NCBI GenBank assembly: GCA_029978905.1
Contig: JAPOIM010000001.1
Coordinates: forward strand, 95,871-159,870
DNA: 64,000 bases
Direction of reading: 5' to 3'
Origin: Planctomycetota bacterium
GTDB taxonomy: Bacteria; Planctomycetota; Planctomycetia; Pirellulales; UBA1268
The notes beneath the pieces are model-generated. The model did not search any database. It had not been told where the DNA came from and worked only from the letters and a program-made list of their open reading frames with translations. The translations under genes were made by a program, and so were the position numbers. Shown here one piece after another: positions 1 to 64,000 of the stretch. Numbering within the stretch: position 1 is the stretch's first letter; every line of letters starts with the position of its first letter.

Positions 1-1119
1 TTCGCCGAGGATGCGATCGAGTTCCTGCCGTACACGATCGATGCCCCAGCGGTAGTGCTGTCGGTTCTGCACCCACTCAAACCAACTGGCGGTGACCCCT
101 CCCGCATTCGCCAGGATGTCGGGCAAGACTGTCACACCACGCTCGGTCAGCATCGCATCGGCATCGGGCTCCACGGGTGCATTCGCGCCCTCGACAATGG
201 CCCGAGCCCGGACGGCATCGGCATTCGCCGCAGTCAGCACCCCGCCAAGCGCCGCTGGAATGAGCACGTCAACGTCCAGTGCGAGCAGTTCTCGGTTGTC
301 GATACCATCGGCCCCGGGGAAGCCCACCACGCGCCCATCGTGGGCGTGTTGATAGCGGGAAAGTTCCAAGACATCGATTCCATCGGCACGGTAGAGCCCG
401 CCCGAGGCATCACTCACCGCCACAATCCGACACTCGGCACTCTTGAGAAACAACGCGGCATGCGACCCGACATTGCCAAACCCTTGCACGGCGACGGTCG
501 TGCCCGGCGCGCGCAGGCCTAGCCGGCTGAGGAGTTTGAGCGTGAGGATCCCGACGCCGCGGCCGGTTGCTTCTTCCCGCCCGGCAATCCCGTGGTACTC
601 AACCGGCTTGCCCGTCACGCAGGCGGGCGCAAACCCGTGGTAGTGGCTGTATTGGCTCATGAACCACGCCATCTCGGTGGCGCTCGTGCCCAGGTCAGGC
701 GCGGGAATGTCGTGATCGGGCCCCACGAGATCGTGGATCACATCCACGAAGCGGCGAGTGATCCGCTCACGCTCGCGGGCTGAGTGCTGATGGGGATCGA
801 TCGCGATGCCTCCCTTCGCGCCGCCATACGGGATATCCACCACGGCCGTCTTCCAGGTCATCAGCGCCGCGAGCGCCCGCACCTCATCCAGATCCACCTG
901 CGGGTGATACCGCAGCCCCCCCTTCATAGGGCCACGAGCCGCGTTGTGTTGCACCCGATAGCCGATGAAGGTGGCGATCTCGCCGCTGTCGAGTTCCACC
1001 GGAACCTGAACCTGCACCTCGCGTTTTGCGGTCAGGAGGAGCCGTCGCATGCTCTCTGAGAGATCGAGTTGATTGGCAGCCTGCTCGAAGTAGGCCGACG
1101 TGGCTTCAATGCTCCGCAT
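1..1119 (-). CDS. gdhA: Glu/Leu/Phe/Val dehydrogenase family, most likely glutamate dehydrogenase. The 3' end is cut by the window edge.
   Basis: Not in the ORF track because no stop lies in the window. My reverse-strand translation from the ATG at 1119 gives MRSIEATSAYFEQAANQLDLSESMRRLLLTAKREVQVQVPVELDSGEIATFIGYRVQHNAARGPMKGGLRYHPQVDLDEVRALAALMTWKTAVVDIPYGGAKGG. This contains the GDH catalytic-lysine motif PYGGAKGG. The frame stays open to position 1. Confidence 0.85.
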   Translation of the reverse strand, partial: MRSIEATSAYFEQAANQLDLSESMRRLLLTAKREVQVQVPVELDSGEIATFIGYRVQHNAARGPMKGGLRYHPQVDLDEVRALAALMTWKTAVVDIPYGGAKGGIAIDPHQHSARERERITRRFVDVIHDLVGPDHDIPAPDLGTSATEMAWFMSQYSHYHGFAPACVTGKPVEYHGIAGREEATGRGVGILTLKLLSRLGLRAPGTTVAVQGFGNVGSHAALFLKSAECRIVAVSDASGGLYRADGIDVLELSRYQHAHDGRVVGFPGADGIDNRELLALDVDVLIPAALGGVLTAANADAVRARAIVEGANAPVEPDADAMLTERGVTVLPDILANAGGVTASWFEWVQNRQHYRWGIDRVRQELDRILGE

Positions 1120-1273
1120 CGACGGATCCTTGGTGTGTGAGCGACGAGTCGCCTGGGAGGAGGCTCCTGCTGGCAGCCTATCGGGGGACGGGCTCCCCTC
1201 ACAACAGCCGCGTGTCGCCGCATCTCCTCACCGCTCGCTACATTGAGAGAGCAACGCGACACGAAAGGACCTC

Positions 1274-4042
1274 ATGGCCGCGACGGTTTCTGCTGCTGAT
1301 TTCTGGAACCTTCTCCTTTCCAGCCGACTGCTTTCCGCGGAACACCTCCAGACGCTCCGGAAGGAGTTTGAAAATGGGTGGGCCGAGTCCCGCACCGGTG
1401 ATGCGGATGCCGTGGCGATTGCCACCTGGCTCGGGAAGCAAAACGTGCTCACCGCCTGGCAAGCCCGCCAGTTGCTCCGTGGCCGCGGCAGCCAGTTCTT
1501 CCTCGGTGACTACAGGCTTCGTGAACAGCACAAAACTCCCTTCCGTGGCCGCCTCTTTTCCGCGACACACGAGCCCTCGGGCCGCGACGTGTCGATCGTC
1601 GTGCTTGAGTCCGACGCGTGTAAAGATCCGGCCGCATGGAACGCGATCGTGGAGGCCACGCAACGGGCCACGCAGGTGACCGACCCTGCCGTGAGCAAGA
1701 CGTGGGCGTTGGAACAGGCCGGAAAGCGCAGCCTGATTGTCTGCGAACCGCTTCTCGGGATTCCGCTGAGCGAGCGGTTCTCCAAAACCGGCTCACGCCC
1801 CCTCGCGGAAACCGGCGCGCTCATGTTTGCCATTGCCCGCGGTGTCGCCGAGTTGCACCGTCTGGGAATCGTCCACGGCGCCATTTCCCTCCACACCATT
1901 TGGGAGACAGAACCTCGCCGAGCGAGCGCCGACACCACCGCACCGGTGCGTCTGCTGCAGTTCCCCCTCGCCGGTGACCCACACCTGCTTCCCCCGCAGT
2001 TACCGCGTGACGCCACGCAACGCGAGGCCCTCGGGCAACGCATCTGTTTCATCGCCCCCGAGTTGGCCACTCCCGGCGTTACCGCAACGGCCACCAGCGA
2101 TGTCTACTCCCTGGGCTGCGTGCTGGCGGCACTCCTCACCGGACAACTCCCCAACTGGGACGGTACCGTCTCCGGGACGCTCGCTCGAGCCGAACAGCAT
2201 GGGCTCGCATCGCTCCCCACGACCGGCCTGCCGAATGAGGTGACGACGGCGATCGGCTACATGACCGCTCGTGACCCACTCGACCGCTACGCTTCGGCAG
2301 TGGAAGCCGCAGCCGCCGTGGCGGCGTGCTTCGGCCTGCCGGAGTTTCCCCTGGATCCGCCCGCCAAGGCCCCGGTCGCGACCGAAGGCCCAGTCGCAGG
2401 AATGCGGCTCAACGAGCCGGCGGGGCGGTCGACCTCGTCGCGCCGCCGCCGCCGGGCTGCCGCCAACCGATCCAAGCGCTGGCAGACGCTCCTCATTGCG
2501 GCCGTCGCGATCACGGTGGTGGCAGGCACGGCGGTCGTCGGCATCTGGAGAGGCTTTGGGCCGCGTCAGGACGACGAGACCGTCGTCAGCAACTCTGACA
2601 ACAACGAGCCAACGGAAGGCGAAACCGGCGACGAGGGTACGGCCAACAACGAACCAACCCCCACCGGCCGCCGCCAGGAACTCGTCGACGACGAAACGCT
2701 TCCCTGGGCCTCTCCCACCACCGGCATTCCGCCATCGCTGAACTACCTGCCACAGGGAAGCCAGTGTGTCCTGCTTGCGAAACCCGCGGAGCTCCTCGCA
2801 GACGATGAGGGGCAACGCGTGGTGGAGGCTCTGGGGCCTGAGGTTGAACAGCTGCTGCTCCAAGCAGAAACGTTGACCGGTCTGCCACGCAACCAACTCA
2901 CCGAGGTCCGTGTCGGCTGGTGCACCACGGCGGAGGGGAGCCCAAGCATCGGGGTCGTGCTGGTGACCAGCGCACCGCTTGAAAAGGATGGCAGCGGCAC
3001 CTGGCACAAGGGCGCTTCTCGCGATGTCGATGGCGAAACGGTGTACGACGCCGCCGGCATGCATACCTGGCTCCCCACAGCCGAAGAGGGGCGTGTGCTG
3101 GTCGTGGCTCCCCAAGTGGCGATCGAGGAGAGCATCGCCGCGGAGGGCATGCCTCTGCTCTCGCCCGACTTTGAACGGCTTCTGGCGATGCTTGATGAGG
3201 AGCGTCACCTCACGCTGATGGTGTCGCCGAGTTTTCTCCGCAATGACGGACAGCTTTTCCTGTCGAAGCAGCTCACCCCGCCTGCCACCGCAGTGGCAGA
3301 CCTCCTTGGCGAACCCACAACCGCCGCGGCACTGTCGCTCTTCCTCGGAGACACAACCTGCTACCTCGAGATCGATGCCGTCCCGGTGACGGCCGAGCCC
3401 CCGCGGCGTCTTGTGGACGCGGTCGCCGCGAGGGTCAGCGAACTCCCCGACGAGGTCGAGGAGCACTGCCTCAGCCTTGCCGGCGGCGGATATGGCGGAC
3501 GGCTGATTGGACGCCTGCCGGGCATGCTTCGCGTGGTGGCTGCGGAACTTCGCTGGGGCATCGAGGATGGGCTGGCCGTGCTGAATGTCTATCTTCCCCG
3601 AGAGGCCGCACACAACATTCTGCTGGCGAGTGAACTGGCGCTCGCCCAGGAATCCAACGCGGTCACGGCGGTGGCAGTCGTGACTGAGGAACCGGCCCCA
3701 CCACCGCAGACGGTCGAGGACAAACTCGCGCAGCAGGTGAGCCTCGTCTTCGCCAAAGACACCCTGGAGAGGTCGATTGAGATGCTGGCCGCCGACAGCG
3801 GCATCCCGATGGAGATCCTCGGGGGGGATCTCCAACTCGAGGGGATCACCAAAAACCAGTCGTTTGGCCTCGATGCGAAGAATCAGTCGGTCGATGCCAT
3901 CCTGCGGACGATCCTGGAGAAAGCGAACCCCGACGGCAAACTCGTGTACGTGATCCGAGGCGAGGGCGACACCGCATCGCTGGCGATCACCACGCGCGCC
4001 GCAGTCGCCAAACGGGGAGAACCGCTGCCGCCGGGCTTCTGA
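1274..4042 (+). CDS. Membrane-anchored Ser/Thr-kinase-like protein, predicted pseudokinase, with a large extracytoplasmic C-terminal region
   Basis: 922-aa ORF. Kinase-like landmarks are LHRLGIVH, FIAPELATPG and DVYSLGCVLAALLTGQLP. The VAIK, HRD and DFG positions read VSIVVL, HGAISLHTIW and QFPLAG. An RRRRR stretch is followed by the TM segment WQTLLIAAVAITVVAGTAVVGIW. Confidence 0.75.
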   Translation: MAATVSAADFWNLLLSSRLLSAEHLQTLRKEFENGWAESRTGDADAVAIATWLGKQNVLTAWQARQLLRGRGSQFFLGDYRLREQHKTPFRGRLFSATHEPSGRDVSIVVLESDACKDPAAWNAIVEATQRATQVTDPAVSKTWALEQAGKRSLIVCEPLLGIPLSERFSKTGSRPLAETGALMFAIARGVAELHRLGIVHGAISLHTIWETEPRRASADTTAPVRLLQFPLAGDPHLLPPQLPRDATQREALGQRICFIAPELATPGVTATATSDVYSLGCVLAALLTGQLPNWDGTVSGTLARAEQHGLASLPTTGLPNEVTTAIGYMTARDPLDRYASAVEAAAAVAACFGLPEFPLDPPAKAPVATEGPVAGMRLNEPAGRSTSSRRRRRAAANRSKRWQTLLIAAVAITVVAGTAVVGIWRGFGPRQDDETVVSNSDNNEPTEGETGDEGTANNEPTPTGRRQELVDDETLPWASPTTGIPPSLNYLPQGSQCVLLAKPAELLADDEGQRVVEALGPEVEQLLLQAETLTGLPRNQLTEVRVGWCTTAEGSPSIGVVLVTSAPLEKDGSGTWHKGASRDVDGETVYDAAGMHTWLPTAEEGRVLVVAPQVAIEESIAAEGMPLLSPDFERLLAMLDEERHLTLMVSPSFLRNDGQLFLSKQLTPPATAVADLLGEPTTAAALSLFLGDTTCYLEIDAVPVTAEPPRRLVDAVAARVSELPDEVEEHCLSLAGGGYGGRLIGRLPGMLRVVAAELRWGIEDGLAVLNVYLPREAAHNILLASELALAQESNAVTAVAVVTEEPAPPPQTVEDKLAQQVSLVFAKDTLERSIEMLAADSGIPMEILGGDLQLEGITKNQSFGLDAKNQSVDAILRTILEKANPDGKLVYVIRGEGDTASLAITTRAAVAKRGEPLPPGF

Positions 4043-4074
4043 AGCCGCCTGCGGCGAAAGGCCCGGCGAGGCCA

Positions 4075-5412
4075 CTACTGCAAGAGCAGCATCCCAATCG
4101 CCATGTAGATCAGGATCCCCACCACGTCGACGATCGCCGACACGAACGGGTTGCTCATCAAGGCCGGGTCGAGGCCGATCGAACGAAACACGAGGGGCAA
4201 ACTCGACCCCACCATCGTGCCCATCATGACCACGCCCATGATGGTGACCGGGATCACCAACGCATCCGTCAGGCTCGGCGCGTAAAAGGCCGCCAGCAGA
4301 AAGCCCGGCACGGCCAGGAGCATCCCCAGCAGGATCCCCAACACCACCTCACGTCGCAAAATCCGCGGCCAATCTGCGAGCGAGCAGTCGCCCGTGGAGA
4401 GGGCCGTGATCACCAGCGTGGCCGATTGGTTGCCGCAGTTGCCGCCGCTCGCCACCACGAGCGGAAGAAAGGCGATCAGCCAGGCGTGCTGGATCGGCGC
4501 CCGTGCCAGGAGCATCGCGGTGATCGCCCCAGTGCCGAAAAGGATGGTCAGCCAAACGCCTCGCTTCCAGGTCATGGAGGTGACCGCTGCCTCGAGGTAG
4601 CTCTCACCGAGTGGAGCGATGGCAGCGATCATATGGGCATCGTCAGTGGCATCTTCCCGAATCGCATCGAGCGCGTCGTCGTGGGTGATAATCCCAACGA
4701 GCCGATTGTCGGCGTCGACCACGGGAATCGCCAGAAAGTCGAAGCGAGCAAGTTTCTGCACCACCTGGTCGCGGGCCTCGTCGAGCCGGACGCGAATCAC
4801 GTCCGTCTCCATCAAGTCGCGGACGAGGGCTGTGGGACGAGCCACGATCAAATCGCGGAGCGACACAAACCCCACCAGGTGACGCTCTGCATCAAGCACG
4901 TAGATGTAGTAGATCGACTCGCTGTCAGGGGCCTGCGCCCGCAACCTAGCGATCGCCTCACCCGCCGTGATGCCCGTGGGGAGGGACGCATACTCGGTGG
5001 TCATCAGCGACCCTGCCGAGTCTTCCGGGCACGACAGCAGCATCCGGATGTTCTGCCGCTCTGCTTTGGCAACGAATGGCAGAATCGCCTCCACGAGCTC
5101 TTCTTCGAGCTCGCGAAGCACGTCGTCGCGATTGTCCGAGGCCATCGACTCAAGCAACTGGCCTGCTTTGGGTCGATCGGCCAACTCGAGGAGGGCGACC
5201 TGCTCGGGCATCGGATAGTAGGGAAAAATCTCCGCCTGACGATCGACGGACACGCTGTCGAGCAACGTCCAAATCTCGCCCGGTTCCAACCCTTCCGAAA
5301 ACTCTGCCACCGTCGCGGGGTGGAGTTCCTCCGCCACCTCGCGCAGCCCCTGCACGTCACCCTCGGTGATCATGCTGCGCAGTTCCGGAAGCAGGATGGG
5401 ATTGGCAGTCAT
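4075..5412 (-). CDS. mgtE: Magnesium transporter MgtE
   Basis: 445 aa. The layout is an N-terminal MgtE_N-like region, a tandem CBS region (LMTTEYASL..., VGFVSLRDLI, VGIITHDDALD), then a C-terminal multi-TM channel domain (ASGGNCGNQSATLVI). Confidence 0.9.
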   Translation of the reverse strand: MTANPILLPELRSMITEGDVQGLREVAEELHPATVAEFSEGLEPGEIWTLLDSVSVDRQAEIFPYYPMPEQVALLELADRPKAGQLLESMASDNRDDVLRELEEELVEAILPFVAKAERQNIRMLLSCPEDSAGSLMTTEYASLPTGITAGEAIARLRAQAPDSESIYYIYVLDAERHLVGFVSLRDLIVARPTALVRDLMETDVIRVRLDEARDQVVQKLARFDFLAIPVVDADNRLVGIITHDDALDAIREDATDDAHMIAAIAPLGESYLEAAVTSMTWKRGVWLTILFGTGAITAMLLARAPIQHAWLIAFLPLVVASGGNCGNQSATLVITALSTGDCSLADWPRILRREVVLGILLGMLLAVPGFLLAAFYAPSLTDALVIPVTIMGVVMMGTMVGSSLPLVFRSIGLDPALMSNPFVSAIVDVVGILIYMAIGMLLLQ

Positions 5413-5584
5413 CGCAAGAAGGTTCTCGCCGTCGCGTTCATCTGTGCCATCAAGGCCCCCCGCTTACCATCCCGGGGCCAGTTCGTTGTCGACCAAGGGG
5501 GGTAGCGCTAGACTCGACTGAGTTCTCAACTCGGGTGTTTCACACGGTCTCTCCATCGTACGTCGAGTTTCAGGGAAAACGTGA

Positions 5585-8448
<2,864 letters not shown>

Positions 8449-8720
8449 GTGTGGCCGTACCACACGGAGCCGGCTGCGGGGCGACAGAAGTTTCGTCGCT
8501 GGAGTTTTTCTTGTCGACGGTGCTGCTGCGGTGGTGAGCCGGTTGCTCGAAAACCGCGCCACGCTTCTCAAGCTTCAGCCGACCGCTTCGCCTCGCGAAG
8601 GATGAGTCTCGCCAGTGGGTGAGCGTGGAGTGCTCAGCAGCCGTGTGGGGAGTCGCTCCAATCACTCACCGATCTAGTGAGTCGTCGCTACACGCACGTG
8701 CGACCACCAGACGCTCTGCC

Positions 8721-8755
8721 GTCCGCAAGTCGTTGAAAAAAAAGGACTTGCGGAC
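8721..8755. promoter_or_regulatory. Perfect 11-bp inverted repeat with a 13-nt loop containing A8. Candidate operator or 5' leader hairpin upstream of the PEP-CTERM gene.
   Basis: GTCCGCAAGTC (8721-8731) and GACTTGCGGAC (8745-8755) flank the loop GTTGAAAAAAAAG. The element is flanked by direct GACCACC words. Confidence 0.45.
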
Positions 8756-8864
8756 CACCGGCTGACCGCCGCGCCCCGTGGCACGAAACTTGCTCCCTTT
8801 TCGCACCGATGGCCTTCCGACTGCAGACGGAAGGGATGACACGTGCCTGGGAGCTCGGCTTCGT

Positions 8865-9953
8865 ATGCGTCGATTGTGTCTTGGACTGCTGGCCTTCGGT
8901 TTTTTCTGGATCGCCCCCTCCGCATCGCTCGCCCAGCCCATCGTGACCGACCCCGGGCAAGGGGTCGTCGCGCTCTCCAGCGGTGCAACTGTCGCTGCCG
9001 AACTGAGCGGGATCACCTACGTAGGAGGGTCGACGTACTACGCGGTGGGCGACAACGGCGCGAAGTCGTTTTGGGAAATCACGGCAGGCATCGACACCAG
9101 CACTGGGCGGCTGACCGGGTCGCCGACCGTCACCGGCAGCCTGGCCGCGGCAGGCCTCGGCACCGATTCCGAGGGGATCGCGTATCGCGCGACCACGGGC
9201 AGTTTCTTCGTGAGCGACGAAGTGGCCTCCACGATCACGGAGTTCAGCAGCACCACCGGCAGCACGCTTGGCAGCGTGACGGTGCCCGCGATCTACCAGC
9301 CCTCCAACGTGCAAAACAACATGGGGCTTGAGTCGCTCGCCTGGGGAGCCGGGGGGCTCTGGACCGCCAACGAAGAGGCGCTCGTGCCTGATGGCTCGCT
9401 CTCCACCGCCTCCACCGGCAGCTGGATTCGCATTCAGCAGTTCGACAGCTCGCTGACCGCGATCGGGCAGTGGGGCTACCTGACCGATCCAATCACCGCG
9501 ATGAACCCTTTCATCACCCAAGAGCGGAGCGGCGTGGTCGATATCCTGCCCTGGAGCAGCACGGAACTCCTCGTGCTGGAGCGGGAACTTGGTGGAGCGG
9601 TCGTGCCCACCTTTCGCTCACGGCTGTACGTAGTCGACACAGCCTCAGCCACCGATGTCTCCGCCTTTGCCACGATCGATGCTGGCGGCTTCACGCCCCT
9701 CTCAAAGAACCTGCTGTGGGAGCAAAACTTTGGCACCACCTCCAACTTCGAAGGCATGACCTACGGGCCCACGCTCGACAATGGGATGCAGAGCCTGCTG
9801 CTTATCTCCGACAATGGCGGCGGCCTCTCCCAGAATCTCTACGCCCTCACGGTGACCGCCCCTGTGCCGGTGCCAGAACCCACCACCTGGGCGCTTCTGG
9901 GCTCGGCAAGCCTGGGGGCCCTCGCGACCCGGCTACGACGACGTTTTGCGTGA
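8865..9953 (+). CDS. PEP-CTERM-anchored secreted protein with a phytase-like (esterase-like activity of phytase) beta-propeller domain
   Basis: The ATG at 8865 gives the signal peptide MRRLCLGLLAFGFFWIAPSASLAQP. Motifs SEGIAY, GLESLAW and NFEGMTYGP are present. The C-terminus VPVPEPTTWALLGSASLGALATRLRRRFA has PEP, a TM segment and a basic tail. Confidence 0.8.
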   Translation: MRRLCLGLLAFGFFWIAPSASLAQPIVTDPGQGVVALSSGATVAAELSGITYVGGSTYYAVGDNGAKSFWEITAGIDTSTGRLTGSPTVTGSLAAAGLGTDSEGIAYRATTGSFFVSDEVASTITEFSSTTGSTLGSVTVPAIYQPSNVQNNMGLESLAWGAGGLWTANEEALVPDGSLSTASTGSWIRIQQFDSSLTAIGQWGYLTDPITAMNPFITQERSGVVDILPWSSTELLVLERELGGAVVPTFRSRLYVVDTASATDVSAFATIDAGGFTPLSKNLLWEQNFGTTSNFEGMTYGPTLDNGMQSLLLISDNGGGLSQNLYALTVTAPVPVPEPTTWALLGSASLGALATRLRRRFA

Positions 9954-11534
9954 CCATCCCGTGCCATCGGCACGGTCTTCCAGCACGATATTCAACGAGC
10001 CCAGGCGGTCGCGGACCAGGTCGGCGGTGGCGAAGTCTTTTGCTTTCCGGGCGTTGGCCCGGATCTCAATCACGAGTTCCATCAGCCCTCCCACGAGGGC
10101 CTCGTCGGCTCCACCCGAGGCCTTCGGCGGCTCGAGGAAAAGTCCCAAGACGGCCGTGAGTTCCCGCAGCGTGAGCATCATCGCGGCCAGCGTGCCCAAG
10201 TCGGCCTCAGACTTTTTCGTCTCGAGTTGCTGTTGGTCGATGAACTTGTTGACCACCCGCACTGAGTCGAAGAGCGATGCGATCGCCACGGCTGTGTTGA
10301 AGTCGTCGTCCATGGCCGCGAGAAACTTCTGCCGCAAGCCCGCCAACTCGTCGCCGGCAGCAGTGGCCTGGGCATCGCCGTCACGTCGCGTCCGGCAGGG
10401 GAGGGCGTAAAACGACGTTCCGCTGACCCGTTCGCTGCGAGCGAAGAGCCGGCGAAATGCCTCCAGGGCCCGAGCGCTCTCGGCCAGCGGCTCCTCCCCA
10501 AAGTGGATCGGGCTGCGGTAGTGCGTCGAAACCAGCAGCATCCGGATCGACTCAGGCTCGTGCCGCGCGAGCAGCGTCTTAAACGGTTCCGCACCCGTGG
10601 ATTTCGAAATCTTCGAGGCGGTCTGGGCTTCGATGCTGTCGCCGCTCTCGGCCGACGCGTCGTCGCTCCCCCTCGGCCGGCCACCCACCTTCCCGGCAGC
10701 GCCAGACGCCTGCATCAGCCCGTTGTGCATCCAGTAACTCGCCATCGCGCAGCCGTGCAGCGACTCACTCTGGGCGATTTCGTTTTCATGGTGCGGAAAG
10801 ACGAGATCCAGCCCGCCGCCATGGATGTCGAAATGGTCACCAAGAATCGCCTCGCTCATCGCAGAGCATTCAATGTGCCACCCGGGGCGTCCTGCCCCCC
10901 AGGGGCTGTCCCACGAAGGCTCGCCGTCCTTGGCCTTCTTCCAGAGCGCGAAGTCGGCAGCCGACCGCTTCCGATCGGCGGTCGAGCCTCCGTCACCCTG
11001 CGTCGCCTCAACCGAACGGTTGGTGAGCTTCCCGTAGTCGGCGTCTTTCTGCACATCGAAATAGACGTCGCCATCGCTCGCGTATGCAAAGCCCTTGCTG
11101 ATCAGACCTTCAATGAAGCGAATAATCGTGCCGATGTGATCAGTCGCCTTAGGCATCTGGTCGATGCCCGTGACTCCGAGCGAGGCGAGGTTTTCCAGAT
11201 AGTCTGCGGTCATCTCCTCCGCCAAGGCCGCCATCGTCATTCCACGACGCGTGCTCTCAGCGATCAGCTTGTCGTCGACATCGGTGATGTTGACGACCCA
11301 CGTGACGTCCCAGCCAGAGTAGGCGAGGTGCCGCTTCACGGTGTCAAAGATCACGGGGCCAACCATGTGGCCGATGTGGCTGGGCTTGTAGACCGTCGGC
11401 CCGCAGAGATACATGCCGACGCGCCCCGGCTGCACAGTAACCAGCGGCTCCTTCTCTCGCGAGAGCGTGTTGTAGACCTGAATCGCAGGGAGGCCACTCG
11501 CAGACGCGTCGGACAGCGTGGAGGCGTTCGTCAT
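9933..11534 (-). CDS. cysS: Cysteine--tRNA ligase
   Basis: The internal ATG at 11534 gives MTNASTLSD...IQVYNTLSREKEPL. The HIGH motif reads PSHIGHMVGP, followed by FPHHENEIAQSE. The KMSKS loop reads KISKS. Confidence 0.93.
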   Translation of the reverse strand: MTNASTLSDASASGLPAIQVYNTLSREKEPLVTVQPGRVGMYLCGPTVYKPSHIGHMVGPVIFDTVKRHLAYSGWDVTWVVNITDVDDKLIAESTRRGMTMAALAEEMTADYLENLASLGVTGIDQMPKATDHIGTIIRFIEGLISKGFAYASDGDVYFDVQKDADYGKLTNRSVEATQGDGGSTADRKRSAADFALWKKAKDGEPSWDSPWGAGRPGWHIECSAMSEAILGDHFDIHGGGLDLVFPHHENEIAQSESLHGCAMASYWMHNGLMQASGAAGKVGGRPRGSDDASAESGDSIEAQTASKISKSTGAEPFKTLLARHEPESIRMLLVSTHYRSPIHFGEEPLAESARALEAFRRLFARSERVSGTSFYALPCRTRRDGDAQATAAGDELAGLRQKFLAAMDDDFNTAVAIASLFDSVRVVNKFIDQQQLETKKSEADLGTLAAMMLTLRELTAVLGLFLEPPKASGGADEALVGGLMELVIEIRANARKAKDFATADLVRDRLGSLNIVLEDRADGTGWSRKTSS

Positions 11535-11625
11535 GGATCTTCTCTCTCGTGCAACGGACATGTGTTTTGGAAAAACGAAAAAGGAGGAACGGGAAGGAGC
11601 CAGGGACTCCCCGGGAGCTCGCGCG

Positions 11626-12132
11626 TCACGCCGACTCACCGGCAGACGCTCGCGTCACAAGAGCGACACACTCCGCCGCGATGGCCAGTTCTTCACCAAT
11701 CGGCCCAACGCGTTCGCCGGTCTTGGCCTTGAGGCCGATCTGGTCCATCGCCACGCCAAGGATCACGGAAATCTTCTCCCGCATTTGGTTACGGTAGGGA
11801 AGGATTTTGGGCCGTTGGGCAAAGATCACGCAATCGAGGTTCATGATCTCCCACCCCGCCGCGGACAGCCGGCCAGCCGCTGCCGCGAGCATCTCTGCAG
11901 AGTCTCGCCCCCGGTTGGCGGGGTCGGTATCGGGAAAGAGTTCACCGATATCTCCGAGCGCCGCGGCGCCCAGAATGGCGTCGGTGATCGCGTGCAGCAG
12001 CACGTCGGCATCGCTATGCCCCACGGCATGACGATCATGGTCGATGGTCAGACCACCAAGCACCAGCGGACCGCCCGATTCCAGGCGGTGCGTGTCGTGG
12101 CCGAGACCGATGCGGAAGGGTAAACGCTGCAT
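11626..12132 (-). CDS. ispF: 2-C-methyl-D-erythritol 2,4-cyclodiphosphate synthase
   Basis: 168 aa. FRIGLGHDTHRL...GHSDADVLLHAITDAILGA is the IspF signature. ispF sits next to cysS, as in many bacteria. Confidence 0.93.
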   Translation of the reverse strand: MQRLPFRIGLGHDTHRLESGGPLVLGGLTIDHDRHAVGHSDADVLLHAITDAILGAAALGDIGELFPDTDPANRGRDSAEMLAAAAGRLSAAGWEIMNLDCVIFAQRPKILPYRNQMREKISVILGVAMDQIGLKAKTGERVGPIGEELAIAAECVALVTRASAGESA

Positions 12133-12193
12133 GATGCTCCTGTGCGGGGCGATGATACTGGTGTTTGCTCAATGAGGCCTATACTGCTTCGCC

Positions 12194-13228
12194 ATGATCT
12201 CCTCCAAATCAAAAACCCGTGGCGATTCGCCGGTCATCGACGTCCACAACCTGGTCAAGCACTACCGTGTGGCCGACAAAAAGGAGGGCATTTCCGGGAG
12301 CATCCGCGGGCTTTTCCACCGCTCCAGCCGCACCGTGCAGGCCCTCCGCGGCGTTTCGCTGCAGGTCGAACCGGGGGAGTTTGTGGCCATCCTCGGCCCA
12401 AATGGTGCCGGCAAGACCACCTTCCTCAAGTTGCTTTCCGGGATCATCACACCGACGTCGGGCACGGCCGAAGTACTTGGCCATGTGCCCTGGCAGCGGC
12501 ATGACGACTTCCGTCGCCGGTTTGCCCTGGTGATGGGACAGAAAAACCAACTCTGGTGGGATCTGCCTGCGGCCGAGAGCTTTCGCCTGCACCAGGTGAT
12601 CTACCGCCTCGACCGGGAGCGATTTACTCGCACCCGCGATGAACTGGTCGACCTCCTCGAGGTTGGCCGCCTGATCCACCAGCCCGTCCGCGACCTCTCG
12701 CTTGGCGAACGCATGAAGCTGGAGCTGATCGCCGCCCTCCTGCACGAACCCGAGGTGCTCCTGCTTGATGAGCCCACGATCGGCCTCGACGTGGTCGCCC
12801 AACATGCGATTCACGCCTTCCTGCGACGCGTGCAGACCGAACGCGGCACGACCGTCTTGCTGACCACCCACTACATGAAAGATGTCGCCGCACTTTGCCG
12901 CCGGGTGGTGGTGATCACCCACGGCCGCATCCTCTACGACGGCACCCTCGCCGAAATCATTGATCGCTTCACCACCCACAAGATCGTGACGCTCGACTTT
13001 GAGCAGCCGCCGTCAGACGCAACCGTTGCCAGCTGGGGCTACAGCTGCGAACGAGACGGCCCTCAGGTTCGTCTGCGGATCGATCGGGAACGGATTGCCG
13101 AAACCCTGCCTCGGGTGCTTGCCGGCCACTCTGTCCTCGACGTCACGGTCGAAGACGTACCCCTGGAAGATGTGATCGCCGACCTGTTTCGCGCAGGCCG
13201 TGAGCCAGAAGACGAGCCGCCGACATGA
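12194..13228 (+). CDS. ABC transporter ATP-binding protein (partner of the ABC-2 type permeases)
   Basis: Walker A GPNGAGKTT, signature LSLGERMKL and Walker B LLLDEPTIGLD. A C-terminal extension of about 100 aa follows. Confidence 0.9.
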   Translation: MISSKSKTRGDSPVIDVHNLVKHYRVADKKEGISGSIRGLFHRSSRTVQALRGVSLQVEPGEFVAILGPNGAGKTTFLKLLSGIITPTSGTAEVLGHVPWQRHDDFRRRFALVMGQKNQLWWDLPAAESFRLHQVIYRLDRERFTRTRDELVDLLEVGRLIHQPVRDLSLGERMKLELIAALLHEPEVLLLDEPTIGLDVVAQHAIHAFLRRVQTERGTTVLLTTHYMKDVAALCRRVVVITHGRILYDGTLAEIIDRFTTHKIVTLDFEQPPSDATVASWGYSCERDGPQVRLRIDRERIAETLPRVLAGHSVLDVTVEDVPLEDVIADLFRAGREPEDEPPT

Positions 13229-14097
13229 GCACAGCCCCGACCTTCTCGCGGCACCAATTCCTGCCGAGTTGGCATGGCTGGACGACGATGCTCTCGATCA
13301 GCGTCGCCGATCGCCTCGCGCATCGGGGTGACTTCTTCGTAGGCACGCTGTTTCGCTTCCTGCCGATCGTCACCCAGATCTTTCTGTGGACCGCCGTGTT
13401 TTCTGCCGCAGGCACGAGCACGATCGCCGGCTATTCACGCAACGATTTCGTCGCTTACTACCTGCTGACGATGATGGCTCGCTCCTTTTCGAGCATGCCT
13501 GGCCTCGCCGGCGGCATCGCCCGGAGCGTTCGCGATGGATCGGTAAAGAAATATCTCGTGCAACCGGTCGACTACGTCGGCTTCCTGATGGCAGCCCGGG
13601 TGGCTCACAAGCTGGTCTACTTCGGCATTGCCGCGGCGCCTTTTGCGCTGATGTTCTTTTTGTGCAGGAGTTATTTCCCACCGCTGCCAGACGCCACCAC
13701 GATCATGGCGTTCCTGGCGACGCTGGTGATGTCGTTTTTGCTGGGGTTTTTCCTCGAAGCCACCTTGGGCATGCTCGGCTTTTGGTTTCTTGAGGTGTCG
13801 AGCCTGATCTTCGTGTACATGCTCGCGCAGTACCTTCTTTCAGGCCACATGTTTCCCCTCGACATGCTCAACTCGATCGCCCTTACAGACTCTGGCTACT
13901 CGCTCGGCGATCTCATGCAGCTGCTCCCGTTTCAGTACACAGCCTATTTCCCCTGTGCCGTTTGGCTCGGAAAAATCCAAGGCCCTGACCTTGCCTTCGG
14001 CCTGCTCGTCGAAGCGGTGTGGGTGGTGATCGCCGCCGTCGCCTGTCGCATCGCCTTCCTGCGAGGCACGCGACGCTACAGCGCCTACGGAGGCTAA
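13225..14097 (+). CDS. ABC-2 family transporter permease
   Basis: 290 aa and multi-TM. Its start overlaps the ATPase stop (ATGA at 13225-13228). Confidence 0.8.
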   Translation: MSTAPTFSRHQFLPSWHGWTTMLSISVADRLAHRGDFFVGTLFRFLPIVTQIFLWTAVFSAAGTSTIAGYSRNDFVAYYLLTMMARSFSSMPGLAGGIARSVRDGSVKKYLVQPVDYVGFLMAARVAHKLVYFGIAAAPFALMFFLCRSYFPPLPDATTIMAFLATLVMSFLLGFFLEATLGMLGFWFLEVSSLIFVYMLAQYLLSGHMFPLDMLNSIALTDSGYSLGDLMQLLPFQYTAYFPCAVWLGKIQGPDLAFGLLVEAVWVVIAAVACRIAFLRGTRRYSAYGG

Positions 14098-14105
14098 GCA
14101 GACCG

Positions 14106-14924
14106 ATGATGCGCTACCTCCAAATCTTTGGCACCTTCGTCGCGGCCAGCCTCGTCCGCGACATGACGTTTCGCATCAACTTCATTCTCGAATGCGTCAC
14201 GAGCCTCGGCTGGATGGGGATGAACCTTGCCTTCTACCTTCTCGTGTTCTCCTACACGTCCGAGATCGGGCAGGGGAGTGGCTGGACGAAAGCCCCGTTC
14301 TTTGTCTTCCTTGGAACAGGCCTGATCATCAACGCGATCGTGCAAGCGTTCTTCATGCCCAGCGCGGAAGAGTTTGCGGAGATGGTTCGCACTGGCGGCC
14401 TCGACACGACGCTCGTAAAACCGGTTGATGCCCAGTTCTTGCTCTCGATGCACCGGGTCAAGTTTTCGGCGTTTGCGAACGGCCTGGTGGGCGTGGCCCT
14501 CGTCTGCTGGGGCGCATCGAAGGCCGACCCGGCCCCGTCACTCACCGCCTGGTTGCTCTTCCCGCTCCTGATTGGCTGCGGGGTGGCCATCAGCTACGGG
14601 CTGATCGTGATGCTCGCCGCAGCCACCATCCTCATGGGACGCAACCAGAGCCTCTACGACTTCTGGTTCTACATCACCAACTTCTCTCGCTACCCGGCTG
14701 AGATCTACACCGGCCCCTGGGGAGGTCCGTTGCGGATGATCTGCACGTTCGTGCTCCCGATCCTGCTCGTGGTCAACGTCCCCGCCCACACCCTGGCCCT
14801 CCCGATTCGTGCAGGCGACGTGCGGCTGATCATCGCGGCGATCGTGGCAGCCGTACTGATGCTCGTGCTCTCGCGGCTCACCTTCCAAGCCGCCATCAAC
14901 AAGTACCGCAGCGCCTCCAGCTAA
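14106..14924 (+). CDS. ABC-2 family transporter permease (second subunit)
   Basis: The internal ATG at 14106 gives MMRYLQIFGTFVAASLV. The protein is multi-TM. The listed 5' extension from 14019 overlaps the previous gene and is Arg-rich. Confidence 0.8.
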   Translation: MMRYLQIFGTFVAASLVRDMTFRINFILECVTSLGWMGMNLAFYLLVFSYTSEIGQGSGWTKAPFFVFLGTGLIINAIVQAFFMPSAEEFAEMVRTGGLDTTLVKPVDAQFLLSMHRVKFSAFANGLVGVALVCWGASKADPAPSLTAWLLFPLLIGCGVAISYGLIVMLAAATILMGRNQSLYDFWFYITNFSRYPAEIYTGPWGGPLRMICTFVLPILLVVNVPAHTLALPIRAGDVRLIIAAIVAAVLMLVLSRLTFQAAINKYRSASS

Positions 14925-14970
14925 CCTCGGCGGCCGAAGCCGTTTCAGGTGCCCTCCTCACCGAGCGAGA

Positions 14971-15106
14971 GGGTGAGCCCGGTGCTGACTCGACGGCGTA
15001 GAGACGCGAGCGAAGCCTGGAGGGCGAAAGCGAAGCGGATCTTCGAGTGAGCGAGGGCCCGGAAGGCCCGCAGCGAACGTCCGGCGGGGCAGCACTGGGC
15101 TCACCC
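14971..15106. repeat. Structured intergenic element: 17-nt inverted-repeat arms around a GCGAAG-rich spacer that contains an inner hairpin
   Basis: GGGTGAGCCCGGTGCTG (14971-14987) pairs with CAGCACTGGGCTCACCC (15090-15106). 16 of 17 positions are complementary and the exception is a G-T wobble. The inner hairpin is GGGCC-CGGAA-GGCCC at 15055-15069. Confidence 0.6.
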
Positions 15107-15193
15107 CGAGCGGCCGAGTCACCTCATGTGGCGGAAACGAGTCTGCCTGATATCAGCGACGTGCGGTGGAGGGTATGATTTCTCCTCACAAAG

Positions 15194-16093
15194 ATGCAGT
15201 TTTCCCGGGGGGACTTCGCCTTGAATCGTGACGATTTTGCCAGCAGGCTCGCTTTCAGTTCCAACGCCTACCTCGACGTGCCCGTCGACTCCGCAATCGC
15301 CCAGGTGGCGGCGCTCGGATACGCCGGCATCGAACTGCTCGCAGATGTTCCCCATGCCTGGCCGGCGGGGCTGCTCGACGTGCAGAAGCAGGCGATCCGC
15401 GACTCCATCGCAAAGCATGGGCTGGTGATCTCCAACATCAACGCGTTCATGATGAACGCGGTGGCCGACCCACGACAGCCGTACTGGCACCCCGGCTGGA
15501 CCGACCCCGATCCTCATTACCGGGCCATTCGCCGGGAACACACCAAGCGATCGCTCAGGCTCGCCGCCGACCTGGGCGCCCCCGCGATTTCGACGGAGCC
15601 GGGGGGCGAGATTCAACCCGGCCAGTCGCGGCAAGAGGCAAGCGATATCTTCTACGAGGAGATCATGCCGGTGCTGGACGTCGCCGCGGAAACTGGCGTG
15701 GGCCTGCTGGTGGAGCCGGAGCCCGGGCTGCTGATCGAAACGTTCGAGCAGTTCCTTGAGTTTGCCGAACGGGTCGACCACCCCTCGCTTGGCCTGAACT
15801 TTGACGTCGGCCATGCCTACTGCGTGGGCGACGACCCCGCCGCGTGGGTGCCTCGACTCGTAAAGCACACGCGCCACTACCACGTGGAAGACATTGCTGA
15901 GACCCGCGTGCACCATCATCTGGTGCCCGGCGAAGGCGCGATCGACTTTGCTGGCGTGTTGGCCGCGATTGCCGAGCATACGCCCGACCTGTGGGTCACC
16001 GTCGAGCTCTATCCCTATCGCGATCGTCCGGACGAGGCTGCCCGGGCGGCACGCGAGTACCTGCTAGGTATCGCCGAGAGCGTGGGTTCATGA
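15194..16093 (+). CDS. Sugar phosphate isomerase/epimerase (xylose isomerase-like TIM barrel)
   Basis: 299 aa. Typical AP_endonuc_2/TIM-barrel pattern: GYAGIELL, VEPEPG, NFDVGH, HVHVED-like HYHVED. Confidence 0.8.
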   Translation: MQFSRGDFALNRDDFASRLAFSSNAYLDVPVDSAIAQVAALGYAGIELLADVPHAWPAGLLDVQKQAIRDSIAKHGLVISNINAFMMNAVADPRQPYWHPGWTDPDPHYRAIRREHTKRSLRLAADLGAPAISTEPGGEIQPGQSRQEASDIFYEEIMPVLDVAAETGVGLLVEPEPGLLIETFEQFLEFAERVDHPSLGLNFDVGHAYCVGDDPAAWVPRLVKHTRHYHVEDIAETRVHHHLVPGEGAIDFAGVLAAIAEHTPDLWVTVELYPYRDRPDEAARAAREYLLGIAESVGS

Positions 16094-17046
16094 CCGAGGC
16101 AGCAGGCCGAACGTCACGAGGGGGTGTAGGAGCGTGGTTACGACTCCTGCGACTCCCGAATCACGCCACGGCCGTGGCCGACGTCCTCGCCGGCTGGCTG
16201 ATCATTGCCCGCCCTGAAGTGGTGGCGGCGCCGCCGGCTGCCTTTTGGGCAGTCGCGGCCGCGTCGCTCTTGCTGTACGCCGCGGGGATGGTGCTCAACG
16301 ATGTCTTCGATTTCGAACTCGACAAGACGGAGCGTCCGGAACGGCCATTGCCAAGCGGTCAGATTGCCCCACGGGCAGCTCTGGCCGTGGGCTGGATTCT
16401 GCTGTTGGGTGGGATTGCCTCCGGCGTGACCGCTGCGGTGCTTTCAGGAAACGCCGCAACAGCGATCGTGGCCGTGGCCTTGGCGGCAGCGATCCTCCTC
16501 TACGACGCCCGGGCCAAGTCGACTGCCGCCGGGCCGTGGGTCATGGGCAGCTGCCGGAGCTTGAACTGGCTGCTCGGCGTGACCGCAGCCGGTGGCCCGA
16601 CGGCCAACCCGGAGTGGCTTCCCGCGATCGGCATGGGCATCTACGTCGTGGGAATCACGCTCTTTGCACGCACCGAAGCGACCCGCAGCAGCCGAACGCC
16701 ACTGAGCATCGCCACTGCGGTCATGGCCGCCGGCTTGGCGGTGGCTGCGGGCTACGTCGTCTGGCTCTCAGGGGAAGGCGGGTCTGGCTGGCTTGTCCGC
16801 TCGGGCCTCGACAACTGGCTGCTCCTGTGGGGAGTGCTCTCCGCCTCAGTGGTGTACCGAGCCGTTCGTGGGATCGCGACGCCCGAACCCGCCCTCGTGC
16901 AGCGTGCGGTGGGCAACGCCATCATGACGATCATCACGCTCGACGCGTCGATGGTGCTGGCGGCCTGCGGCGAGCCGTGGGCGATCGTGGCCTTCATGCT
17001 GCTCGGACCGTTCCTCATCGGCCGACAATTCATTCCGCCGACATAG
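16090..17046 (+). CDS. UbiA-family aromatic/polyprenyl prenyltransferase
   Basis: The ATG at 16090 overlaps the upstream stop (ATGA). The protein has LLRLPNHATAVADVLAG and the first Asp-rich motif NDVFDFELDKTERPERPLPSGQI. It is multi-TM throughout. Confidence 0.85.
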   Translation: MTEAAGRTSRGGVGAWLRLLRLPNHATAVADVLAGWLIIARPEVVAAPPAAFWAVAAASLLLYAAGMVLNDVFDFELDKTERPERPLPSGQIAPRAALAVGWILLLGGIASGVTAAVLSGNAATAIVAVALAAAILLYDARAKSTAAGPWVMGSCRSLNWLLGVTAAGGPTANPEWLPAIGMGIYVVGITLFARTEATRSSRTPLSIATAVMAAGLAVAAGYVVWLSGEGGSGWLVRSGLDNWLLLWGVLSASVVYRAVRGIATPEPALVQRAVGNAIMTIITLDASMVLAACGEPWAIVAFMLLGPFLIGRQFIPPT

Positions 17047-17084
17047 CCAACCAACCATCCCTACCGTGGTCTTGGAGAACCTGC

Positions 17085-17948
17085 ATGAAGCCAGGCTGGA
17101 GCACCAACAGCATCGATGGCGATCCCCATGCCGCGTTGCCCTGGCTTGCCGACCTTGGCTTCGCCTCGCTTGCGATCACCCCTGACCACCAGCTGCTCAA
17201 CCCCTTCGCCACCAACTACGCCGAAGAAGTCCTCACCTGGCAACGGTCGCTGGAGTCGCGAGCCTTCGCCTGCGTGGTGGAGACGGGCGCTCGCCATCTC
17301 CTCGACCCCTTCCAGAAGCACGAACCAACGCTGCTGTCGGCCGCCTCGTCCGACCGAGCACGACGGGGCGATTTCTTGCGTCGGGCAATCGACCTCGCCA
17401 TCGCACTTGGCGCCTCGTGCGTGTCGCTGTGGAGTGGCGTCGTCCGGGACGCCGCCGTTGACGCCCAACTCTGGGAACGGCTGTGCGAAAGCCTCAAGCC
17501 CGTGGTCGACTACGCCGAGGAACGCCGCATGCCGCTCGGCTTTGAGCCCGAACCTGGCATGTTTGTCGACACACTCGCTCGCTTTGACGAACTCCGCGAC
17601 CGGCTCGGTTACCCGCCGCATTTCCGGCTGACCATCGACACGGGCCACATGGAATGCATGGGCGAGTGGCCTCTCGCGGCCACGTTGCGAGAACGCGTGG
17701 CGGATCTGGTGAACGTGCACCTCGATGACATGCGTCCCTGCATTCACGAACACCTTCCGCTGGGCGGGGGCATCCTCGACTTCCCGCCACTGTTTGCAGC
17801 CCTGCGAGAAGGGAACTACACCGGCGGCATCCATACCGAACTCCCGCGTCAGGCCCACCGCTGGGTCACCGAAGCGTCCCAGACGGCGGCCTTTCTCCGC
17901 AGGCTCGGCGTGTCGAGCGTGGCAGCCCCACGCCAGCCGACGCTCTGA
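17085..17948 (+). CDS. Sugar phosphate isomerase/epimerase (xylose isomerase-like TIM barrel), second copy
   Basis: The internal ATG at 17085 gives MKPGWSTNSIDGD. Motifs GFEPEPG, TIDTGH and HLDD are present. The listed 5' part (16245-17084) is an off-frame overlap of the UbiA gene. Confidence 0.75.
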   Translation: MKPGWSTNSIDGDPHAALPWLADLGFASLAITPDHQLLNPFATNYAEEVLTWQRSLESRAFACVVETGARHLLDPFQKHEPTLLSAASSDRARRGDFLRRAIDLAIALGASCVSLWSGVVRDAAVDAQLWERLCESLKPVVDYAEERRMPLGFEPEPGMFVDTLARFDELRDRLGYPPHFRLTIDTGHMECMGEWPLAATLRERVADLVNVHLDDMRPCIHEHLPLGGGILDFPPLFAALREGNYTGGIHTELPRQAHRWVTEASQTAAFLRRLGVSSVAAPRQPTL

Positions 17949-17954
17949 AGCGAT

Positions 17955-18323
17955 CTACCGCTCGATCCACTCCACGGGCTCTGGCTGCATCTGATCGGCC
18001 GGCCGACCACCGGCGTCCTGACGACCAGACCCTTCCAGTCGGCTCGTCGCCCGCACGCTCATGTCGGCATCACAGACGACCTGACACGACAGCCGAACGC
18101 CGGGCTGGCCGGCGAGGCCCTTGGCCGCCAGCACATCCTGCTCAGCCTTGGTGATCTTCGAGGGCTCTCCATCGAGAAACTCCACGCGGCAGGTGGTGCA
18201 GCGAGCATGCCCGCCACACGCGTGCAGCTGATCGATCCCGCACTCGTCCACGAGCGCATTCACGAGGCGCTTGCCAGCCGGCACGTCAAACTGACCCACT
18301 CCCTCGACGGTGAGTTTTGGCAT
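17955..18323 (-). CDS. 2Fe-2S ferredoxin
   Basis: 122 aa. Cysteine pattern CGGHARCTTC...C (C-x5-C-x2-C plus a distal Cys in RLSCQV). It lies 35 bp downstream of the DUF1080-ThuA gene on the same strand. Confidence 0.85.
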   Translation of the reverse strand: MPKLTVEGVGQFDVPAGKRLVNALVDECGIDQLHACGGHARCTTCRVEFLDGEPSKITKAEQDVLAAKGLAGQPGVRLSCQVVCDADMSVRATSRLEGSGRQDAGGRPADQMQPEPVEWIER

Positions 18324-18357
18324 CTGTCTTTCTCCTGTGGTGTGAAATCGTTGCAGC

Positions 18358-19902
18358 CTATTTGGGATCGAGGTTGGCAGCTAATGCTTCAGCCGACACC
18401 TCAGAGAGGATGCCGTCCTGAGGAATCTCAAGACCGGCGGTCCACGCCACCGCGTTCAGCATCAGTTTGCGAAACTCCGCGTCCCCAAAGTTGCGATGAA
18501 AGTGCGCGCCCGTGCAGCCGAAGCCCCGGCCGCCGTCTGGCCTCTCGTAGGCCCAGGCGAGCACTTCGCGAGCGCCCTTGCTGGCTCGCACCGTCGGGTT
18601 GTTGCTGTGCGGACCGTCTGGCCTCTCACGCGTGGCGTCTGGCGGGACGGCCGAGAGGATCGGCACGACCCGCTCGTCGCCGTCACGAAAACGCATGTGG
18701 TAGTACCACTCATCCTGGATCTCAAAAGGCTGTACGCCGCGGGTGATGGGATGTGCTTCGGCCAGCTGCGTTTCGGCAAGCATCCAGTGCGGGTTGACCG
18801 ACCAGTGGGTTTCAAAGAAGCCACCGATCATGTCGAGAAACTCCGCGCCCCCTTTTTCGGGCGGAACCTCCACAGCGTAGTGCAGGCAGGCGATCCCCAC
18901 GCCCCGCTTGGCTAAGGCTGCGATCTCCATGAGACGGTTCCGCTGAATCACGGGATGTCCACCACCGCCGTCAGCGAAGAAGTGGATCGCATCCGCGTTG
19001 TCGAAGGCCGTTGGGTCGGTCGGCCAGCCGTTGGTGTACACCGCCGTCACAGCCTCGGGGCAGTTCGCCTCCAGGCAGTCGGCCATCAGCATCGAACCCG
19101 CGCGAAACTCATGCTCGCCGGGGCCGTGGCTCTGCCGCCCAGCCACAAACACCACTTTTTTCCGACCGTCCGCAAGCTTCAGACGCTTCAGACGGATGTT
19201 CTTGAACTCAACCTTCATTGGCGGGCCCGCGTGCAGCTGCAACGCAAGGATGCCCTTCTCGGCACGCTTCTCCACCTCGTGGTCGATCACCTCACTCATC
19301 AACTGACCGTTGATGTAGTGCCGCAGCCGAGGGCCCTCCGCCACAATGCGGTAGTCGTTCCAGTCGCCCTGGTTGATCTTCGCCTGCAGGGCGTCGCTCT
19401 CGCCAATCACCTCCCCTTCGGTTTTCATCCCGTCGGGACCGATCTCCATCCGCTTTCCACGGGTCACGAGGATGCCGCGTCCGCGTTCCTCGTAGTTGAT
19501 GCCCGAATAGGTGGTCCCAGAATCGATGTCGGCCTGGTAGCCGCCGGCAACAAAGTCGCCAAAGTCGCGACTGCGATACTGAATACCGCTGTTGCCCCCC
19601 GTGATCCGGTAGGAGAGGCGGAGTTCAAAGTCGTCGAGTTCGCCCTGCCGCCAGAAGATGAAAGTGTTGCCCTTGGTCGGATTCTCGGGGGTGGTCTGCC
19701 CCACGATGGCGTTGTCGGCCACCGACCAAAACTCACTCTTCCCCTCCCAGCCGTCGAGCGTGCCATCGAAGATCGACACGAAGCCCTGCTCGTCAGCCGC
19801 AGGGGCGTCTTCGGATGCGGGCTCCGCTGCCGTGCCCAGCACGCCAACTCCCAACACCCATCCAGCCAGGAACACCACCGACAACCGCCAAAACGCTGCC
19901 AT
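18358..19902 (-). CDS. Secreted fusion protein: DUF1080 (3-keto-disaccharide hydrolase-like) domain plus ThuA-like domain
   Basis: The internal ATG at 19902 gives the signal peptide MAAFWRLSVVFLAGWVLGVGVLGTAAEP. The DUF1080 pattern runs from FVSIFDGTLDGWEG to LQLHAGPPMKVEFKNIRLKRL. A ThuA-like region follows (VVFVAG...GIACLHYA...THWSVNPHW). Confidence 0.75.
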   Translation of the reverse strand: MAAFWRLSVVFLAGWVLGVGVLGTAAEPASEDAPAADEQGFVSIFDGTLDGWEGKSEFWSVADNAIVGQTTPENPTKGNTFIFWRQGELDDFELRLSYRITGGNSGIQYRSRDFGDFVAGGYQADIDSGTTYSGINYEERGRGILVTRGKRMEIGPDGMKTEGEVIGESDALQAKINQGDWNDYRIVAEGPRLRHYINGQLMSEVIDHEVEKRAEKGILALQLHAGPPMKVEFKNIRLKRLKLADGRKKVVFVAGRQSHGPGEHEFRAGSMLMADCLEANCPEAVTAVYTNGWPTDPTAFDNADAIHFFADGGGGHPVIQRNRLMEIAALAKRGVGIACLHYAVEVPPEKGGAEFLDMIGGFFETHWSVNPHWMLAETQLAEAHPITRGVQPFEIQDEWYYHMRFRDGDERVVPILSAVPPDATRERPDGPHSNNPTVRASKGAREVLAWAYERPDGGRGFGCTGAHFHRNFGDAEFRKLMLNAVAWTAGLEIPQDGILSEVSAEALAANLDPK

Positions 19903-20042
19903 CTCTCTCACTCCCAGGGGAGGCCGGGAGCATGAACCACCGAGACGGTGACCACCCCCGACCAGATACCTACCTGGGCGGATTGTGGCCGGCTGCCGCA
20001 CCCCGTGCAAGCAAAGCAGGATCCGGCGAGGCAGATCGACTG

Positions 20043-21527
20043 TCAGGGAGCGACGGAGGCGGAGGCGTCGTCTCGGCTCATCCGAGCACCGGGAATGTCA
20101 ACGGCCTGGCCACTCTTCATGGTTTCCAGGTCCATCCCGAGCCAGTCGAGGAAGACATCGAGGCCCACGGTGCGGATCGCCAACCGACGAGCCTGGTCGA
20201 TCTGGTCATTTCGCCGCTTCTCATCTTGTGGACGGAAGACAGGCTCTCGCGAATCATCACCACCGCGAGAGATCGGCCGTCCGGCGTCAACGAGCAGGGT
20301 GGTCGACGCTTCCACGTTGTTCGACACGCGTCCGCCAAGGCGTTCCACGAGTGCCGTGAGGGCCTGCGAATCTTCCTGACGGTCGTCGTCAAGCCGAACC
20401 ATCCCCACGATCACCACATCCATGGGCATGCCGGGGCTCCACAGCGGTGTGGCCACTCCGTCGCCAGCAATGATCGGGTTCCTCATTGACTCGTTGCGAA
20501 TCCGCGCGATCACCCGGCCTGCCTGCGACGAGATCACCTCAACCGTGCCCTTCGTCTCAGCCCACAGCGGGGTGGAGTCGTCACCAGAGAACACACGGAA
20601 CACCAGCCCAGGGCGCAGCCCCATCGAGGCTGCCACAGCAATCTCCACCGTGCCGTTGGCTTCATCGATCGACACAATCCGACCGTCGTAGCGATCCACT
20701 CGGTCAGCCTGCGGCAGCGACCGGAGCAGGTAGTCCTGCACATCCTGACTGGCGGCTCCCAAGGAAGCCACGAGCCGATTCTTCTTGGTGATCTCGCCGG
20801 TCTGGTCGTTGAGTTGGTCGTAGAGGATCCGAACCTGCGATGACGGGTCGCTCGCCGCCTCGCGATACCGCTCGCGATACTGCGACGAAATCAACTTCTC
20901 CCCTTGCGCGAGCGTCTCCATCACGTCCTTATACGACTTCGACTCGTCTTGAGCCGCCTGCTGCCCTTGGCTGAGTTGCTGCTGCTGCTGCTCAAACGCA
21001 GCCCGACGCTGGTTGTAGTCATCTTCGTTGGCCGCGAACTGCTGCTCCCGTTGTTGGAGGTCGCGGTCCGCTGCCGCCTTGGCGTCGTCACGCGCCTGCT
21101 CAGCGTCTTGCCTTCCCTGTTCGGCGGCCTGGAGAGCGGTCGTCGCCTTCAGCAGGGCATCGTCCTTGCGGCGGATTTCATCGAGCAGCCGTGAAGCCAA
21201 CTCGGTGTAGCTGTCGGCGTCGGCTTGGAAGTCGGCGTAGTCGCCACCGAAGGCTTCGTTGGTCTCGGTGGTGATCTCATCGATCGACTTGGCTTCAGGG
21301 AAACCCAGAATACGTTTCAACTCACTGGCCGCAGCCTCTTGCTGCCTACTGCTCTGCTGGGCGGTGTTGAGCTCCTGGTTCGCGGCTTCAAGCTGGGTCA
21401 TCGCGTCAGCGCGGGAAGCAAAGACGAAGTAACACAGGACCGCGAGCACAAACAGCAGCGCGACCGTGATGATCAGCGCGATCTGCAACAGCTTGGCCGT
21501 CTGATCCGATCTGCTCACTGTCGCCAT
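20043..21527 (-). CDS. Membrane-anchored coiled-coil protein with a BRCT-like C-terminal domain
   Basis: N-terminal TM segment LLQIALIITVALLFVLAVLCYFVF. About 250 aa of Q/E/A-rich heptad-like sequence follows. The C-terminus (VVIVGM...LTALVERLGGRVSNNVEASTTLLVDAG...ARRLAIRTVGLDVFLDWLG) resembles the LigA-type BRCT pattern. Confidence 0.6.
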   Translation of the reverse strand: MATVSRSDQTAKLLQIALIITVALLFVLAVLCYFVFASRADAMTQLEAANQELNTAQQSSRQQEAAASELKRILGFPEAKSIDEITTETNEAFGGDYADFQADADSYTELASRLLDEIRRKDDALLKATTALQAAEQGRQDAEQARDDAKAAADRDLQQREQQFAANEDDYNQRRAAFEQQQQQLSQGQQAAQDESKSYKDVMETLAQGEKLISSQYRERYREAASDPSSQVRILYDQLNDQTGEITKKNRLVASLGAASQDVQDYLLRSLPQADRVDRYDGRIVSIDEANGTVEIAVAASMGLRPGLVFRVFSGDDSTPLWAETKGTVEVISSQAGRVIARIRNESMRNPIIAGDGVATPLWSPGMPMDVVIVGMVRLDDDRQEDSQALTALVERLGGRVSNNVEASTTLLVDAGRPISRGGDDSREPVFRPQDEKRRNDQIDQARRLAIRTVGLDVFLDWLGMDLETMKSGQAVDIPGARMSRDDASASVAP

Positions 21528-21740
21528 CGTCCGACCCCCTTAGAGCCTTGTCTTCCCTGAAAACCAGTCGCTGAGCATAGGTCCGCGTCGATCGAACCCG
21601 CCAGCGCCGCAACGGACAGACCATCCGCCGAGGTTTGGATCGGCGGCCCACGCCCCAGACGTTGACAAAACCCCACCTGCCCGGGCATTCGGCAGACTTC
21701 CCCCCATCTACCGTGTCTGCCCCTCCTCTTGCCACGCGGT

Positions 21741-22949
21741 TCAGCGGAGCCGAGCGAGAAAGCGAACCAAAGCGGGCTCCATCGACTCGACACTTTCGCC
21801 AAAGGCCGCCTCAAAATCTGCCCGCCGCTGTTCAGGCGAGTCGTCGGTCAGCGGCCCGCGACTGCCAAGCCGGCGGAGATAGTCGGCCGACTCTGCGCGA
21901 CGGGTTTTCAGCAGGAAGAACGCAAGTCCCCAGGCCTCGGCGTAGGCATCGAGGGCGGTCGCCGGATCCCGAAAGACCTCGTCGTCGGAGATAATTCTCA
22001 CGAGCAGGTCGCGCCGGTGGGCCTGGCGCCAGTGCGCGAGACGCTGGTGGTTGATCATGCCAATCCCGCGCCATCCGCGATCCGCCTTGAGGTCCGGCGT
22101 TTCGAAATACATCGCCACGCCCTCGCTCACCCACACCGGAATCGGCGCGAGTCGCTGATGAAGCCCTGTGTTGAAGGCCAGCTGATGGGTCGCTTCGTGC
22201 ACCAGCGTCGAAATCAGGGCCGAGGCCGCAGGACTCGCCGCGATCGCTTGCCCCACCGACTGCCGCCCCACCACCCGATCGCGAAGCGCATCGCTTCCGG
22301 TGATGTCGTAGGTCGTCACGCGGTTACTCATCAGGTTGTAGTACCCGATCACATTCGGAGAACTCGTTCCCAGCGTGGGCTGCGCGTACTCGAGATACCG
22401 CTGCCGGTCGGCAAAGATCACCACGATCAGCGGCCGCTCCGGAGCCGCAAGTTCAAGCCGATCGCGCCGGTAGTAGTTCAAGAATGCTTCGCGGAGCCGC
22501 TCGAACACCGCGGCCACCCAGCGGGCGTATTCGGGCGACGTGTCAAAACAGACGCAGTAGTGCCGGGTGGTGAAGACCTGAAATCCCTCGGGAAGTTCGG
22601 CAAGCACCGCACGACTCACGTCGGCCGCCGTCAGCGACTCCGGCTTTGGCACCACCTCGACGTGATCCCGCCACCCCGCTTCGATCAGCTGCAGCTGCCC
22701 GTCTGCCTCCTCCACCAAAAGGCCGCCATCAAGGGCCTCGACGAGCACCTTTCCGCCGCTGACCCGCTCGCGACCTCCCTCGTCAGGGAGGTGAAACGTC
22801 ACCGTCACCTGCGACCCCGTCAGGTCTTCGCCGTGCATAAGCCCTGGCCAGCACAGGGCCGCCAACATCAGCGGGAGGAGTCGATGCCACAAACCACCGG
22901 CTCGCTCGAGAGCTCGGCAGCATCGGGAGAGGTGTTCAAAACGCTGCAT
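21741..22949 (-). CDS. DUF1570-family putative metallopeptidase (HExxH)
   Basis: The internal ATG at 22949 gives MQRFEHL... followed by the hydrophobic signal LLPLMLAALCWPGLMHG. An HEATHQ motif is present. Confidence 0.7.
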   Translation of the reverse strand: MQRFEHLSRCCRALERAGGLWHRLLPLMLAALCWPGLMHGEDLTGSQVTVTFHLPDEGGRERVSGGKVLVEALDGGLLVEEADGQLQLIEAGWRDHVEVVPKPESLTAADVSRAVLAELPEGFQVFTTRHYCVCFDTSPEYARWVAAVFERLREAFLNYYRRDRLELAAPERPLIVVIFADRQRYLEYAQPTLGTSSPNVIGYYNLMSNRVTTYDITGSDALRDRVVGRQSVGQAIAASPAASALISTLVHEATHQLAFNTGLHQRLAPIPVWVSEGVAMYFETPDLKADRGWRGIGMINHQRLAHWRQAHRRDLLVRIISDDEVFRDPATALDAYAEAWGLAFFLLKTRRAESADYLRRLGSRGPLTDDSPEQRRADFEAAFGESVESMEPALVRFLARLR

Positions 22950-23073
22950 GGTGCCACACGCCACCGCGGATTGGGCTAGTCGAGCCCGTGATGAGCCTGT
23001 ACCGTCCGCGACCGCAAAACCTCCGCTGACGGTGGTTTTGATCGTCACCCTCGCACCGCCAGGGCAGAGCACG

Positions 23074-23793
23074 ATGCCACGTTTCGATCATTTTCGGCAC
23101 CCCATGACCATCCGGATCACACTGAACCGCCTTCAGGCGATGGCCACGGCACTGATGCTGGCAAGCGTCACAGGGTGCGCAGGCTGGCTACCCTGGGGGA
23201 GCTCCGAAGCGACCGAAAAGCAGATCACCCGCTACGGCTTTACGGCGGACCAGCGGATCGACGCCCTGCAAAAAGAGGCGGCCGAAGCGATTGAGGCTGG
23301 CAACGCCGCCCAACTCGCGTTTTCCCAGAGCCTGATTCAAACGCTGCTGGAAGAACACGATCCCCGGGTGCGGTGCTCAATCCTGGAGATCGCAGCGGAT
23401 TTTGACACGCCGGCCGCACATGCGATTTGCGAAGGTGGGCTGCGCGATCCTGACGAGCGGGTGCGGATGACGGCCTGCGACGTCTGCGGCCGACGCGGCA
23501 AAGACGCCGTGCCGCTGCTCGCCGCCTGCATGGCATCCGAAAGCGACATCGATGTGCGTCTGCGAGCCGTCCGCGCCCTGGGCGAAACGGGCGACGACTC
23601 TGCCATCAACGCTCTGGCGATCGCTCTGGAAGATCCCGATCCCGCGGTTCAGTTCCGGGCGGTTGACTCCCTGCGCGAGGTCAGCGGCCGTGACCTCGGC
23701 AACGATGTGAACGCGTGGCGAGCGTGGGCTGCGGATCCCGAAGCTCGGCAAACGAGCCCCACGATGGCCGAAACCATTCGACAACTCTTCTAA
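23074..23793 (+). CDS. HEAT-repeat lipoprotein
   Basis: Lipobox LMLASVTGC. Repeated DPxVR HEAT/PBS-lyase-like units: DPRVRCSILE, DPDERVRMTA, DIDVRLRAVRALG, DPDPAVQFRAVDSL. An alternative start is at 23104. Confidence 0.7.
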   Translation: MPRFDHFRHPMTIRITLNRLQAMATALMLASVTGCAGWLPWGSSEATEKQITRYGFTADQRIDALQKEAAEAIEAGNAAQLAFSQSLIQTLLEEHDPRVRCSILEIAADFDTPAAHAICEGGLRDPDERVRMTACDVCGRRGKDAVPLLAACMASESDIDVRLRAVRALGETGDDSAINALAIALEDPDPAVQFRAVDSLREVSGRDLGNDVNAWRAWAADPEARQTSPTMAETIRQLF

Positions 23794-24061
23794 GCGGGCG
23801 TTCTCCCCCTGCAAGGTCTCGCGCCGGCTCCCCGTTGGCACACCTCTCGCCCCCGCCAAACAGAGGAGGGCAAACTCTACGGGTTATTCGGAGGGGGAAA
23901 CCTACGGCAAGACTCGGTCGTGAGTGAGAGACCGCAGCGTTTCGCCGAGGCGATTGGCCGATAGACCGGGCATACGTCGTGGCGTTTGGCGGAGACCTCT
24001 CAGCCAAACACTACTGCGACCCTGCTGTCTCGCCGTGGCCTCGCACCGATTCGAGTTTCTC

Positions 24062-25798
24062 ATGCTTCTTCGCTCCGCAGACGGACGCTCTCAGTCCACG
24101 CCCTCTCACTACGGACGCTTCGCCCAGCCACTGGCGCTTTTGCTCGTGGGCGTCGTCGTGGCGGCCGTCGGGAAGGGGCAGGGCACCTCGCCCGATGGCA
24201 CACCGCAGTATGAAGACCTGCGTGTGGCCCGCTCGAGTTCCCGGCGCCTCATGGACGGCTGGTTTGGGCGAGGAAGCCAAAAAGCCGACGAAACTCCCGC
24301 CACACGCCCACAGCGTGATTTTATCCCGGCCCCACAGCCGGATCCCCCGCCCGCCACACGACAGGCCGTCGTCACCCCTCGTGGCGGCGACCAGGTGAGC
24401 GACGCTTCCACGGAAGCCGACACGGCGCCTGAGAACAGCGTTGGGCCAGGCTTCACGTGGCCACAGCGGAGCTGGGACGAAGTGAAGGGACTGGCGGGTC
24501 GCGTCGCAGACTCCGCCCGCACACTGGTTGGCGGTGAAGAGCAGGAGGAGTTGGCAGAAGCCGCTGCGTCGACCGACAGCAGCGAAGCCTCGACAGAATC
24601 CCGTGGCGTGCCAGGCATGCCTGCCCGGGTGGTCGCCAGCGATCGTCCGGATGTGGAGAAGGTGGCTGACGAACCTGCGCCATCCGCCAACCAACCACGC
24701 AAACCACTCCCTCCACCATCCGCGGTCGCCCCCCCACAGACGCGTGAGTTCGCGGTGCTCAAGAAGCAGGTTGAGAACACCCTCGCGCTCTACAAGCGGA
24801 GGCCCCTCAACACGGTTGAGAATACGCCCTGGGAAGTGATGCACGGCTTCATTGCCTTCGGCCTTCCATCGCAGGTTCGGGTGGGCCGATCAGGCACCCT
24901 CGTCAATTCGATCGGCTGGATGAACATGGGAGGGCGGTGCCGAGGGCAGGTGATGCTGGTGCCGGCCGGTGAACTTCCGACTGGCCTCATTGGCTACGGC
25001 GTGCAGGGACATCTCGCACAGTACCTTGCCATCCTCGCCCAGTGCCGCGTCGCCAAGGAATCGCCGCTCAAACTCCAGGGGCACGACTACACGGTCGCCG
25101 ATCTCGTCACACAAGAGCAGCTTTGTTGTAAGTCAGGCGTCGAACTCACCTTCACGCTGATTGCGCTCTCGCACTATCTCCAAACAAACGAGGTCTGGCA
25201 GACCCGAGAAGGGGAGACGTGGAACCTCGAGCGGCTTGTGGAAGAGGAACTCGCACAGCCGGTCCGCACCGCGGCCTGCGGGGGCACGCACCGTCTGTTT
25301 GCACTCTCCTACGCTGCCCAGCGGCGCCGGGAGGCGACCGGCTCACTCGACGGCGCGTTCCTGCGAGCCGACAAGTTTGTGCGTGAATACCAGGTGTTCG
25401 CTCTCTCGAAACTGCAAAACCCAGATGGGTCTTTCAGCACCGAATGGTTCAAGTATCCGGCAGACCGCTCAGACGACATTGACCGGAAGGTGCAGACCAC
25501 AGGACATATCCTTGAGTGGCTCGTCGCCTCGATCGATCAGCCAATGCTCTACCACCCCAGGATCGTGCATGCGACCTCATTCCTCGCACGAGCCCTTGCC
25601 AGCGACCCCAAACGGGAATGGAAAATCGGCCCCATGGGGCACGCACTCCACGCCCTGACGGTCTACCAGGAGCGGGCGTGGGGAACCGTCCACCCTGGCA
25701 ACATTGCCGCCTTCCATGGCTCGATGAAGGCCGTCCCCAACCGCCCGTTGGCGCTGGCCGAAGGGGTCGACCTGACGCAGCCGGTGCTCGTGCGGTGA
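24062..25798 (+). CDS. Secreted or membrane-anchored hypothetical protein with a Pro-rich disordered N-terminal half and a conserved-looking C-terminal domain
   Basis: The ATG at 24062 is followed by the hydrophobic anchor LALLLVGVVVAAVG. A low-complexity P/A/S/E region of about 230 aa follows. The C-terminal domain of about 330 aa has ACGGTHRLFALSYA, QNPDGSF and TTGHILEWL. Confidence 0.6.
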   Translation: MLLRSADGRSQSTPSHYGRFAQPLALLLVGVVVAAVGKGQGTSPDGTPQYEDLRVARSSSRRLMDGWFGRGSQKADETPATRPQRDFIPAPQPDPPPATRQAVVTPRGGDQVSDASTEADTAPENSVGPGFTWPQRSWDEVKGLAGRVADSARTLVGGEEQEELAEAAASTDSSEASTESRGVPGMPARVVASDRPDVEKVADEPAPSANQPRKPLPPPSAVAPPQTREFAVLKKQVENTLALYKRRPLNTVENTPWEVMHGFIAFGLPSQVRVGRSGTLVNSIGWMNMGGRCRGQVMLVPAGELPTGLIGYGVQGHLAQYLAILAQCRVAKESPLKLQGHDYTVADLVTQEQLCCKSGVELTFTLIALSHYLQTNEVWQTREGETWNLERLVEEELAQPVRTAACGGTHRLFALSYAAQRRREATGSLDGAFLRADKFVREYQVFALSKLQNPDGSFSTEWFKYPADRSDDIDRKVQTTGHILEWLVASIDQPMLYHPRIVHATSFLARALASDPKREWKIGPMGHALHALTVYQERAWGTVHPGNIAAFHGSMKAVPNRPLALAEGVDLTQPVLVR

Positions 25799-25944
25799 GG
25801 TTGGCCTGGTTTCTCGACGCGGCTGCTCGACTCTGACTTGATGCCTGCAGGGCCTCGGCATACGCTTCGAGCACGCCGTCCGGGGCTTGGGTTGCAGGGC
25901 TGTCCAGACGATCCGCACCGGCCGACGTCCGGCGGGATCGGACC

Positions 25945-26874
25945 ATGACGGCCAGCAGCCAAAAGCAACACCTCGAGCATTTCCTGGCAGCAGGCGTACG
26001 GCTCTATGAGCAAACGTCGGCCGATGCACTGTTGATTTTGGTCGACCGCAAACTCGACTGGGAACAGGTTCGCGAGGCGACGCGCCGCATTCCTGTCCTC
26101 GTCGCAGCAGATGACGAGGAGGACCTCGCAGGCGTCGCGGCTCAGGGCCTTCAGTCGGTGCTCCTCGACGTCGCGGGCCTGCCGGTGCAGGAGCGACTCA
26201 CGCAGGCGCTCTTGGAGTGTGTCGCCGCTGAGTTGATTGCGCCCGAGGCGAACGTCGTCGCCCTCTACAGCGGCTTCGAGGCGGGATCGCTCGACTCCCT
26301 GAGCGTGCTCCGCCTTGAGGAGCATCTCGGCCAGCTCACCAGCCGCGACCTTCGCAACCTCGAAACCAAAGTGCCGCTCGAGACGCTCAAACTCGTGGTC
26401 GACATCGCGGTAGAGATTGGCCGCGAAGGTCGCGAAGGGAAACCAGTCGGCACGCTGTTTGTCGTGGGAGATAGCCGGCACGTCATGCAGGCAAGCCACG
26501 CGACAGGGTTTGATCCGGTGCGGGGCTACAACCGCGTCGAACGAAAACTCACCGACTCGCGCGTTCGCGAAGGCATCAAAGAAATCGCGCAGCTCGACGG
26601 CGCGTTTATCGTCAACGCCGACGGGACTGTCGAAGCCGCCGCCCGCTACATTGATGCCTCGGCCGAAAACGTGTCCGTGGCCAAGGGGCTCGGAGCGCGA
26701 CACTGGGCCGCGGCAGCGATCACGCGGCGGACCAAAAGCGTGGCGGTCACGGTGAGCGAGACCAACGGCACGGTGCGTCTCTTTCAAAACGGCGAGGTCG
26801 TGCTCCGCATTGAGCCCTTCCGGCGAGCGATGAAATGGAAAGACTTCGAATACGAGCCACCGAGTGGTGACTGA
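25945..26874 (+). CDS. DisA_N/DAC (diadenylate cyclase) domain protein with an N-terminal alpha/beta regulatory-type domain
   Basis: The C-terminal 150 aa align by eye to the CdaA DAC domain. GTLFVVG, LDGAFIVNADGTVEAAARYI and GLGARHWAAAAITRRTKSVAVTVSETNGTVRLFQNG correspond to GALIVIE, HDGAVI and GTRHRAA...IVVSEETG. Confidence 0.7.
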   Translation: MTASSQKQHLEHFLAAGVRLYEQTSADALLILVDRKLDWEQVREATRRIPVLVAADDEEDLAGVAAQGLQSVLLDVAGLPVQERLTQALLECVAAELIAPEANVVALYSGFEAGSLDSLSVLRLEEHLGQLTSRDLRNLETKVPLETLKLVVDIAVEIGREGREGKPVGTLFVVGDSRHVMQASHATGFDPVRGYNRVERKLTDSRVREGIKEIAQLDGAFIVNADGTVEAAARYIDASAENVSVAKGLGARHWAAAAITRRTKSVAVTVSETNGTVRLFQNGEVVLRIEPFRRAMKWKDFEYEPPSGD

Positions 26875-26904
26875 TTCCTCGACGCCTCCTCAGCGACCAA
26901 CCGC

Positions 26905-29679
26905 ATGACGAACACTCCCGATCTCACAGGCCGCACCGTGTGGGTCGTGGACACGCTCTCGCGGATCTACCAACTCTTCCACGCTCTCCCGGAGATGACC
27001 TCGCCCCAGGGGGAGCCTGTCTCGGCTGTCTACGGATTTGCCCGCGACCTTCTCGACATCATCACCAGCCGCCGCCCGGACTATCTCTTCTGCGGAATGG
27101 ACGCAGCCGGGCCCACCTTTCGCCACGAAGCGTTTGAAGCCTACAAGGCCACGCGGAGCGAAATGCCGGCCGACCTCGTGCCGCAGATTCCGCTGATTCG
27201 CCGGCTCGTCGAGGTGATGCACGTGCCGATGCTCGAACAGTCGGGCTTTGAAGCCGACGACGTGCTCGCCACGCTCGCCACCAAGACCACCGCGGCTGGG
27301 GGCACCTGCATCCTGGCTACCAGCGACAAAGATGCCCGGCAACTCTTAAGCGACCAGGTCAAACTCTATAACCTGCGAACCGCGAGTGAGTACGGCCGCG
27401 CTGAGCTGCTCGCCGAGTGGGGGATCACACCGGAGCAGGTGGTCGACTTCCTCTCGCTCGTGGGCGACAGCGTGGACAATGTGCCAGGCGTGCCGCTCAT
27501 CGGGCCGAAGATCGCGTCGCAGCTCCTGCAGGAATATGGCTCACTCGATGCGATCCTCGCCAATGCTGCCAAGGTGGCGGGCAAGAAGCGTTCCCAGAAC
27601 CTTCAGGATCACGCCGACACCGCACGTTCCAGCCGCGAACTCGTCCGCCTGCACCTCAACGTTCCCTGCGAGATTCCGTGGGAGCAGGGCAGGGTGGCAG
27701 CTCCTCCAGTGGAACCGGTCATCGCCTTCCTGAAGGAGATGGGCTTTAAGAGCCTCGTCGCCGAAGCCGAACGCAGACTCAGTGGCGGAGCGCCGTCCGT
27801 ACCAATCTCACCAGGCAAGGCGGCTTCGTCCGGCAAGGCGGGCAAGACGCCGCACGGTTCTCCGCTCTTTCCAGACGACCTGCCGCCTGCGGCGGTGCCG
27901 CAACAGCCTGCCGACACCGAAAGCCTTGCCCGCGTGCTATCGGCTGCGAGGGCCACAGGCCAGCTCAGTGTGTGTGCGGTCGCCCCTGCCACGCGACCCA
28001 TTGGTTCGGCGACGGGGATCCTTCTCGCCGCTCCGCAGGCCAACGCCCCATGCCACATGGCCTACCTCACCGCCGACACCGTTGCCGATGGGACGTCGCA
28101 CGCGGCGGCCCTGCGGGAATGCCTTGCCGACCCAGCCGTCACGGTGCACGCCCATGACCTCAAGCGGCAGCTTGTGCTTGGCTGCCACTTTCGCCTGCCC
28201 CATGGGATGGTCGCGTACGACACGCTCGTAGCCGCGTACCTCCTCGACGCCGGCCAGCGCAGTTACGGACTCGCAGACATCGCCCAGAGGCTGGGCGTGT
28301 CACTGCCCGGCTCGCTTCCGGCCGAAGACTCGACGAGCACTCCGGAAGAAGCCGCTGCAGTCGCCTCGGCCGTCTTGGCCCTCGCCGCTCCGATGACGGC
28401 TGCTTTGGCAGACGCCGGCCTCACGGATCTCTTCCACGCCGTCGAAATGCCCCTGGTCGCGGTCTTGGCTGATATGGAGGTGCGAGGCGTGCGGGTCGAC
28501 ACCTCCACGCTGGAACGGCTCTCCGAAACCTACGCCGCCCGGCTGACCACCCTCGAAGCGGAAATCACCGAACTGGCAGGCCATCCCTTCCTGATGAGTT
28601 CGCCGAAACAGGTTCGTCAGGTGCTCTTTGACGAACTTGGCCTCCCAGTCGTGAAACGCACCAAGACGGGCCCCAGCACCGACGCCGAAGTGCTTGAAGA
28701 ACTTGCCTCGCAGCATCCCTTGCCTCGCAAGCTCCTCGAGCATCGACAGTTCGCCAAACTCAAGAGCACCTACGTCGACTCACTCCCGCTCCTCGTCGAC
28801 CCCAGCACGGGCCGCATTCACGCCTCGTTTAACCAGACCGTGGCTGCCACGGGCCGGCTCTCGTCAAGTAACCCCAACCTGCAAAACATTCCCGTCCGCA
28901 CCCGTGAAGGCCGGGAAATTCGCGCGGCGTTTCTACCACGTGAAGACAGTTGGCGATTTGTGGCTGCCGACTACTCGCAGATTGAGCTGCGTGTCCTCGC
29001 CCACCTTTCGGCCGATCCGGCCATGCAAGCCGCCTTCGACGCTGGTGACGACATCCACACACGCACCGCCATGGCCGTGTTTGGGGAACCGCAGGAGGCG
29101 ATCACGTCGGAGATGCGGCGCGTCGCGAAGGCCGTTAACTTCGGCATCCTGTATGGGCAGAGCAGCTTCGGACTTGCCAAAGCCCTCTCGATCACACAGC
29201 TCGAAGCCTCTGCGTTTATTGAAACCTACTTTCGCACCTTCGCGGGTGCGGCCGCATTTATCGACACCGTCCTCGACGACTGTCGACGGGACGGCCGCGT
29301 CACCACCCTCCTTGGCCGCCGCCGCGCGATCGAAGGCGTGCGGCCACGCGAGGCACGTCGCACCGCCGCGGGCGGCTTCTCCCTCACGCTCCCAGAACGC
29401 ACGGCAATCAACACGGTCGTCCAAGGGTCTGCTGCCGATCTGATCAAATTGGCGATGCTCGCCGTCAACCGCGACCTCGCCGAGCAGAAGCTCGCCGGCC
29501 GGATCATTCTTCAGATCCATGACGAACTCGTACTCGAGTGTCCGGCTGGAGAACTCGAGGCGATTCGCGCGTTGGTCGAGCAGGCCATGCTCTCGGCGAT
29601 GCAGCTGTCGGTTCCGCTGAAGGTCTCGGTGCATGACGGCGACACCTGGGATGCCTGCGACAAGGGAGGGGCGGGGTGA
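26905..29679 (+). CDS. polA: DNA polymerase I
   Basis: 924 aa. It has a 5' nuclease domain (YKATRSEMPADL, GVPLIGPKIA). The polymerase motifs are DYSQIELRVLAH, RRVAKAVNFGILYG and QIHDELVLE. Confidence 0.95.
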   Translation: MTNTPDLTGRTVWVVDTLSRIYQLFHALPEMTSPQGEPVSAVYGFARDLLDIITSRRPDYLFCGMDAAGPTFRHEAFEAYKATRSEMPADLVPQIPLIRRLVEVMHVPMLEQSGFEADDVLATLATKTTAAGGTCILATSDKDARQLLSDQVKLYNLRTASEYGRAELLAEWGITPEQVVDFLSLVGDSVDNVPGVPLIGPKIASQLLQEYGSLDAILANAAKVAGKKRSQNLQDHADTARSSRELVRLHLNVPCEIPWEQGRVAAPPVEPVIAFLKEMGFKSLVAEAERRLSGGAPSVPISPGKAASSGKAGKTPHGSPLFPDDLPPAAVPQQPADTESLARVLSAARATGQLSVCAVAPATRPIGSATGILLAAPQANAPCHMAYLTADTVADGTSHAAALRECLADPAVTVHAHDLKRQLVLGCHFRLPHGMVAYDTLVAAYLLDAGQRSYGLADIAQRLGVSLPGSLPAEDSTSTPEEAAAVASAVLALAAPMTAALADAGLTDLFHAVEMPLVAVLADMEVRGVRVDTSTLERLSETYAARLTTLEAEITELAGHPFLMSSPKQVRQVLFDELGLPVVKRTKTGPSTDAEVLEELASQHPLPRKLLEHRQFAKLKSTYVDSLPLLVDPSTGRIHASFNQTVAATGRLSSSNPNLQNIPVRTREGREIRAAFLPREDSWRFVAADYSQIELRVLAHLSADPAMQAAFDAGDDIHTRTAMAVFGEPQEAITSEMRRVAKAVNFGILYGQSSFGLAKALSITQLEASAFIETYFRTFAGAAAFIDTVLDDCRRDGRVTTLLGRRRAIEGVRPREARRTAAGGFSLTLPERTAINTVVQGSAADLIKLAMLAVNRDLAEQKLAGRIILQIHDELVLECPAGELEAIRALVEQAMLSAMQLSVPLKVSVHDGDTWDACDKGGAG

Positions 29680-30326
29680 TCCTGGTTGGACTTGCGGGAC
29701 AGATCGGCGTTGGCAAATCTACGGTGGCCGCCCGCCTGGCCGAGCATGGTGCCCACGTGATCGACGCCGATCGCCTTGCCCACGACGTGCTTGAGATCGC
29801 CTCTGTCCGCACGGCGATTGTGAGTCGGTTTGGCGAAGCCATCCTGGATGCGGAGGGTCGGGTGCACCGGCCCGCTCTCGCGGCCCGGGTCTTCGGGTCA
29901 ACCGCCGAGCACACCGCCGCCCTCGAGGACCTTGAAGCGATCGTGCATCCCGTCGTGCGTGCCCGCATGGAGGCCGAAATCGATCGACTGCAACAGGATG
30001 CTGGCGATCAGGCCGAAAACCTCGTGATTGTCCTCGACGTGCCGCTGCTCGTGCAGAGTGGCTGGGCCGAGCGGTGTGACCGCATCATCGAGGTCCACTG
30101 CGACGACGGCGTGCGAAAAAACCGCCTTCGGGCTCGCGGCTGGTCGCTCGAGTCGATCGGATGGCGGGACGCCGCCTGGAAGCGACGGATGCCCGGGGGC
30201 GGCCTGAAGAGCGTGGTGGATGCCGCCAGAATCACGACCGTGGATACGTCTTCCACGATTTCCTATACTCAAGAGGTCGTTGATCGGATCTGGCGATGGA
30301 TTTGGGGCGGTTCACTGCCTTGCTGA
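29676..30326 (+). CDS. coaE: Dephospho-CoA kinase
   Basis: The GTG start overlaps the polA stop (GTGA). P-loop [12 protein letters not shown], then IDADRLAH. Confidence 0.88.
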
Positions 30327-30471
30327 TCCTTGCTTCCTGTGGCCGTGCACGCGGCCATCGGTTCCGACAACGTCCCGCCTTCCTCCCTCCTCCTCACTCC
30401 GTTCCTGGCCTTCCGTGTGGCCATTGGCCCGCAGTCTCGTCGTGCCTTCAACCCACACCAGGCACCTCCTC

Positions 30472-31875
30472 ATGACACGACCCGATTCCGATCGTTTGCC
30501 GCAGTCCCCTCTCGACGACGAGAACGAGCCGCTCTCCATCGCCGAAGAGATCGCCGAAGAGGTGAAGGAAGACGGCCTTGAGCCGCGCGACCGCTACGAA
30601 GCCCTCAAGCGTGGCGACACCTACATCTCGTCGCTGCAGCGGATGTCGATGCCCGAACTGATCGAGCTTGCTCGCAAAGAGTGCGGCGGCGATGTGACGG
30701 GCGTGAAGAAGCATGAGCTCGTGTTTCGCATTCTCAAGGAACGCGTGAAGCTCAACGGCCTGATGTTTGGCGAGGGAACCCTTGAGATCCTGCCAGACGG
30801 CTTCGGTTTTCTTCGTAGTCCTGATTACCACTATCTCTCCTGCCCAGACGACATCTACGTTTCCCCCAGCCAGATTCGTCGGTTTGGGTTGCGGAACGGC
30901 ACCAGCGTCGCAGGGCAGATCCGCCCGCCCAAAGAGAGCGAGCGTTACTTCGCACTCCTGCGGGTCGAGGCGATCAATGGTGATGACCCGGCGAAGCTTT
31001 CCAGCCGAGTCTTTTTCGATGACCTCACACCGCTGCATCCGGACCGTCGGATTCGGATGGAAACCACCCCAGACGAAGTGGCGACCCGCGTTGTCGACCT
31101 GATCGTGCCGATTGGGTTCGGACAGCGTGGCCTGATTGTCAGTCCACCGCGGGCAGGCAAGACGATCCTCCTGCAGAAGATGGCCAAGGCGGTGCTCGCC
31201 AACTATCCCGACGCCTACGTGATCATGCTCTTGATCGACGAACGGCCCGAGGAAGTGACCGACATGGAGCGGCAGGTAAAAGGCCCCTCCTGCGAGGTCA
31301 TCAGTTCGACGTTTGATGAAAACGCCTCACGCCACATTCAGGTCGCGGAGATGGTGATCGAAAAGGCGAAGCGTCTTGTGGAATATGGCAAAGACGTCGT
31401 TATTTTCCTCGACTCCATCACGCGATTGGCCCGGGCGTGGAACTCCGAAGTGCCCAACTCAGGCAAGATCCTCTCCGGGGGTGTGGATGCGGCAGCACTC
31501 CAGCGGCCGAAGCGATTCTTTGGTAGCGCTCGCAAGGTGGAAGAGGGTGGTTCTCTGACGATTCTTGCCACCGCGCTCGTCGACACCGGCAGCCGCATGG
31601 ACGAGGTGATCTTTGAGGAGTTCAAAGGCACTGGGAACCTGGAGATCGTGCTCGACCGCAGGCTTGTCGACAAACGCATCTGGCCGGCAATCGACATCAA
31701 CCGCTCGGGAACGCGACGCGAGGAGATGCTGCTGGACCCCGACGAGTACCGCCGCATGTGCGTGCTGAGGCGGGTCCTTGGTGAAATGAACCCAACCGAC
31801 TCAATGGAACTGCTCGTCAACCGACTCTCGAAGACGCCCTCCAACGCTCAGTTTCTCGCGAGCCTCAAGTCGTAG
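30472..31875 (+). CDS. rho: Transcription termination factor Rho
   Basis: The internal ATG at 30472 gives MTRPDSD.... Landmarks are the Rho_N segment [13 protein letters not shown], the cold-shock-like RNA-binding part GFGFLR, Walker A PPRAGKT, and LIDERPEEV. Confidence 0.95.
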
Positions 31876-31884
31876 GATCCCTGC

Positions 31885-32442
31885 ATGACGTACCAGAAGG
31901 TTTCCCTCGACGCGTCGGCAGACCTCGAGCCGATCGATGCGACCATCCTGGCAGACGCCGAACTGGCCCCGTCAACTCGCGTGGGCATCGTCGTTTCGCA
32001 ATTCAACAAGCCAATCACGCATCGCCTGCTGGCAGCTGCGGTGACCACCCTCCGCGGAGCAGGGATTGCCGCCGATGCGATCGACGTGGCGTGGGTGCCA
32101 GGGAGTTTTGAACTCCCCCTCGCAGCTGACCGTCTGGCATCCACCGGGCAGTATGCGGGCGTCATCTGCCTTGGTGCCATCATCAAAGGCGAGACGACGC
32201 ACGATCGTCACATCGCCACGGCGGTTGCCGTCGGGATCGAACAGGCCTCCCGTGCACGGGCCATTCCGATCACTTTTGGAGTGCTGACGTGCGAAACGCC
32301 GGAGCAAGCGATCGCCCGCGCGGGTGGAGCGCAAGGCAACAAGGGCGTGGAAGCCGCCGAAGCCACCCTTGCCATGCTCCGGCTCATGCCAACGCTCACC
32401 CAGCCCCGAAACACGACTCACGCGAGCCATGGCCGTGTGTGA
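31885..32442 (+). CDS. ribH: 6,7-dimethyl-8-ribityllumazine synthase
   Basis: RVGIVVSQFN...VPGSFELP...GAIIKGETTHDRHIA...FGVLTCET, the classic RibH pattern. Confidence 0.92.
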   Translation: MTYQKVSLDASADLEPIDATILADAELAPSTRVGIVVSQFNKPITHRLLAAAVTTLRGAGIAADAIDVAWVPGSFELPLAADRLASTGQYAGVICLGAIIKGETTHDRHIATAVAVGIEQASRARAIPITFGVLTCETPEQAIARAGGAQGNKGVEAAEATLAMLRLMPTLTQPRNTTHASHGRV

Positions 32443-32511
32443 CAACGGCTCTCACGGCCTCTTTTCCTGAGCGTCTCAACCTTCTTGGATTCTCCTGCTG
32501 ACCCGCACCTT

Positions 32512-32967
32512 ATGACCGCACCGATTCCCTCCCGACGCCGCGCCCGTGAGGTTGCCCTCCAGGCCCTTTATCAAATCGATCTCGTTGCCTCGGCAGACCC
32601 AACGTTTCTTGAGCGATTCATCATCGCCAGGCTTCGCGCCGCGCCGCTCGTCAAATTCAGCCAAGGCCTCGTCGATGGTGTGCGCTCGAACCTCGGCGCG
32701 ATCGATACCGAGATTGAGGGGCGGGCCGAGAACTGGCGGCTGTCGCGGATGACGGTGGTCGACCGTAGCCTGCTGCGGATGGCCACCTTCGAAATCCTGT
32801 ACACCGATGTCCCGGCCGCGGTCGCCGCTGACGAAGCGGTGGAGTTGGCGAAACGCTACGGCGCGGAGTCTTCCCCCCGCTTCGTGGCGGGAATTCTGGC
32901 GAAGTTGATTGCCGACCACTGCGGCGACGCTGCGGCACCGACGCCGAACGGCACCACCCCTTCGTAG
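32512..32967 (+). CDS. nusB: Transcription antitermination factor NusB
   Basis: The ATG at 32512 gives MTAPIPSRRRAREVALQALYQIDL. DEAVELAKRYGAESSPRFVAGILAKL is also present. The ribH-nusB order is conserved. Confidence 0.9.
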   Translation: MTAPIPSRRRAREVALQALYQIDLVASADPTFLERFIIARLRAAPLVKFSQGLVDGVRSNLGAIDTEIEGRAENWRLSRMTVVDRSLLRMATFEILYTDVPAAVAADEAVELAKRYGAESSPRFVAGILAKLIADHCGDAAAPTPNGTTPS

Positions 32968-32980
32968 AGGACACGCACCG

Positions 32981-34033
32981 ATGGCTCTGTTTCGCTTTCG
33001 TGGCTCAGAGAAGCCCGCGACGACCGGCGCGGCCCCGGCTCCCGCCACCCCCGACACCGACGGCGCCGCGGCACCCGCCGACGACGCGGGGGGCAAAGGC
33101 GGGCTGCTCGATCGCTTTCGTGCTGGCCTAAAAAAAACCGTCCAGGTCCTCAACACCGACGTTCGCGACCTCTTCAAGCAAGAGGGCCGTCTCGTCGATG
33201 AGTCCTTCCTCAACGACCTGCGGCGTGCCCTCATCCGCACAGACATGGGCCCGTCGGCGGCCGAAGACATCGTCAAAGACGTGTATGCGAAGCAGCGCGC
33301 GCGGGTCGTCGATCCAGAGAGCGTTCTCGACTCGATCCGAGCAACGCTCGCCCAACGGTTGCATCAAACCAATGCTCCGCTCGCCGAAGCAACCAGCGGC
33401 CCAACCGTGATCCTGGTGACCGGCGTGAACGGGTCTGGGAAGACGACCTCCATCGCCAAACTCGCCAATCGTTTTACCAAGCAGGGAAAGCGGGTGGTGC
33501 TCGGCGCCGGCGACACTTTTCGTGCCGCGGCCGTGGAGCAGCTGGCGATGTGGGCTTCCCGTATTGGGGCTGAGATCGTGCGCTCCGACCAAGGCGCCGA
33601 TCCCGCGAGCGTTGCCCACCGAGCCGTGGCCCGGGCTCTCGAGGGAGCCTTTGACATCTGCATCATCGACACCGCGGGGCGGCTGCAGACACAGTCGAAC
33701 CTGATGCAGGAACTCAGCAAGATTCGCCGTGTGATTGCCAAGCAGATTCCAGACGCCCCTCACGAAGTGCTCCTCGTGATCGACGCGACCGCGGGGCAAA
33801 ACGCGCTCTCGCAGGCGAAGGGATTCTCGGAAGCAGCAGGCTGCACCGGCATCGTGCTTGCGAAACTCGATGGCTCGGCTCGTGGCGGCGTGGTGGTGCC
33901 GGTCACCGAGACATTCAAACTCCCCGTGAAGTTTGTCGGCCTTGGTGAACAGGCGGACGACTTGGCTGTGTTTGACCCGCAGCGGTACCTCGAGGCCCTG
34001 TTGGCTGGAAGTTTCGACGTCAGCCGGGCTTGA
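32981..34033 (+). CDS. ftsY: Signal recognition particle receptor FtsY
   Basis: The ATG at 32981 gives MALFRFRG.... Motifs are GVNGSGKTTSIAKLA, DTFRAAAVEQL, DTAGRL and KLDGSARGG. Confidence 0.93.
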   Translation: MALFRFRGSEKPATTGAAPAPATPDTDGAAAPADDAGGKGGLLDRFRAGLKKTVQVLNTDVRDLFKQEGRLVDESFLNDLRRALIRTDMGPSAAEDIVKDVYAKQRARVVDPESVLDSIRATLAQRLHQTNAPLAEATSGPTVILVTGVNGSGKTTSIAKLANRFTKQGKRVVLGAGDTFRAAAVEQLAMWASRIGAEIVRSDQGADPASVAHRAVARALEGAFDICIIDTAGRLQTQSNLMQELSKIRRVIAKQIPDAPHEVLLVIDATAGQNALSQAKGFSEAAGCTGIVLAKLDGSARGGVVVPVTETFKLPVKFVGLGEQADDLAVFDPQRYLEALLAGSFDVSRA

Positions 34034-34322
34034 AGGCCCGTCGAACCCAGCGATCTTTCTCCCGCAGCCCCCCCATTCTCTCGCACGGCCCCCCAAGCCG
34101 CGTGCGGGTTGTACGCGTGAGGAAGACTTTTCCGGCTGTGGGAATCGTTCCGTATTTTCCGGGTGCGATTGGACGAGATTCTCCGTGTGTTCGGACTATG
34201 CGGCTTCTTCGGTCTGCCCTTTGGCGGGGGGACAGTCACGACCGCAGGCTGAGCACGTCGCCTCGGGGGGGGTGCGACCGCGCATCCTCTGTTTTTATCT
34301 CAGGATTGGGAGCTCGCCGACA

Positions 34323-35795
34323 ATGAAGTTCATGAAGTTCACCTTGCCCGCGTGGGTTGCTGCTGGCCTTGTGGCCGCCGCACCCGCCAGTGGCGCGGAT
34401 TTTGGCTCATACGACACGTACGCCCAAAACACCGCTCCGGCACCTGCCGACGATTCGGTGCCGCCAGTCACCCTCATGCCACGTGCCGGGGTGCCTGATG
34501 AAGACGTCTACCAGCTTCGAGCTGCAGCGCCACAAGAAGCTGCCGTTGAGCAGGGTGCCAACCGCTACCTGGAAACCGACTTCCTCATGAAGCGTGGCAT
34601 CAGCACCTACGGCTGGATCGACGCCGGCATCGGTGCCAACAACTGGGGCGCCCCCTGGAACGGGCCGATCACGTTTAATGATCGCAACTGGCAAGCCCAG
34701 ATGAACCAGCTCTACCTCGTCAACGAGAAGGTACTCGACGACGACTTCAGCTGGGGCGGTCGCATCGACCTGCTCTACGGCACGGACTACATCTACACCG
34801 TGGCCGCGGGCCTCGACTCCTTCCGGTCCACGCCTGACCCACTCGGCCTGACCGGCCCTCGCTGGGGTTCCAGCCGCTACTACGGCTTGGCCATGCCACA
34901 GCTCTACGGAGAACTCGGCAGCCAGGAGTTGAACGTGAAGTTTGGCCACTTCTACACCCTTATCGGGTACGAAGTGGTGCCGGCCATCGGCAACTTCTTC
35001 TACACCCACGCCTACACCATGCAGTACGGTGAGCCCTTCACCCACACTGGCATCTTGGGCACGTGGGCTCCGAGCGATCAGTTCACCCTGATCGGCGGTG
35101 TCACCAATGGCTGGGATAACTGGGACGACGGATTAGAGACCGGTGGTCCAATCCTGAACACCAACTATCCCGACTACAACAACAACGCCTCGTTCCTCGG
35201 TGCGGTCACACTGGCCAGTGCCGATGAAACCCAGGCTTTCACGTTTGCCATCACCAGTGGCAATCAGATCAATGGCTCACAGAACGTGGCCGGCCAGGAC
35301 TACAACCTGGTTGGGAACCGCACAATGATGAGCGCTGTGTACACCAACGAGTTCTCTGATCGTCTGACCTACGTGTTCCAGAACGACTACGGTTGGAGTT
35401 TCAATGCCAACCCGACGTACCAGAACATCGGTCAGCAGCAGGGCACGGCCCAGTGGTACGGCGTGAATCAGTACCTGTTCTGGAACTTCACCGACAACCT
35501 GATCGGCGGTCTGCGGTTTGAGTGGTTCCGTGACAACAACGGTACCCGTGTGGCCTACGGTCTGCGTGACGGATCGCCAGGAGCGGGTGAGTTCGCTGGC
35601 AACTTCTGGGAGATGACATGGGGTCTCAACTACCTCATGGGCAGCAATGTCGTCATCCGTCCAGAACTTCGCTACGACTGGTACACGCCTGACGCCGGTT
35701 CGGCTGGCGGACTGCCTTACGGCAAGATCGCCAACGGCACGGGCACCGAGTACGGCCAGTTCTACGGCGGCTGCGACGTGATCTGGCAGTTCTAA
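34323..35795 (+). CDS. Putative outer-membrane beta-barrel porin
   Basis: The ATG at 34323 gives the signal peptide MKFMKFTLPAWVAAGLVAAAPASGA. The protein is rich in Gly, Tyr, Asn and Trp with an alternating pattern and ends in a C-terminal Phe (VIWQF). A strong terminator follows. Confidence 0.65.
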   Translation: MKFMKFTLPAWVAAGLVAAAPASGADFGSYDTYAQNTAPAPADDSVPPVTLMPRAGVPDEDVYQLRAAAPQEAAVEQGANRYLETDFLMKRGISTYGWIDAGIGANNWGAPWNGPITFNDRNWQAQMNQLYLVNEKVLDDDFSWGGRIDLLYGTDYIYTVAAGLDSFRSTPDPLGLTGPRWGSSRYYGLAMPQLYGELGSQELNVKFGHFYTLIGYEVVPAIGNFFYTHAYTMQYGEPFTHTGILGTWAPSDQFTLIGGVTNGWDNWDDGLETGGPILNTNYPDYNNNASFLGAVTLASADETQAFTFAITSGNQINGSQNVAGQDYNLVGNRTMMSAVYTNEFSDRLTYVFQNDYGWSFNANPTYQNIGQQQGTAQWYGVNQYLFWNFTDNLIGGLRFEWFRDNNGTRVAYGLRDGSPGAGEFAGNFWEMTWGLNYLMGSNVVIRPELRYDWYTPDAGSAGGLPYGKIANGTGTEYGQFYGGCDVIWQF

Positions 35796-35827
35796 GTACC
35801 GAGAAGCCCTCGATTTCGAGGCGACAG

Positions 35828-35862
35828 CGCTGCCCGCCGGCAACGGCGGGCAGCGTTTTTTT
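35828..35862 (+). terminator. Rho-independent terminator of the porin gene
   Basis: Perfect 12-bp GC-rich stem CGCTGCCCGCCG / CGGCGGGCAGCG (35828-35839 and 35844-35855), a GCAA tetraloop, then T7 (35856-35862). Confidence 0.9.
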
Positions 35863-36068
35863 GTGCGCCGAGGGCCGCCAAGGGTGGGCATGGGCACGCA
35901 AAAACACGAGTTCCAGGTGCCCCGATAACCGGTGCAGCCCTCCCCGTTGTAGAAATCAGCCCTCCGAGGAGGTCGGATCCGTTCCCGGGGCCTTCGCTCA
36001 CTCGCGAAGTCACCCTCGAAGACCCGATGAAGATCGAGAATCGTTCACCCTGGCAGGGAGGCCACTGC

Positions 36069-36608
36069 ATGCTCGCGCGTTTCGTTTCACGTCGTCTCCG
36101 TGGTACCGCTCTCGCGGGAGCGGCCTTTGTTGCCGCGGCCCTCGTGCTGTCGACGACCCGCGACGCCTGCGCCAACGAACTTCCGTGGCACAACTCCCTG
36201 GAGGCGGCAGTGGCCTCCGCACATCGTGAAGGGAAGCCGATCCTTACGTTCTTCACCGGAAGCGATTGGTGCCAGCACTGCAAGACACTCGAAGCCAACG
36301 TGCTCGAGACCAACCGCTTTCGCGCCTGGGCCGAAGACCACGTGGTGCTCTTGGAAATCGACATGCCCCAACAGGGCATCACCAAGGCAGAGCGGGCCGA
36401 GCGTTCACAGATCTGCAAAGCGTATGGGATTCGCTCATTCCCGAGCGTGGTGCTGATCGACCAAGACGGCACGAAGCTCTACAGCCAGGCGGGTTATGGC
36501 GGCCAGTCCGCGCCCCTGTGGATTGAGATGGTTGCTAAGCACCTGCCGCCCAAGGCCACCACCGTCGCCGAGGCCTCGAGTGCGTCTGAAACGCCTGCCC
36601 TGCGTTAG
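36069..36608 (+). CDS. Secreted thioredoxin-fold protein (Thioredoxin_7-like)
   Basis: Signal peptide MLARFVSRRLRGTALAGAAFVAAALVLS. CxxC active site in FFTGSDWCQHCKTLE. SFPSVVLIDQDG is also present. An alternative start is at 36027. Confidence 0.8.
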   Translation: MLARFVSRRLRGTALAGAAFVAAALVLSTTRDACANELPWHNSLEAAVASAHREGKPILTFFTGSDWCQHCKTLEANVLETNRFRAWAEDHVVLLEIDMPQQGITKAERAERSQICKAYGIRSFPSVVLIDQDGTKLYSQAGYGGQSAPLWIEMVAKHLPPKATTVAEASSASETPALR

Positions 36609-36637
36609 CCGTCTACGCAGCAAAGGACGCCGTCCCA

Positions 36638-37894
36638 CTACAGGTCTTGGCTGCCGGTGCGGAAACGGGCTGCCTCGACGTTGAGTTCGCGGATGGCCCG
36701 GCGAAGGTCGTCGAGCGACCCGGCGAAAACCGCCATCGACGCGGAAGACGCTCCGGCTCCTTCGGTGAGGCCTTCGATCGTGTCGCGAATCTGCCTCGCT
36801 CCGAGCGACTGCGCTTGCATGCCTTCGTGCACATGTTCAAGCGCCTGCGTCACGGTCTGCACAGGTTCGATCACGCGGCCGAGTTGCTCGCTGACGTCGG
36901 CCACCTCTCCGATTCGCTGCCCAACCTCTCCGCGAAAACGATCCATCTCCATCGTGCCGCTCGACACCGCGGCCTGCATGTCGCGGACCATCCGCTCGAT
37001 GTCTTTCGTCGCCAATGCGGTCTGATCGGCGAGCCGCCTGATCTCCTGGGCCACGATCCGGAATCCGCGGCCACTCTCACCAGCCTTCTCCGCCTCAATC
37101 GTCGCATTCACCGAGAGCAGGTTGGTCTGGTCTGCCACCTTGGCAATCGCGGTCACCACCGACGTAATCCCCGCCGCGCGCTGACTGATGGTGGAGAGCT
37201 TTCGCGTGAATGCATTCATCGCGTCGTCAAGTTTTTGCATCGAGTCGGTCATCGATGCCAACCCGTCGCGGCCCGCATCAGCGACCACCGCAGCCTCACG
37301 AGCAACCTGCGTGACGCGGCTCGTGCTGTCGAGCAGCTGTTCACTCGTGGCAGAAATCTGATTCACCGCAGCCGACACTTCCGAGGCGCTTTCGCTAAAC
37401 CTCCGAACGCTTCGATCCTGACGCGTGAGGGCCTCGGCGGCATCTGCCTCGACGCTCGAAAGCCGCTCACCCGCAGCCTGAATGCGGCCAATCAGGCCAC
37501 TCAGGCCTCGGGTCATCGTGTCGAGTGCGCCAAGCAGCCGGTCGATTTCCAGCGTGCTTGACGGGACAACCGTCGCCGTCAGATCTCCGGCCGCAATCGA
37601 TTCCGCCACGTCCACAGCCTGCCGAACAGGGCTTGTGATGGAGCGGGCAAGCCAGAGCGAGGCAAGCACGCCCGGAAGACCAATCACTGCAGCCGACGCC
37701 ACGGCAGCCGCCGCCTGCCAGACCAGCACGTCTCGGCTCGCCTCGGTCGACACCGACACGAGCACGGCTCCGCCCGACCGGCCATCCGCCCTGCGAACCG
37801 GGGCGGCCACGCGGTAACTCAGCGCTGTGAAACGCCCCGCAGGACGTCCACTGTCCACTGCCGCCCGCAAGAGCATCGAGTCCTCATCCGCCAA
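36638..37894 (-). CDS. Methyl-accepting chemotaxis protein, C-terminal fragment: end of the sensor domain, TM2, HAMP and the MCP signalling domain
   Basis: The listed start is a TTG. The TM segment is AAAAVASAAVIGLPGVLASLWLA, followed by HAMP (PVRQAVDVAESIAAGDL). The signalling hairpin is ADQTNLLSVNATIEAEKAGESGRGFRIVAQEIRRLADQT. It overlaps the N-terminal fragment in another frame. Confidence 0.8.
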   Translation of the reverse strand: MADEDSMLLRAAVDSGRPAGRFTALSYRVAAPVRRADGRSGGAVLVSVSTEASRDVLVWQAAAAVASAAVIGLPGVLASLWLARSITSPVRQAVDVAESIAAGDLTATVVPSSTLEIDRLLGALDTMTRGLSGLIGRIQAAGERLSSVEADAAEALTRQDRSVRRFSESASEVSAAVNQISATSEQLLDSTSRVTQVAREAAVVADAGRDGLASMTDSMQKLDDAMNAFTRKLSTISQRAAGITSVVTAIAKVADQTNLLSVNATIEAEKAGESGRGFRIVAQEIRRLADQTALATKDIERMVRDMQAAVSSGTMEMDRFRGEVGQRIGEVADVSEQLGRVIEPVQTVTQALEHVHEGMQAQSLGARQIRDTIEGLTEGAGASSASMAVFAGSLDDLRRAIRELNVEAARFRTGSQDL

Positions 37895-38625
37895 AGGCGC
37901 ACCACGCGGGCCAGCGAGTGCTCCACCGTCCGCTCGCCGGCTGACCTAGCTCCGCTCACGCTGCCATCGAAGATCTGTACCTCTTCGACCTGGCCGCCCG
38001 CGAGTTCTGAAACGAGCCGAGTCAGCCCCAGGTTTTCTTCCAGCCGTTCCAGAAAGAACGCTTCTATCCCCACCTGCACAATCCGGGGCTTGTCGATACC
38101 TCCGACACCCACGTACTTAAAGACGCGATCGTCGACCTCGCGTTTTCTCGCTTCCTGCACCACCGCAGCCGCTTCGCCGTCGATGAGACGGTAGAAGACG
38201 TGCGCCTGGGGCTGGGCTTGCGGATCGTTGAGAAAACGAAAATCACCGATGTCGGCAGTCGTGAGGTAGGCCAAGCCTTCTCCATCCGTCGCCAAAATCT
38301 CTAAGCCAAAGCGTCCCGCAGTTTCGGAGAGGGCTTGCTCGATCCGCTCTGGAGACACGCCCGCCTCTTCGCCAAGCGCCACGAGGTGCGCCGCGAGCGT
38401 GGCTTCCACCTTCATCTGCTCGGCAATTTCTTCCTCGACAAGGCTCGGCACGTCTTCGGCGAACGCGGTGGCCCTTGCGAGAAGGTCGGCAATCTCGTCT
38501 CCCCCCACCCGCGCCTGCTCGAGGACAGCCTGGCGGCCGGCGATCGTCTGCAGCAACGTGGTGACCACCACGGCAGCGAGGACGAGAAGTGTTGTCGTGA
38601 GGGCGATCTTCGAACGGAGCGACAT
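37819..38625 (-). CDS. Methyl-accepting chemotaxis protein, N-terminal fragment (TM1 plus Cache-like periplasmic sensor). Probably the frameshifted 5' part of the gene at 36638..37894.
   Basis: The ATG at 38625 gives MSLRSKIALTTTLLVLAAVVVTTLLQ (TM1). The last 30 or so residues (ERTVEHSLARVVRLWRMRTRCSCGRQW...) look out of frame. Confidence 0.65.
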   Translation of the reverse strand: MSLRSKIALTTTLLVLAAVVVTTLLQTIAGRQAVLEQARVGGDEIADLLARATAFAEDVPSLVEEEIAEQMKVEATLAAHLVALGEEAGVSPERIEQALSETAGRFGLEILATDGEGLAYLTTADIGDFRFLNDPQAQPQAHVFYRLIDGEAAAVVQEARKREVDDRVFKYVGVGGIDKPRIVQVGIEAFFLERLEENLGLTRLVSELAGGQVEEVQIFDGSVSGARSAGERTVEHSLARVVRLWRMRTRCSCGRQWTVDVLRGVSQR

Positions 38626-38720
38626 GCGTGGGGCATCTCCGGCAGGAACAGGCTCGGCAAGCACCGAACTCGTGAAAACCTAGCCCGCGACAGGCCTCAC
38701 CGCCACTCTCTCTTCACCAA

Positions 38721-39017
38721 TCACCGCGGTTGGATCGTCGCCAAACGCACACTCGGTGCCGGCTCGAACCGCACGGGCGGCTGCTCTGCCCGGATCGTCA
38801 TGGGAGGTTCCAGGGATCCGCTCGCCACCGCGGGCCGTCTGACGGCACCAGCGACCAGGCAGCCAAAGATCGGCAGAAACACCCACAACGGCGCCACACA
38901 CCAGGGCAACCAAACCGTCGGCCCCTCGCGAGGCGGCGTCGAGTTCTGAGTCTCGATCCGCACACGAACATTGGGGCGGGACGGGTTCTCAGCGTCGAGG
39001 GTGGCGGAGGGTGCCAT
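38721..39017 (-). CDS. Possible small membrane protein (98 aa)
   Basis: ATG start. The third codon position is mostly G/C by my count. There is one clear hydrophobic segment, VWLPWCVAPLWVFLPIFGCLVAG. The competing plus-strand frame is Arg-rich nonsense. Confidence 0.35.
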   Translation of the reverse strand: MAPSATLDAENPSRPNVRVRIETQNSTPPREGPTVWLPWCVAPLWVFLPIFGCLVAGAVRRPAVASGSLEPPMTIRAEQPPVRFEPAPSVRLATIQPR

Positions 39018-39118
39018 GGCGTTTCTCTGGGGCGGACGTGGCAGGGAAGTACCGCGGGCCGCCCCCGCAGATCAAGCCCAAATGACGCGTCCGCACGCGC
39101 ATCGCCCGAGAAAAACAG

Positions 39119-39204
39119 TGGCCGAGGCGGGGCTCGAACCCGCACACCCATTACTGGATACGGGATTTTAAGTCCCGTGCGTCTGCCTATTTCGCCACTC
39201 GGCC
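39119..39204 (-). tRNA. tRNA-Leu (anticodon UAA), type II with a long variable arm. No CCA is encoded.
   Basis: The reverse strand reads GGCCGAG-TG-GCGAAATAGGCAGACGC-A-CGGGA-CTTAAAA-TCCCG-TATCCAGTAATGGGTGT-GCGGG-TTCGAGC-CCCGC-CTCGGCC-A. The 7-bp acceptor stem, 5-bp anticodon stem and 5-bp T stem all pair. Confidence 0.93.
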
Positions 39205-39473
39205 GGCGGGAAGACTGCGAAAGTTGTACGGTCGACACTTCCCCGATCGCAATCCCGCACGGGAACCGACTCGACTCCCCGAGGACGATCGCGGCTGCTA
39301 CAAAGCCTGAGACAAGTGCGGATTGGCCACCCCCGCACAAGCCCTTTTCCGGTGGAGCGTTCCAGAGAGCGCGAGCGCCTCCGCGAGCCCAAAGGATGCG
39401 CCGCGTGCAGTCTTCGACTTCCCAACCCTCGCCACCACCAGGCGTTGATGGCTTTCTCGGTTCGCGGGCGTCG

Positions 39474-39911
39474 ATGGGAACCGACCTGGTGTTCGTGGCC
39501 CTCTTCGCCGTGCTTCCCTTGCTCGCCTGGGGGGTGCAGCTCGCTCGTCGGAAGAACTACCGTTGGCACAAGGCGGCCCAACTGAGCATCGCCGCGGCAC
39601 TCCTCCTGGCAATCCTCGTGTTCGAAATCGACATGCGGCTTGTCAGTGGCTGGAAGCCGCGAGCCCTTAGCAGCCCGTGGTGGCCAAACGGAGTGTGGAC
39701 CGCCTTGAGCATCCACCTCTTCTTTTCGATCTCCACCGTCGTGCTCTGGATCTGGGTGGTCTGGGAAGCCCTGCGGCGTTTCCCGTCACCACCAGCTCCG
39801 GCCGACCACAGCCGTCGCCATCGTCTGATGGGGCGTTTGGCCGCAGCGGACCTGTTCCTCACCTCTGTGACCGGGTGGATCTTCTACTGGTTTGCATTCG
39901 TCGCCAGTTGA
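39474..39911 (+). CDS. DUF420-family membrane protein
   Basis: The ATG at 39474 gives MGTDLVFVALFAVLPLLAWGVQLARRKNYRWHK. There are four TM segments. The listed 5' extension from 38730 crosses the tRNA and is Arg-rich. Confidence 0.7.
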   Translation: MGTDLVFVALFAVLPLLAWGVQLARRKNYRWHKAAQLSIAAALLLAILVFEIDMRLVSGWKPRALSSPWWPNGVWTALSIHLFFSISTVVLWIWVVWEALRRFPSPPAPADHSRRHRLMGRLAAADLFLTSVTGWIFYWFAFVAS

Positions 39912-39914
39912 CGC

Positions 39915-40922
39915 TCACGCTGACTCGCTCGGCCGAGGCATCCATCGACACAGGGCAAGCCCACCGAAGTAGAGAACGCAGAGCGGCAACGCCAAGAACA
40001 GCATGCTGTAGGGATCCGCGGGGGTGAGGATCGCGGCCACGATGAAGATCGCCACCACCGCCGTTCGCCACTGCGCGGCATAGGCCTCAGTCTCCACGAT
40101 GCCAATCCGCTCAAGGAAGAGCATCACCAGCGGCAGTTGGAATCCGATGCCAAAGCCGATCGGCAGCAGGAGCACAAAGCTCAGCCATTCGGTGATTCGG
40201 GGATCGGGATCCAGCCCAAGCCACTGATTGAAGGCGAGGAGATAGGCCAGCACAAAATCGAACACGAAAAAGAACGCCAGCGCCACGCCAGCCAGGAAGA
40301 GCCCCGTACTCACTGGCAGAAACACATGGACGTAGCGTTTCTCGTGGGGATAGAGGCCTGCCGCGACGAAGCTCCAGAGCTGGTAAAAAATCCACGGACT
40401 CGACAGCACCACGCCCACCACGAGCGCCGCTTTGACATAGATGCTGAAGGCCTCTTGGGCACTCAGCGTGGTGATATTCACTCGCGCGTCACGCGCAAGT
40501 GGCTGCCACAGCACCACGGGCACGAGTTCACCAAGGGGAAACTTTCCGTCGGCACTCGCGACCTCGCCTGCCGATCGGCCCAGGCGATCCACATGGATCT
40601 CTCGCACCTCAAACGAGAGGCCGTGCTGGGTCACCGCGTCGGTCATCTCTTCGACGCTATAGGGGATGCCCGCCGAGTCGGGTGTCCGCGGCTGCCACTC
40701 CTCCACGACCTTCGTCGACTGGTCGATGTAGTAATCACCGAGCGCCCTCCGCAGCGGCTGCTCGATGAGGTGCACAACGTCACGGCCAATCAGAAATCCG
40801 ATCACCACTCCCACAAGCAAGCCGAGCGACGCCTTGATCAGGCAGGTCCGGAGCTCCTCCAGGTGCTCCCCGAACGTCATCGTGGAGCTTTGAAACAGGT
40901 CTTCGTCGTGGGTGCGCGGCAT
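39915..40922 (-). CDS. tatC: Twin-arginine translocase subunit TatC (long form)
   Basis: MTFGEHLEELRTCLIKASLGLLV, SSPWIFYQLWSFVAAGLYPHEKR and ILTPADPYSM. The protein is 335 aa because the first extracytoplasmic loop is enlarged. Confidence 0.9.
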   Translation of the reverse strand: MPRTHDEDLFQSSTMTFGEHLEELRTCLIKASLGLLVGVVIGFLIGRDVVHLIEQPLRRALGDYYIDQSTKVVEEWQPRTPDSAGIPYSVEEMTDAVTQHGLSFEVREIHVDRLGRSAGEVASADGKFPLGELVPVVLWQPLARDARVNITTLSAQEAFSIYVKAALVVGVVLSSPWIFYQLWSFVAAGLYPHEKRYVHVFLPVSTGLFLAGVALAFFFVFDFVLAYLLAFNQWLGLDPDPRITEWLSFVLLLPIGFGIGFQLPLVMLFLERIGIVETEAYAAQWRTAVVAIFIVAAILTPADPYSMLFLALPLCVLYFGGLALCRWMPRPSESA

Positions 40923-41036
40923 GGGTCGTCCAGAAACGGGTTGTGATCAGCCGGCGGGCTGCTCCCACGATTTATACTCGATGTTACGTGGCGTTCAGAC
41001 AACGCAGCCCTCTCCCCGGAAAGCAGGCCAGTCACC

Positions 41037-42998
41037 GTGCCAGAGTCTGTCTCGTTTTTTGGCTGGCTGCGAACGCAGGGCTGCGGGCCAGGACGCGTAC
41101 TGCTGAAAGTCCTCGGCCTGCTGGTGATGGCGCTCACGACCCTCTCGCCACCGTGCATCGGGGCCCAGCGGGAGGGGGCGTCGTTCCCCGCAGCGTCGCG
41201 GCTCCCGCCCGCCCTTCGCACCCCGCTTCGCGAAGCGTGTGCCGCCGCCCGACACGCAACGAGCCTCGAGGAGATCCACGCCGCCCGCGTGAGCATCGAT
41301 CGCCTTGAGGAACGGCAGCAGCAGGCCACCCAGGCGTGGCTCGTGTCGCGTGAAGACGTGACCACGCCAAAAGAATCCCCCTCCCTCGACGTTGTCCCTG
41401 CAGACGTCCTGGTGCCACTCGATCGACTCCTGGAAACGCTTCGTCGCCACCTCACCGGCGCGGGTCACGCGGGGCTCCAACCCGGTGGACTCACCCCCTC
41501 CCAGGCCGCCAACCCAGCGTTTGCCCAAGCCATCAGCGACCGCGACATTGGGCACCTTCAGCGTCTCGCCCGTCAGACCTCGAGCGGCCAAACCCTGTTT
41601 GAGATCTGGCTCATGACGGGAGACCTGATGCTTGAGCGAGGGTGGACGTGTGCCGCGGCCGAGGCTTGGGGGCATGCGCGCACGCTCGCCGAGCAGATGC
41701 GAGACGACGACGCACTGACCAATGTTCGCCACCGAGAAGGCCTCCGCACAGCCCAGTCGCCCGCCGCAGACGCCACCTCCGGTGAACGTCGGCCCAGCAG
41801 ATCCTGGCAGCGACGCTGGCAGGCAGACCTCGCCGCGGATGCGCATACCCCGAGCAGCGGCGGCCATCCGCTCGCGCCAATCACGGTGGCGACCAGTCAC
41901 GATGCCTCGGGGGGACTCATCTGCTGGCATGCGGATGACAGTGTTCATGCCCGATCACTGACCGACGGCCGAGCACCATGGCAAGCCCACCAAGACGGCC
42001 CCGCCGGCAACCGTCTCTTTCCACCGCGCGGTGCCGCCCCTAGTGGCGTTCCCGCCTGGCCTCCGCAGGTGTTCCACGGCAGGTTGTTCACCGTTCTCAG
42101 CGAGGCACCTGCAACGCGAGCCATCGCAGCGGAAGGTCGTCGATCGGCATCGCGGCTGATCTGCCTCGACGTCACGGCTGCAGCCGAAGGCCGCCTGCTC
42201 TGGGAACGGCCGCTCGCCTCAACCAGAGGTGAAACGCTCGTGGGCCCACCAGCCTTCGGCCAAGGCTCTCGCAGCGAAGACCTCGCGGTTGTCTGCGTGC
42301 GAGGGGAGACGATTGACCTCATCGCGATTCGACTCCACGACGGCGAGGTTCTGTGGCGACGCCCTCTCGGCCTCCAGATCAACCAGGCTAGGGCAGGGGA
42401 CGCGCTTCCACAGCCAACCTTCGCGGAAGACCTTGTGATCGTTGCCGACGACGATGGAAGCGTGTGGGCGATCAACCTCGCTGGCGAGATCATGTGGGTT
42501 CGGCCCATGCACGCGTCACCGCACCCGGTCATCACGAGCAGCGGCACCGTGGCGGTGTGCGACGCGAGCGCCCATGACCTGATCGGTCTCGACCTCCGCA
42601 CAGGCTCGCGCCGCTGGCAGTTCCGCTCTTCAAGCCCCATTGGCTGGGTCGGCTGCGAGCAGGACCTCGTCGTAGCCCAGTCTTCCGACGGCTTCGTCAC
42701 GCTCCACGCGGTCGATGGATCGGTGGTCGCGAGCCGCTCGATTGCCGAGGCTTCCTCCTTCGGAAAAGCCCTCCTCGTCGCGGGCGACCTGTTCTGGCCC
42801 ATGCGATCCCCCCCGTCCAACGCGGTCCCCACCGTGCGCATCCTCAACCCGAGTACACTCGAGGCGTGCGAGACGCCGATCTTGCTGGAAGATCACGGAT
42901 CGCGCGGGATCGCCCTCGCCGCCAACGACGGGTGGTTGGTTGCCTACGATGGCACGTCGCTTCAGGTCTTTTCCTCTCCGCCACCATCGAATCCATGA
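41037..42998 (+). CDS. PQQ-like (BamB-type) beta-propeller repeat protein with an N-terminal helical region
   Basis: GTG start and hydrophobic N-terminus LLKVLGLLVMALTTL. Repeated propeller blades: DGEVLWRRPL, DDDGSVWAINLAGEIMWVRP, LIGLDLRTGSRRWQF, VTLHAVDGSVV. Confidence 0.7.
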   Translation: MPESVSFFGWLRTQGCGPGRVLLKVLGLLVMALTTLSPPCIGAQREGASFPAASRLPPALRTPLREACAAARHATSLEEIHAARVSIDRLEERQQQATQAWLVSREDVTTPKESPSLDVVPADVLVPLDRLLETLRRHLTGAGHAGLQPGGLTPSQAANPAFAQAISDRDIGHLQRLARQTSSGQTLFEIWLMTGDLMLERGWTCAAAEAWGHARTLAEQMRDDDALTNVRHREGLRTAQSPAADATSGERRPSRSWQRRWQADLAADAHTPSSGGHPLAPITVATSHDASGGLICWHADDSVHARSLTDGRAPWQAHQDGPAGNRLFPPRGAAPSGVPAWPPQVFHGRLFTVLSEAPATRAIAAEGRRSASRLICLDVTAAAEGRLLWERPLASTRGETLVGPPAFGQGSRSEDLAVVCVRGETIDLIAIRLHDGEVLWRRPLGLQINQARAGDALPQPTFAEDLVIVADDDGSVWAINLAGEIMWVRPMHASPHPVITSSGTVAVCDASAHDLIGLDLRTGSRRWQFRSSSPIGWVGCEQDLVVAQSSDGFVTLHAVDGSVVASRSIAEASSFGKALLVAGDLFWPMRSPPSNAVPTVRILNPSTLEACETPILLEDHGSRGIALAANDGWLVAYDGTSLQVFSSPPPSNP

Positions 42999-43990
42999 CT
43001 GCCCCCACGAAGCGACCGCCCCCCGTCACTCATGAAGTCGCCGAGCTTGCCAACACCGTAATGGAGGCTGTGGCCTCGCGAGTCGTCGGCCAGCAGGAAA
43101 CGCTGCGACAGCTCATGGTGAGTGTCCTCTGCGGCGGCCACTGCTTGCTGGAGGGCGTGCCTGGGGTTGCCAAAACGCTGATGGTCAAGTCGCTGGCCGA
43201 GGCGCTCGGCCTCCGCTACGGACGGATCCAGTTCACTCCCGACCTGATGCCGTCGGACATCACCGGCACCGATGTGCTCGAACAGAGCCCTGATGGCTCA
43301 CGGCACACCCGCTTCCTCCCCGGACCGCTGTTCACCGAGGTCCTTCTCGCGGACGAGATCAACCGCTCTCCTCCCAAGACACAGTCGGCCCTGCTCGAGG
43401 GAATGCAGGAGGGGCACGTGACGGTCGGCGGGCACAGACACCTGCTCCCCACGCCGTTCCTCACACTGGCCACCCAAAATCCTATCGAGCAGGAGGGCAC
43501 GTATCCTTTGCCCGAAGGACAGCGTGATCGCTTCTTGCTGATGATCCGTGTTGGTTATCCCTCCCGTGAGGATGAACTTGCCGTGGTCCAGCAGACGACC
43601 GCGGTGGTGTTGCCCGTAGTCGCTGCAGTGACCACCCGCGAGACGCTCCTGTCCGCCATGGAGATCGTGCGAGCCGTGCCGATCGCCGAACATGTGCTCG
43701 CAGCCTGCGTCGACCTCACCCGTCGCAGCCGTCCGCAGGACCCTCAAGCCCCCGCATGGCTCTCACCTCTGGTGCGATTCGGTGGAGGACCGCGTGCCAG
43801 CCAGGCTTTGGCGATGGCTGCGAAAGCGACGGCGGCCATGGAAGGCCGACCAGCCGTGGAGCGAGCCGACGTTCGCCGCTGTGCAGCAGCAGTCCTGCGG
43901 CACCGGCTTGTGCTGAGTTTTGCAGCGGAGTCGGAGGGGATAACCGCCGACACCGTCGTTGAGCGACTCGTCGAGGAAACCTTCACCTAA
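42995..43990 (+). CDS. MoxR-family AAA+ ATPase
   Basis: The ATG at 42995 overlaps the upstream stop (ATGA). Motifs are VVGQQETLRQLMVSVLCGGHCLLEGVPGVAKT, RIQFTPDLMPSDITG, LLADEINRSPPKTQSALLEGMQE and ATQNPIEQEGTYPLPEGQRDRF. Confidence 0.92.
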   Translation: MTAPTKRPPPVTHEVAELANTVMEAVASRVVGQQETLRQLMVSVLCGGHCLLEGVPGVAKTLMVKSLAEALGLRYGRIQFTPDLMPSDITGTDVLEQSPDGSRHTRFLPGPLFTEVLLADEINRSPPKTQSALLEGMQEGHVTVGGHRHLLPTPFLTLATQNPIEQEGTYPLPEGQRDRFLLMIRVGYPSREDELAVVQQTTAVVLPVVAAVTTRETLLSAMEIVRAVPIAEHVLAACVDLTRRSRPQDPQAPAWLSPLVRFGGGPRASQALAMAAKATAAMEGRPAVERADVRRCAAAVLRHRLVLSFAAESEGITADTVVERLVEETFT

Positions 43991-44070
43991 CGTGGACGGG
44001 ACGCACGCCGCTTCGTCCCGCCATCACGCGCCCGTCCTGCCAGCCCGTCCTTGCCTGAAGGTGTGCCTCG

Positions 44071-46569
44071 GTGACCATGCCCGCCGTCTTTGCCGGCCTG
44101 ATGTTCTCGAGTCCGTGGATGCTCGGCTTCCTCGTGGCGGTCGCGTTGCCATGGTGGCTCGCCTGGCGAGCCCAGCCGGCACCAAAGCGAGTGGATCTGG
44201 CGACCACCTCCCTCGTGATTGCGGCGGCTCGCCGTCACCTCCGCTGGCGACAGCCCCCCCACTGGCTGCTGCCCCTGCTGCGTTCGCTCATCCTCGTGGC
44301 GATCGCGGTCGCCGCCGCCGAGCCTGCCTGGAAGGGAGCGAAGACGGGAACCTTGGGGCCAACGCGGCGTGTCCTGCTTCTCGACGACGCAGCCGCCGAC
44401 ACGACCACCGCGCCGATGATGGCCGCCCTTGAGGCCCTCGCCGACCTCCAGGGCGACGGAAGGATGGTGCTGGAGCAGATGTCCGCCGCGAGCACGAGCC
44501 CCCAACAGATTCCACCCGACACAGCGCTCGTGATCCTTGCCGATGGGGCCGTGCCACCACGGCCGCTGCGGGCGTGGCTCGGCGCCTGGGTCGAAAGCGG
44601 AGGCGGCGTGCTCGCGCTCATTGGCCCGGAGAGCACCACCCCAGACGGTGCCTTGGGGCCGTGGTTGGCGGACCTTGCGGGTGTGCGCATCGCGGGTCAA
44701 CACAACGGTCCCGCCGAAGGCCTCCGGCGTCCGTTTGCCGCGGCGGGGTCGGCGGCGGTTCGCGGACCGACCGTACAGCGGTATGCGGAACTCGCGATCC
44801 TCCCGCAATCCCCTTCGAGTACGATCGCGCTCGCGGCTCCACAGACCTTCCTGGAAACGACGTCGTCGGAGCCGCTGCTCATCGCGCGAGGAGTGGGGCA
44901 GGGGCGGGTGGCGATCTCCGCGCTTCCTTGGACCCTGCCTCCCTCCGCGACGCTGTCAGACACGGCACGCTGGAGTGACCTTCCGGCATGGCCAGTATTC
45001 ACCTCGGTGGTGGAAGACCTCCTCGACACGTTCACGCCGACCTGGGATCACCTCACACCTCCGCCAACCGCCGCAGGTTCGCTCTGGCTCGCGACGCACG
45101 ACCTTGCCAGGCTCTGCCTTGTGGTGGCGCTCGCCCTGTTTGCTCTCGAAATGATCGTACGTCGCTCGTGGAAGGGGCCGCGCAAGCGTCCTGGTTGGGA
45201 TTGGCGATGCGGAGCCATTCAGGTGACGAGCCTTGCGCTGCTGACGCTGATGCTCCTTGGCGTGCGACATGCCTCGCCGACGCCACCGCCACGCGAGGCA
45301 CCTCAGCCATCGGAGACACTCGCGCTCACCGATCTGGTGATGCCACCAGTTGCCTGGATCGGTGATGCGATCGACGTTGAGGTCGTCGCCACACGCCGCC
45401 CATCGCCGGCACGCGGCTCAGGAGCAACCGGCCCAGTGGTCGAACTCGTCGACCAACTCGGTCGCGTAGTCAGCCAAGCCGCGCTCACCCCCACACCTGA
45501 AGCCTCTGACACGCACCGCGAAACCTGGCGAGCCCTGCTCTCATGGTCACCCGAGGACGCGGGCCTGCAACGCTTCACCGCGCGCCTGGCTGCATCCGAC
45601 GGCCCCACGGCAACCACCACCCTTGGCCACACGCTTCCCGCGATCTGTGGCGTTGCCGCAGCACCGCGGAGGGTGCTGATCATCGACGGCACCGCTCGCT
45701 GGGAGACACGGCATCTCGCTCGCATCCTTCGCAGCACCCCGGGAGTCGAGGTGCAGATGACGCTGCTGGAAGCAGATAGCGCCGTGCCCATCCCCACGAC
45801 CGCGGATGGAGTGGCCGCGTTTTCGACCGTGGTGCTGGGGGCCTTTGATCCTCGTGACCTTCCAAGCGGAGCGGCAGAGGCGATTGCCGCCGCAGTCCTC
45901 AAGCGGAGCGTCGGCGTTGTCTGGACACTCGACGGACGCTGCGACCTCGCGGCCCTCGCGGGCTCTCCCTTGGGAGCGATCCTTCCCTGCGTGCCGATCG
46001 ATCCAACGCTCTCGCGGCCAGTCGACCAACGCCTGCGGGTGCTCCCCACCCCAGCAACCGCCGGATTTCCCTGGATGGCCCCGCTCCTCCGCGCGGCCGA
46101 CCGGGCAGACAGCGAGGCGTCATTTCCTGCGCTCGCCCGCGCTCGCCACAGCACCGCGGTCGCTCCACTCCTGTTTGCTGCATCGCCCGCCTCGGAGAAT
46201 GCTTCCGACGCGAGTCCTGCGCTGCTCATCGACCACACGCCCACAGGGCGGGTGTTGGCCACGCTGGGGGTGACCTGGCGTTGGCGGGCAGGAGGAAGCA
46301 GCGATGACGTGGATGCCTTTTGGCGTTCGGCGGTGCGGTTCGTCGCCGAACCACATCTCACCCAGCAACTCGGCGAGCCTCTGAAAAGTGCGCTGCGCGA
46401 CGCGGAACGGCAGCGGCATGGCCTGCAAACTGCCGTCGGCCCAGCTCCCGACCACGCCGTATCCTTCAACGTGCCACGCAGCTCAGAGCCAGTCTGGAAT
46501 CATCCCTTGCTGATTGCGATCGTGATCCTTTGCCTCGCGACCAGTTGGAGGCTCTGCCGCAGTGAGTGA
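44071..46569 (+). CDS. BatA_N (aerotolerance-regulator N-terminal) domain membrane protein, 832 aa
   Basis: N-terminus FSSPWMLGFLVAVALPWWLAWRAQ, then a second TM segment WLLPLLRSLILVAIAVAAA. A large extracytoplasmic region follows, ending in the C-terminal TM segment LLIAIVILCLATSW. An alternative ATG is at 44077. Confidence 0.7.
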   Translation: MTMPAVFAGLMFSSPWMLGFLVAVALPWWLAWRAQPAPKRVDLATTSLVIAAARRHLRWRQPPHWLLPLLRSLILVAIAVAAAEPAWKGAKTGTLGPTRRVLLLDDAAADTTTAPMMAALEALADLQGDGRMVLEQMSAASTSPQQIPPDTALVILADGAVPPRPLRAWLGAWVESGGGVLALIGPESTTPDGALGPWLADLAGVRIAGQHNGPAEGLRRPFAAAGSAAVRGPTVQRYAELAILPQSPSSTIALAAPQTFLETTSSEPLLIARGVGQGRVAISALPWTLPPSATLSDTARWSDLPAWPVFTSVVEDLLDTFTPTWDHLTPPPTAAGSLWLATHDLARLCLVVALALFALEMIVRRSWKGPRKRPGWDWRCGAIQVTSLALLTLMLLGVRHASPTPPPREAPQPSETLALTDLVMPPVAWIGDAIDVEVVATRRPSPARGSGATGPVVELVDQLGRVVSQAALTPTPEASDTHRETWRALLSWSPEDAGLQRFTARLAASDGPTATTTLGHTLPAICGVAAAPRRVLIIDGTARWETRHLARILRSTPGVEVQMTLLEADSAVPIPTTADGVAAFSTVVLGAFDPRDLPSGAAEAIAAAVLKRSVGVVWTLDGRCDLAALAGSPLGAILPCVPIDPTLSRPVDQRLRVLPTPATAGFPWMAPLLRAADRADSEASFPALARARHSTAVAPLLFAASPASENASDASPALLIDHTPTGRVLATLGVTWRWRAGGSSDDVDAFWRSAVRFVAEPHLTQQLGEPLKSALRDAERQRHGLQTAVGPAPDHAVSFNVPRSSEPVWNHPLLIAIVILCLATSWRLCRSE

Positions 46570-49345
46570 CCAGCCCGCACACCGCCTTGAGACACGCCCC
46601 GGCATGTTTCCCGCCACCCTTCCAGCAACGGCCCTCGACGCCCGCCTCCGCCGCGTCGGCATGGCGCTCGAGGCCGCTCGGACGGTCGCGATCGGGAGCA
46701 CGTTTGCCACGAACATGGGCCTCGCGATAGGGCTGATTGGTCTGCTGCACCACCGGCTGAGCCCGCTGCCGTCGGGTGCGGGCGGGGCCGGGGCAATCCT
46801 CCTCTCGGCCGCGGCCGCGTGGGCTATGGCGCGGTGGCTGAAGCGCGCCACCCCATACCCAGGCGCATTGGCGACGAGCCTGCGACTGGAGCAGTCGACT
46901 CCGCGGCTTGGAGAACGCATCTCTCGCGCGGTGGGGCTGCCGGCGTCCCCACGTCGCGGTCTTCCCTCCATCGCGTCGCTGCAGGCTCGCCTGCAGGAGG
47001 CCGCGGTCCGCGACGCGACCGAAGCCCTCGCCACCATCCGCCTCCCTGCCTGGTGTGGTCGCCAAGTCGAGGTTCGCGCGGCCGCGGTGATGCTCACCAT
47101 GGCCTGCCTGGCATGGCTGGCGCTTGGTGGAGTGTGGACCGCGGGTTCCGAGGAGTGGCGAGCGGCGATCGCCGTGCAGTTCTGGGATCCGCCCAGCCCT
47201 GGGGTTGGTGCCCCGCGGCACAGGCATGAGGAGCAGACACCTCACCTCTCCACACCGGAGGCCACGCGCGCGGTCTACCTGGCGGTGGTTGATCTGCAGA
47301 GCAAATGGCACGCGATACCTGCTGCCGCCCCCGCCAGCCCAGCCGCGACCGCGGCGCTCGCGCGCGAGGCCGTGCGGGCAGAGGAAGCACTCACGCTTCA
47401 TACGCCCCCTGGCGAGCCTCCGCCGCTCGTGCTCGCGGCCTTGTCCAGAGGACTGACGAACGCCGCGTCGATGGCCGCCGACGGCGTGCCGAGCGACGAG
47501 GTGGCGGCGTTGCTTGAAGACCTGATCGCCATGGCGCGTGCCGCTGCAGGTCTCGCTGACGCAGCCGAGGTGATCGGCGAGGCCAGCCGCATGCTCTTCG
47601 CCGCTGCGGGCCGCTCAGCCGGTCTGGCCCATGACGAACTGAATGCGGCCGAACAGGCCTGGCGGGAGGACGTCCACCGCGCACTCGATGCCGTCGCCGC
47701 GGGCATCACGGCCGACGCCGACTACCTTGCACACCACGGCGTCGCCGCCGCGACGCAGGGCTCGATCTTCCTCACTGGCGATATCGCCGAAGCTGTGCAA
47801 GGCAACCGGCTGTTCCTTGCCGGCAAGACGCTCGCCGAGACCGCGGCCTCACTTACGGCCCTCGCTGACGCGCTGGCGATGCCGCCACTCACAGACCGCG
47901 CCGTGCCGAGTGTCGCCGCAACGGCCCGCCGCCGATTGGCTACTCTCCCCCAGCCTTCCAGCATCGACCTGCCCACAGAGCGCAGAGCCATCGCGCTGCC
48001 GAACGAGTCTCCTGGCCCCGCCGCATCCGAGACCGCCGTAGCGGCAGTCGACCCGGGCGATGTACCGGACGCTTCGCAGCCGCAGACCACCACGCAGGCA
48101 ACGTCGGCCGGCGGGGAACCGACTGGCCTCGCCGCCCAGAGTGGGAGCGCATCCCAAGCACGCGTCGAAGGCTCCGCGTCGCACGCCACGAGCGTCTGGA
48201 TTCCGCAGCCGACTCGTCCAGGCGAGACCGCGCCCCAGCCCGCCAACCGCACGCCTGCGGCAGCCCCAGGCTACTTCCGTCGACTGCTCAACGGCGCCAC
48301 TCCTGACCTCTCGCGGGAGTCGGCGGCCTTCCGCACAGCCGTCGCAAGCCTGGCCATCGCCGTCACGATGATGACCGAGGGTGATGCCGAGCCTGCCGAG
48401 AGCGTGCCCGACGCGCAGACCGCCTCCGCAGCAGTCGATCGAGGTGTCAGCTGGCTTGTTGCCGCCCAACAGCCAGACGGGTCATGGGGCTCCCAACGAT
48501 TTCGTGGCAGCGTGGCGGTGACCGCGCATGGCCTTCTTGCCCTTGCGTCGACAGGGAGCACGGGGTTTGCCGGCCCACATCGGGCGAGCGTGGAACGAGC
48601 GACCGATTTTCTCATCCGCCAGGCGGGCGATGACGGCCTGATCGCGGGCAACGAAGCGGCAGCCCATGGTCCGATGTATGGCCATGCCTACGCGGTGCAG
48701 GCCCTCGCCGAACTCTCCGGTGAATCCCCACGACCGGAACTCGCGGCGATCCTTCGCCGCGGCTGTCGGCTCATCGAGCAGACGCAAAACGAGGAGGGGG
48801 GATGGCGGTACCAACCCCGACAAGCCGACGCCGACATTTCCGTGACGGCTGCGATGGTGGTGGCCTTGGAGTCGGCAGCCGCGGCTGGCGTGTCGGTTTC
48901 CGAGACCACCCTCTCGCGGGCCACAGCCTATCTCCGAGGTCTGCAAAACACCGACGGAGGCTTTCGCTACCAGAAGGACGCCGGGCCGAGCGGGAGCGCC
49001 CGAACAGCTGCAGCCCTCGTGGCCCTCGCGGTCGCCGATGCTGCGCACGGAGAGACGCTCAGCACAGGCCGCGCGTGGCTGACGCGCCACCCGGTGTCGC
49101 GGGAGGCGGCCGATGGCTACACCGCCTACGGACTCCTCGCCAGTTCCACGGTGGCCTGGCAGATGGGGCCAGAACCTTGGGGGGCGTGGTATGCGTCGAC
49201 CGCGGGAGACCTGCTTGCCGCGCAGGCCCCGGATGGCTCTTGGGCCGATCCCTCGTGCGCAGAGTTCGGCACCGCCGCCGCTATTCTTTCGCTGACGACG
49301 GCAAATGGGCTGCTCCCAGGTTGGAAGCGAGGCACCACGCCATGA
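46562..49345 (+). CDS. Membrane protein with an Ala-rich central region and a C-terminal prenyltransferase/terpenoid-cyclase-like alpha/alpha-toroid repeat domain
   Basis: The GTG start overlaps the upstream stop. There are two N-terminal TM segments. C-terminal repeats are QQPDGSWGSQ, QNEEGGWRYQ, LQNTDGGFRYQ and QAPDGSWAD. Confidence 0.7.
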   Translation: MSDQPAHRLETRPGMFPATLPATALDARLRRVGMALEAARTVAIGSTFATNMGLAIGLIGLLHHRLSPLPSGAGGAGAILLSAAAAWAMARWLKRATPYPGALATSLRLEQSTPRLGERISRAVGLPASPRRGLPSIASLQARLQEAAVRDATEALATIRLPAWCGRQVEVRAAAVMLTMACLAWLALGGVWTAGSEEWRAAIAVQFWDPPSPGVGAPRHRHEEQTPHLSTPEATRAVYLAVVDLQSKWHAIPAAAPASPAATAALAREAVRAEEALTLHTPPGEPPPLVLAALSRGLTNAASMAADGVPSDEVAALLEDLIAMARAAAGLADAAEVIGEASRMLFAAAGRSAGLAHDELNAAEQAWREDVHRALDAVAAGITADADYLAHHGVAAATQGSIFLTGDIAEAVQGNRLFLAGKTLAETAASLTALADALAMPPLTDRAVPSVAATARRRLATLPQPSSIDLPTERRAIALPNESPGPAASETAVAAVDPGDVPDASQPQTTTQATSAGGEPTGLAAQSGSASQARVEGSASHATSVWIPQPTRPGETAPQPANRTPAAAPGYFRRLLNGATPDLSRESAAFRTAVASLAIAVTMMTEGDAEPAESVPDAQTASAAVDRGVSWLVAAQQPDGSWGSQRFRGSVAVTAHGLLALASTGSTGFAGPHRASVERATDFLIRQAGDDGLIAGNEAAAHGPMYGHAYAVQALAELSGESPRPELAAILRRGCRLIEQTQNEEGGWRYQPRQADADISVTAAMVVALESAAAAGVSVSETTLSRATAYLRGLQNTDGGFRYQKDAGPSGSARTAAALVALAVADAAHGETLSTGRAWLTRHPVSREAADGYTAYGLLASSTVAWQMGPEPWGAWYASTAGDLLAAQAPDGSWADPSCAEFGTAAAILSLTTANGLLPGWKRGTTP

Positions 49346-50766
49346 CAGGAGGGCGTGAGCACACCACGGAAGCAGGCCGCCGCGTCGACGGCACGCGCCC
49401 GCCTGCCTCACTGCGAGTCTTCTCGACCTGCGTGCTCGCCACGCTCATGGCCACCGGCGCACTCTTCGCGTTGCGTCCATGGCAAGCGCTCGGCCAAATG
49501 CCCGAGGCGTTGCCGCCGCGCACCGGCCCCCTCCACACGTTCTCAGAAACCTTTGCGCAGGCGCAGTTGATGACGCTTACGACAAGCGGCAGCCGCTGGC
49601 AAACGCCCGATGGCGAGGTGACCCTCGCGACGGACGACCTGCTGCGTTGGCGATCCTGCCCCGCCGCGGTGATCGGCCCCGCGCTGCTGCTTCGCGACGG
49701 CGGGTGCCTCGCCGGCACTCTCCTCGCCTGGACAGACACGGGCGTGCTCCTTGCAAGCCCACTCCTTGGTCGGCTGCGTCTGCCCCGCGACGCGGTGGCT
49801 GCGTGGGGCACCATCCCGCTTCCTTCCGGGGGCCTCGGCACGGATGCCCCGTGCGTCGTGCATCTGACCAATGGCGACTCCCTGATGGCTGCCGCGTTCG
49901 CCATGCATGAGGCTGCCGACTCCGCCACCGTCACCCTCGCGGCCATCGCCGGGGAGAATCAGCCACCGACAACGTTCCGCATCCCGCGGGATCGCATCCA
50001 CACCATCGTCGTCAACGCTCCACGCACGTCGCCCCAGGCTCACGGCGACGACTGCCCGCTGGCCATCGTGGGACTGGCCGATGGCACACGTCTGCATGTG
50101 GCAGCGATGGAGCCTGCCGAGAATGGCCTCGTGGTGATCACCCCCGTTGTGAGCGGCGGAGGCAGGCTTCCTCCGCTGTCCCTGCCTGCAGATGCGATCA
50201 CCGGACTGCTCGCGGTTGGCCCCCATGCGTGGCCGCTCGCCTGGCTGCCCGTCGCCGGCTACGAGCAAACGCCTCAGTTGGGCCCTGCGTGGCCGCTCGC
50301 CGTCGGCAGCACGCTCACCGGGGCCCCGATCGCTGCCCGCGGCCTGCGGGCGTTCACCGGTTTGGGCGTGCATGCCGCCAGCCGGCTCACGTACCAGCTG
50401 CCGGACCAACAGTCATCCGACGCCGAGCAGCGTCTCATCGGCCACGTGGCTCTCGACGATGCCGTAGGGCAGGGAGGAAGCGTGGTGATCCGTGTGTGGG
50501 TGGGTGAAACCCGAGACACGCTTCGCCTGCGATGGGAAAGCGCGATCATCAGAGGAGGCGACGCTCCCCTGATGATCGATGTGGACGTCTCAGGATGTCA
50601 CTGGCTTGAGCTGGAGGTCGACCCCACAGGTGACGGTGACGCGCAGGATCGCACGCTCTGGCTCGAGCCACGGCTTGTTAAGCGCCAAACTTCCCAAACC
50701 GCAAGGCGTGGGCCATCGCCAGCAGCATCAGATGCTTCGCTGGGAACATCCCCAGGCCGCCGCTGA
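49342..50766 (+). CDS. Secreted or membrane-anchored protein with a C-terminal NPCBM-like carbohydrate-binding-type domain
   Basis: The ATG at 49342 overlaps the upstream stop (ATGA). Anchor FSTCVLATLMATGALFAL. The C-terminus reads GLGVHAASRLTYQL...GHVALDDAVGQGGSVVIRVWVGE...DVSGCHWLELEVDPTGDGDAQDRTLWLEPRL. Confidence 0.65.
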   Translation: MTGGREHTTEAGRRVDGTRPPASLRVFSTCVLATLMATGALFALRPWQALGQMPEALPPRTGPLHTFSETFAQAQLMTLTTSGSRWQTPDGEVTLATDDLLRWRSCPAAVIGPALLLRDGGCLAGTLLAWTDTGVLLASPLLGRLRLPRDAVAAWGTIPLPSGGLGTDAPCVVHLTNGDSLMAAAFAMHEAADSATVTLAAIAGENQPPTTFRIPRDRIHTIVVNAPRTSPQAHGDDCPLAIVGLADGTRLHVAAMEPAENGLVVITPVVSGGGRLPPLSLPADAITGLLAVGPHAWPLAWLPVAGYEQTPQLGPAWPLAVGSTLTGAPIAARGLRAFTGLGVHAASRLTYQLPDQQSSDAEQRLIGHVALDDAVGQGGSVVIRVWVGETRDTLRLRWESAIIRGGDAPLMIDVDVSGCHWLELEVDPTGDGDAQDRTLWLEPRLVKRQTSQTARRGPSPAASDASLGTSPGRR

Positions 50767-51883
50767 GGCAGTCGCGTTCGCCAAACCGCTCACACCCGTC
50801 GCTGCGGCAAGTCGCCGCCGAGAGGAGCGTGGGCACCGGATGCCATGAGTGGCTCTTCAGTTTCGATGGCGTCGAGTGATCGCCGGTCACGATCAGCACG
50901 TCGGGGCCGAGCGCCGTGATCTTCGGGATCGCGGCATCCAGTTCCTCAATGCGGGCCACCTTCGCCGCGAAGTTGCCATCCTCGCCTGTGGAGTCGGTGT
51001 ACTTGAAGTGCAGGAAGAAGAAGTCGTAGTCGTTCCAGCACCCAGCGAGGGTGTCGATCTGCTCGTCCAAGGTCTTCGCGTCGCCCACCAGGGTCATTCC
51101 CACCAACTGAGCCAGCCCCTTGTACATCGGGTAGACCGCGATGGCCGCAGCCCGCAGGCCGTAGAGGTCGGCGTAACTCGGCAGGGCAGGGCGGTCGGCA
51201 AAGCCCCGCAGCGTCAGGCCGTTCGCCTTTGGCTCATCGGCAAGGATCTCCTGAGCCTGACGCACAAACTCGGCCGCCACTTCAGCCGTGCGGGCCGCGG
51301 CCGGATCGAGTGGCTGAGGCGCGAGGGGCGCGACGCCCACAGCCTGCGGATCGGTGTCCGCCACGCGACCGTCCAGCCCCTCGCCTCGGAAGACCACCAC
51401 AAAGCGATGCTCTTTGACTGGTTTGACGAAGGTCTCGACGCCAGGGATGGAAACCTTCTGCAGTTTCTCCACCACCTGGAAACTCTCTTCCGAAGGGATT
51501 CGGCCCGCCCGACGGTCCGTGATCAGCCCATCCTTGCCGAGCGTGCAGAAGTTGCCGCGGGCAGCAACGTCGTGTGGCCCAAGTTCGAAGCCGATCCCGG
51601 TCGCCTCTAAGGCACCGCGGCCGATCTTGAACTCCAGGGGGTCGTACCCGAAGAGCCCCAGATGCCCAGGGCCGGACCCGGGGGTAATCCCAGGGAGCAC
51701 GGGCACGCTTGAGCCGAGCACACCCGTCTTGGCCAAGGCATCGAGATTGGGGGTCTTCGCCGTTTCCAGTTCCGTCAGCCCGCCGAGTTGCTCAGGGAGC
51801 CCGCCGAGGCCGTCGGCCACGAGCATCACGATCTTGGAGTTGTTCTTCTCCGCCAGTTCCCGCACAAGATCGTGTTCGTTCAA
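50678..51883 (-). CDS. apgM: Cofactor-independent phosphoglycerate mutase, archaeal-type (ApgM)
   Basis: 401 aa. IVMLVADGLGGLP...TPNLDALA, VTGDHSTP and the C-terminal KFGA are typical of ApgM. Confidence 0.88.
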   Translation of the reverse strand: MNEHDLVRELAEKNNSKIVMLVADGLGGLPEQLGGLTELETAKTPNLDALAKTGVLGSSVPVLPGITPGSGPGHLGLFGYDPLEFKIGRGALEATGIGFELGPHDVAARGNFCTLGKDGLITDRRAGRIPSEESFQVVEKLQKVSIPGVETFVKPVKEHRFVVVFRGEGLDGRVADTDPQAVGVAPLAPQPLDPAAARTAEVAAEFVRQAQEILADEPKANGLTLRGFADRPALPSYADLYGLRAAAIAVYPMYKGLAQLVGMTLVGDAKTLDEQIDTLAGCWNDYDFFFLHFKYTDSTGEDGNFAAKVARIEELDAAIPKITALGPDVLIVTGDHSTPSKLKSHSWHPVPTLLSAATCRSDGCERFGERDCLSGGLGMFPAKHLMLLAMAHALRFGKFGA

Positions 51884-52066
51884 CGCTCAGCTCCTCAAAA
51901 TGGCAGACCCGCAGGCCCGCAGACACGGTATCGTCAATCACTCGTCGGAGTGTTGCCCTGCCGACCCTTCGTCGTCAATCGTGCCGCGTGGAATCCTGCT
52001 CCAATCCCCACTTGATCATCACCGACACTTCCGAAAACCCAAGCACCGTCGTTCCAACCCCTCCGC

Positions 52067-53179
52067 ATGAGCGTTCTCCGACCCAAGCCCCCTGAAGACC
52101 CGATCTCGCTCACCCTCGGCCCGCTTGAGCACGCAGCGACAGCGCGTCTCGCCGAGTTTTCCGGCGTGCCGCGCGAGGGCGTCGCGCACTCGCTCCAGCC
52201 GGCCCGGCTTCTGGGCGACTACATGCAGACGAGGCCCTCCAGCCAGCTCTTTGAGACGCTCGCGCTTGCGAGGATGTTGGCGGATGCGGTCGACGCTGTC
52301 GCGGTGGTCTGTCGAAGCCCGCTTGGCCACGCCCTGCAGGGGATGTTTCAGACCTGCTGCCATCCCTTCCACAACCACCTCTCCCGCGGCGAACGCGGAG
52401 GAAGGCCTCGGCTCTTTATTGACGTCGCCCTCGGGCAGCACGACCCCGACCGCACGGCGGGCCTGATCGACCTGATCGCAGCCGCCCGTAGCGACGATCT
52501 CCTCGAGCGGTGGGGGATGCTCATGCTGGCAGAGGCAGATGGGCTCTCCGACACGCGAGCCCCCGCCGCGGGTGGGCTGGATCTGTCGCCCCATTGGCAT
52601 CAGGAGCTTGAAGTGGGGCGAGGCCCGCTGGCTGATGTGTTCAGCCCAGCAGTGCTGCTGACCGCGTCGGTGGCCGGCATCGACGTGGTGCGATTCCTCA
52701 GTGGCGGTGCGGCGATGCTGCGGCGGTTCCAAGAATCCCCGGCGGAAACCAACCCACCGATGCTGCTTGCCGCGGCCATGCGTGCCGCCGAACCTGCCCG
52801 CCTCGCACTCACCACCCAGCACGCCCCAGCCGCAGACGCCCTTTGCCACTGGTGGGCCGCCCACGAGGCCCCCTTGGCCAACCCTGGCTCGCCGCAGCAG
52901 TGGCCCTGCGAACTGCACTCCCTGCAGCCGCGTCGCGAGGGCGAGGGGTGGCACGCTCTCCACGCCCCTGCCACACCTGACGAAAGCGGCCTCGAGAGGC
53001 CCCCAGCGAACCGGCTGGCCATCATCCTTCCGCGACTCGATGAACACACCCTCGGTCAGCTGTTCGCCTTGAGGCTCATCGCCGCACGACTCGTGGCCAG
53101 CTCAATCGCCGGAGAAACCGTCTCCGCTCGAGGCGAGCCGGAAGCCGCCTGTGGGGCCACCGAGCACCGAGAGGCTTGA
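52067..53179 (+). CDS. Hypothetical protein, distantly similar to glucose-6-phosphate isomerase (SIS fold), with substrate-binding motifs degenerate
   Basis: VFSPAVLLTASVAGIDVVRFLSGGAAML...NPPMLLAA resembles the PGI block FSVLSAVGLLPAALAGIDI..LL.GA. LDEHTLGQLFAL resembles the PGI C-terminal block. SKSG and GGRYS equivalents are absent. Confidence 0.4.
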   Translation: MSVLRPKPPEDPISLTLGPLEHAATARLAEFSGVPREGVAHSLQPARLLGDYMQTRPSSQLFETLALARMLADAVDAVAVVCRSPLGHALQGMFQTCCHPFHNHLSRGERGGRPRLFIDVALGQHDPDRTAGLIDLIAAARSDDLLERWGMLMLAEADGLSDTRAPAAGGLDLSPHWHQELEVGRGPLADVFSPAVLLTASVAGIDVVRFLSGGAAMLRRFQESPAETNPPMLLAAAMRAAEPARLALTTQHAPAADALCHWWAAHEAPLANPGSPQQWPCELHSLQPRREGEGWHALHAPATPDESGLERPPANRLAIILPRLDEHTLGQLFALRLIAARLVASSIAGETVSARGEPEAACGATEHREA

Positions 53180-53243
53180 ATTCCCTTGGTCGATGGCCAA
53201 CCATGCGGTGGCAATTCCCACGACGCATGCCGAGGAGCATCCC

Positions 53244-53930
53244 ATGCCGATCACGCTCACCTGGACGGGCCACGCCACGTGGCTCATCGACACCTCCGCC
53301 GGTCGGATTGTGGTCGACCCCTTCTTCGACGAGTGCCCTACGGCCACGATGAAGGCCGCTGAGGTCGAATGCCGGGCGATTCTGATCACCCACGCCCACT
53401 TCGATCACGTCGCCGACGCGGCCGCGATCGCCAAGCAGAACAGGGCTCAGGTCGTGTGCAACTTCGAGATTTCACAGTGGCTGGGAAAGCAGGGCGTGGG
53501 CAACGTGTTTCCCTGCAATCACGGCGGCCGCGTGGCGATTCCAGGCGGCACCTCCAAGATGGAAATCGCCTTCCACTCTTCCGCATTTGCCGACGGCACG
53601 TACGGCGGCAATCCGGGAGGCTTTCTCCTCGAGATTGACGGTGTGCGGATCTACGTCGCCGGCGACACCTCGTTGTTTTCTGACATGGAACGCATCGGTC
53701 GCATCGGGCTCGATGCTGCCATCCTGCCGATTGGCGATGTGTTCACCATGGGTGTGGAAGACTCTGTCGAAGCCACGCGTCTGTTGGCGCCGAAGGTCGT
53801 GCTGCCATCGCACTATGGCACATGGCCTCCCATCGAACAGGATCCACAGGCGTGGGCCGCGATGGTGCGTGCGGGCACCGCGGCAGAACCGCGCGTCTTG
53901 GGGCTCGGCGAATCGACCACCATCGGCTGA
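53244..53930 (+). CDS. UPF0173-type metal-dependent hydrolase (metallo-beta-lactamase fold)
   Basis: The ATG at 53244 gives MPITLTWTGHATWLIDT. The ITHAHFDH motif is present. GDTSLFSDM and HYGTWPPI are also present. Confidence 0.8.
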   Translation: MPITLTWTGHATWLIDTSAGRIVVDPFFDECPTATMKAAEVECRAILITHAHFDHVADAAAIAKQNRAQVVCNFEISQWLGKQGVGNVFPCNHGGRVAIPGGTSKMEIAFHSSAFADGTYGGNPGGFLLEIDGVRIYVAGDTSLFSDMERIGRIGLDAAILPIGDVFTMGVEDSVEATRLLAPKVVLPSHYGTWPPIEQDPQAWAAMVRAGTAAEPRVLGLGESTTIG

Positions 53931-53939
53931 CGATCCGCC

Positions 53940-54266
53940 TTACGCCGCAGGCGGGGTCACCTTCACCTCAATCACGTCGCCCGTGATGCGGAGTTCGAAC
54001 ACCTCCACTTTGAGATTAGGGTTGTCGCACCAGGCGCCATCGTCGAGCCGAAAACGCCAGGCATGCCAGGGGCAGGTCACCACACCATCGACCACCGGCC
54101 CGCTGCCGAGCGACGCTCCCATATGCGGGCAGAGGTCGTCGATGGCGTGATACTGCTGACCGTCGTTGATGACCGCCACCAGGCGCCCCTCCACTTCGCA
54201 AATCTTGCTCCCACCCTCGGGAATCTCACCAACACGCGCCACCGGGTGAAAGACTGCGTCGCTCAT
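53940..54266 (-). CDS. Small Rieske [2Fe-2S] protein (NirD-like)
   Basis: The ATG at 54266 gives MSDAVFHPVARVGEIPEGG. The Rieske ligands are CPHMG...CPWHAWRF. Confidence 0.85.
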   Translation of the reverse strand: MSDAVFHPVARVGEIPEGGSKICEVEGRLVAVINDGQQYHAIDDLCPHMGASLGSGPVVDGVVTCPWHAWRFRLDDGAWCDNPNLKVEVFELRITGDVIEVKVTPPAA

Positions 54267-54331
54267 AGGGGATTGTCGAACTGCCTGAAAAAGGATGAGA
54301 AGCGGTGGAAACGGCTGATAGTATACGCCCC

Positions 54332-55189
54332 ATGACCGCACGGCTGCCGCGACTCCTCGCGCTCGACATCGACGGCACGCTCACCAACTCGAAGCATCGG
54401 GTGTCGCCGCGCACCATCGCCTCGATTCGGAAGGCGATCGACGCAGGGATCGAGGTGGTCCTGGCCACAGGCCGTCGCTATCGAGACGCCCTTGCGATTG
54501 CCGAGCAGGCCCAGATCCAGCGACCACTCGTCACCACCGCCGGCGCGCTGATCAAGGCCCCGCCAGAACACCACACGCAGTTTCGGGCGGCCTTCCGCGA
54601 CGGCGTTCTGGAGGGCGTGCTGCAGGTCATCGATGCCGCAGGGCATGAGGCCATCGTCTACACCGACAGCTTCCAGGACGGCTTCGATTTTCACTGTCGC
54701 GGCTTCGACCGCGGCGGCGAAGGACTCCGCTCCTACCTGGCGCGCAATGTGTCGCTGGCGCGGGTCAGCCCCGATCTCCATACACAGCCACCCCCAGACA
54801 GCTTCGCCGCCTTCTGCATGGGGAGCGAGGAGGAGATGGCGACGCTGGAAGCCGCCATTCGCGACGCGTTTGGCGACACCACGAGCCTGCACGTGATCCG
54901 CAGCCCTCGTTACCAGGGGCATCTCTGCGAAATCGCCCCGGCTGGGATCACGAAGTGGTCGGGCATCGAGCGTTTGGCACGAGCCTGGGGGATCGAAGCC
55001 GCCGACATCTGCGCGGTGGGAGACGACCTCAACGACCTGCCGATGATTCAGGCGGCCGGCCTCGGAGTGGCGATGGGCAATGCCGACCCCCGCGTGCACG
55101 ACGTGGCCGACCGGGTAATTGGCTCCCACGACACGGACGCCCTCGCAGACCTGATTGACGAACTGCTGGAACAGGGCTTGGGCGTGTGA
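54332..55189 (+). CDS. Cof-type HAD-IIB phosphatase
   Basis: The ATG at 54332 gives MTARLPRLLALDIDGTL. ATGRRY and VGDDLNDLPMIQAAGLGVAMGNA are present. Confidence 0.85.
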   Translation: MTARLPRLLALDIDGTLTNSKHRVSPRTIASIRKAIDAGIEVVLATGRRYRDALAIAEQAQIQRPLVTTAGALIKAPPEHHTQFRAAFRDGVLEGVLQVIDAAGHEAIVYTDSFQDGFDFHCRGFDRGGEGLRSYLARNVSLARVSPDLHTQPPPDSFAAFCMGSEEEMATLEAAIRDAFGDTTSLHVIRSPRYQGHLCEIAPAGITKWSGIERLARAWGIEAADICAVGDDLNDLPMIQAAGLGVAMGNADPRVHDVADRVIGSHDTDALADLIDELLEQGLGV

Positions 55190-55303
55190 GGCGGGCCTGG
55201 CCGGCTCGCCCAATCTGCGTCATCCCCCCGCCTCACCAGGAGGCGCTCGCGGCCGACGACCGGGTTTGCCGTGGCGAGGGAGTTTTCCTACGCTCCGCCC
55301 GCC

Positions 55304-55798
55304 ATGGACTACCGCATCCAGAAGCCACAACCGCGCTGCGCCACGACCGACCGCCCATTTACGGCGGGCGAGCCGTTCTATTCGTTGCTCGTGCGTGAAG
55401 AAGGGCGGATCGTGCGGCGGGATCTCGCCGCAGACGCCTGGCAGGGCCCTCCCGAGTCCACGCTGGCCTGGTGGAGGTCGACCGTCCCCACGGAAGATTC
55501 CAAACCGACCCTCGCCCCGGTCGATGTGCTGCTCGACCTTCTCGAACAGCTCGATGGAGATCTCCCCAACGCCCCGCTGCGATACCTTCTGGCCCTCGTG
55601 CTCGTGCGGCGGCGAGTGCTGAAGATCGTCGACCCGCCCGAAGAAGACCGCGGCGTGGCCGACGAACCATCGCTCTCCGTCAACTGCCGACGCCGTGGGA
55701 CGGACTACCAGATCCGGATCGCAGATCCAGAAGCCGGGGAACGGGAGGGCATCGAAGCGAAGCTCACCTCGCTCCTTTGGGCTGGAGAGGCAGCCTGA
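55304..55798 (+). CDS. Hypothetical protein
   Basis: The ATG at 55304 gives MDYRIQKPQPRCATTDRPF. I recognise no motif. Its stop lies 1 nt before the next gene's start. Confidence 0.55.
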   Translation: MDYRIQKPQPRCATTDRPFTAGEPFYSLLVREEGRIVRRDLAADAWQGPPESTLAWWRSTVPTEDSKPTLAPVDVLLDLLEQLDGDLPNAPLRYLLALVLVRRRVLKIVDPPEEDRGVADEPSLSVNCRRRGTDYQIRIADPEAGEREGIEAKLTSLLWAGEAA

Positions 55799-55799
55799 C

Positions 55800-56798
55800 A
55801 TGCGCACGTCGCCTGCACATCCCGCGGAACCGTCCGGCAGCCACCTGTCGCAGCCCGCACGCCATCCGCTCCCTCCTCGCCCTCCGCGGGGGCTGCTTCT
55901 CGCTACGCTGGTGCTGGCGATCGCGACGAGCGGGGCCTCATGCCCGCAGTATCTCAAGGGCTATCAGTACGGGGCGTTACCCCTTCCGAGAACGCTGCCG
56001 GCCAACGCGACCCTCGAACAGATCATTCAGGTCGTCCACGACAACACCAGCCGCGTCCGCACCTACATGGCCCCCCAGGCGACGCTGAGCGTGCCAGGGG
56101 TGCCGAAACTCTCGGCTCAGGTGGCGTGCGAACCGCCACGTCGCTTCCGCCTTCGCGCGCAAACGTCGGTGACAGGCAGCGAACTCGACATCGGGAGCAA
56201 CGACGAGCTGTTCTGGCTTTGGATTCGTCGCCACGAACCACCCGTCCTGCTGTTTTGCCGCCACGACCAATACGCCGAATCGTCCGCCCGCCGCCTGCTT
56301 CCACTGAAGGCCGACTGGATGCCGGAACTGCTCGGACTGGTCTCGTTCAGCCCAGACGACCAGCACCAGGGCCCGTTCCCCATGGCGGATGGCCGCCTCG
56401 AGATTCGCAGCGTCATCCACTCCCCCGAAGGCAACCTGACGCGCTCCACCTTGCTGGACGGGACGACCGGCCTCGTGCTTGAGCAACACCTTTTCAGCCC
56501 CACAGGCGAAAGGCTCGCGAGCGTGCGGACGAGCAAGCATCGCGTTGATCAAAACAGCGGAGCCGCTCTCCCGCGGAGCGTTGAGGTCTCCTGGCCATCC
56601 TCCGGCATCGAGTTTCAGCTCGACATCGCAAGCCTGACGACAAACACCCCGTCGGGAGACCCTGGCCTGCTGTGGCAGATGCCGGCGTACGAGGGTTATC
56701 AGCCAGTGGATTTGGCCGATCCGTCCGTCATGCTCGGACCGCCAGGCCCGGGCCCGCAGGCTTCCCCGCCGCCGCCGACCTTTGCTCCGTCACCGTAA
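55800..56798 (+). CDS. Putative lipoprotein (LolA/LolB-like fold possible)
   Basis: ATG at 55800. Hydrophobic leader LLLATLVLAIATSGASC. A beta-rich body is followed by a Pro-rich tail. Confidence 0.55.
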   Translation: MRTSPAHPAEPSGSHLSQPARHPLPPRPPRGLLLATLVLAIATSGASCPQYLKGYQYGALPLPRTLPANATLEQIIQVVHDNTSRVRTYMAPQATLSVPGVPKLSAQVACEPPRRFRLRAQTSVTGSELDIGSNDELFWLWIRRHEPPVLLFCRHDQYAESSARRLLPLKADWMPELLGLVSFSPDDQHQGPFPMADGRLEIRSVIHSPEGNLTRSTLLDGTTGLVLEQHLFSPTGERLASVRTSKHRVDQNSGAALPRSVEVSWPSSGIEFQLDIASLTTNTPSGDPGLLWQMPAYEGYQPVDLADPSVMLGPPGPGPQASPPPPTFAPSP

Positions 56799-56851
56799 GG
56801 CGTGAGCCATGAGGAGCGGCTGGAGCGAGCCAGCCGGCCTGACGCCGCAGG

Positions 56852-57460
56852 TCAGCCTGCCTGACGCCGCATTTTTGCTCGCGCCCGCGAGAGCACTGGG
56901 CCTACCGAGCCGAGTGGAATACCGAGCAAGCGGCTGATCTCACCGTAGCTTCGCTCTTCGATGTGGAAAAGCCGCACGATTTTGGCTTCCTCTGCGTCGA
57001 GGCCTTCCAGCAGGGCGGTGACCTGCTCGCGATCCTCAATCTGCTGGGACGCAGAGGCCGCTTTCGCCTGAGCCACCTGCTCCATCGGAAGAGAGGCGGT
57101 GGGGCGAGCGGTACCGCGGGCGTCGCGAAGCCGTCGACCGGCCACACGTCGGGCGACCACGGTCACGTAGGCGGCGAGGCTCGATCGACCGGCAAAACCT
57201 TTGAGCACAGCAGCGTTGTTTCGCAGGATCTCGAAAAACACATCCGCCACGAGGTCGTCTCGATCGGCATCCGCGAGCGAAAGCTGCCGACGCTCCGCGG
57301 TTTTGGCGACCACATGCGACACGAGGCCAGAAAACTGCGTGACAAACGCTTCCCAGCCCCGTCCGGCCGGGTCGTCGGCCAAGCACGCATCGACGAGCTG
57401 CCGGTCGGCCGCTGACCGCTGCTCGGCTGAAGGCTTCGACGGAAAAGGGGTGAAACTCAC
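56852..57460 (-). CDS. ECF-type RNA polymerase sigma-70 factor
   Basis: Region 2 reads DLVADVFFEILRN. The region 4 helix-turn-helix reads SYGEISRLLGIPLGSVGPVLSRARAKMRR. Confidence 0.85.
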   Translation of the reverse strand: MSFTPFPSKPSAEQRSAADRQLVDACLADDPAGRGWEAFVTQFSGLVSHVVAKTAERRQLSLADADRDDLVADVFFEILRNNAAVLKGFAGRSSLAAYVTVVARRVAGRRLRDARGTARPTASLPMEQVAQAKAASASQQIEDREQVTALLEGLDAEEAKIVRLFHIEERSYGEISRLLGIPLGSVGPVLSRARAKMRRQAG

Positions 57461-57742
57461 GCGATCACCATCGATCCGGGCAGAGAAACCGTTGCAGGCC
57501 GCCCCGCGACCTTCGCGGATGGAGTTCCAGACGCACGCCAGCCGATAAGGCAGTCTACGAGAGTGGATCGACGTCCTCCAACGTCAGTTGCAGGGCGGGG
57601 GTGGTTCTCGGTGAACGATTTCAAGCCGGCCGAAGGCCTTTTCGGCTCCCCAAACGCGGGCTTCAGAAATCGTTGACACCGCCGCGCCACCTTCCTACGA
57701 TCCCCTGGAGTTGTGCGATCTTCCGAAGGAGAGACCAGTACT

Positions 57743-58015
57743 ATGACGCACGTCGTCGCCGAACCCTGCTTTGCCTGCAAGTACACCGATTGTGTTGTGG
57801 TGTGCCCCGTGGAGTGCTTCTACGAGGGCGAGCAGATGGTCTACATTCACCCCGATGAGTGCATCGACTGCGAGGCCTGCGTGCCCGAGTGCCCCGTCGA
57901 GGCGGTTTTCCACGAGGACAACCTCCCCGAAGAGTGGAAGGACTTCGTCACGCTCAACGCCGAGATGGCTCCCGAATGCTCGGTGATCACCGAGAAGAAA
58001 GATCCCCTCTGCTAG
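57743..58015 (+). CDS. fdxA: Ferredoxin (FdxA-like, 7Fe type)
   Basis: The ATG at 57743 gives [29 protein letters not shown]...[15 protein letters not shown]. Confidence 0.88.
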
Positions 58016-58023
58016 TTGCCGCC

Positions 58024-58044
58024 GTTGACCTACTTCAGGTCAAC
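58024..58044. terminator. 8-bp hairpin between the convergent fdx and HNH genes. Possible bidirectional terminator with no U-tract.
   Basis: GTTGACCT (58024-58031), loop ACTTC, then AGGTCAAC (58037-58044). It overlaps the last codons of the HNH gene. Confidence 0.3.
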
Positions 58045-58725
58045 GAGCCAATACGCTTGGTCCACGAAGTTTCTCCAGCTCTCATACTTCGGGTTGCCGA
58101 GTTTGAGCGCCAGGAGAGGGCTCCGTTTGGGCCGCACAGGGTGTCGAATCAGCTGCATGTGAGCCTCGTGAGGCGTGCGCCCTCCCTTGCGCACGTTGCA
58201 CGCAACGCAGGCACACACGATGTTCTCCCACGTGGTGGTCCCGCCTCGGCTGCGGGGCACCACGTGGTCGAGTGAGAGTTCGCTCAGCGGAAACGGCTTC
58301 CCGCAGTACTGGCAGACGTTGCTGTCGCGGGCAAACACGTTTCGACGATTGAAGCGGAGGCCCTGACGCGGCATGCGGTCGCACTTTGTCAGCCGAATCA
58401 CGCGCGGTGCTTGCAGTTGGTAGCCGATCGCCTGCACCCAGTCGTCATGCGAGCCATGACCACCGCGTTGGCCTTCGCCAGCTTCGCAAAACGCTGCTCG
58501 CAGCTGCGAGAGTTCTCGCCAACTGTCCAGTGAGTAGGCCGCGAACTGCCCCTCCTCCACATGCACGACTTCCGCAAGTCGCCGAAAGAGGAGGCCGATC
58601 GCTCGCCGGACGTTGACCACGTGCACCGCCACGAACGAACGGTTGAGCACGAGCACACTGAGACTGAGCGCCGAGGGCGAGCTCACCGCGGGTGAGGCTG
58701 AAAGAGTGAAGGCCGTCGATGCCAT
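58030..58725 (-). CDS. HNH endonuclease family protein
   Basis: CQYCGKPFPLSELSLDHVVPRSRGGTTTWENIVCACVACNVRKG is the HNH/zinc-finger core. The N-terminal region VLVLNRSFVAVHVVNVRRAIGLL is typical of this stand-alone family. Confidence 0.85.
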   Translation of the reverse strand: MASTAFTLSASPAVSSPSALSLSVLVLNRSFVAVHVVNVRRAIGLLFRRLAEVVHVEEGQFAAYSLDSWRELSQLRAAFCEAGEGQRGGHGSHDDWVQAIGYQLQAPRVIRLTKCDRMPRQGLRFNRRNVFARDSNVCQYCGKPFPLSELSLDHVVPRSRGGTTTWENIVCACVACNVRKGGRTPHEAHMQLIRHPVRPKRSPLLALKLGNPKYESWRNFVDQAYWLVDLK

Positions 58726-58940
58726 ATCGCGTTCCTGCGGCTGGACTCGATCAATGCACGCTCAACTCCTTCAGAGTCTACGCCGCATCGTTTTCGACTG
58801 CCAAACCTCGACTCTCGGAATCGCCAACTCATTGCACGTTCCTCATGCGGTCGTCACAATCGACATGAGCGATCGCAGTTTCTGCAGCGGCCGGAATCGC
58901 TGTGGGGCGTGTGTCGCACGTGTTCTTTTCGGAGCCAGTC

Positions 58941-59252
58941 ATGCTTCATTACTCCTGCGACATGTGTAAGCGGCCGATCGATACCTGCTGCGAGGCCCGG
59001 CACGTTGTGAAGATCGATGTCTTCCAGGCGGTAGACGACAGCAGCGACGGCTGCGGTGAAGCGGACGACTTCGATCATCTTGATGACGTTCAGGAACTGC
59101 TGCAGCGGATCGACGAGCAGGATCTTGAGATGCTCGAAGACGAAGTTGCCCGCACCCTCCGCTTCGACCTGTGCGATGCATGCCGTCGGGCATTCTTGAA
59201 GAATCCGCTCGGGGCGAAGTCGCCCAAAAGCCTCAACTTCAGCAACAACTAA
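58941..59252 (+). CDS. Small acidic protein with two CxxC pairs (zinc-ribbon-like)
   Basis: The ATG at 58941 gives MLHYSCDMCKRPI... and later FDLCDACRRAF. The centre is strongly acidic (DDSSDGCGEADDFDHLDDVQELLQRIDEQDLEMLEDE). Confidence 0.55.
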   Translation: MLHYSCDMCKRPIDTCCEARHVVKIDVFQAVDDSSDGCGEADDFDHLDDVQELLQRIDEQDLEMLEDEVARTLRFDLCDACRRAFLKNPLGAKSPKSLNFSNN

Positions 59253-59465
59253 AGCCCGCGTCCTCGCAGCATCGCGTGCCATTCTTCACGTGATTCAGAT
59301 CCCGTGAACCACGAGGCCTTCGCCGGGCAGTGCGATGAAAATCGCGTTCTGCCGCTTCGCTGCGAGGCCTTTGTTGCGTTGTCGGCAGCAGATGCGATGC
59401 TCTGGCATGACGAGCTTTTCGCTTGCCCTTGTTCGAGCCGCTTCCCTCTAGAAAGGACCACGTTC

Positions 59466-60542
59466 ATGGCTGACCGTCCCCTTGCAATCGCAACAATCCC
59501 TGGCGACGGGACTGGTCCTGAAGTGACTCGGGAGGCCGTGAAGGTCCTCGAGGCCGTTTCCAAGCTCGAAGGCTTCACCTACGAAATCGAAGAACTCGAC
59601 TGGGGCGGTGACCGCTACCTGCGGACCGGGGACCTGATCCCCGAAGGGGGCCTCGACCTGCTACGGAGCAAGCAGGCGGTGTTCCTTGGTGCCATCGGGC
59701 ATCCAGACGTGCAGCCGGGCGTGCTCGAGAAGGGCCTGCTGCTGCAACTTCGCTTTCAACTCGATCAGTACATCAACCTTCGGCCAGTGAAGCTTCTCCC
59801 TGGCGTTGAGACGCCTCTTGCCGGCCGCGGCCCTGACGACATCGACTTCGTCGTCGTGCGTGAGAACACGGAAGACCTCTACTGCGGCGTGGGCGGCTTT
59901 CTCAAGAAAGACACTGCGGATGAGGTCGCTGTCCAACAGGCGATCTACACGCGGAAGGGCTGCGAACGATGCATCCGCTGGGCGTTTGAGTACACCCGCA
60001 AGCGAAACAGCCCGAAGAAGACGCTCACACTGGTCGCCAAAACCAACGTCCTCACGTTCGGTCACGACCTGTGGTGGCGGACCTTCCAAGAAGTGGCTCG
60101 CGAATACCCCGACGTGAAGACCGACTACAACCACGTCGATGCGTGCTGCATGTGGATGGTGAAGAACCCCGACTTCTATGACGTGATCGTCACCACCAAC
60201 ATGTTTGGCGACATCATCACCGACCTTGCCGGCATCCTGCAGGGTGGCATGGGCGTCGCCGCTGGCGGCAACCTCAATCCCGATGCGGGCGGCGTGAGCA
60301 TGTTCGAGCCGATGGGTGGCAGCGCTCCGAAGTACACCGGCACCGATCAGATCAACCCGATCGCCGCCATCAACGCGATGGCAATGCTGCTGGAGCACTC
60401 CGGACAGCCTGCCGCGGCGGCTCGCATCGAGAAGGCGGTTGCCCACGTGACCGGCACCAAGATGAAGAGTCAGGCCGCTGGCCGCATGGGCTACGGGACC
60501 GCAGCAGTAGGCGACCTCGTGGTCGAGGCTTTGGGCAGCTAA
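59466..60542 (+). CDS. leuB: Isocitrate/isopropylmalate dehydrogenase family enzyme. It is either 3-isopropylmalate dehydrogenase or a tartrate/D-malate dehydrogenase-like enzyme.
   Basis: The ATG at 59466 gives MADRPLAIATIPGDGTGPEV. Motifs are LRPVKLLPGV, DFVVVRENTEDLY, NMFGDIITDLA and EPMGGSAPKY. Specificity cannot be decided by eye. Confidence 0.75.
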   Translation: MADRPLAIATIPGDGTGPEVTREAVKVLEAVSKLEGFTYEIEELDWGGDRYLRTGDLIPEGGLDLLRSKQAVFLGAIGHPDVQPGVLEKGLLLQLRFQLDQYINLRPVKLLPGVETPLAGRGPDDIDFVVVRENTEDLYCGVGGFLKKDTADEVAVQQAIYTRKGCERCIRWAFEYTRKRNSPKKTLTLVAKTNVLTFGHDLWWRTFQEVAREYPDVKTDYNHVDACCMWMVKNPDFYDVIVTTNMFGDIITDLAGILQGGMGVAAGGNLNPDAGGVSMFEPMGGSAPKYTGTDQINPIAAINAMAMLLEHSGQPAAAARIEKAVAHVTGTKMKSQAAGRMGYGTAAVGDLVVEALGS

Positions 60543-61549
60543 CCATCGCTAAGAGGAATCCGGCGGCCTTCGCGTTGACTCGCGTTGGCCGCCGAGACCA
60601 CCTTCATCGCAAACAGTGTGTCATCGAGACCGCTGACATGGCGGACGAGGCTCGTCACCATGCGGTGAAACTGAGCGAGCATCATCTCGCCAACGGGCCG
60701 ATCATTCTCGAGCGACTCCATGTGCCGGCCCGCCGTGTCAAACCAGACCAGCGAGGTGGGAAGGTCGACGAAAGCGATGCCGTTGTCGCAGGCAACCTGC
60801 AGGGCCGCTGGCGGGCGGAAGGTGACGGCCTCTTCCCACTGCTGCGGCATGTAGTAGCCGCAGCTGATCTGAGCAAGGCACCCGGAGCCTGTCGGCGGAC
60901 GAGGCGAAAAGTCGAGGCTCATCATCTGGTAGTCATCGACGCCTTCCACTTTGGCATCGGCATGACGAACACCCACGACGCTCGTGGGAAGCGTGCCGGC
61001 GACGTACCCACACCAATCCACGAGTTCCATCAGGTCGCGTGACTCTGTTCCCTGGTCGCGCACGGCCACGCCCTGCTTCTCAACCGCAACGCGACGGTGG
61101 CAGAAGAGCATCCGAGGGCAGCCCAGACGCGTGGCGATCAGTTCTTTGAGTCGGATCGTTGCCGGCGCGTGACGACGCGGGAGTTCGGCCATGAAGGCAA
61201 TCCCAGACGCGTCGACGCGTTCCCTGAGGAGCGCCGCCTCGTGGGCATCGAGCGGAAACGAGAGTGCCGAATAGACCGCCTTGCCGTAATCACACGCCGC
61301 CAGGATTGGCGTCACGCCATACCACTGATCAGAGAGGCAGAGAATCACATCGATGTCGTCACGGGCAGCGAGGGCGCGATAGCCATCGACAGGGATCGCG
61401 TTGAGTTCTCGCGCGGCCCGTTCGGCTCGATGCGACACCTGTTCGCAGATGCCGCGAACCTCGAACCGATCCACAAGCGTTCGCAGCGCCGGCAGGTAGC
61501 GGCTCTCCCAGTTGGGCCCGAGCCCGACAATCCCCGCCCGGAGTTTCAT
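60539..61549 (-). CDS. Gfo/Idh/MocA family oxidoreductase
   Basis: N-terminal Rossmann-type region KLRAGIVGLGPNWESRYLPAL. Its start overlaps the purD stop (ATGA on the minus strand at 61546-61549). Confidence 0.7.
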   Translation of the reverse strand: MKLRAGIVGLGPNWESRYLPALRTLVDRFEVRGICEQVSHRAERAARELNAIPVDGYRALAARDDIDVILCLSDQWYGVTPILAACDYGKAVYSALSFPLDAHEAALLRERVDASGIAFMAELPRRHAPATIRLKELIATRLGCPRMLFCHRRVAVEKQGVAVRDQGTESRDLMELVDWCGYVAGTLPTSVVGVRHADAKVEGVDDYQMMSLDFSPRPPTGSGCLAQISCGYYMPQQWEEAVTFRPPAALQVACDNGIAFVDLPTSLVWFDTAGRHMESLENDRPVGEMMLAQFHRMVTSLVRHVSGLDDTLFAMKVVSAANASQREGRRIPLSDG

Positions 61550-62934
61550 CTCGACTCCACCTCTTCGTCGCGTGCGGCGAGTTCACGCTCGCGACGGATA
61601 CCTTTGTCAGCGATGTCCTTGCGGCACCAACCGCCAATCCAGCGGATGGCCCGCACGCCCGTGTAGGCCTGCAGTTTTGCCTGAGGCAATGTCGGAGCCG
61701 TCGCCGTCACCGCAAGAACACGGCCGCCGGCCGTCTCCACCTGACCATCGACGCGTTTTGTGCCGGCGTGGAAAACCTGCACCCCAGGCACCTCTGCTGC
61801 CTCATGCAGCCCACGAATCGGATGGCCGCTGGGATAGGACCCGGGATAGCCCTCCGCCGCCATCACCACAGCCACGGCAGCCTCACGTTTCCATTCTGGG
61901 GGCTCCACCTCCTCCAGACGCCCGTCGACTGCGGCGTCGAGCAGATCGAGCAGACTGGACTTCAGCAGGGCCATCAGAGGCTGGCACTCCGGATCGCCAA
62001 ACCGCACGTTGTATTCGAGCACTTTGGGACCCTGCGGCGTCAGCATCAGCCCGGCATACAGGACTCCCTGAAAGGGTGTGCGGCCTCGCTTCATCGCGTG
62101 GATCGTGGGCACAAGAATCTGTTCCTCGATCTCGGCGAGCATCGCGGCATCCACAAATGGCGTGGGGCAGTAGGCCCCCATACCGCCGGTGTTGGGCCCT
62201 TGATCCCCGTCGTAAGCCGCCTTGTGGTCCTGCAGCGGCGGCAGCGTGACAATCGTGCGGCCGTCGGTGATCGCCAAAACGCTCACTTCAATGCCATCGA
62301 GCCGTTCCTCGATCAGGATCGACTGCCCGCCGTCCGCCAAGGCCTCGACAGCCGCGAGCGCCTCGTCGCGCGTCGAACACACGAACACGCCTTTGCCAGC
62401 CGCAAGCCCGTCGGCCTTCACAACCAACGGCGTCTCTTCGCGGGCCTCGAGATACTCCCGTGCCTTCTCGCCCGACCGAAACTCCCGGTAGGCCGCGGTG
62501 GGAACATCGCCTCGATGGAGAACCTTCTTGCAAAAAGCTTTGCTTCCTTCGAGCCGGGCCGCGTCTGCGGTCGGGCCAAAGATCCGCAGCTTCTTGGCTT
62601 GGAAGGCGTCAACGATCCCTGCCACCAGCGGCACCTCAGGACCGACTACCGTCAGGTCGACCTTCCGCTTGATCGCCACATCGAGCAGGCTTCGGATGTC
62701 ATCGACCGCGATCGGCAGGTTTTCCCCAACAGTGGCCGTCCCGGCGTTGCCGGGGGCAATCAGCACCTCGGCGCCATCTGCGGCAAGTTTCCAGGCGATC
62801 GCATGTTCACGCCCTCCAGAACCGACGACAAGAACACGTTTGGAGTGCGGCACGTTCGCTTGAATCCTATGAGAAATACGGCGGCAGAGAGGGCGGGGCC
62901 GTGGGACCCTGGAAGCCTTTTCGGCTTCCGACAC
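61546..62934 (-). CDS. purD: Phosphoribosylamine--glycine ligase
   Basis: RVLVVGSGGREHAIAWKL, PLVVKADGLAAGKGV and the ATP-grasp body. The true start may be the GTG at 62853, because the first 27 residues are Arg-rich and not PurD-like. Confidence 0.9.
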   Translation of the reverse strand: MSEAEKASRVPRPRPLCRRISHRIQANVPHSKRVLVVGSGGREHAIAWKLAADGAEVLIAPGNAGTATVGENLPIAVDDIRSLLDVAIKRKVDLTVVGPEVPLVAGIVDAFQAKKLRIFGPTADAARLEGSKAFCKKVLHRGDVPTAAYREFRSGEKAREYLEAREETPLVVKADGLAAGKGVFVCSTRDEALAAVEALADGGQSILIEERLDGIEVSVLAITDGRTIVTLPPLQDHKAAYDGDQGPNTGGMGAYCPTPFVDAAMLAEIEEQILVPTIHAMKRGRTPFQGVLYAGLMLTPQGPKVLEYNVRFGDPECQPLMALLKSSLLDLLDAAVDGRLEEVEPPEWKREAAVAVVMAAEGYPGSYPSGHPIRGLHEAAEVPGVQVFHAGTKRVDGQVETAGGRVLAVTATAPTLPQAKLQAYTGVRAIRWIGGWCRKDIADKGIRRERELAARDEEVESR

Positions 62935-63161
62935 GTCAAGAACGCAGCGACTCCTTTGTCAGCCCACGATTCCCGCGAACCCGACGAGACGCACCCAAGG
63001 GTGTCTATGCTGACACACGCATCGACGTGGCAGAGGTGACTGCCGTGCCGATTGTGGCGATCATGCCGGCTGTCGTTCAAGAGAGTCAGGCAAAGCGGGG
63101 GGCTTCACGTATCTGGGGTGACGTTGACAGTACCGCAGTGGCCGATAGAGTTAAGAGAGAC

Positions 63162-63210
63162 TTCGTGAAAAAAATCACGAACCCCTTTTTTTCCCGATGT
63201 TTTCGGGAAA
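63162..63210 (+). other. Two adjacent hairpins flanking a C4T7 tract in the lowest-GC patch of the window
   Basis: Hairpin 1 is TTCGTGA-AAAAAA-TCACGAA (63162-63181). CCCC and T7 (63186-63192) follow. Hairpin 2 is TTTCCCGA-TGTTT-TCGGGAAA (63190-63210) and re-uses part of the T tract. Confidence 0.5.
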
Positions 63211-63555
63211 GAGTGCTCGATATGGAGCAGAGCAGGGTGAGAAACGCGTTCGTTGCCACACCACGGACGGGGCAGCGGGAAAAGATGTCGCGGTTGTCGG
63301 GTCCTGAGCAGTGGCACAGGATTGCTGGTCGCACTACGCCTCGCGGCCTCACGGGCGAGGGGTTTCCGGCTCGGCCCAGCCGACAGTTTGCGGCACTGCT
63401 TTCGGTTCGACGCGGCTTTTCGTCGCCGAACGTTTCGAGCGCAGTCTCGTCAGGCTCTTTCACGGATGAGGGGATGTCGTTTAACGCGAGCAGGTCGCGA
63501 CGGCTGAGTCATGTCCATGACTCATGCCTCGCGAGCAGGCGTCAAGGTGAGCAGC

Positions 63556-64000
63556 ATGGCTGATCGAAAAAAGATGTCGGTGGCGGAGATTCTTGCAGCG
63601 GCGCGAGCTCAGAAGGCAGGCGGCGGCGAGAGCAGCCCGCCCGCAGAGAGCGAGCCGGCGAGCGCGGCAGACAACGCCGCAGAGACGACCGCAGCAGCCA
63701 GCAGCGAGGTAGCCGCGGCTGAGGCTCCTGCGGCTCCGGCAGCCGCCACACCCGCTGTGGCCAAGGGGGGTGCTCGGCCAAGCGTGGCCGAGATCATGAA
63801 ACTTGCCCGCCAAAAGGCGGCGGCAGAGGCGCCCGCCGAAGCAGCCCCCGCGAAGCCGGCTGCGAAAGCGGCCGCTCCCAAGCCCGCAGCGGCAAAAGCC
63901 TCAGGGGACAAGCCCGCGGCCCCCAAAATGGCCGCCATGCCGCGTGATACCGCCAGCATTCTGGCCGCCGCTCGAGCTGGAGCGAAGCCTGGCCCCGTGA
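63556..64000 (+). CDS. Partial CDS (5' end only) encoding an Ala/Pro-rich protein with a thrice-repeated amphipathic motif
   Basis: Not in the ORF track because no stop lies in the window. My translation from the ATG at 63556 is MADRKKMSVAEILAAARAQKAGGGESSPPAESEPASAADNAAETTAAASSEVAAAEAPAAPAAATPAVAKGGARPSVAEIMKLARQKAAAEAPAEAAPAKPAAKAAAPKPAAAKASGDKPAAPKMAAMPRDTASILAAARAGAKPGP. The frame is open to the window end. Confidence 0.6.
   Translation, partial: MADRKKMSVAEILAAARAQKAGGGESSPPAESEPASAADNAAETTAAASSEVAAAEAPAAPAAATPAVAKGGARPSVAEIMKLARQKAAAEAPAEAAPAKPAAKAAAPKPAAAKASGDKPAAPKMAAMPRDTASILAAARAGAKPGPV

Follow-up and report, generated by a model that had tools for sequence, protein, structure and literature searches.

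The window, a 64,000-nucleotide stretch of a Planctomycetota contig, contains five co-oriented open reading frames (ORFs) at 41037-50766, all of them on the + strand of the ORF map: G1 (41037-42998, 653 aa), G2 (42995-43990, 331 aa counted from its ATG), G3 (44071-46569, 832 aa), G4 (46562-49345, 927 aa) and G5 (49342-50766, 474 aa). Direct reading of the junctions gave overlaps of ATGA at 42995-42998 (G1-G2), GTGAGTGA at 46562-46569 (G3-G4) and ATGA at 49342-49345 (G4-G5), while G2 and G3 are separated by 80 bp if G3 starts at GTG 44071, or by 86 bp if it starts at ATG 44077. Five tightly coupled genes with three overlapping junctions and one 80-bp gap are exactly what the original prediction had described. 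The preserved start/stop overlaps suggest translational coupling and, together with the conserved gene order, point to co-transcription of G1-G5. A divergent tatC flanks the operon on one side and a convergent apgM on the other, the 3' end of the latter overlapping the last 89 nt of G5. By its position, the intergenic region between tatC (- strand) and G1 (+ strand), at 40923..41036, is the presumed operon promoter region; a consensus sigma-70 scan of it gave no match, and neither a promoter nor a terminator was identified for the operon.

All five ORFs, and with them the two gene fusions described below, recur in an independent assembly, L001, at 99.4% identity. Codon comparison with the 99.4%-identical strain gave 32 synonymous and 34 nonsynonymous differences, well under the nonsynonymous excess of about 3:1 expected at neutrality. 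Moreover, the order is kept in many relatives, placing the arrangement far beyond chance. The locus is a real, conserved five-gene operon, and Pfam returned the five domains that had been assigned to its products (PQQ_2, AAA_3, BatA_N, SQHop_cyclase_C/Prenyltrans and NPCBM).

G1 (module P; 41037..42998, + strand) is signal-anchored and has a single hydrophobic segment (aa 19-37); its N-terminal part is helical, and a PQQ_2/BamB-like beta-propeller lies at about aa 344-646 (Pfam PQQ_2, E 1.6e-16). In HMM searches and in HHalign (probability 99.4%) it matches the large propeller proteins of the PQQ type whose genes precede MoxR in the canonical operons of PVC bacteria. G1 was rejected as a BamB orthologue, scoring 46 bits with the TIGR03300 BamB model against a cut-off of 285 bits.

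G2 (42995..43990, + strand) encodes a MoxR-type AAA+ ATPase of 331 aa, in which no signal or transmembrane (TM) segment was found (Pfam AAA_3, 196.6 bits, plus AAA_lid_2; E 1.8e-58). Its catalytic motifs are intact: Walker A GVPGVAKT, Walker B LLADEINR, sensor-1 ATQNP and QRDRF are all present. Identity is 50-56% to canonical PVC MoxRs and 61-82% to the MoxRs of the clade to which the window belongs (the variant clade), which are marked by a diagnostic Ala-to-Gly substitution within the PEAQxDRF motif. Of 14 variant MoxRs, 13 have Walker A, Walker B and the QxDRF arginine-finger motif, as does the window MoxR; in the remaining one, from L086, Walker B did not fit the pattern.

A propeller gene adjoining MoxR, together with a weak Pfam bpMoxR match on G2 (35.6 bits), recalls the MoxR-vWA-beta-propeller ternary conflict (anti-invader) systems of the type described by Kaur et al. 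2020. That the operon is such a system is nonetheless extremely improbable. AAA_3 beats bpMoxR by 160 bits on G2, the defining vWA partner is absent, and the locus lacks effectors and hypervariable modules. With GVPGVAKT, the P-loop is of the ordinary kind rather than the GxxxTAKS variant of FtsH and propeller conflict systems (PMC7159879), and the window propeller is signal-anchored. The neighborhood, finally, is conserved and of housekeeping character, not mobile, and PADLOC gave 0 matches on the five proteins.

G3 (44071..46569, + strand) encodes an inner-membrane protein with five TM segments, formed by in-frame fusion of a BatA-like module A with a second Bat-like module B, both without vWA, as judged from custom HMMs, HHalign, an alignment with relatives (A1) and an exhaustive search. 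Split orthologues of 383 and 504 aa are found in L082-L086 and L090. The protein begins with a BatA_N double-TM anchor (aa 11-85, 44101..44325, + strand; PF07584, E 2.3e-10; TIGR02226), with TM segments at aa 6-24 and 65-83. Six of the 30 loop residues flanking the two TMs (15 on each side) are K/R and none of the 30 is D/E, and the Arg/Lys-rich loop is predicted to be cytoplasmic. Domain A (aa 105-324, 44383..45042, + strand), a class-I glutamine-amidotransferase-like (ThuA-like) alpha/beta domain, is predicted to be periplasmic. Its homologue in canonical BatA-like proteins is the domain that comes after vWA: positions 4-105 of the cl1a HMM align with G3 11-109 and positions 357-564 with G3 110-320, and the vWA block is skipped. 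The AF2 model of G3 is of moderate confidence (mean pLDDT 57), domain A reaching pLDDT 72-88 and the B half being poor. For domain A, Foldseek retrieved 3rht (GATase1-like, from Planctomyces limnophilus), the ThuA-like 4jqs/4pxy and the GATase-like domain of GH42.

The fusion joint (aa 340-398, 45088..45264, + strand) links the C-terminal TM of module A through the basic loop RRSWKGPRKRPGWDWR to the second TM of module B; comparison with the split orthologues in alignment A1 and analysis of TM segments and charge place the deletion of the first TM of module B here. With exactly one TM lost, the two large domains still share one side of the membrane, and a periplasmic location for them is plausible from hydrophobicity and from charge counts around the five TM segments. 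For the BatA-like BB0173, a periplasmic orientation was found experimentally (PMC5700661). Domain B (aa 411-766, 45301..46368, + strand) is a DUF7408/GATase-like region whose homologue is the part following vWA in the second canonical vWA protein, as positions 235-597 of the cl1b HMM align with G3 411-766 (E 6e-28) and HHalign pairs module B 79-432 with cl1b 247-608 (probability 99.8%). The same two-block pattern is obtained with HHalign for the G3 modules (probability 98-99.8%).

Absence of DUF58 and vWA partners from the operon, a central point of the original prediction, was confirmed by Pfam, custom HMMs, profile-profile comparison and a fold search. No DUF58 or VWA match was obtained with Pfam for G1-G5 at E<=0.1 or for 20 flanking ORFs at E<=0.001. 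A DUF58 HMM (31 sequences) reached a best E of 5 against the six-frame translation of the window, and in HHalign all five modules matched DUF58 with a probability <1%, the positive control, cl1a against DUF58, giving 93%. The DxSxS motif is absent from G1-G5, and the Foldseek search with the G3 model returned GATase1/ThuA-like folds only, with no vWA match.

If a vWA or DUF58 domain were hidden in G1, G3 or G4, diverged beyond the reach of Pfam, the locus would be a standard Bat-type operon. Pfam is in fact insensitive here: P0157, the AB protein (modules A and B fused) of L089, has a visible DxSxS...SDG block and yields no VWA match at E<0.01. A domain concealed in this way is nevertheless scarcely credible. 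Family HMMs (--max) and HHalign do pick up the vWA block of L087-L089 and of L096 yet detect none in G3, where the block of about 190 aa of L087-L089, with its DxSxS and SDG motifs, corresponds to a clean gap (alignment A1). All G3 residues are assigned to BatA_N, domain A, the TMs, domain B and the final TM, which leaves no room for a further ~170 aa, and the uncharacterized part of G4 is predicted, with low confidence, to be all-helical or disordered. The search for hidden domains in the large proteins, on which the original prediction hung, was negative by four methods.

G4 (46562..49345, + strand) is a shortened DUF4175-like module fused to a toroid. Its N-terminal part (module C, aa 1-205, 46562..47176, + strand) is a DUF4175-like membrane module with a conserved LGERISRAV juxtamembrane helix. 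The DUF4175-cluster HMM gave E 4e-4 with G4 by itself and 1e-7 to 1e-5 with its orthologues, and HHalign aligns residues 1-205 of module C with DUF4175 4-207 (probability 96.3%). An Ala-rich helical region and a Pro/Thr/Ser-rich linker follow (aa 206-585, 47177..48316, + strand), showing no Pfam match and no likeness to DUF58 or vWA profiles; AF2 predicts helices and coil without strands in this region, the G4 model being unreliable (pLDDT 41). The C-terminal module T (aa 586-927, 48317..49345, + strand) is a single alpha/alpha-toroid of the squalene-cyclase/prenyltransferase repeat type (Pfam SQHop_cyclase_C/Prenyltrans, E 1.6e-13). The toroid is a separate gene of about 340-360 aa in L087-L090, L091, L094, L096, L099, L102 and L104, and homologous genes of about 380 aa lie directly upstream of the canonical MoxR in L030, L040 and L072.

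G5 (module N; 49342..50766, + strand) encodes a signal-anchored protein that combines three short repeats rich in beta structure with a C-terminal NPCBM/CBM51-like, putatively glycan-binding domain (aa 324-445, nt 50311-50676, + strand; E 7e-20). NPCBM is present in 12 of 12 G5 orthologues (Pfam; alignment A3), and the G5 profile matches the CBM51 structures 2vmg/2vmh and 7js4.

Alternatively, the operon might serve a pathway, biosynthetic or degradative, with the G4 toroid as an active class II terpene cyclase or prenyl-handling enzyme, G5 targeting a glycan substrate and MoxR maturing the enzyme as NorQ and CbbQ do. The T-module profile indeed matches the repeats of the squalene-hopene cyclase 2sqc (E 1e-24), T modules are, at 47-56% identity, the best conserved besides the ATPase, and MoxR proteins are known enzyme-maturation factors (PMC9976466). 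We nonetheless regard such a pathway as quite unlikely, as there is only a single toroid of about 340 aa, the NCBIfam cyclase models score G4 far under their cut-offs (40-45 bits against 320-850), and the cyclase region matched consists of repeats (454-568), not of the DxDD active site. Furthermore, there are no isoprenoid or glycosyl-transfer genes among the flanking ORFs, and toroid genes also accompany canonical Bat-type operons.

Synteny in relatives, which the original prediction had proposed to check, is conserved. The same DUF58-less operon lies between tatC and apgM in about 16 distinct metagenomic lineages, and L082-L090 and L091-L104 keep the order, preceded by tatC and usually followed by apgM, the divergence of tatC and G1 being retained in L082-L090. 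In relatives this content is spread over six or seven genes. Monophyly of the variant MoxRs has a bootstrap of 100, and in all 21 variant-clade loci retaining MoxR the gene is followed directly by an A or AB protein, whereas DUF58 occupies that position in the canonical L105-L107 and at all of the 35 genome loci that have a cl1a-type protein. No DUF58 was found within +/-10 kb of variant-clade loci with called genes. One subclade keeps a single MIDAS-bearing vWA domain, which was lost at least twice.

The canonical PVC operon, annotated in genomes and exemplified by L003 (an Isosphaeraceae MAG), L014, L030, L040, L041 and L105-L107, has the order PQQ-propeller, (toroid), MoxR, DUF58, BatA_N+vWA+ThuA-like, vWA+DUF7408 and DUF4175 protein. 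Shared with the window are gene order and strand, the MoxR subfamily (AAA_3, 50-56% identity), a homologous upstream propeller, the BatA_N anchor, both post-vWA GATase-like domains, the N-terminal membrane module of DUF4175 and the toroid, and four of the window's five genes have homologues among the canonical components. In the window, by contrast, the DUF58 gene is missing, both vWA domains are deleted, and the two membrane proteins are fused with removal of one TM. The DUF4175 module, which shrinks from about 1200 aa in canonical to about 500-600 aa in variant loci, is reduced in the window to some 200 conserved residues with a helical linker; its fusion partner is the toroid, which lies on the 3' side rather than upstream of MoxR. 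An NPCBM protein is gained that has no counterpart in the canonical loci examined. Since propeller, MoxR, BatA_N protein, DUF4175-like module and toroid are parts or regular neighbors of the PVC operon, the locus is probably a functional operon and a lineage-specific, vWA-free reduced form of this widespread MoxR/Bat-type operon, not a separate system. Hence, of the earlier proposal of an uncharacterized system, the lack of DUF58 and vWA stands, but the gene set is not unprecedented. Of the three proteins described as large envelope proteins, two are fusions (G3 of A and B, G4 of C and toroid). An envelope location is plausible for four of the products, each having a signal anchor or TM segments.

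A reductive history, with DUF58 and vWA lost and the DUF4175 module shortened, could also describe a decaying remnant heading to pseudogenes with no working system, and 34 nonsynonymous against 32 synonymous differences between two close strains indicate only moderate constraint. We consider decay very unlikely. All ORFs are intact in about 16 distinct lineages, at AB-protein identities as low as 23-30%, the T modules (47-56%) and MoxRs (61-82%) are conserved with catalytic motifs kept, the G3 fusion cut exactly one TM and preserved topology, and the start/stop overlaps are maintained.

A DUF58/vWA adaptor could instead act in trans, for example from a second, canonical MoxR operon, which would leave an ordinary MoxR-vWA system with no new mechanism. 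Planctomycete genomes usually hold several MoxR/DUF58 paralogues, and the contig, of which our search covered 64 kb, is at least 167 kb long. In addition, work on NorQ/NorD proposes pore insertion of vWA as a general feature of MoxR proteins (PMC9976466). We find this explanation doubtful, however, given that DUF58 adjoins MoxR at all 35 cl1a-type genome loci and in L105-L107 and is absent from that position in all 21 variant loci retaining MoxR, that the variant MoxRs form their own clade with the Ala-to-Gly change, and that repeated loss of the periplasmic vWA after that of DUF58 looks like a whole-system change and not the relocation of a single gene.

Under the reduced-operon reading, the canonical operon lost its DUF58 gene, the vWA domains were excised from both membrane proteins, and these became fused into G3, one TM helix being removed and topology kept; the shortened DUF4175-like module joined the toroid to form G4, and the glycan-binding NPCBM protein G5 was added. 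The function is most likely that of a MoxR-assisted, inner-membrane-anchored periplasmic complex binding glycans or the envelope. G1, G5 and the large domains of G3 and G4 would face the periplasm as an inner-membrane-anchored scaffold that touches envelope glycans through NPCBM, toroid and propeller, and the cytoplasmic MoxR hexamer would spend ATP to assemble or remodel the complex. In canonical DUF58 proteins, no TM is predicted in 29 of 31 and DxSxS is present in 29 of 31, consistent with a cytoplasmic MoxR adaptor. One could imagine that MoxR docks here on the sole cytoplasmic parts available, namely in G3 the basic loop of BatA_N and the loop at the A-B joint, and in G4 the DUF4175-like juxtamembrane helix, and that such direct docking stands in for the soluble, MIDAS-bearing DUF58 adaptor of canonical systems. 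An intact MoxR without DUF58 and vWA thus offers a natural test of whether the ATPase needs such adaptors.

Bat operons such as the aerotolerance operon BatI of Bacteroides fragilis and its spirochaete homologues (MoxR, DUF58, BatA, BatB, BatC, BatD and BatE; bb0170-bb0176 in Borrelia) likewise place MoxR beside inner-membrane BatA_N double-TM proteins whose bulk is periplasmic (BB0173, PMC5700661), and share a link to envelope or stress. They differ in having DUF58, two MIDAS-bearing vWA proteins and the TPR/SH3 proteins BatC-E, none of which Pfam detects in the window operon, and in lacking the propeller, toroid and NPCBM genes of the window. Phenotypes of Bat-type operons are inconsistent among organisms, that of Leptospira biflexa having none found (PMC3557215). 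The MoxR-led operon RL3499-RL3502 of Rhizobium leguminosarum, which encodes membrane proteins of the same general kind, contains DUF58, unlike the window operon, as listed in PMC5700661, which also cites cell-envelope and morphology defects in its mutants. Among the systems compared, it is the sole one with genetic evidence pointing to an envelope role. After these Rhizobium and Bacteroides relatives, a role in envelope integrity or stress tolerance is expected for the window operon. NorQ-NorD, CbbQ-CbbO and RavA-ViaA each have a vWA partner, which plugs the ring while its MIDAS site binds the client (PMC9976466), whereas the window encodes no vWA-fold protein beside its ATPase; common to all is a MoxR-class AAA+ hexamer as the remodeling or maturation motor for a dedicated client.

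The operon comprises five co-oriented plus-strand ORFs (ORF map), encoding a propeller protein (G1, 41037-42998), a MoxR ATPase (G2, 42995-43990), an 832-aa BatA_N protein (G3, 44071-46569), a 927-aa toroid protein (G4, 46562-49345), and an NPCBM protein (G5, 49342-50766). As originally predicted, three junctions read from the sequence overlap (ATGA at 42995, GTGAGTGA at 46562, and ATGA at 49342), G2 and G3 are separated by 80 bp, and all domain calls were reproduced using Pfam and NCBIfam: PQQ_2, AAA_3/AAA_lid_2, BatA_N/TIGR02226, SQHop_cyclase_C/Prenyltrans, and NPCBM. The block is bounded by divergent tatC and convergent apgM, and only housekeeping domains are found in the 20 flanking ORFs (Pfam). 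An independent, 99.4% identical assembly (L001; ENA ERZ27257200) carries the same gene set. A promoter and terminator scan revealed nothing useful.

Elsewhere in the window, a DacZ-type diadenylate cyclase gene (DacZ_P sensor plus DAC domain; 25837-26874) lies immediately upstream of polA. The only RNA gene detected by ARAGORN and Rfam, tRNA-Leu(TAA) (39118-39204, minus strand), falls inside the mechanically called ORF 38730-39911. As the DUF420 match spans only residues 254-388 of this ORF, the real DUF420 gene must be much shorter; it is 145 aa long in the L001 gene calls. A 370-aa ORF at 52067-53179 has no Pfam match, and the same slot, between apgM and a metallo-beta-lactamase-fold gene, holds a Pfam-less ORF of 349-408 aa in L001 and in the relatives L082-L085.

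G3 retrieved only itself, and no close relatives, from a word-indexed protein database, and MoxR was therefore used to gather comparison loci. The search of genome contigs was swamped by universally conserved peptides and yielded generic MoxR loci only: 80 loci from GTDB genomes (47-56% identity), which are not close relatives and whose ORFs were clustered. The window was assigned to Planctomycetota/PVC solely by the MAGs in which the operons most like it are found. In this canonical, DUF58-bearing PVC operon, the dominant order is MoxR followed by proteins of ~305, ~750, ~810, and often ~1200-1300 aa, with a ~1500-aa and sometimes a ~380-aa protein upstream of MoxR. Pfam analysis of representatives identified these as DUF58, BatA_N+VWA+ThuA-like (cluster cl1a), VWA+DUF7408 (cl1b), DUF4175, PQQ_2/TPR propeller, and SQHop_cyclase-type toroid proteins. 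A rescan with custom HMMs showed that DUF58 separates MoxR from the first membrane protein in 35 of 35 genome loci with a cl1a-type protein. The propeller gene is located upstream of MoxR in L003, L007, L014, L030, and L040, and directly upstream in L105-L107; in L030 and L040 the two are separated by a toroid gene. In two canonical loci, L011 (a Verrucomicrobiaceae MAG; 1437 aa) and L063 (~1197 aa), both vWA membrane proteins are fused, making such a fusion a recurrent event in the operon family.

In the window, the BatA_N double-TM anchor sits on the protein following MoxR, G3 (PF07584, 41.2 bits, cut-off 25.9; TIGR02226, 31.2 bits, cut-off 23.05). HMMs of the canonical membrane proteins matched G3 with E values of 7e-48 (cl1_all), 2e-20 (cl1a), and 8e-30 (cl1b). 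Residues 4-105 of cl1a align to G3 11-109 (BatA_N) and residues 357-564 to G3 110-320, the vWA block being skipped, while residues 235-597 of cl1b align to G3 411-766, with neither its N-terminal TM segments nor its vWA block included. The C-terminal TM segments of G3 show weak HMM matches to canonical membrane proteins, and HHalign, comparing variant-family with canonical-cluster profiles, returned the same block pattern at 98-99.8% probability. Judged from these alignments, G3 is a fusion of both canonical vWA membrane proteins, each minus its vWA domain, giving an A and a B half. An AF2 model based on a 9-sequence alignment was of moderate quality (mean pLDDT 57; domain A 72-88), and its use was confined to the fold of domain A. 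Foldseek returned the GATase1-like/ThuA-like structures 3rht (Planctomyces limnophilus) and 4jqs/4pxy and the GATase-like domain of GH42, with no vWA or integrin-I domain among the 50 matches listed. A PDB sequence search with cl1a or the G3 family gave nothing significant. A profile of G3 and its relatives had only 9 matches, and an exhaustive phmmer search with G3 (1.84 billion representatives) turned up 344 relatives, of which 55 reached E ≤ 1e-10. Among them are A-type and B-type proteins as well as colinear fusions of ~830-860 aa at 28-32% identity, all devoid of vWA; in Pfam, the distant fused forms match BatA_N alone.

MoxR AAA+ ATPases are generally held to act via a vWA-domain co-chaperone. 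The claim that DUF58 and vWA are both missing from the five genes withstood every search: neither gave a Pfam match at E ≤ 0.1, nor did Pfam find either in the 20 flanking ORFs, and a DUF58 HMM (31 sequences) run against the six-frame translation of the whole window reached a best E value of 5. These searches cover the 64 kb, and the main rival explanation is that a DUF58 protein encoded outside it acts in trans. A vWA domain hidden in the operon itself is disfavoured. Pfam overlooks the visibly intact, MIDAS-bearing vWA domain of P0157, the AB protein of the relative L089; because it is unreliable for vWA in this family, cluster-specific HMMs and HHalign with a positive control were used. A hidden DUF58 scored a probability of <1% in all five module profiles, the control, canonical cl1a versus DUF58, scoring 93%. 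For G3, neither the HMMs nor HHalign aligned anything to the vWA block, alignment A1 has a clean gap, and the 50 Foldseek matches listed include no vWA fold. Moreover, the block matches assign the residues of G3 fully, leaving no space for a ~170-aa vWA domain. The DxSxS motif, present in 29/31 DUF58, 16/19 cl1a, and 19/19 cl1b sequences, does not occur in G1-G5, and Pfam gave no match in them to the TPR or SH3 domains of BatC-BatE. We conclude that the absence of DUF58 and vWA from the window operon is genuine and, as shown by its relatives, conserved.

These relatives were reached via MoxR, followed by exact-protein context look-ups (L082-L090). The synteny on which the original prediction hinged is kept: all share tatC (minus strand), propeller, MoxR, the A/B module(s), C (the N-terminal part of G4), toroid, and NPCBM. 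Most blocks end at convergent apgM (minus strand), the exceptions being L086, whose contig breaks off within the operon, and L088, in which the NPCBM gene is followed by a plus-strand gene. The window (32443-40922) and L082-L090 also have in common, directly upstream of the operon, nusB, ftsY, BBP2 porin, thioredoxin-like gene, MCP (minus), DUF420, and tatC (minus), with tatC and the propeller gene diverging in every case. With this conserved neighbour in mind, a Tat signal was considered for G1, G4, and G5; no convincing twin-arginine motif was seen in them by eye.

The context look-ups of L082-L090 gave no DUF58 and no VWA, the vWA block of L087-L089 being seen by alignment. G3 is split in L082-L086 and L090 into an A gene (~383 aa) and a B gene (~504-529 aa), and G4 is split in L087-L090 into a C gene (~484-606 aa) and a toroid gene (~340-360 aa). 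As gene boundaries thus differ among relatives, the ancestral content must have been seven modules; the window operon contains two fusions, and in the A-B one exactly one TM helix was lost. In L087-L089 the AB protein is fused as well (1069-1194 aa), and its B half bears a vWA block with DxSxS and SDG (vWA-B), the position of which is a clean alignment gap in the window, L082-L086, and L090. With the distant fused forms as seeds, a metagenome scan added L091-L104, the same operon with DUF58 absent and, in L096, vWA-B kept; it also gave three canonical loci with DUF58 (L105-L107), providing an internal contrast. Overall, DUF58 is absent in 21/21 variant-clade loci that retain MoxR.

A neighbour-joining tree of MoxR recovers the variants as a single clade (bootstrap 100). 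Group I (support 89) holds the window, L082, L084, L086, L090, and L097, and Group II (support 99) holds both vWA-B-retaining (support 79) and vWA-less lineages (support 100). From this mixture it follows that the last vWA domain was lost at least twice. Likewise, the window A-B fusion is independent of that in Group II, since its closest relatives, L086 and L097, are split. Such losses might point to a decaying operon, a reading that is disfavoured: about 16 distinct lineages have every ORF intact, the toroid modules are 47-56% identical across the clade, and the 32 synonymous and 34 nonsynonymous codon differences between the window and the 99.4% identical strain are consistent with purifying selection. 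The proposal of an uncharacterised system holds insofar as the operon family has no assigned function; it does not hold as regards novelty, the window operon being a reduced variant of the canonical PVC operon, a known family, and not a new kind of system.

G2 is a MoxR-proper AAA+ ATPase (AAA_3, 196.6 bits; AAA_lid_2, 59.7 bits; Pfam) with Walker A (GVPGVAKT), Walker B (LLADEINR), sensor-1 (ATQNP), and arginine-finger (QRDRF) motifs. MoxRs 61-82% identical to it are present in metagenomes and MAGs. The Walker A, Walker B, and QxDRF motifs are found in the window MoxR and in 13/14 variant MoxRs, the Walker B pattern not being matched in L086. Beside the arginine finger, in PEGQ(R/L)DRF, Gly175 occurs in 14/14 MoxRs of the DUF58-less clade; in canonical DUF58-linked MoxRs this position is Ala in 30/31 (97%) and Gly in 0/31. 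This Gly may have co-evolved with loss of the adaptor.

Over its first ~200 residues, G4 matches the membrane module found at the N-terminus of DUF4175-cluster proteins; the match is partial (HMM E 4e-4 for G4 by itself, down to about 1e-7 for orthologues; HHalign 96.3%), and Pfam PF13779 itself gives none. A possible functional lead for this module is AdvA, an essential cell-division protein of Acinetobacter baumannii reported to have a DUF4175 segment beside two TM helices (PMC7481262). The unassigned middle of G4 is helical or disordered, with no strands, in a single-sequence AF2 model that is unreliable (pLDDT 41). The C-terminal ~340 residues form a single alpha/alpha toroid akin to squalene-hopene cyclase repeats and homologous to the small toroid genes that immediately precede canonical MoxR in L030, L040, and L072. 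This kinship could suggest a terpenoid enzyme, a reading disfavoured by scores far below the cyclase cut-offs (TIGR01787, 45 bits versus 322.7; TIGR01507, 39.8 versus 431; TIGR03463, 39.6 versus 851) and by alignment of the toroid to residues 454-568 of SHC only. By its scores and single toroid, G4 is not a full two-barrel class II terpene cyclase with a catalytic aspartate motif. Its DADISVTA, considered as a DxDD-like catalytic site, was rejected as it recurs as the repeat-helix motif xxxTAxxxxAL.

G1 carries PQQ_2 (Pfam) and is related to the canonical cluster-6 propellers (HMM E 6e-14; HHalign 99.4%); as BamB it was rejected (TIGR03300, 46.2 bits versus a cut-off of 285.2; NF008351, 27.4 versus 423). 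G5, alone among the five genes, has no counterpart in canonical loci. Its NPCBM domain (PF08305, 71.9 bits, gathering cut-off 23.9) is present in 12/12 orthologues, and the profile matches the CBM51 structures 2vmg/2vmh and 7js4, identifying G5 as a putative NPCBM/CBM51-like carbohydrate-binding module. Its last 89 nt (50678-50766) overlap the 3' end of convergent apgM, whose stop codon TAA lies on the minus strand at 50678-50680. The encoded tail, KRQTSQTARRGPSPAASDASLGTSPGRR, recurs in L082 and L097 and in no other orthologue; it is probably conserved as a side effect of being read antisense to the conserved C-terminus of apgM.

G3 has five hydrophobic segments and strongly basic loops at 25-64 and 359-379. 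The distribution of charge and hydrophobicity predicts that these loops and the C-terminal tail are cytoplasmic and both large domains periplasmic, in agreement with the orientation of the BatA-like BB0173, whose vWA domain is periplasmic by experiment (PMC5700661). G1 and G5 have one hydrophobic segment each, at the N-terminus. The DUF58 proteins of canonical loci carry MIDAS motifs and are in 29/31 cases devoid of predicted TM segments, which fits a cytoplasmic MoxR adaptor. In NorQ/NorD and other pairs, a vWA domain was proposed to plug the MoxR ring (PMC9976466). Besides MoxR, only three elements of the window operon would be cytoplasmic: the loop of BatA_N, the loop at the A-B joint, and a conserved DUF4175-like juxtamembrane helix (LGERISRAV). 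We therefore propose direct docking of MoxR on these three. MoxR so docked might drive assembly or remodelling of a periplasmic scaffold composed of two GATase-like domains, the toroid, the propeller, and the NPCBM/CBM51-like glycan binder. By analogy, from relatives in Rhizobium and Bacteroides only, a role in envelope integrity is suggested; bat mutants of Leptospira had no phenotype (PMC3557215).

It is conceivable, though on balance doubtful, that the variant MoxR works without any vWA-fold adaptor, making direct contact with its membrane clients at short loops in the cytoplasm or at juxtamembrane helices. If true, the stepwise and repeated loss of DUF58, vWA-A, and vWA-B in that order (the last at least twice) would show that the three vWA-fold modules of Bat-type systems constitute one interdependent functional unit, dispensable as a block, and the clade would provide a counter-example to the proposed general rule of a vWA finger plugging the MoxR pore. 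The operon is of interest for this natural series, in which vWA modules were lost while MoxR stayed intact; its practical impact is limited for now. The same membrane machinery keeps its ATPase and drops every vWA-fold module, with sister-group intermediates retaining one MIDAS-bearing domain. The series thereby supplies comparative material on the contribution of the vWA and DUF58 modules, together with a minimal component list: propeller, MoxR, two GATase-like periplasmic domains, DUF4175-like module, and toroid. To our knowledge, few bacterial gene clusters without assigned function are as widespread as Bat-type MoxR/DUF58/vWA operons, and their propeller and toroid genes, which belong to the conserved operon set, are usually overlooked in annotation.

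With its MoxR next to a propeller, the window operon might be taken for a MoxR-vWA-beta-propeller ternary conflict system, an identity we disfavour. Such systems have a vWA co-chaperone, effector modules, and a bpMoxR-type ATPase, none of which is found here: G2 scores 35.6 bits for bpMoxR versus 196.6 bits for AAA_3, its P-loop is ordinary (compared with PMC7159879), there is no vWA protein, and PADLOC returned no match. With Bat-type operons the window shares the MoxR-proper ATPase and the BatA_N anchor on the next protein, but it differs in lacking an adjacent DUF58 (PF01882), MIDAS-bearing vWA membrane proteins, and BatC-BatE, the latter TPR/SH3 proteins being likewise absent from the canonical PVC form. 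With that canonical PVC operon it has in common the upstream PQQ_2 propeller, the post-vWA domains of cl1a and cl1b downstream of MoxR, and, in part, the 3' DUF4175-type protein.
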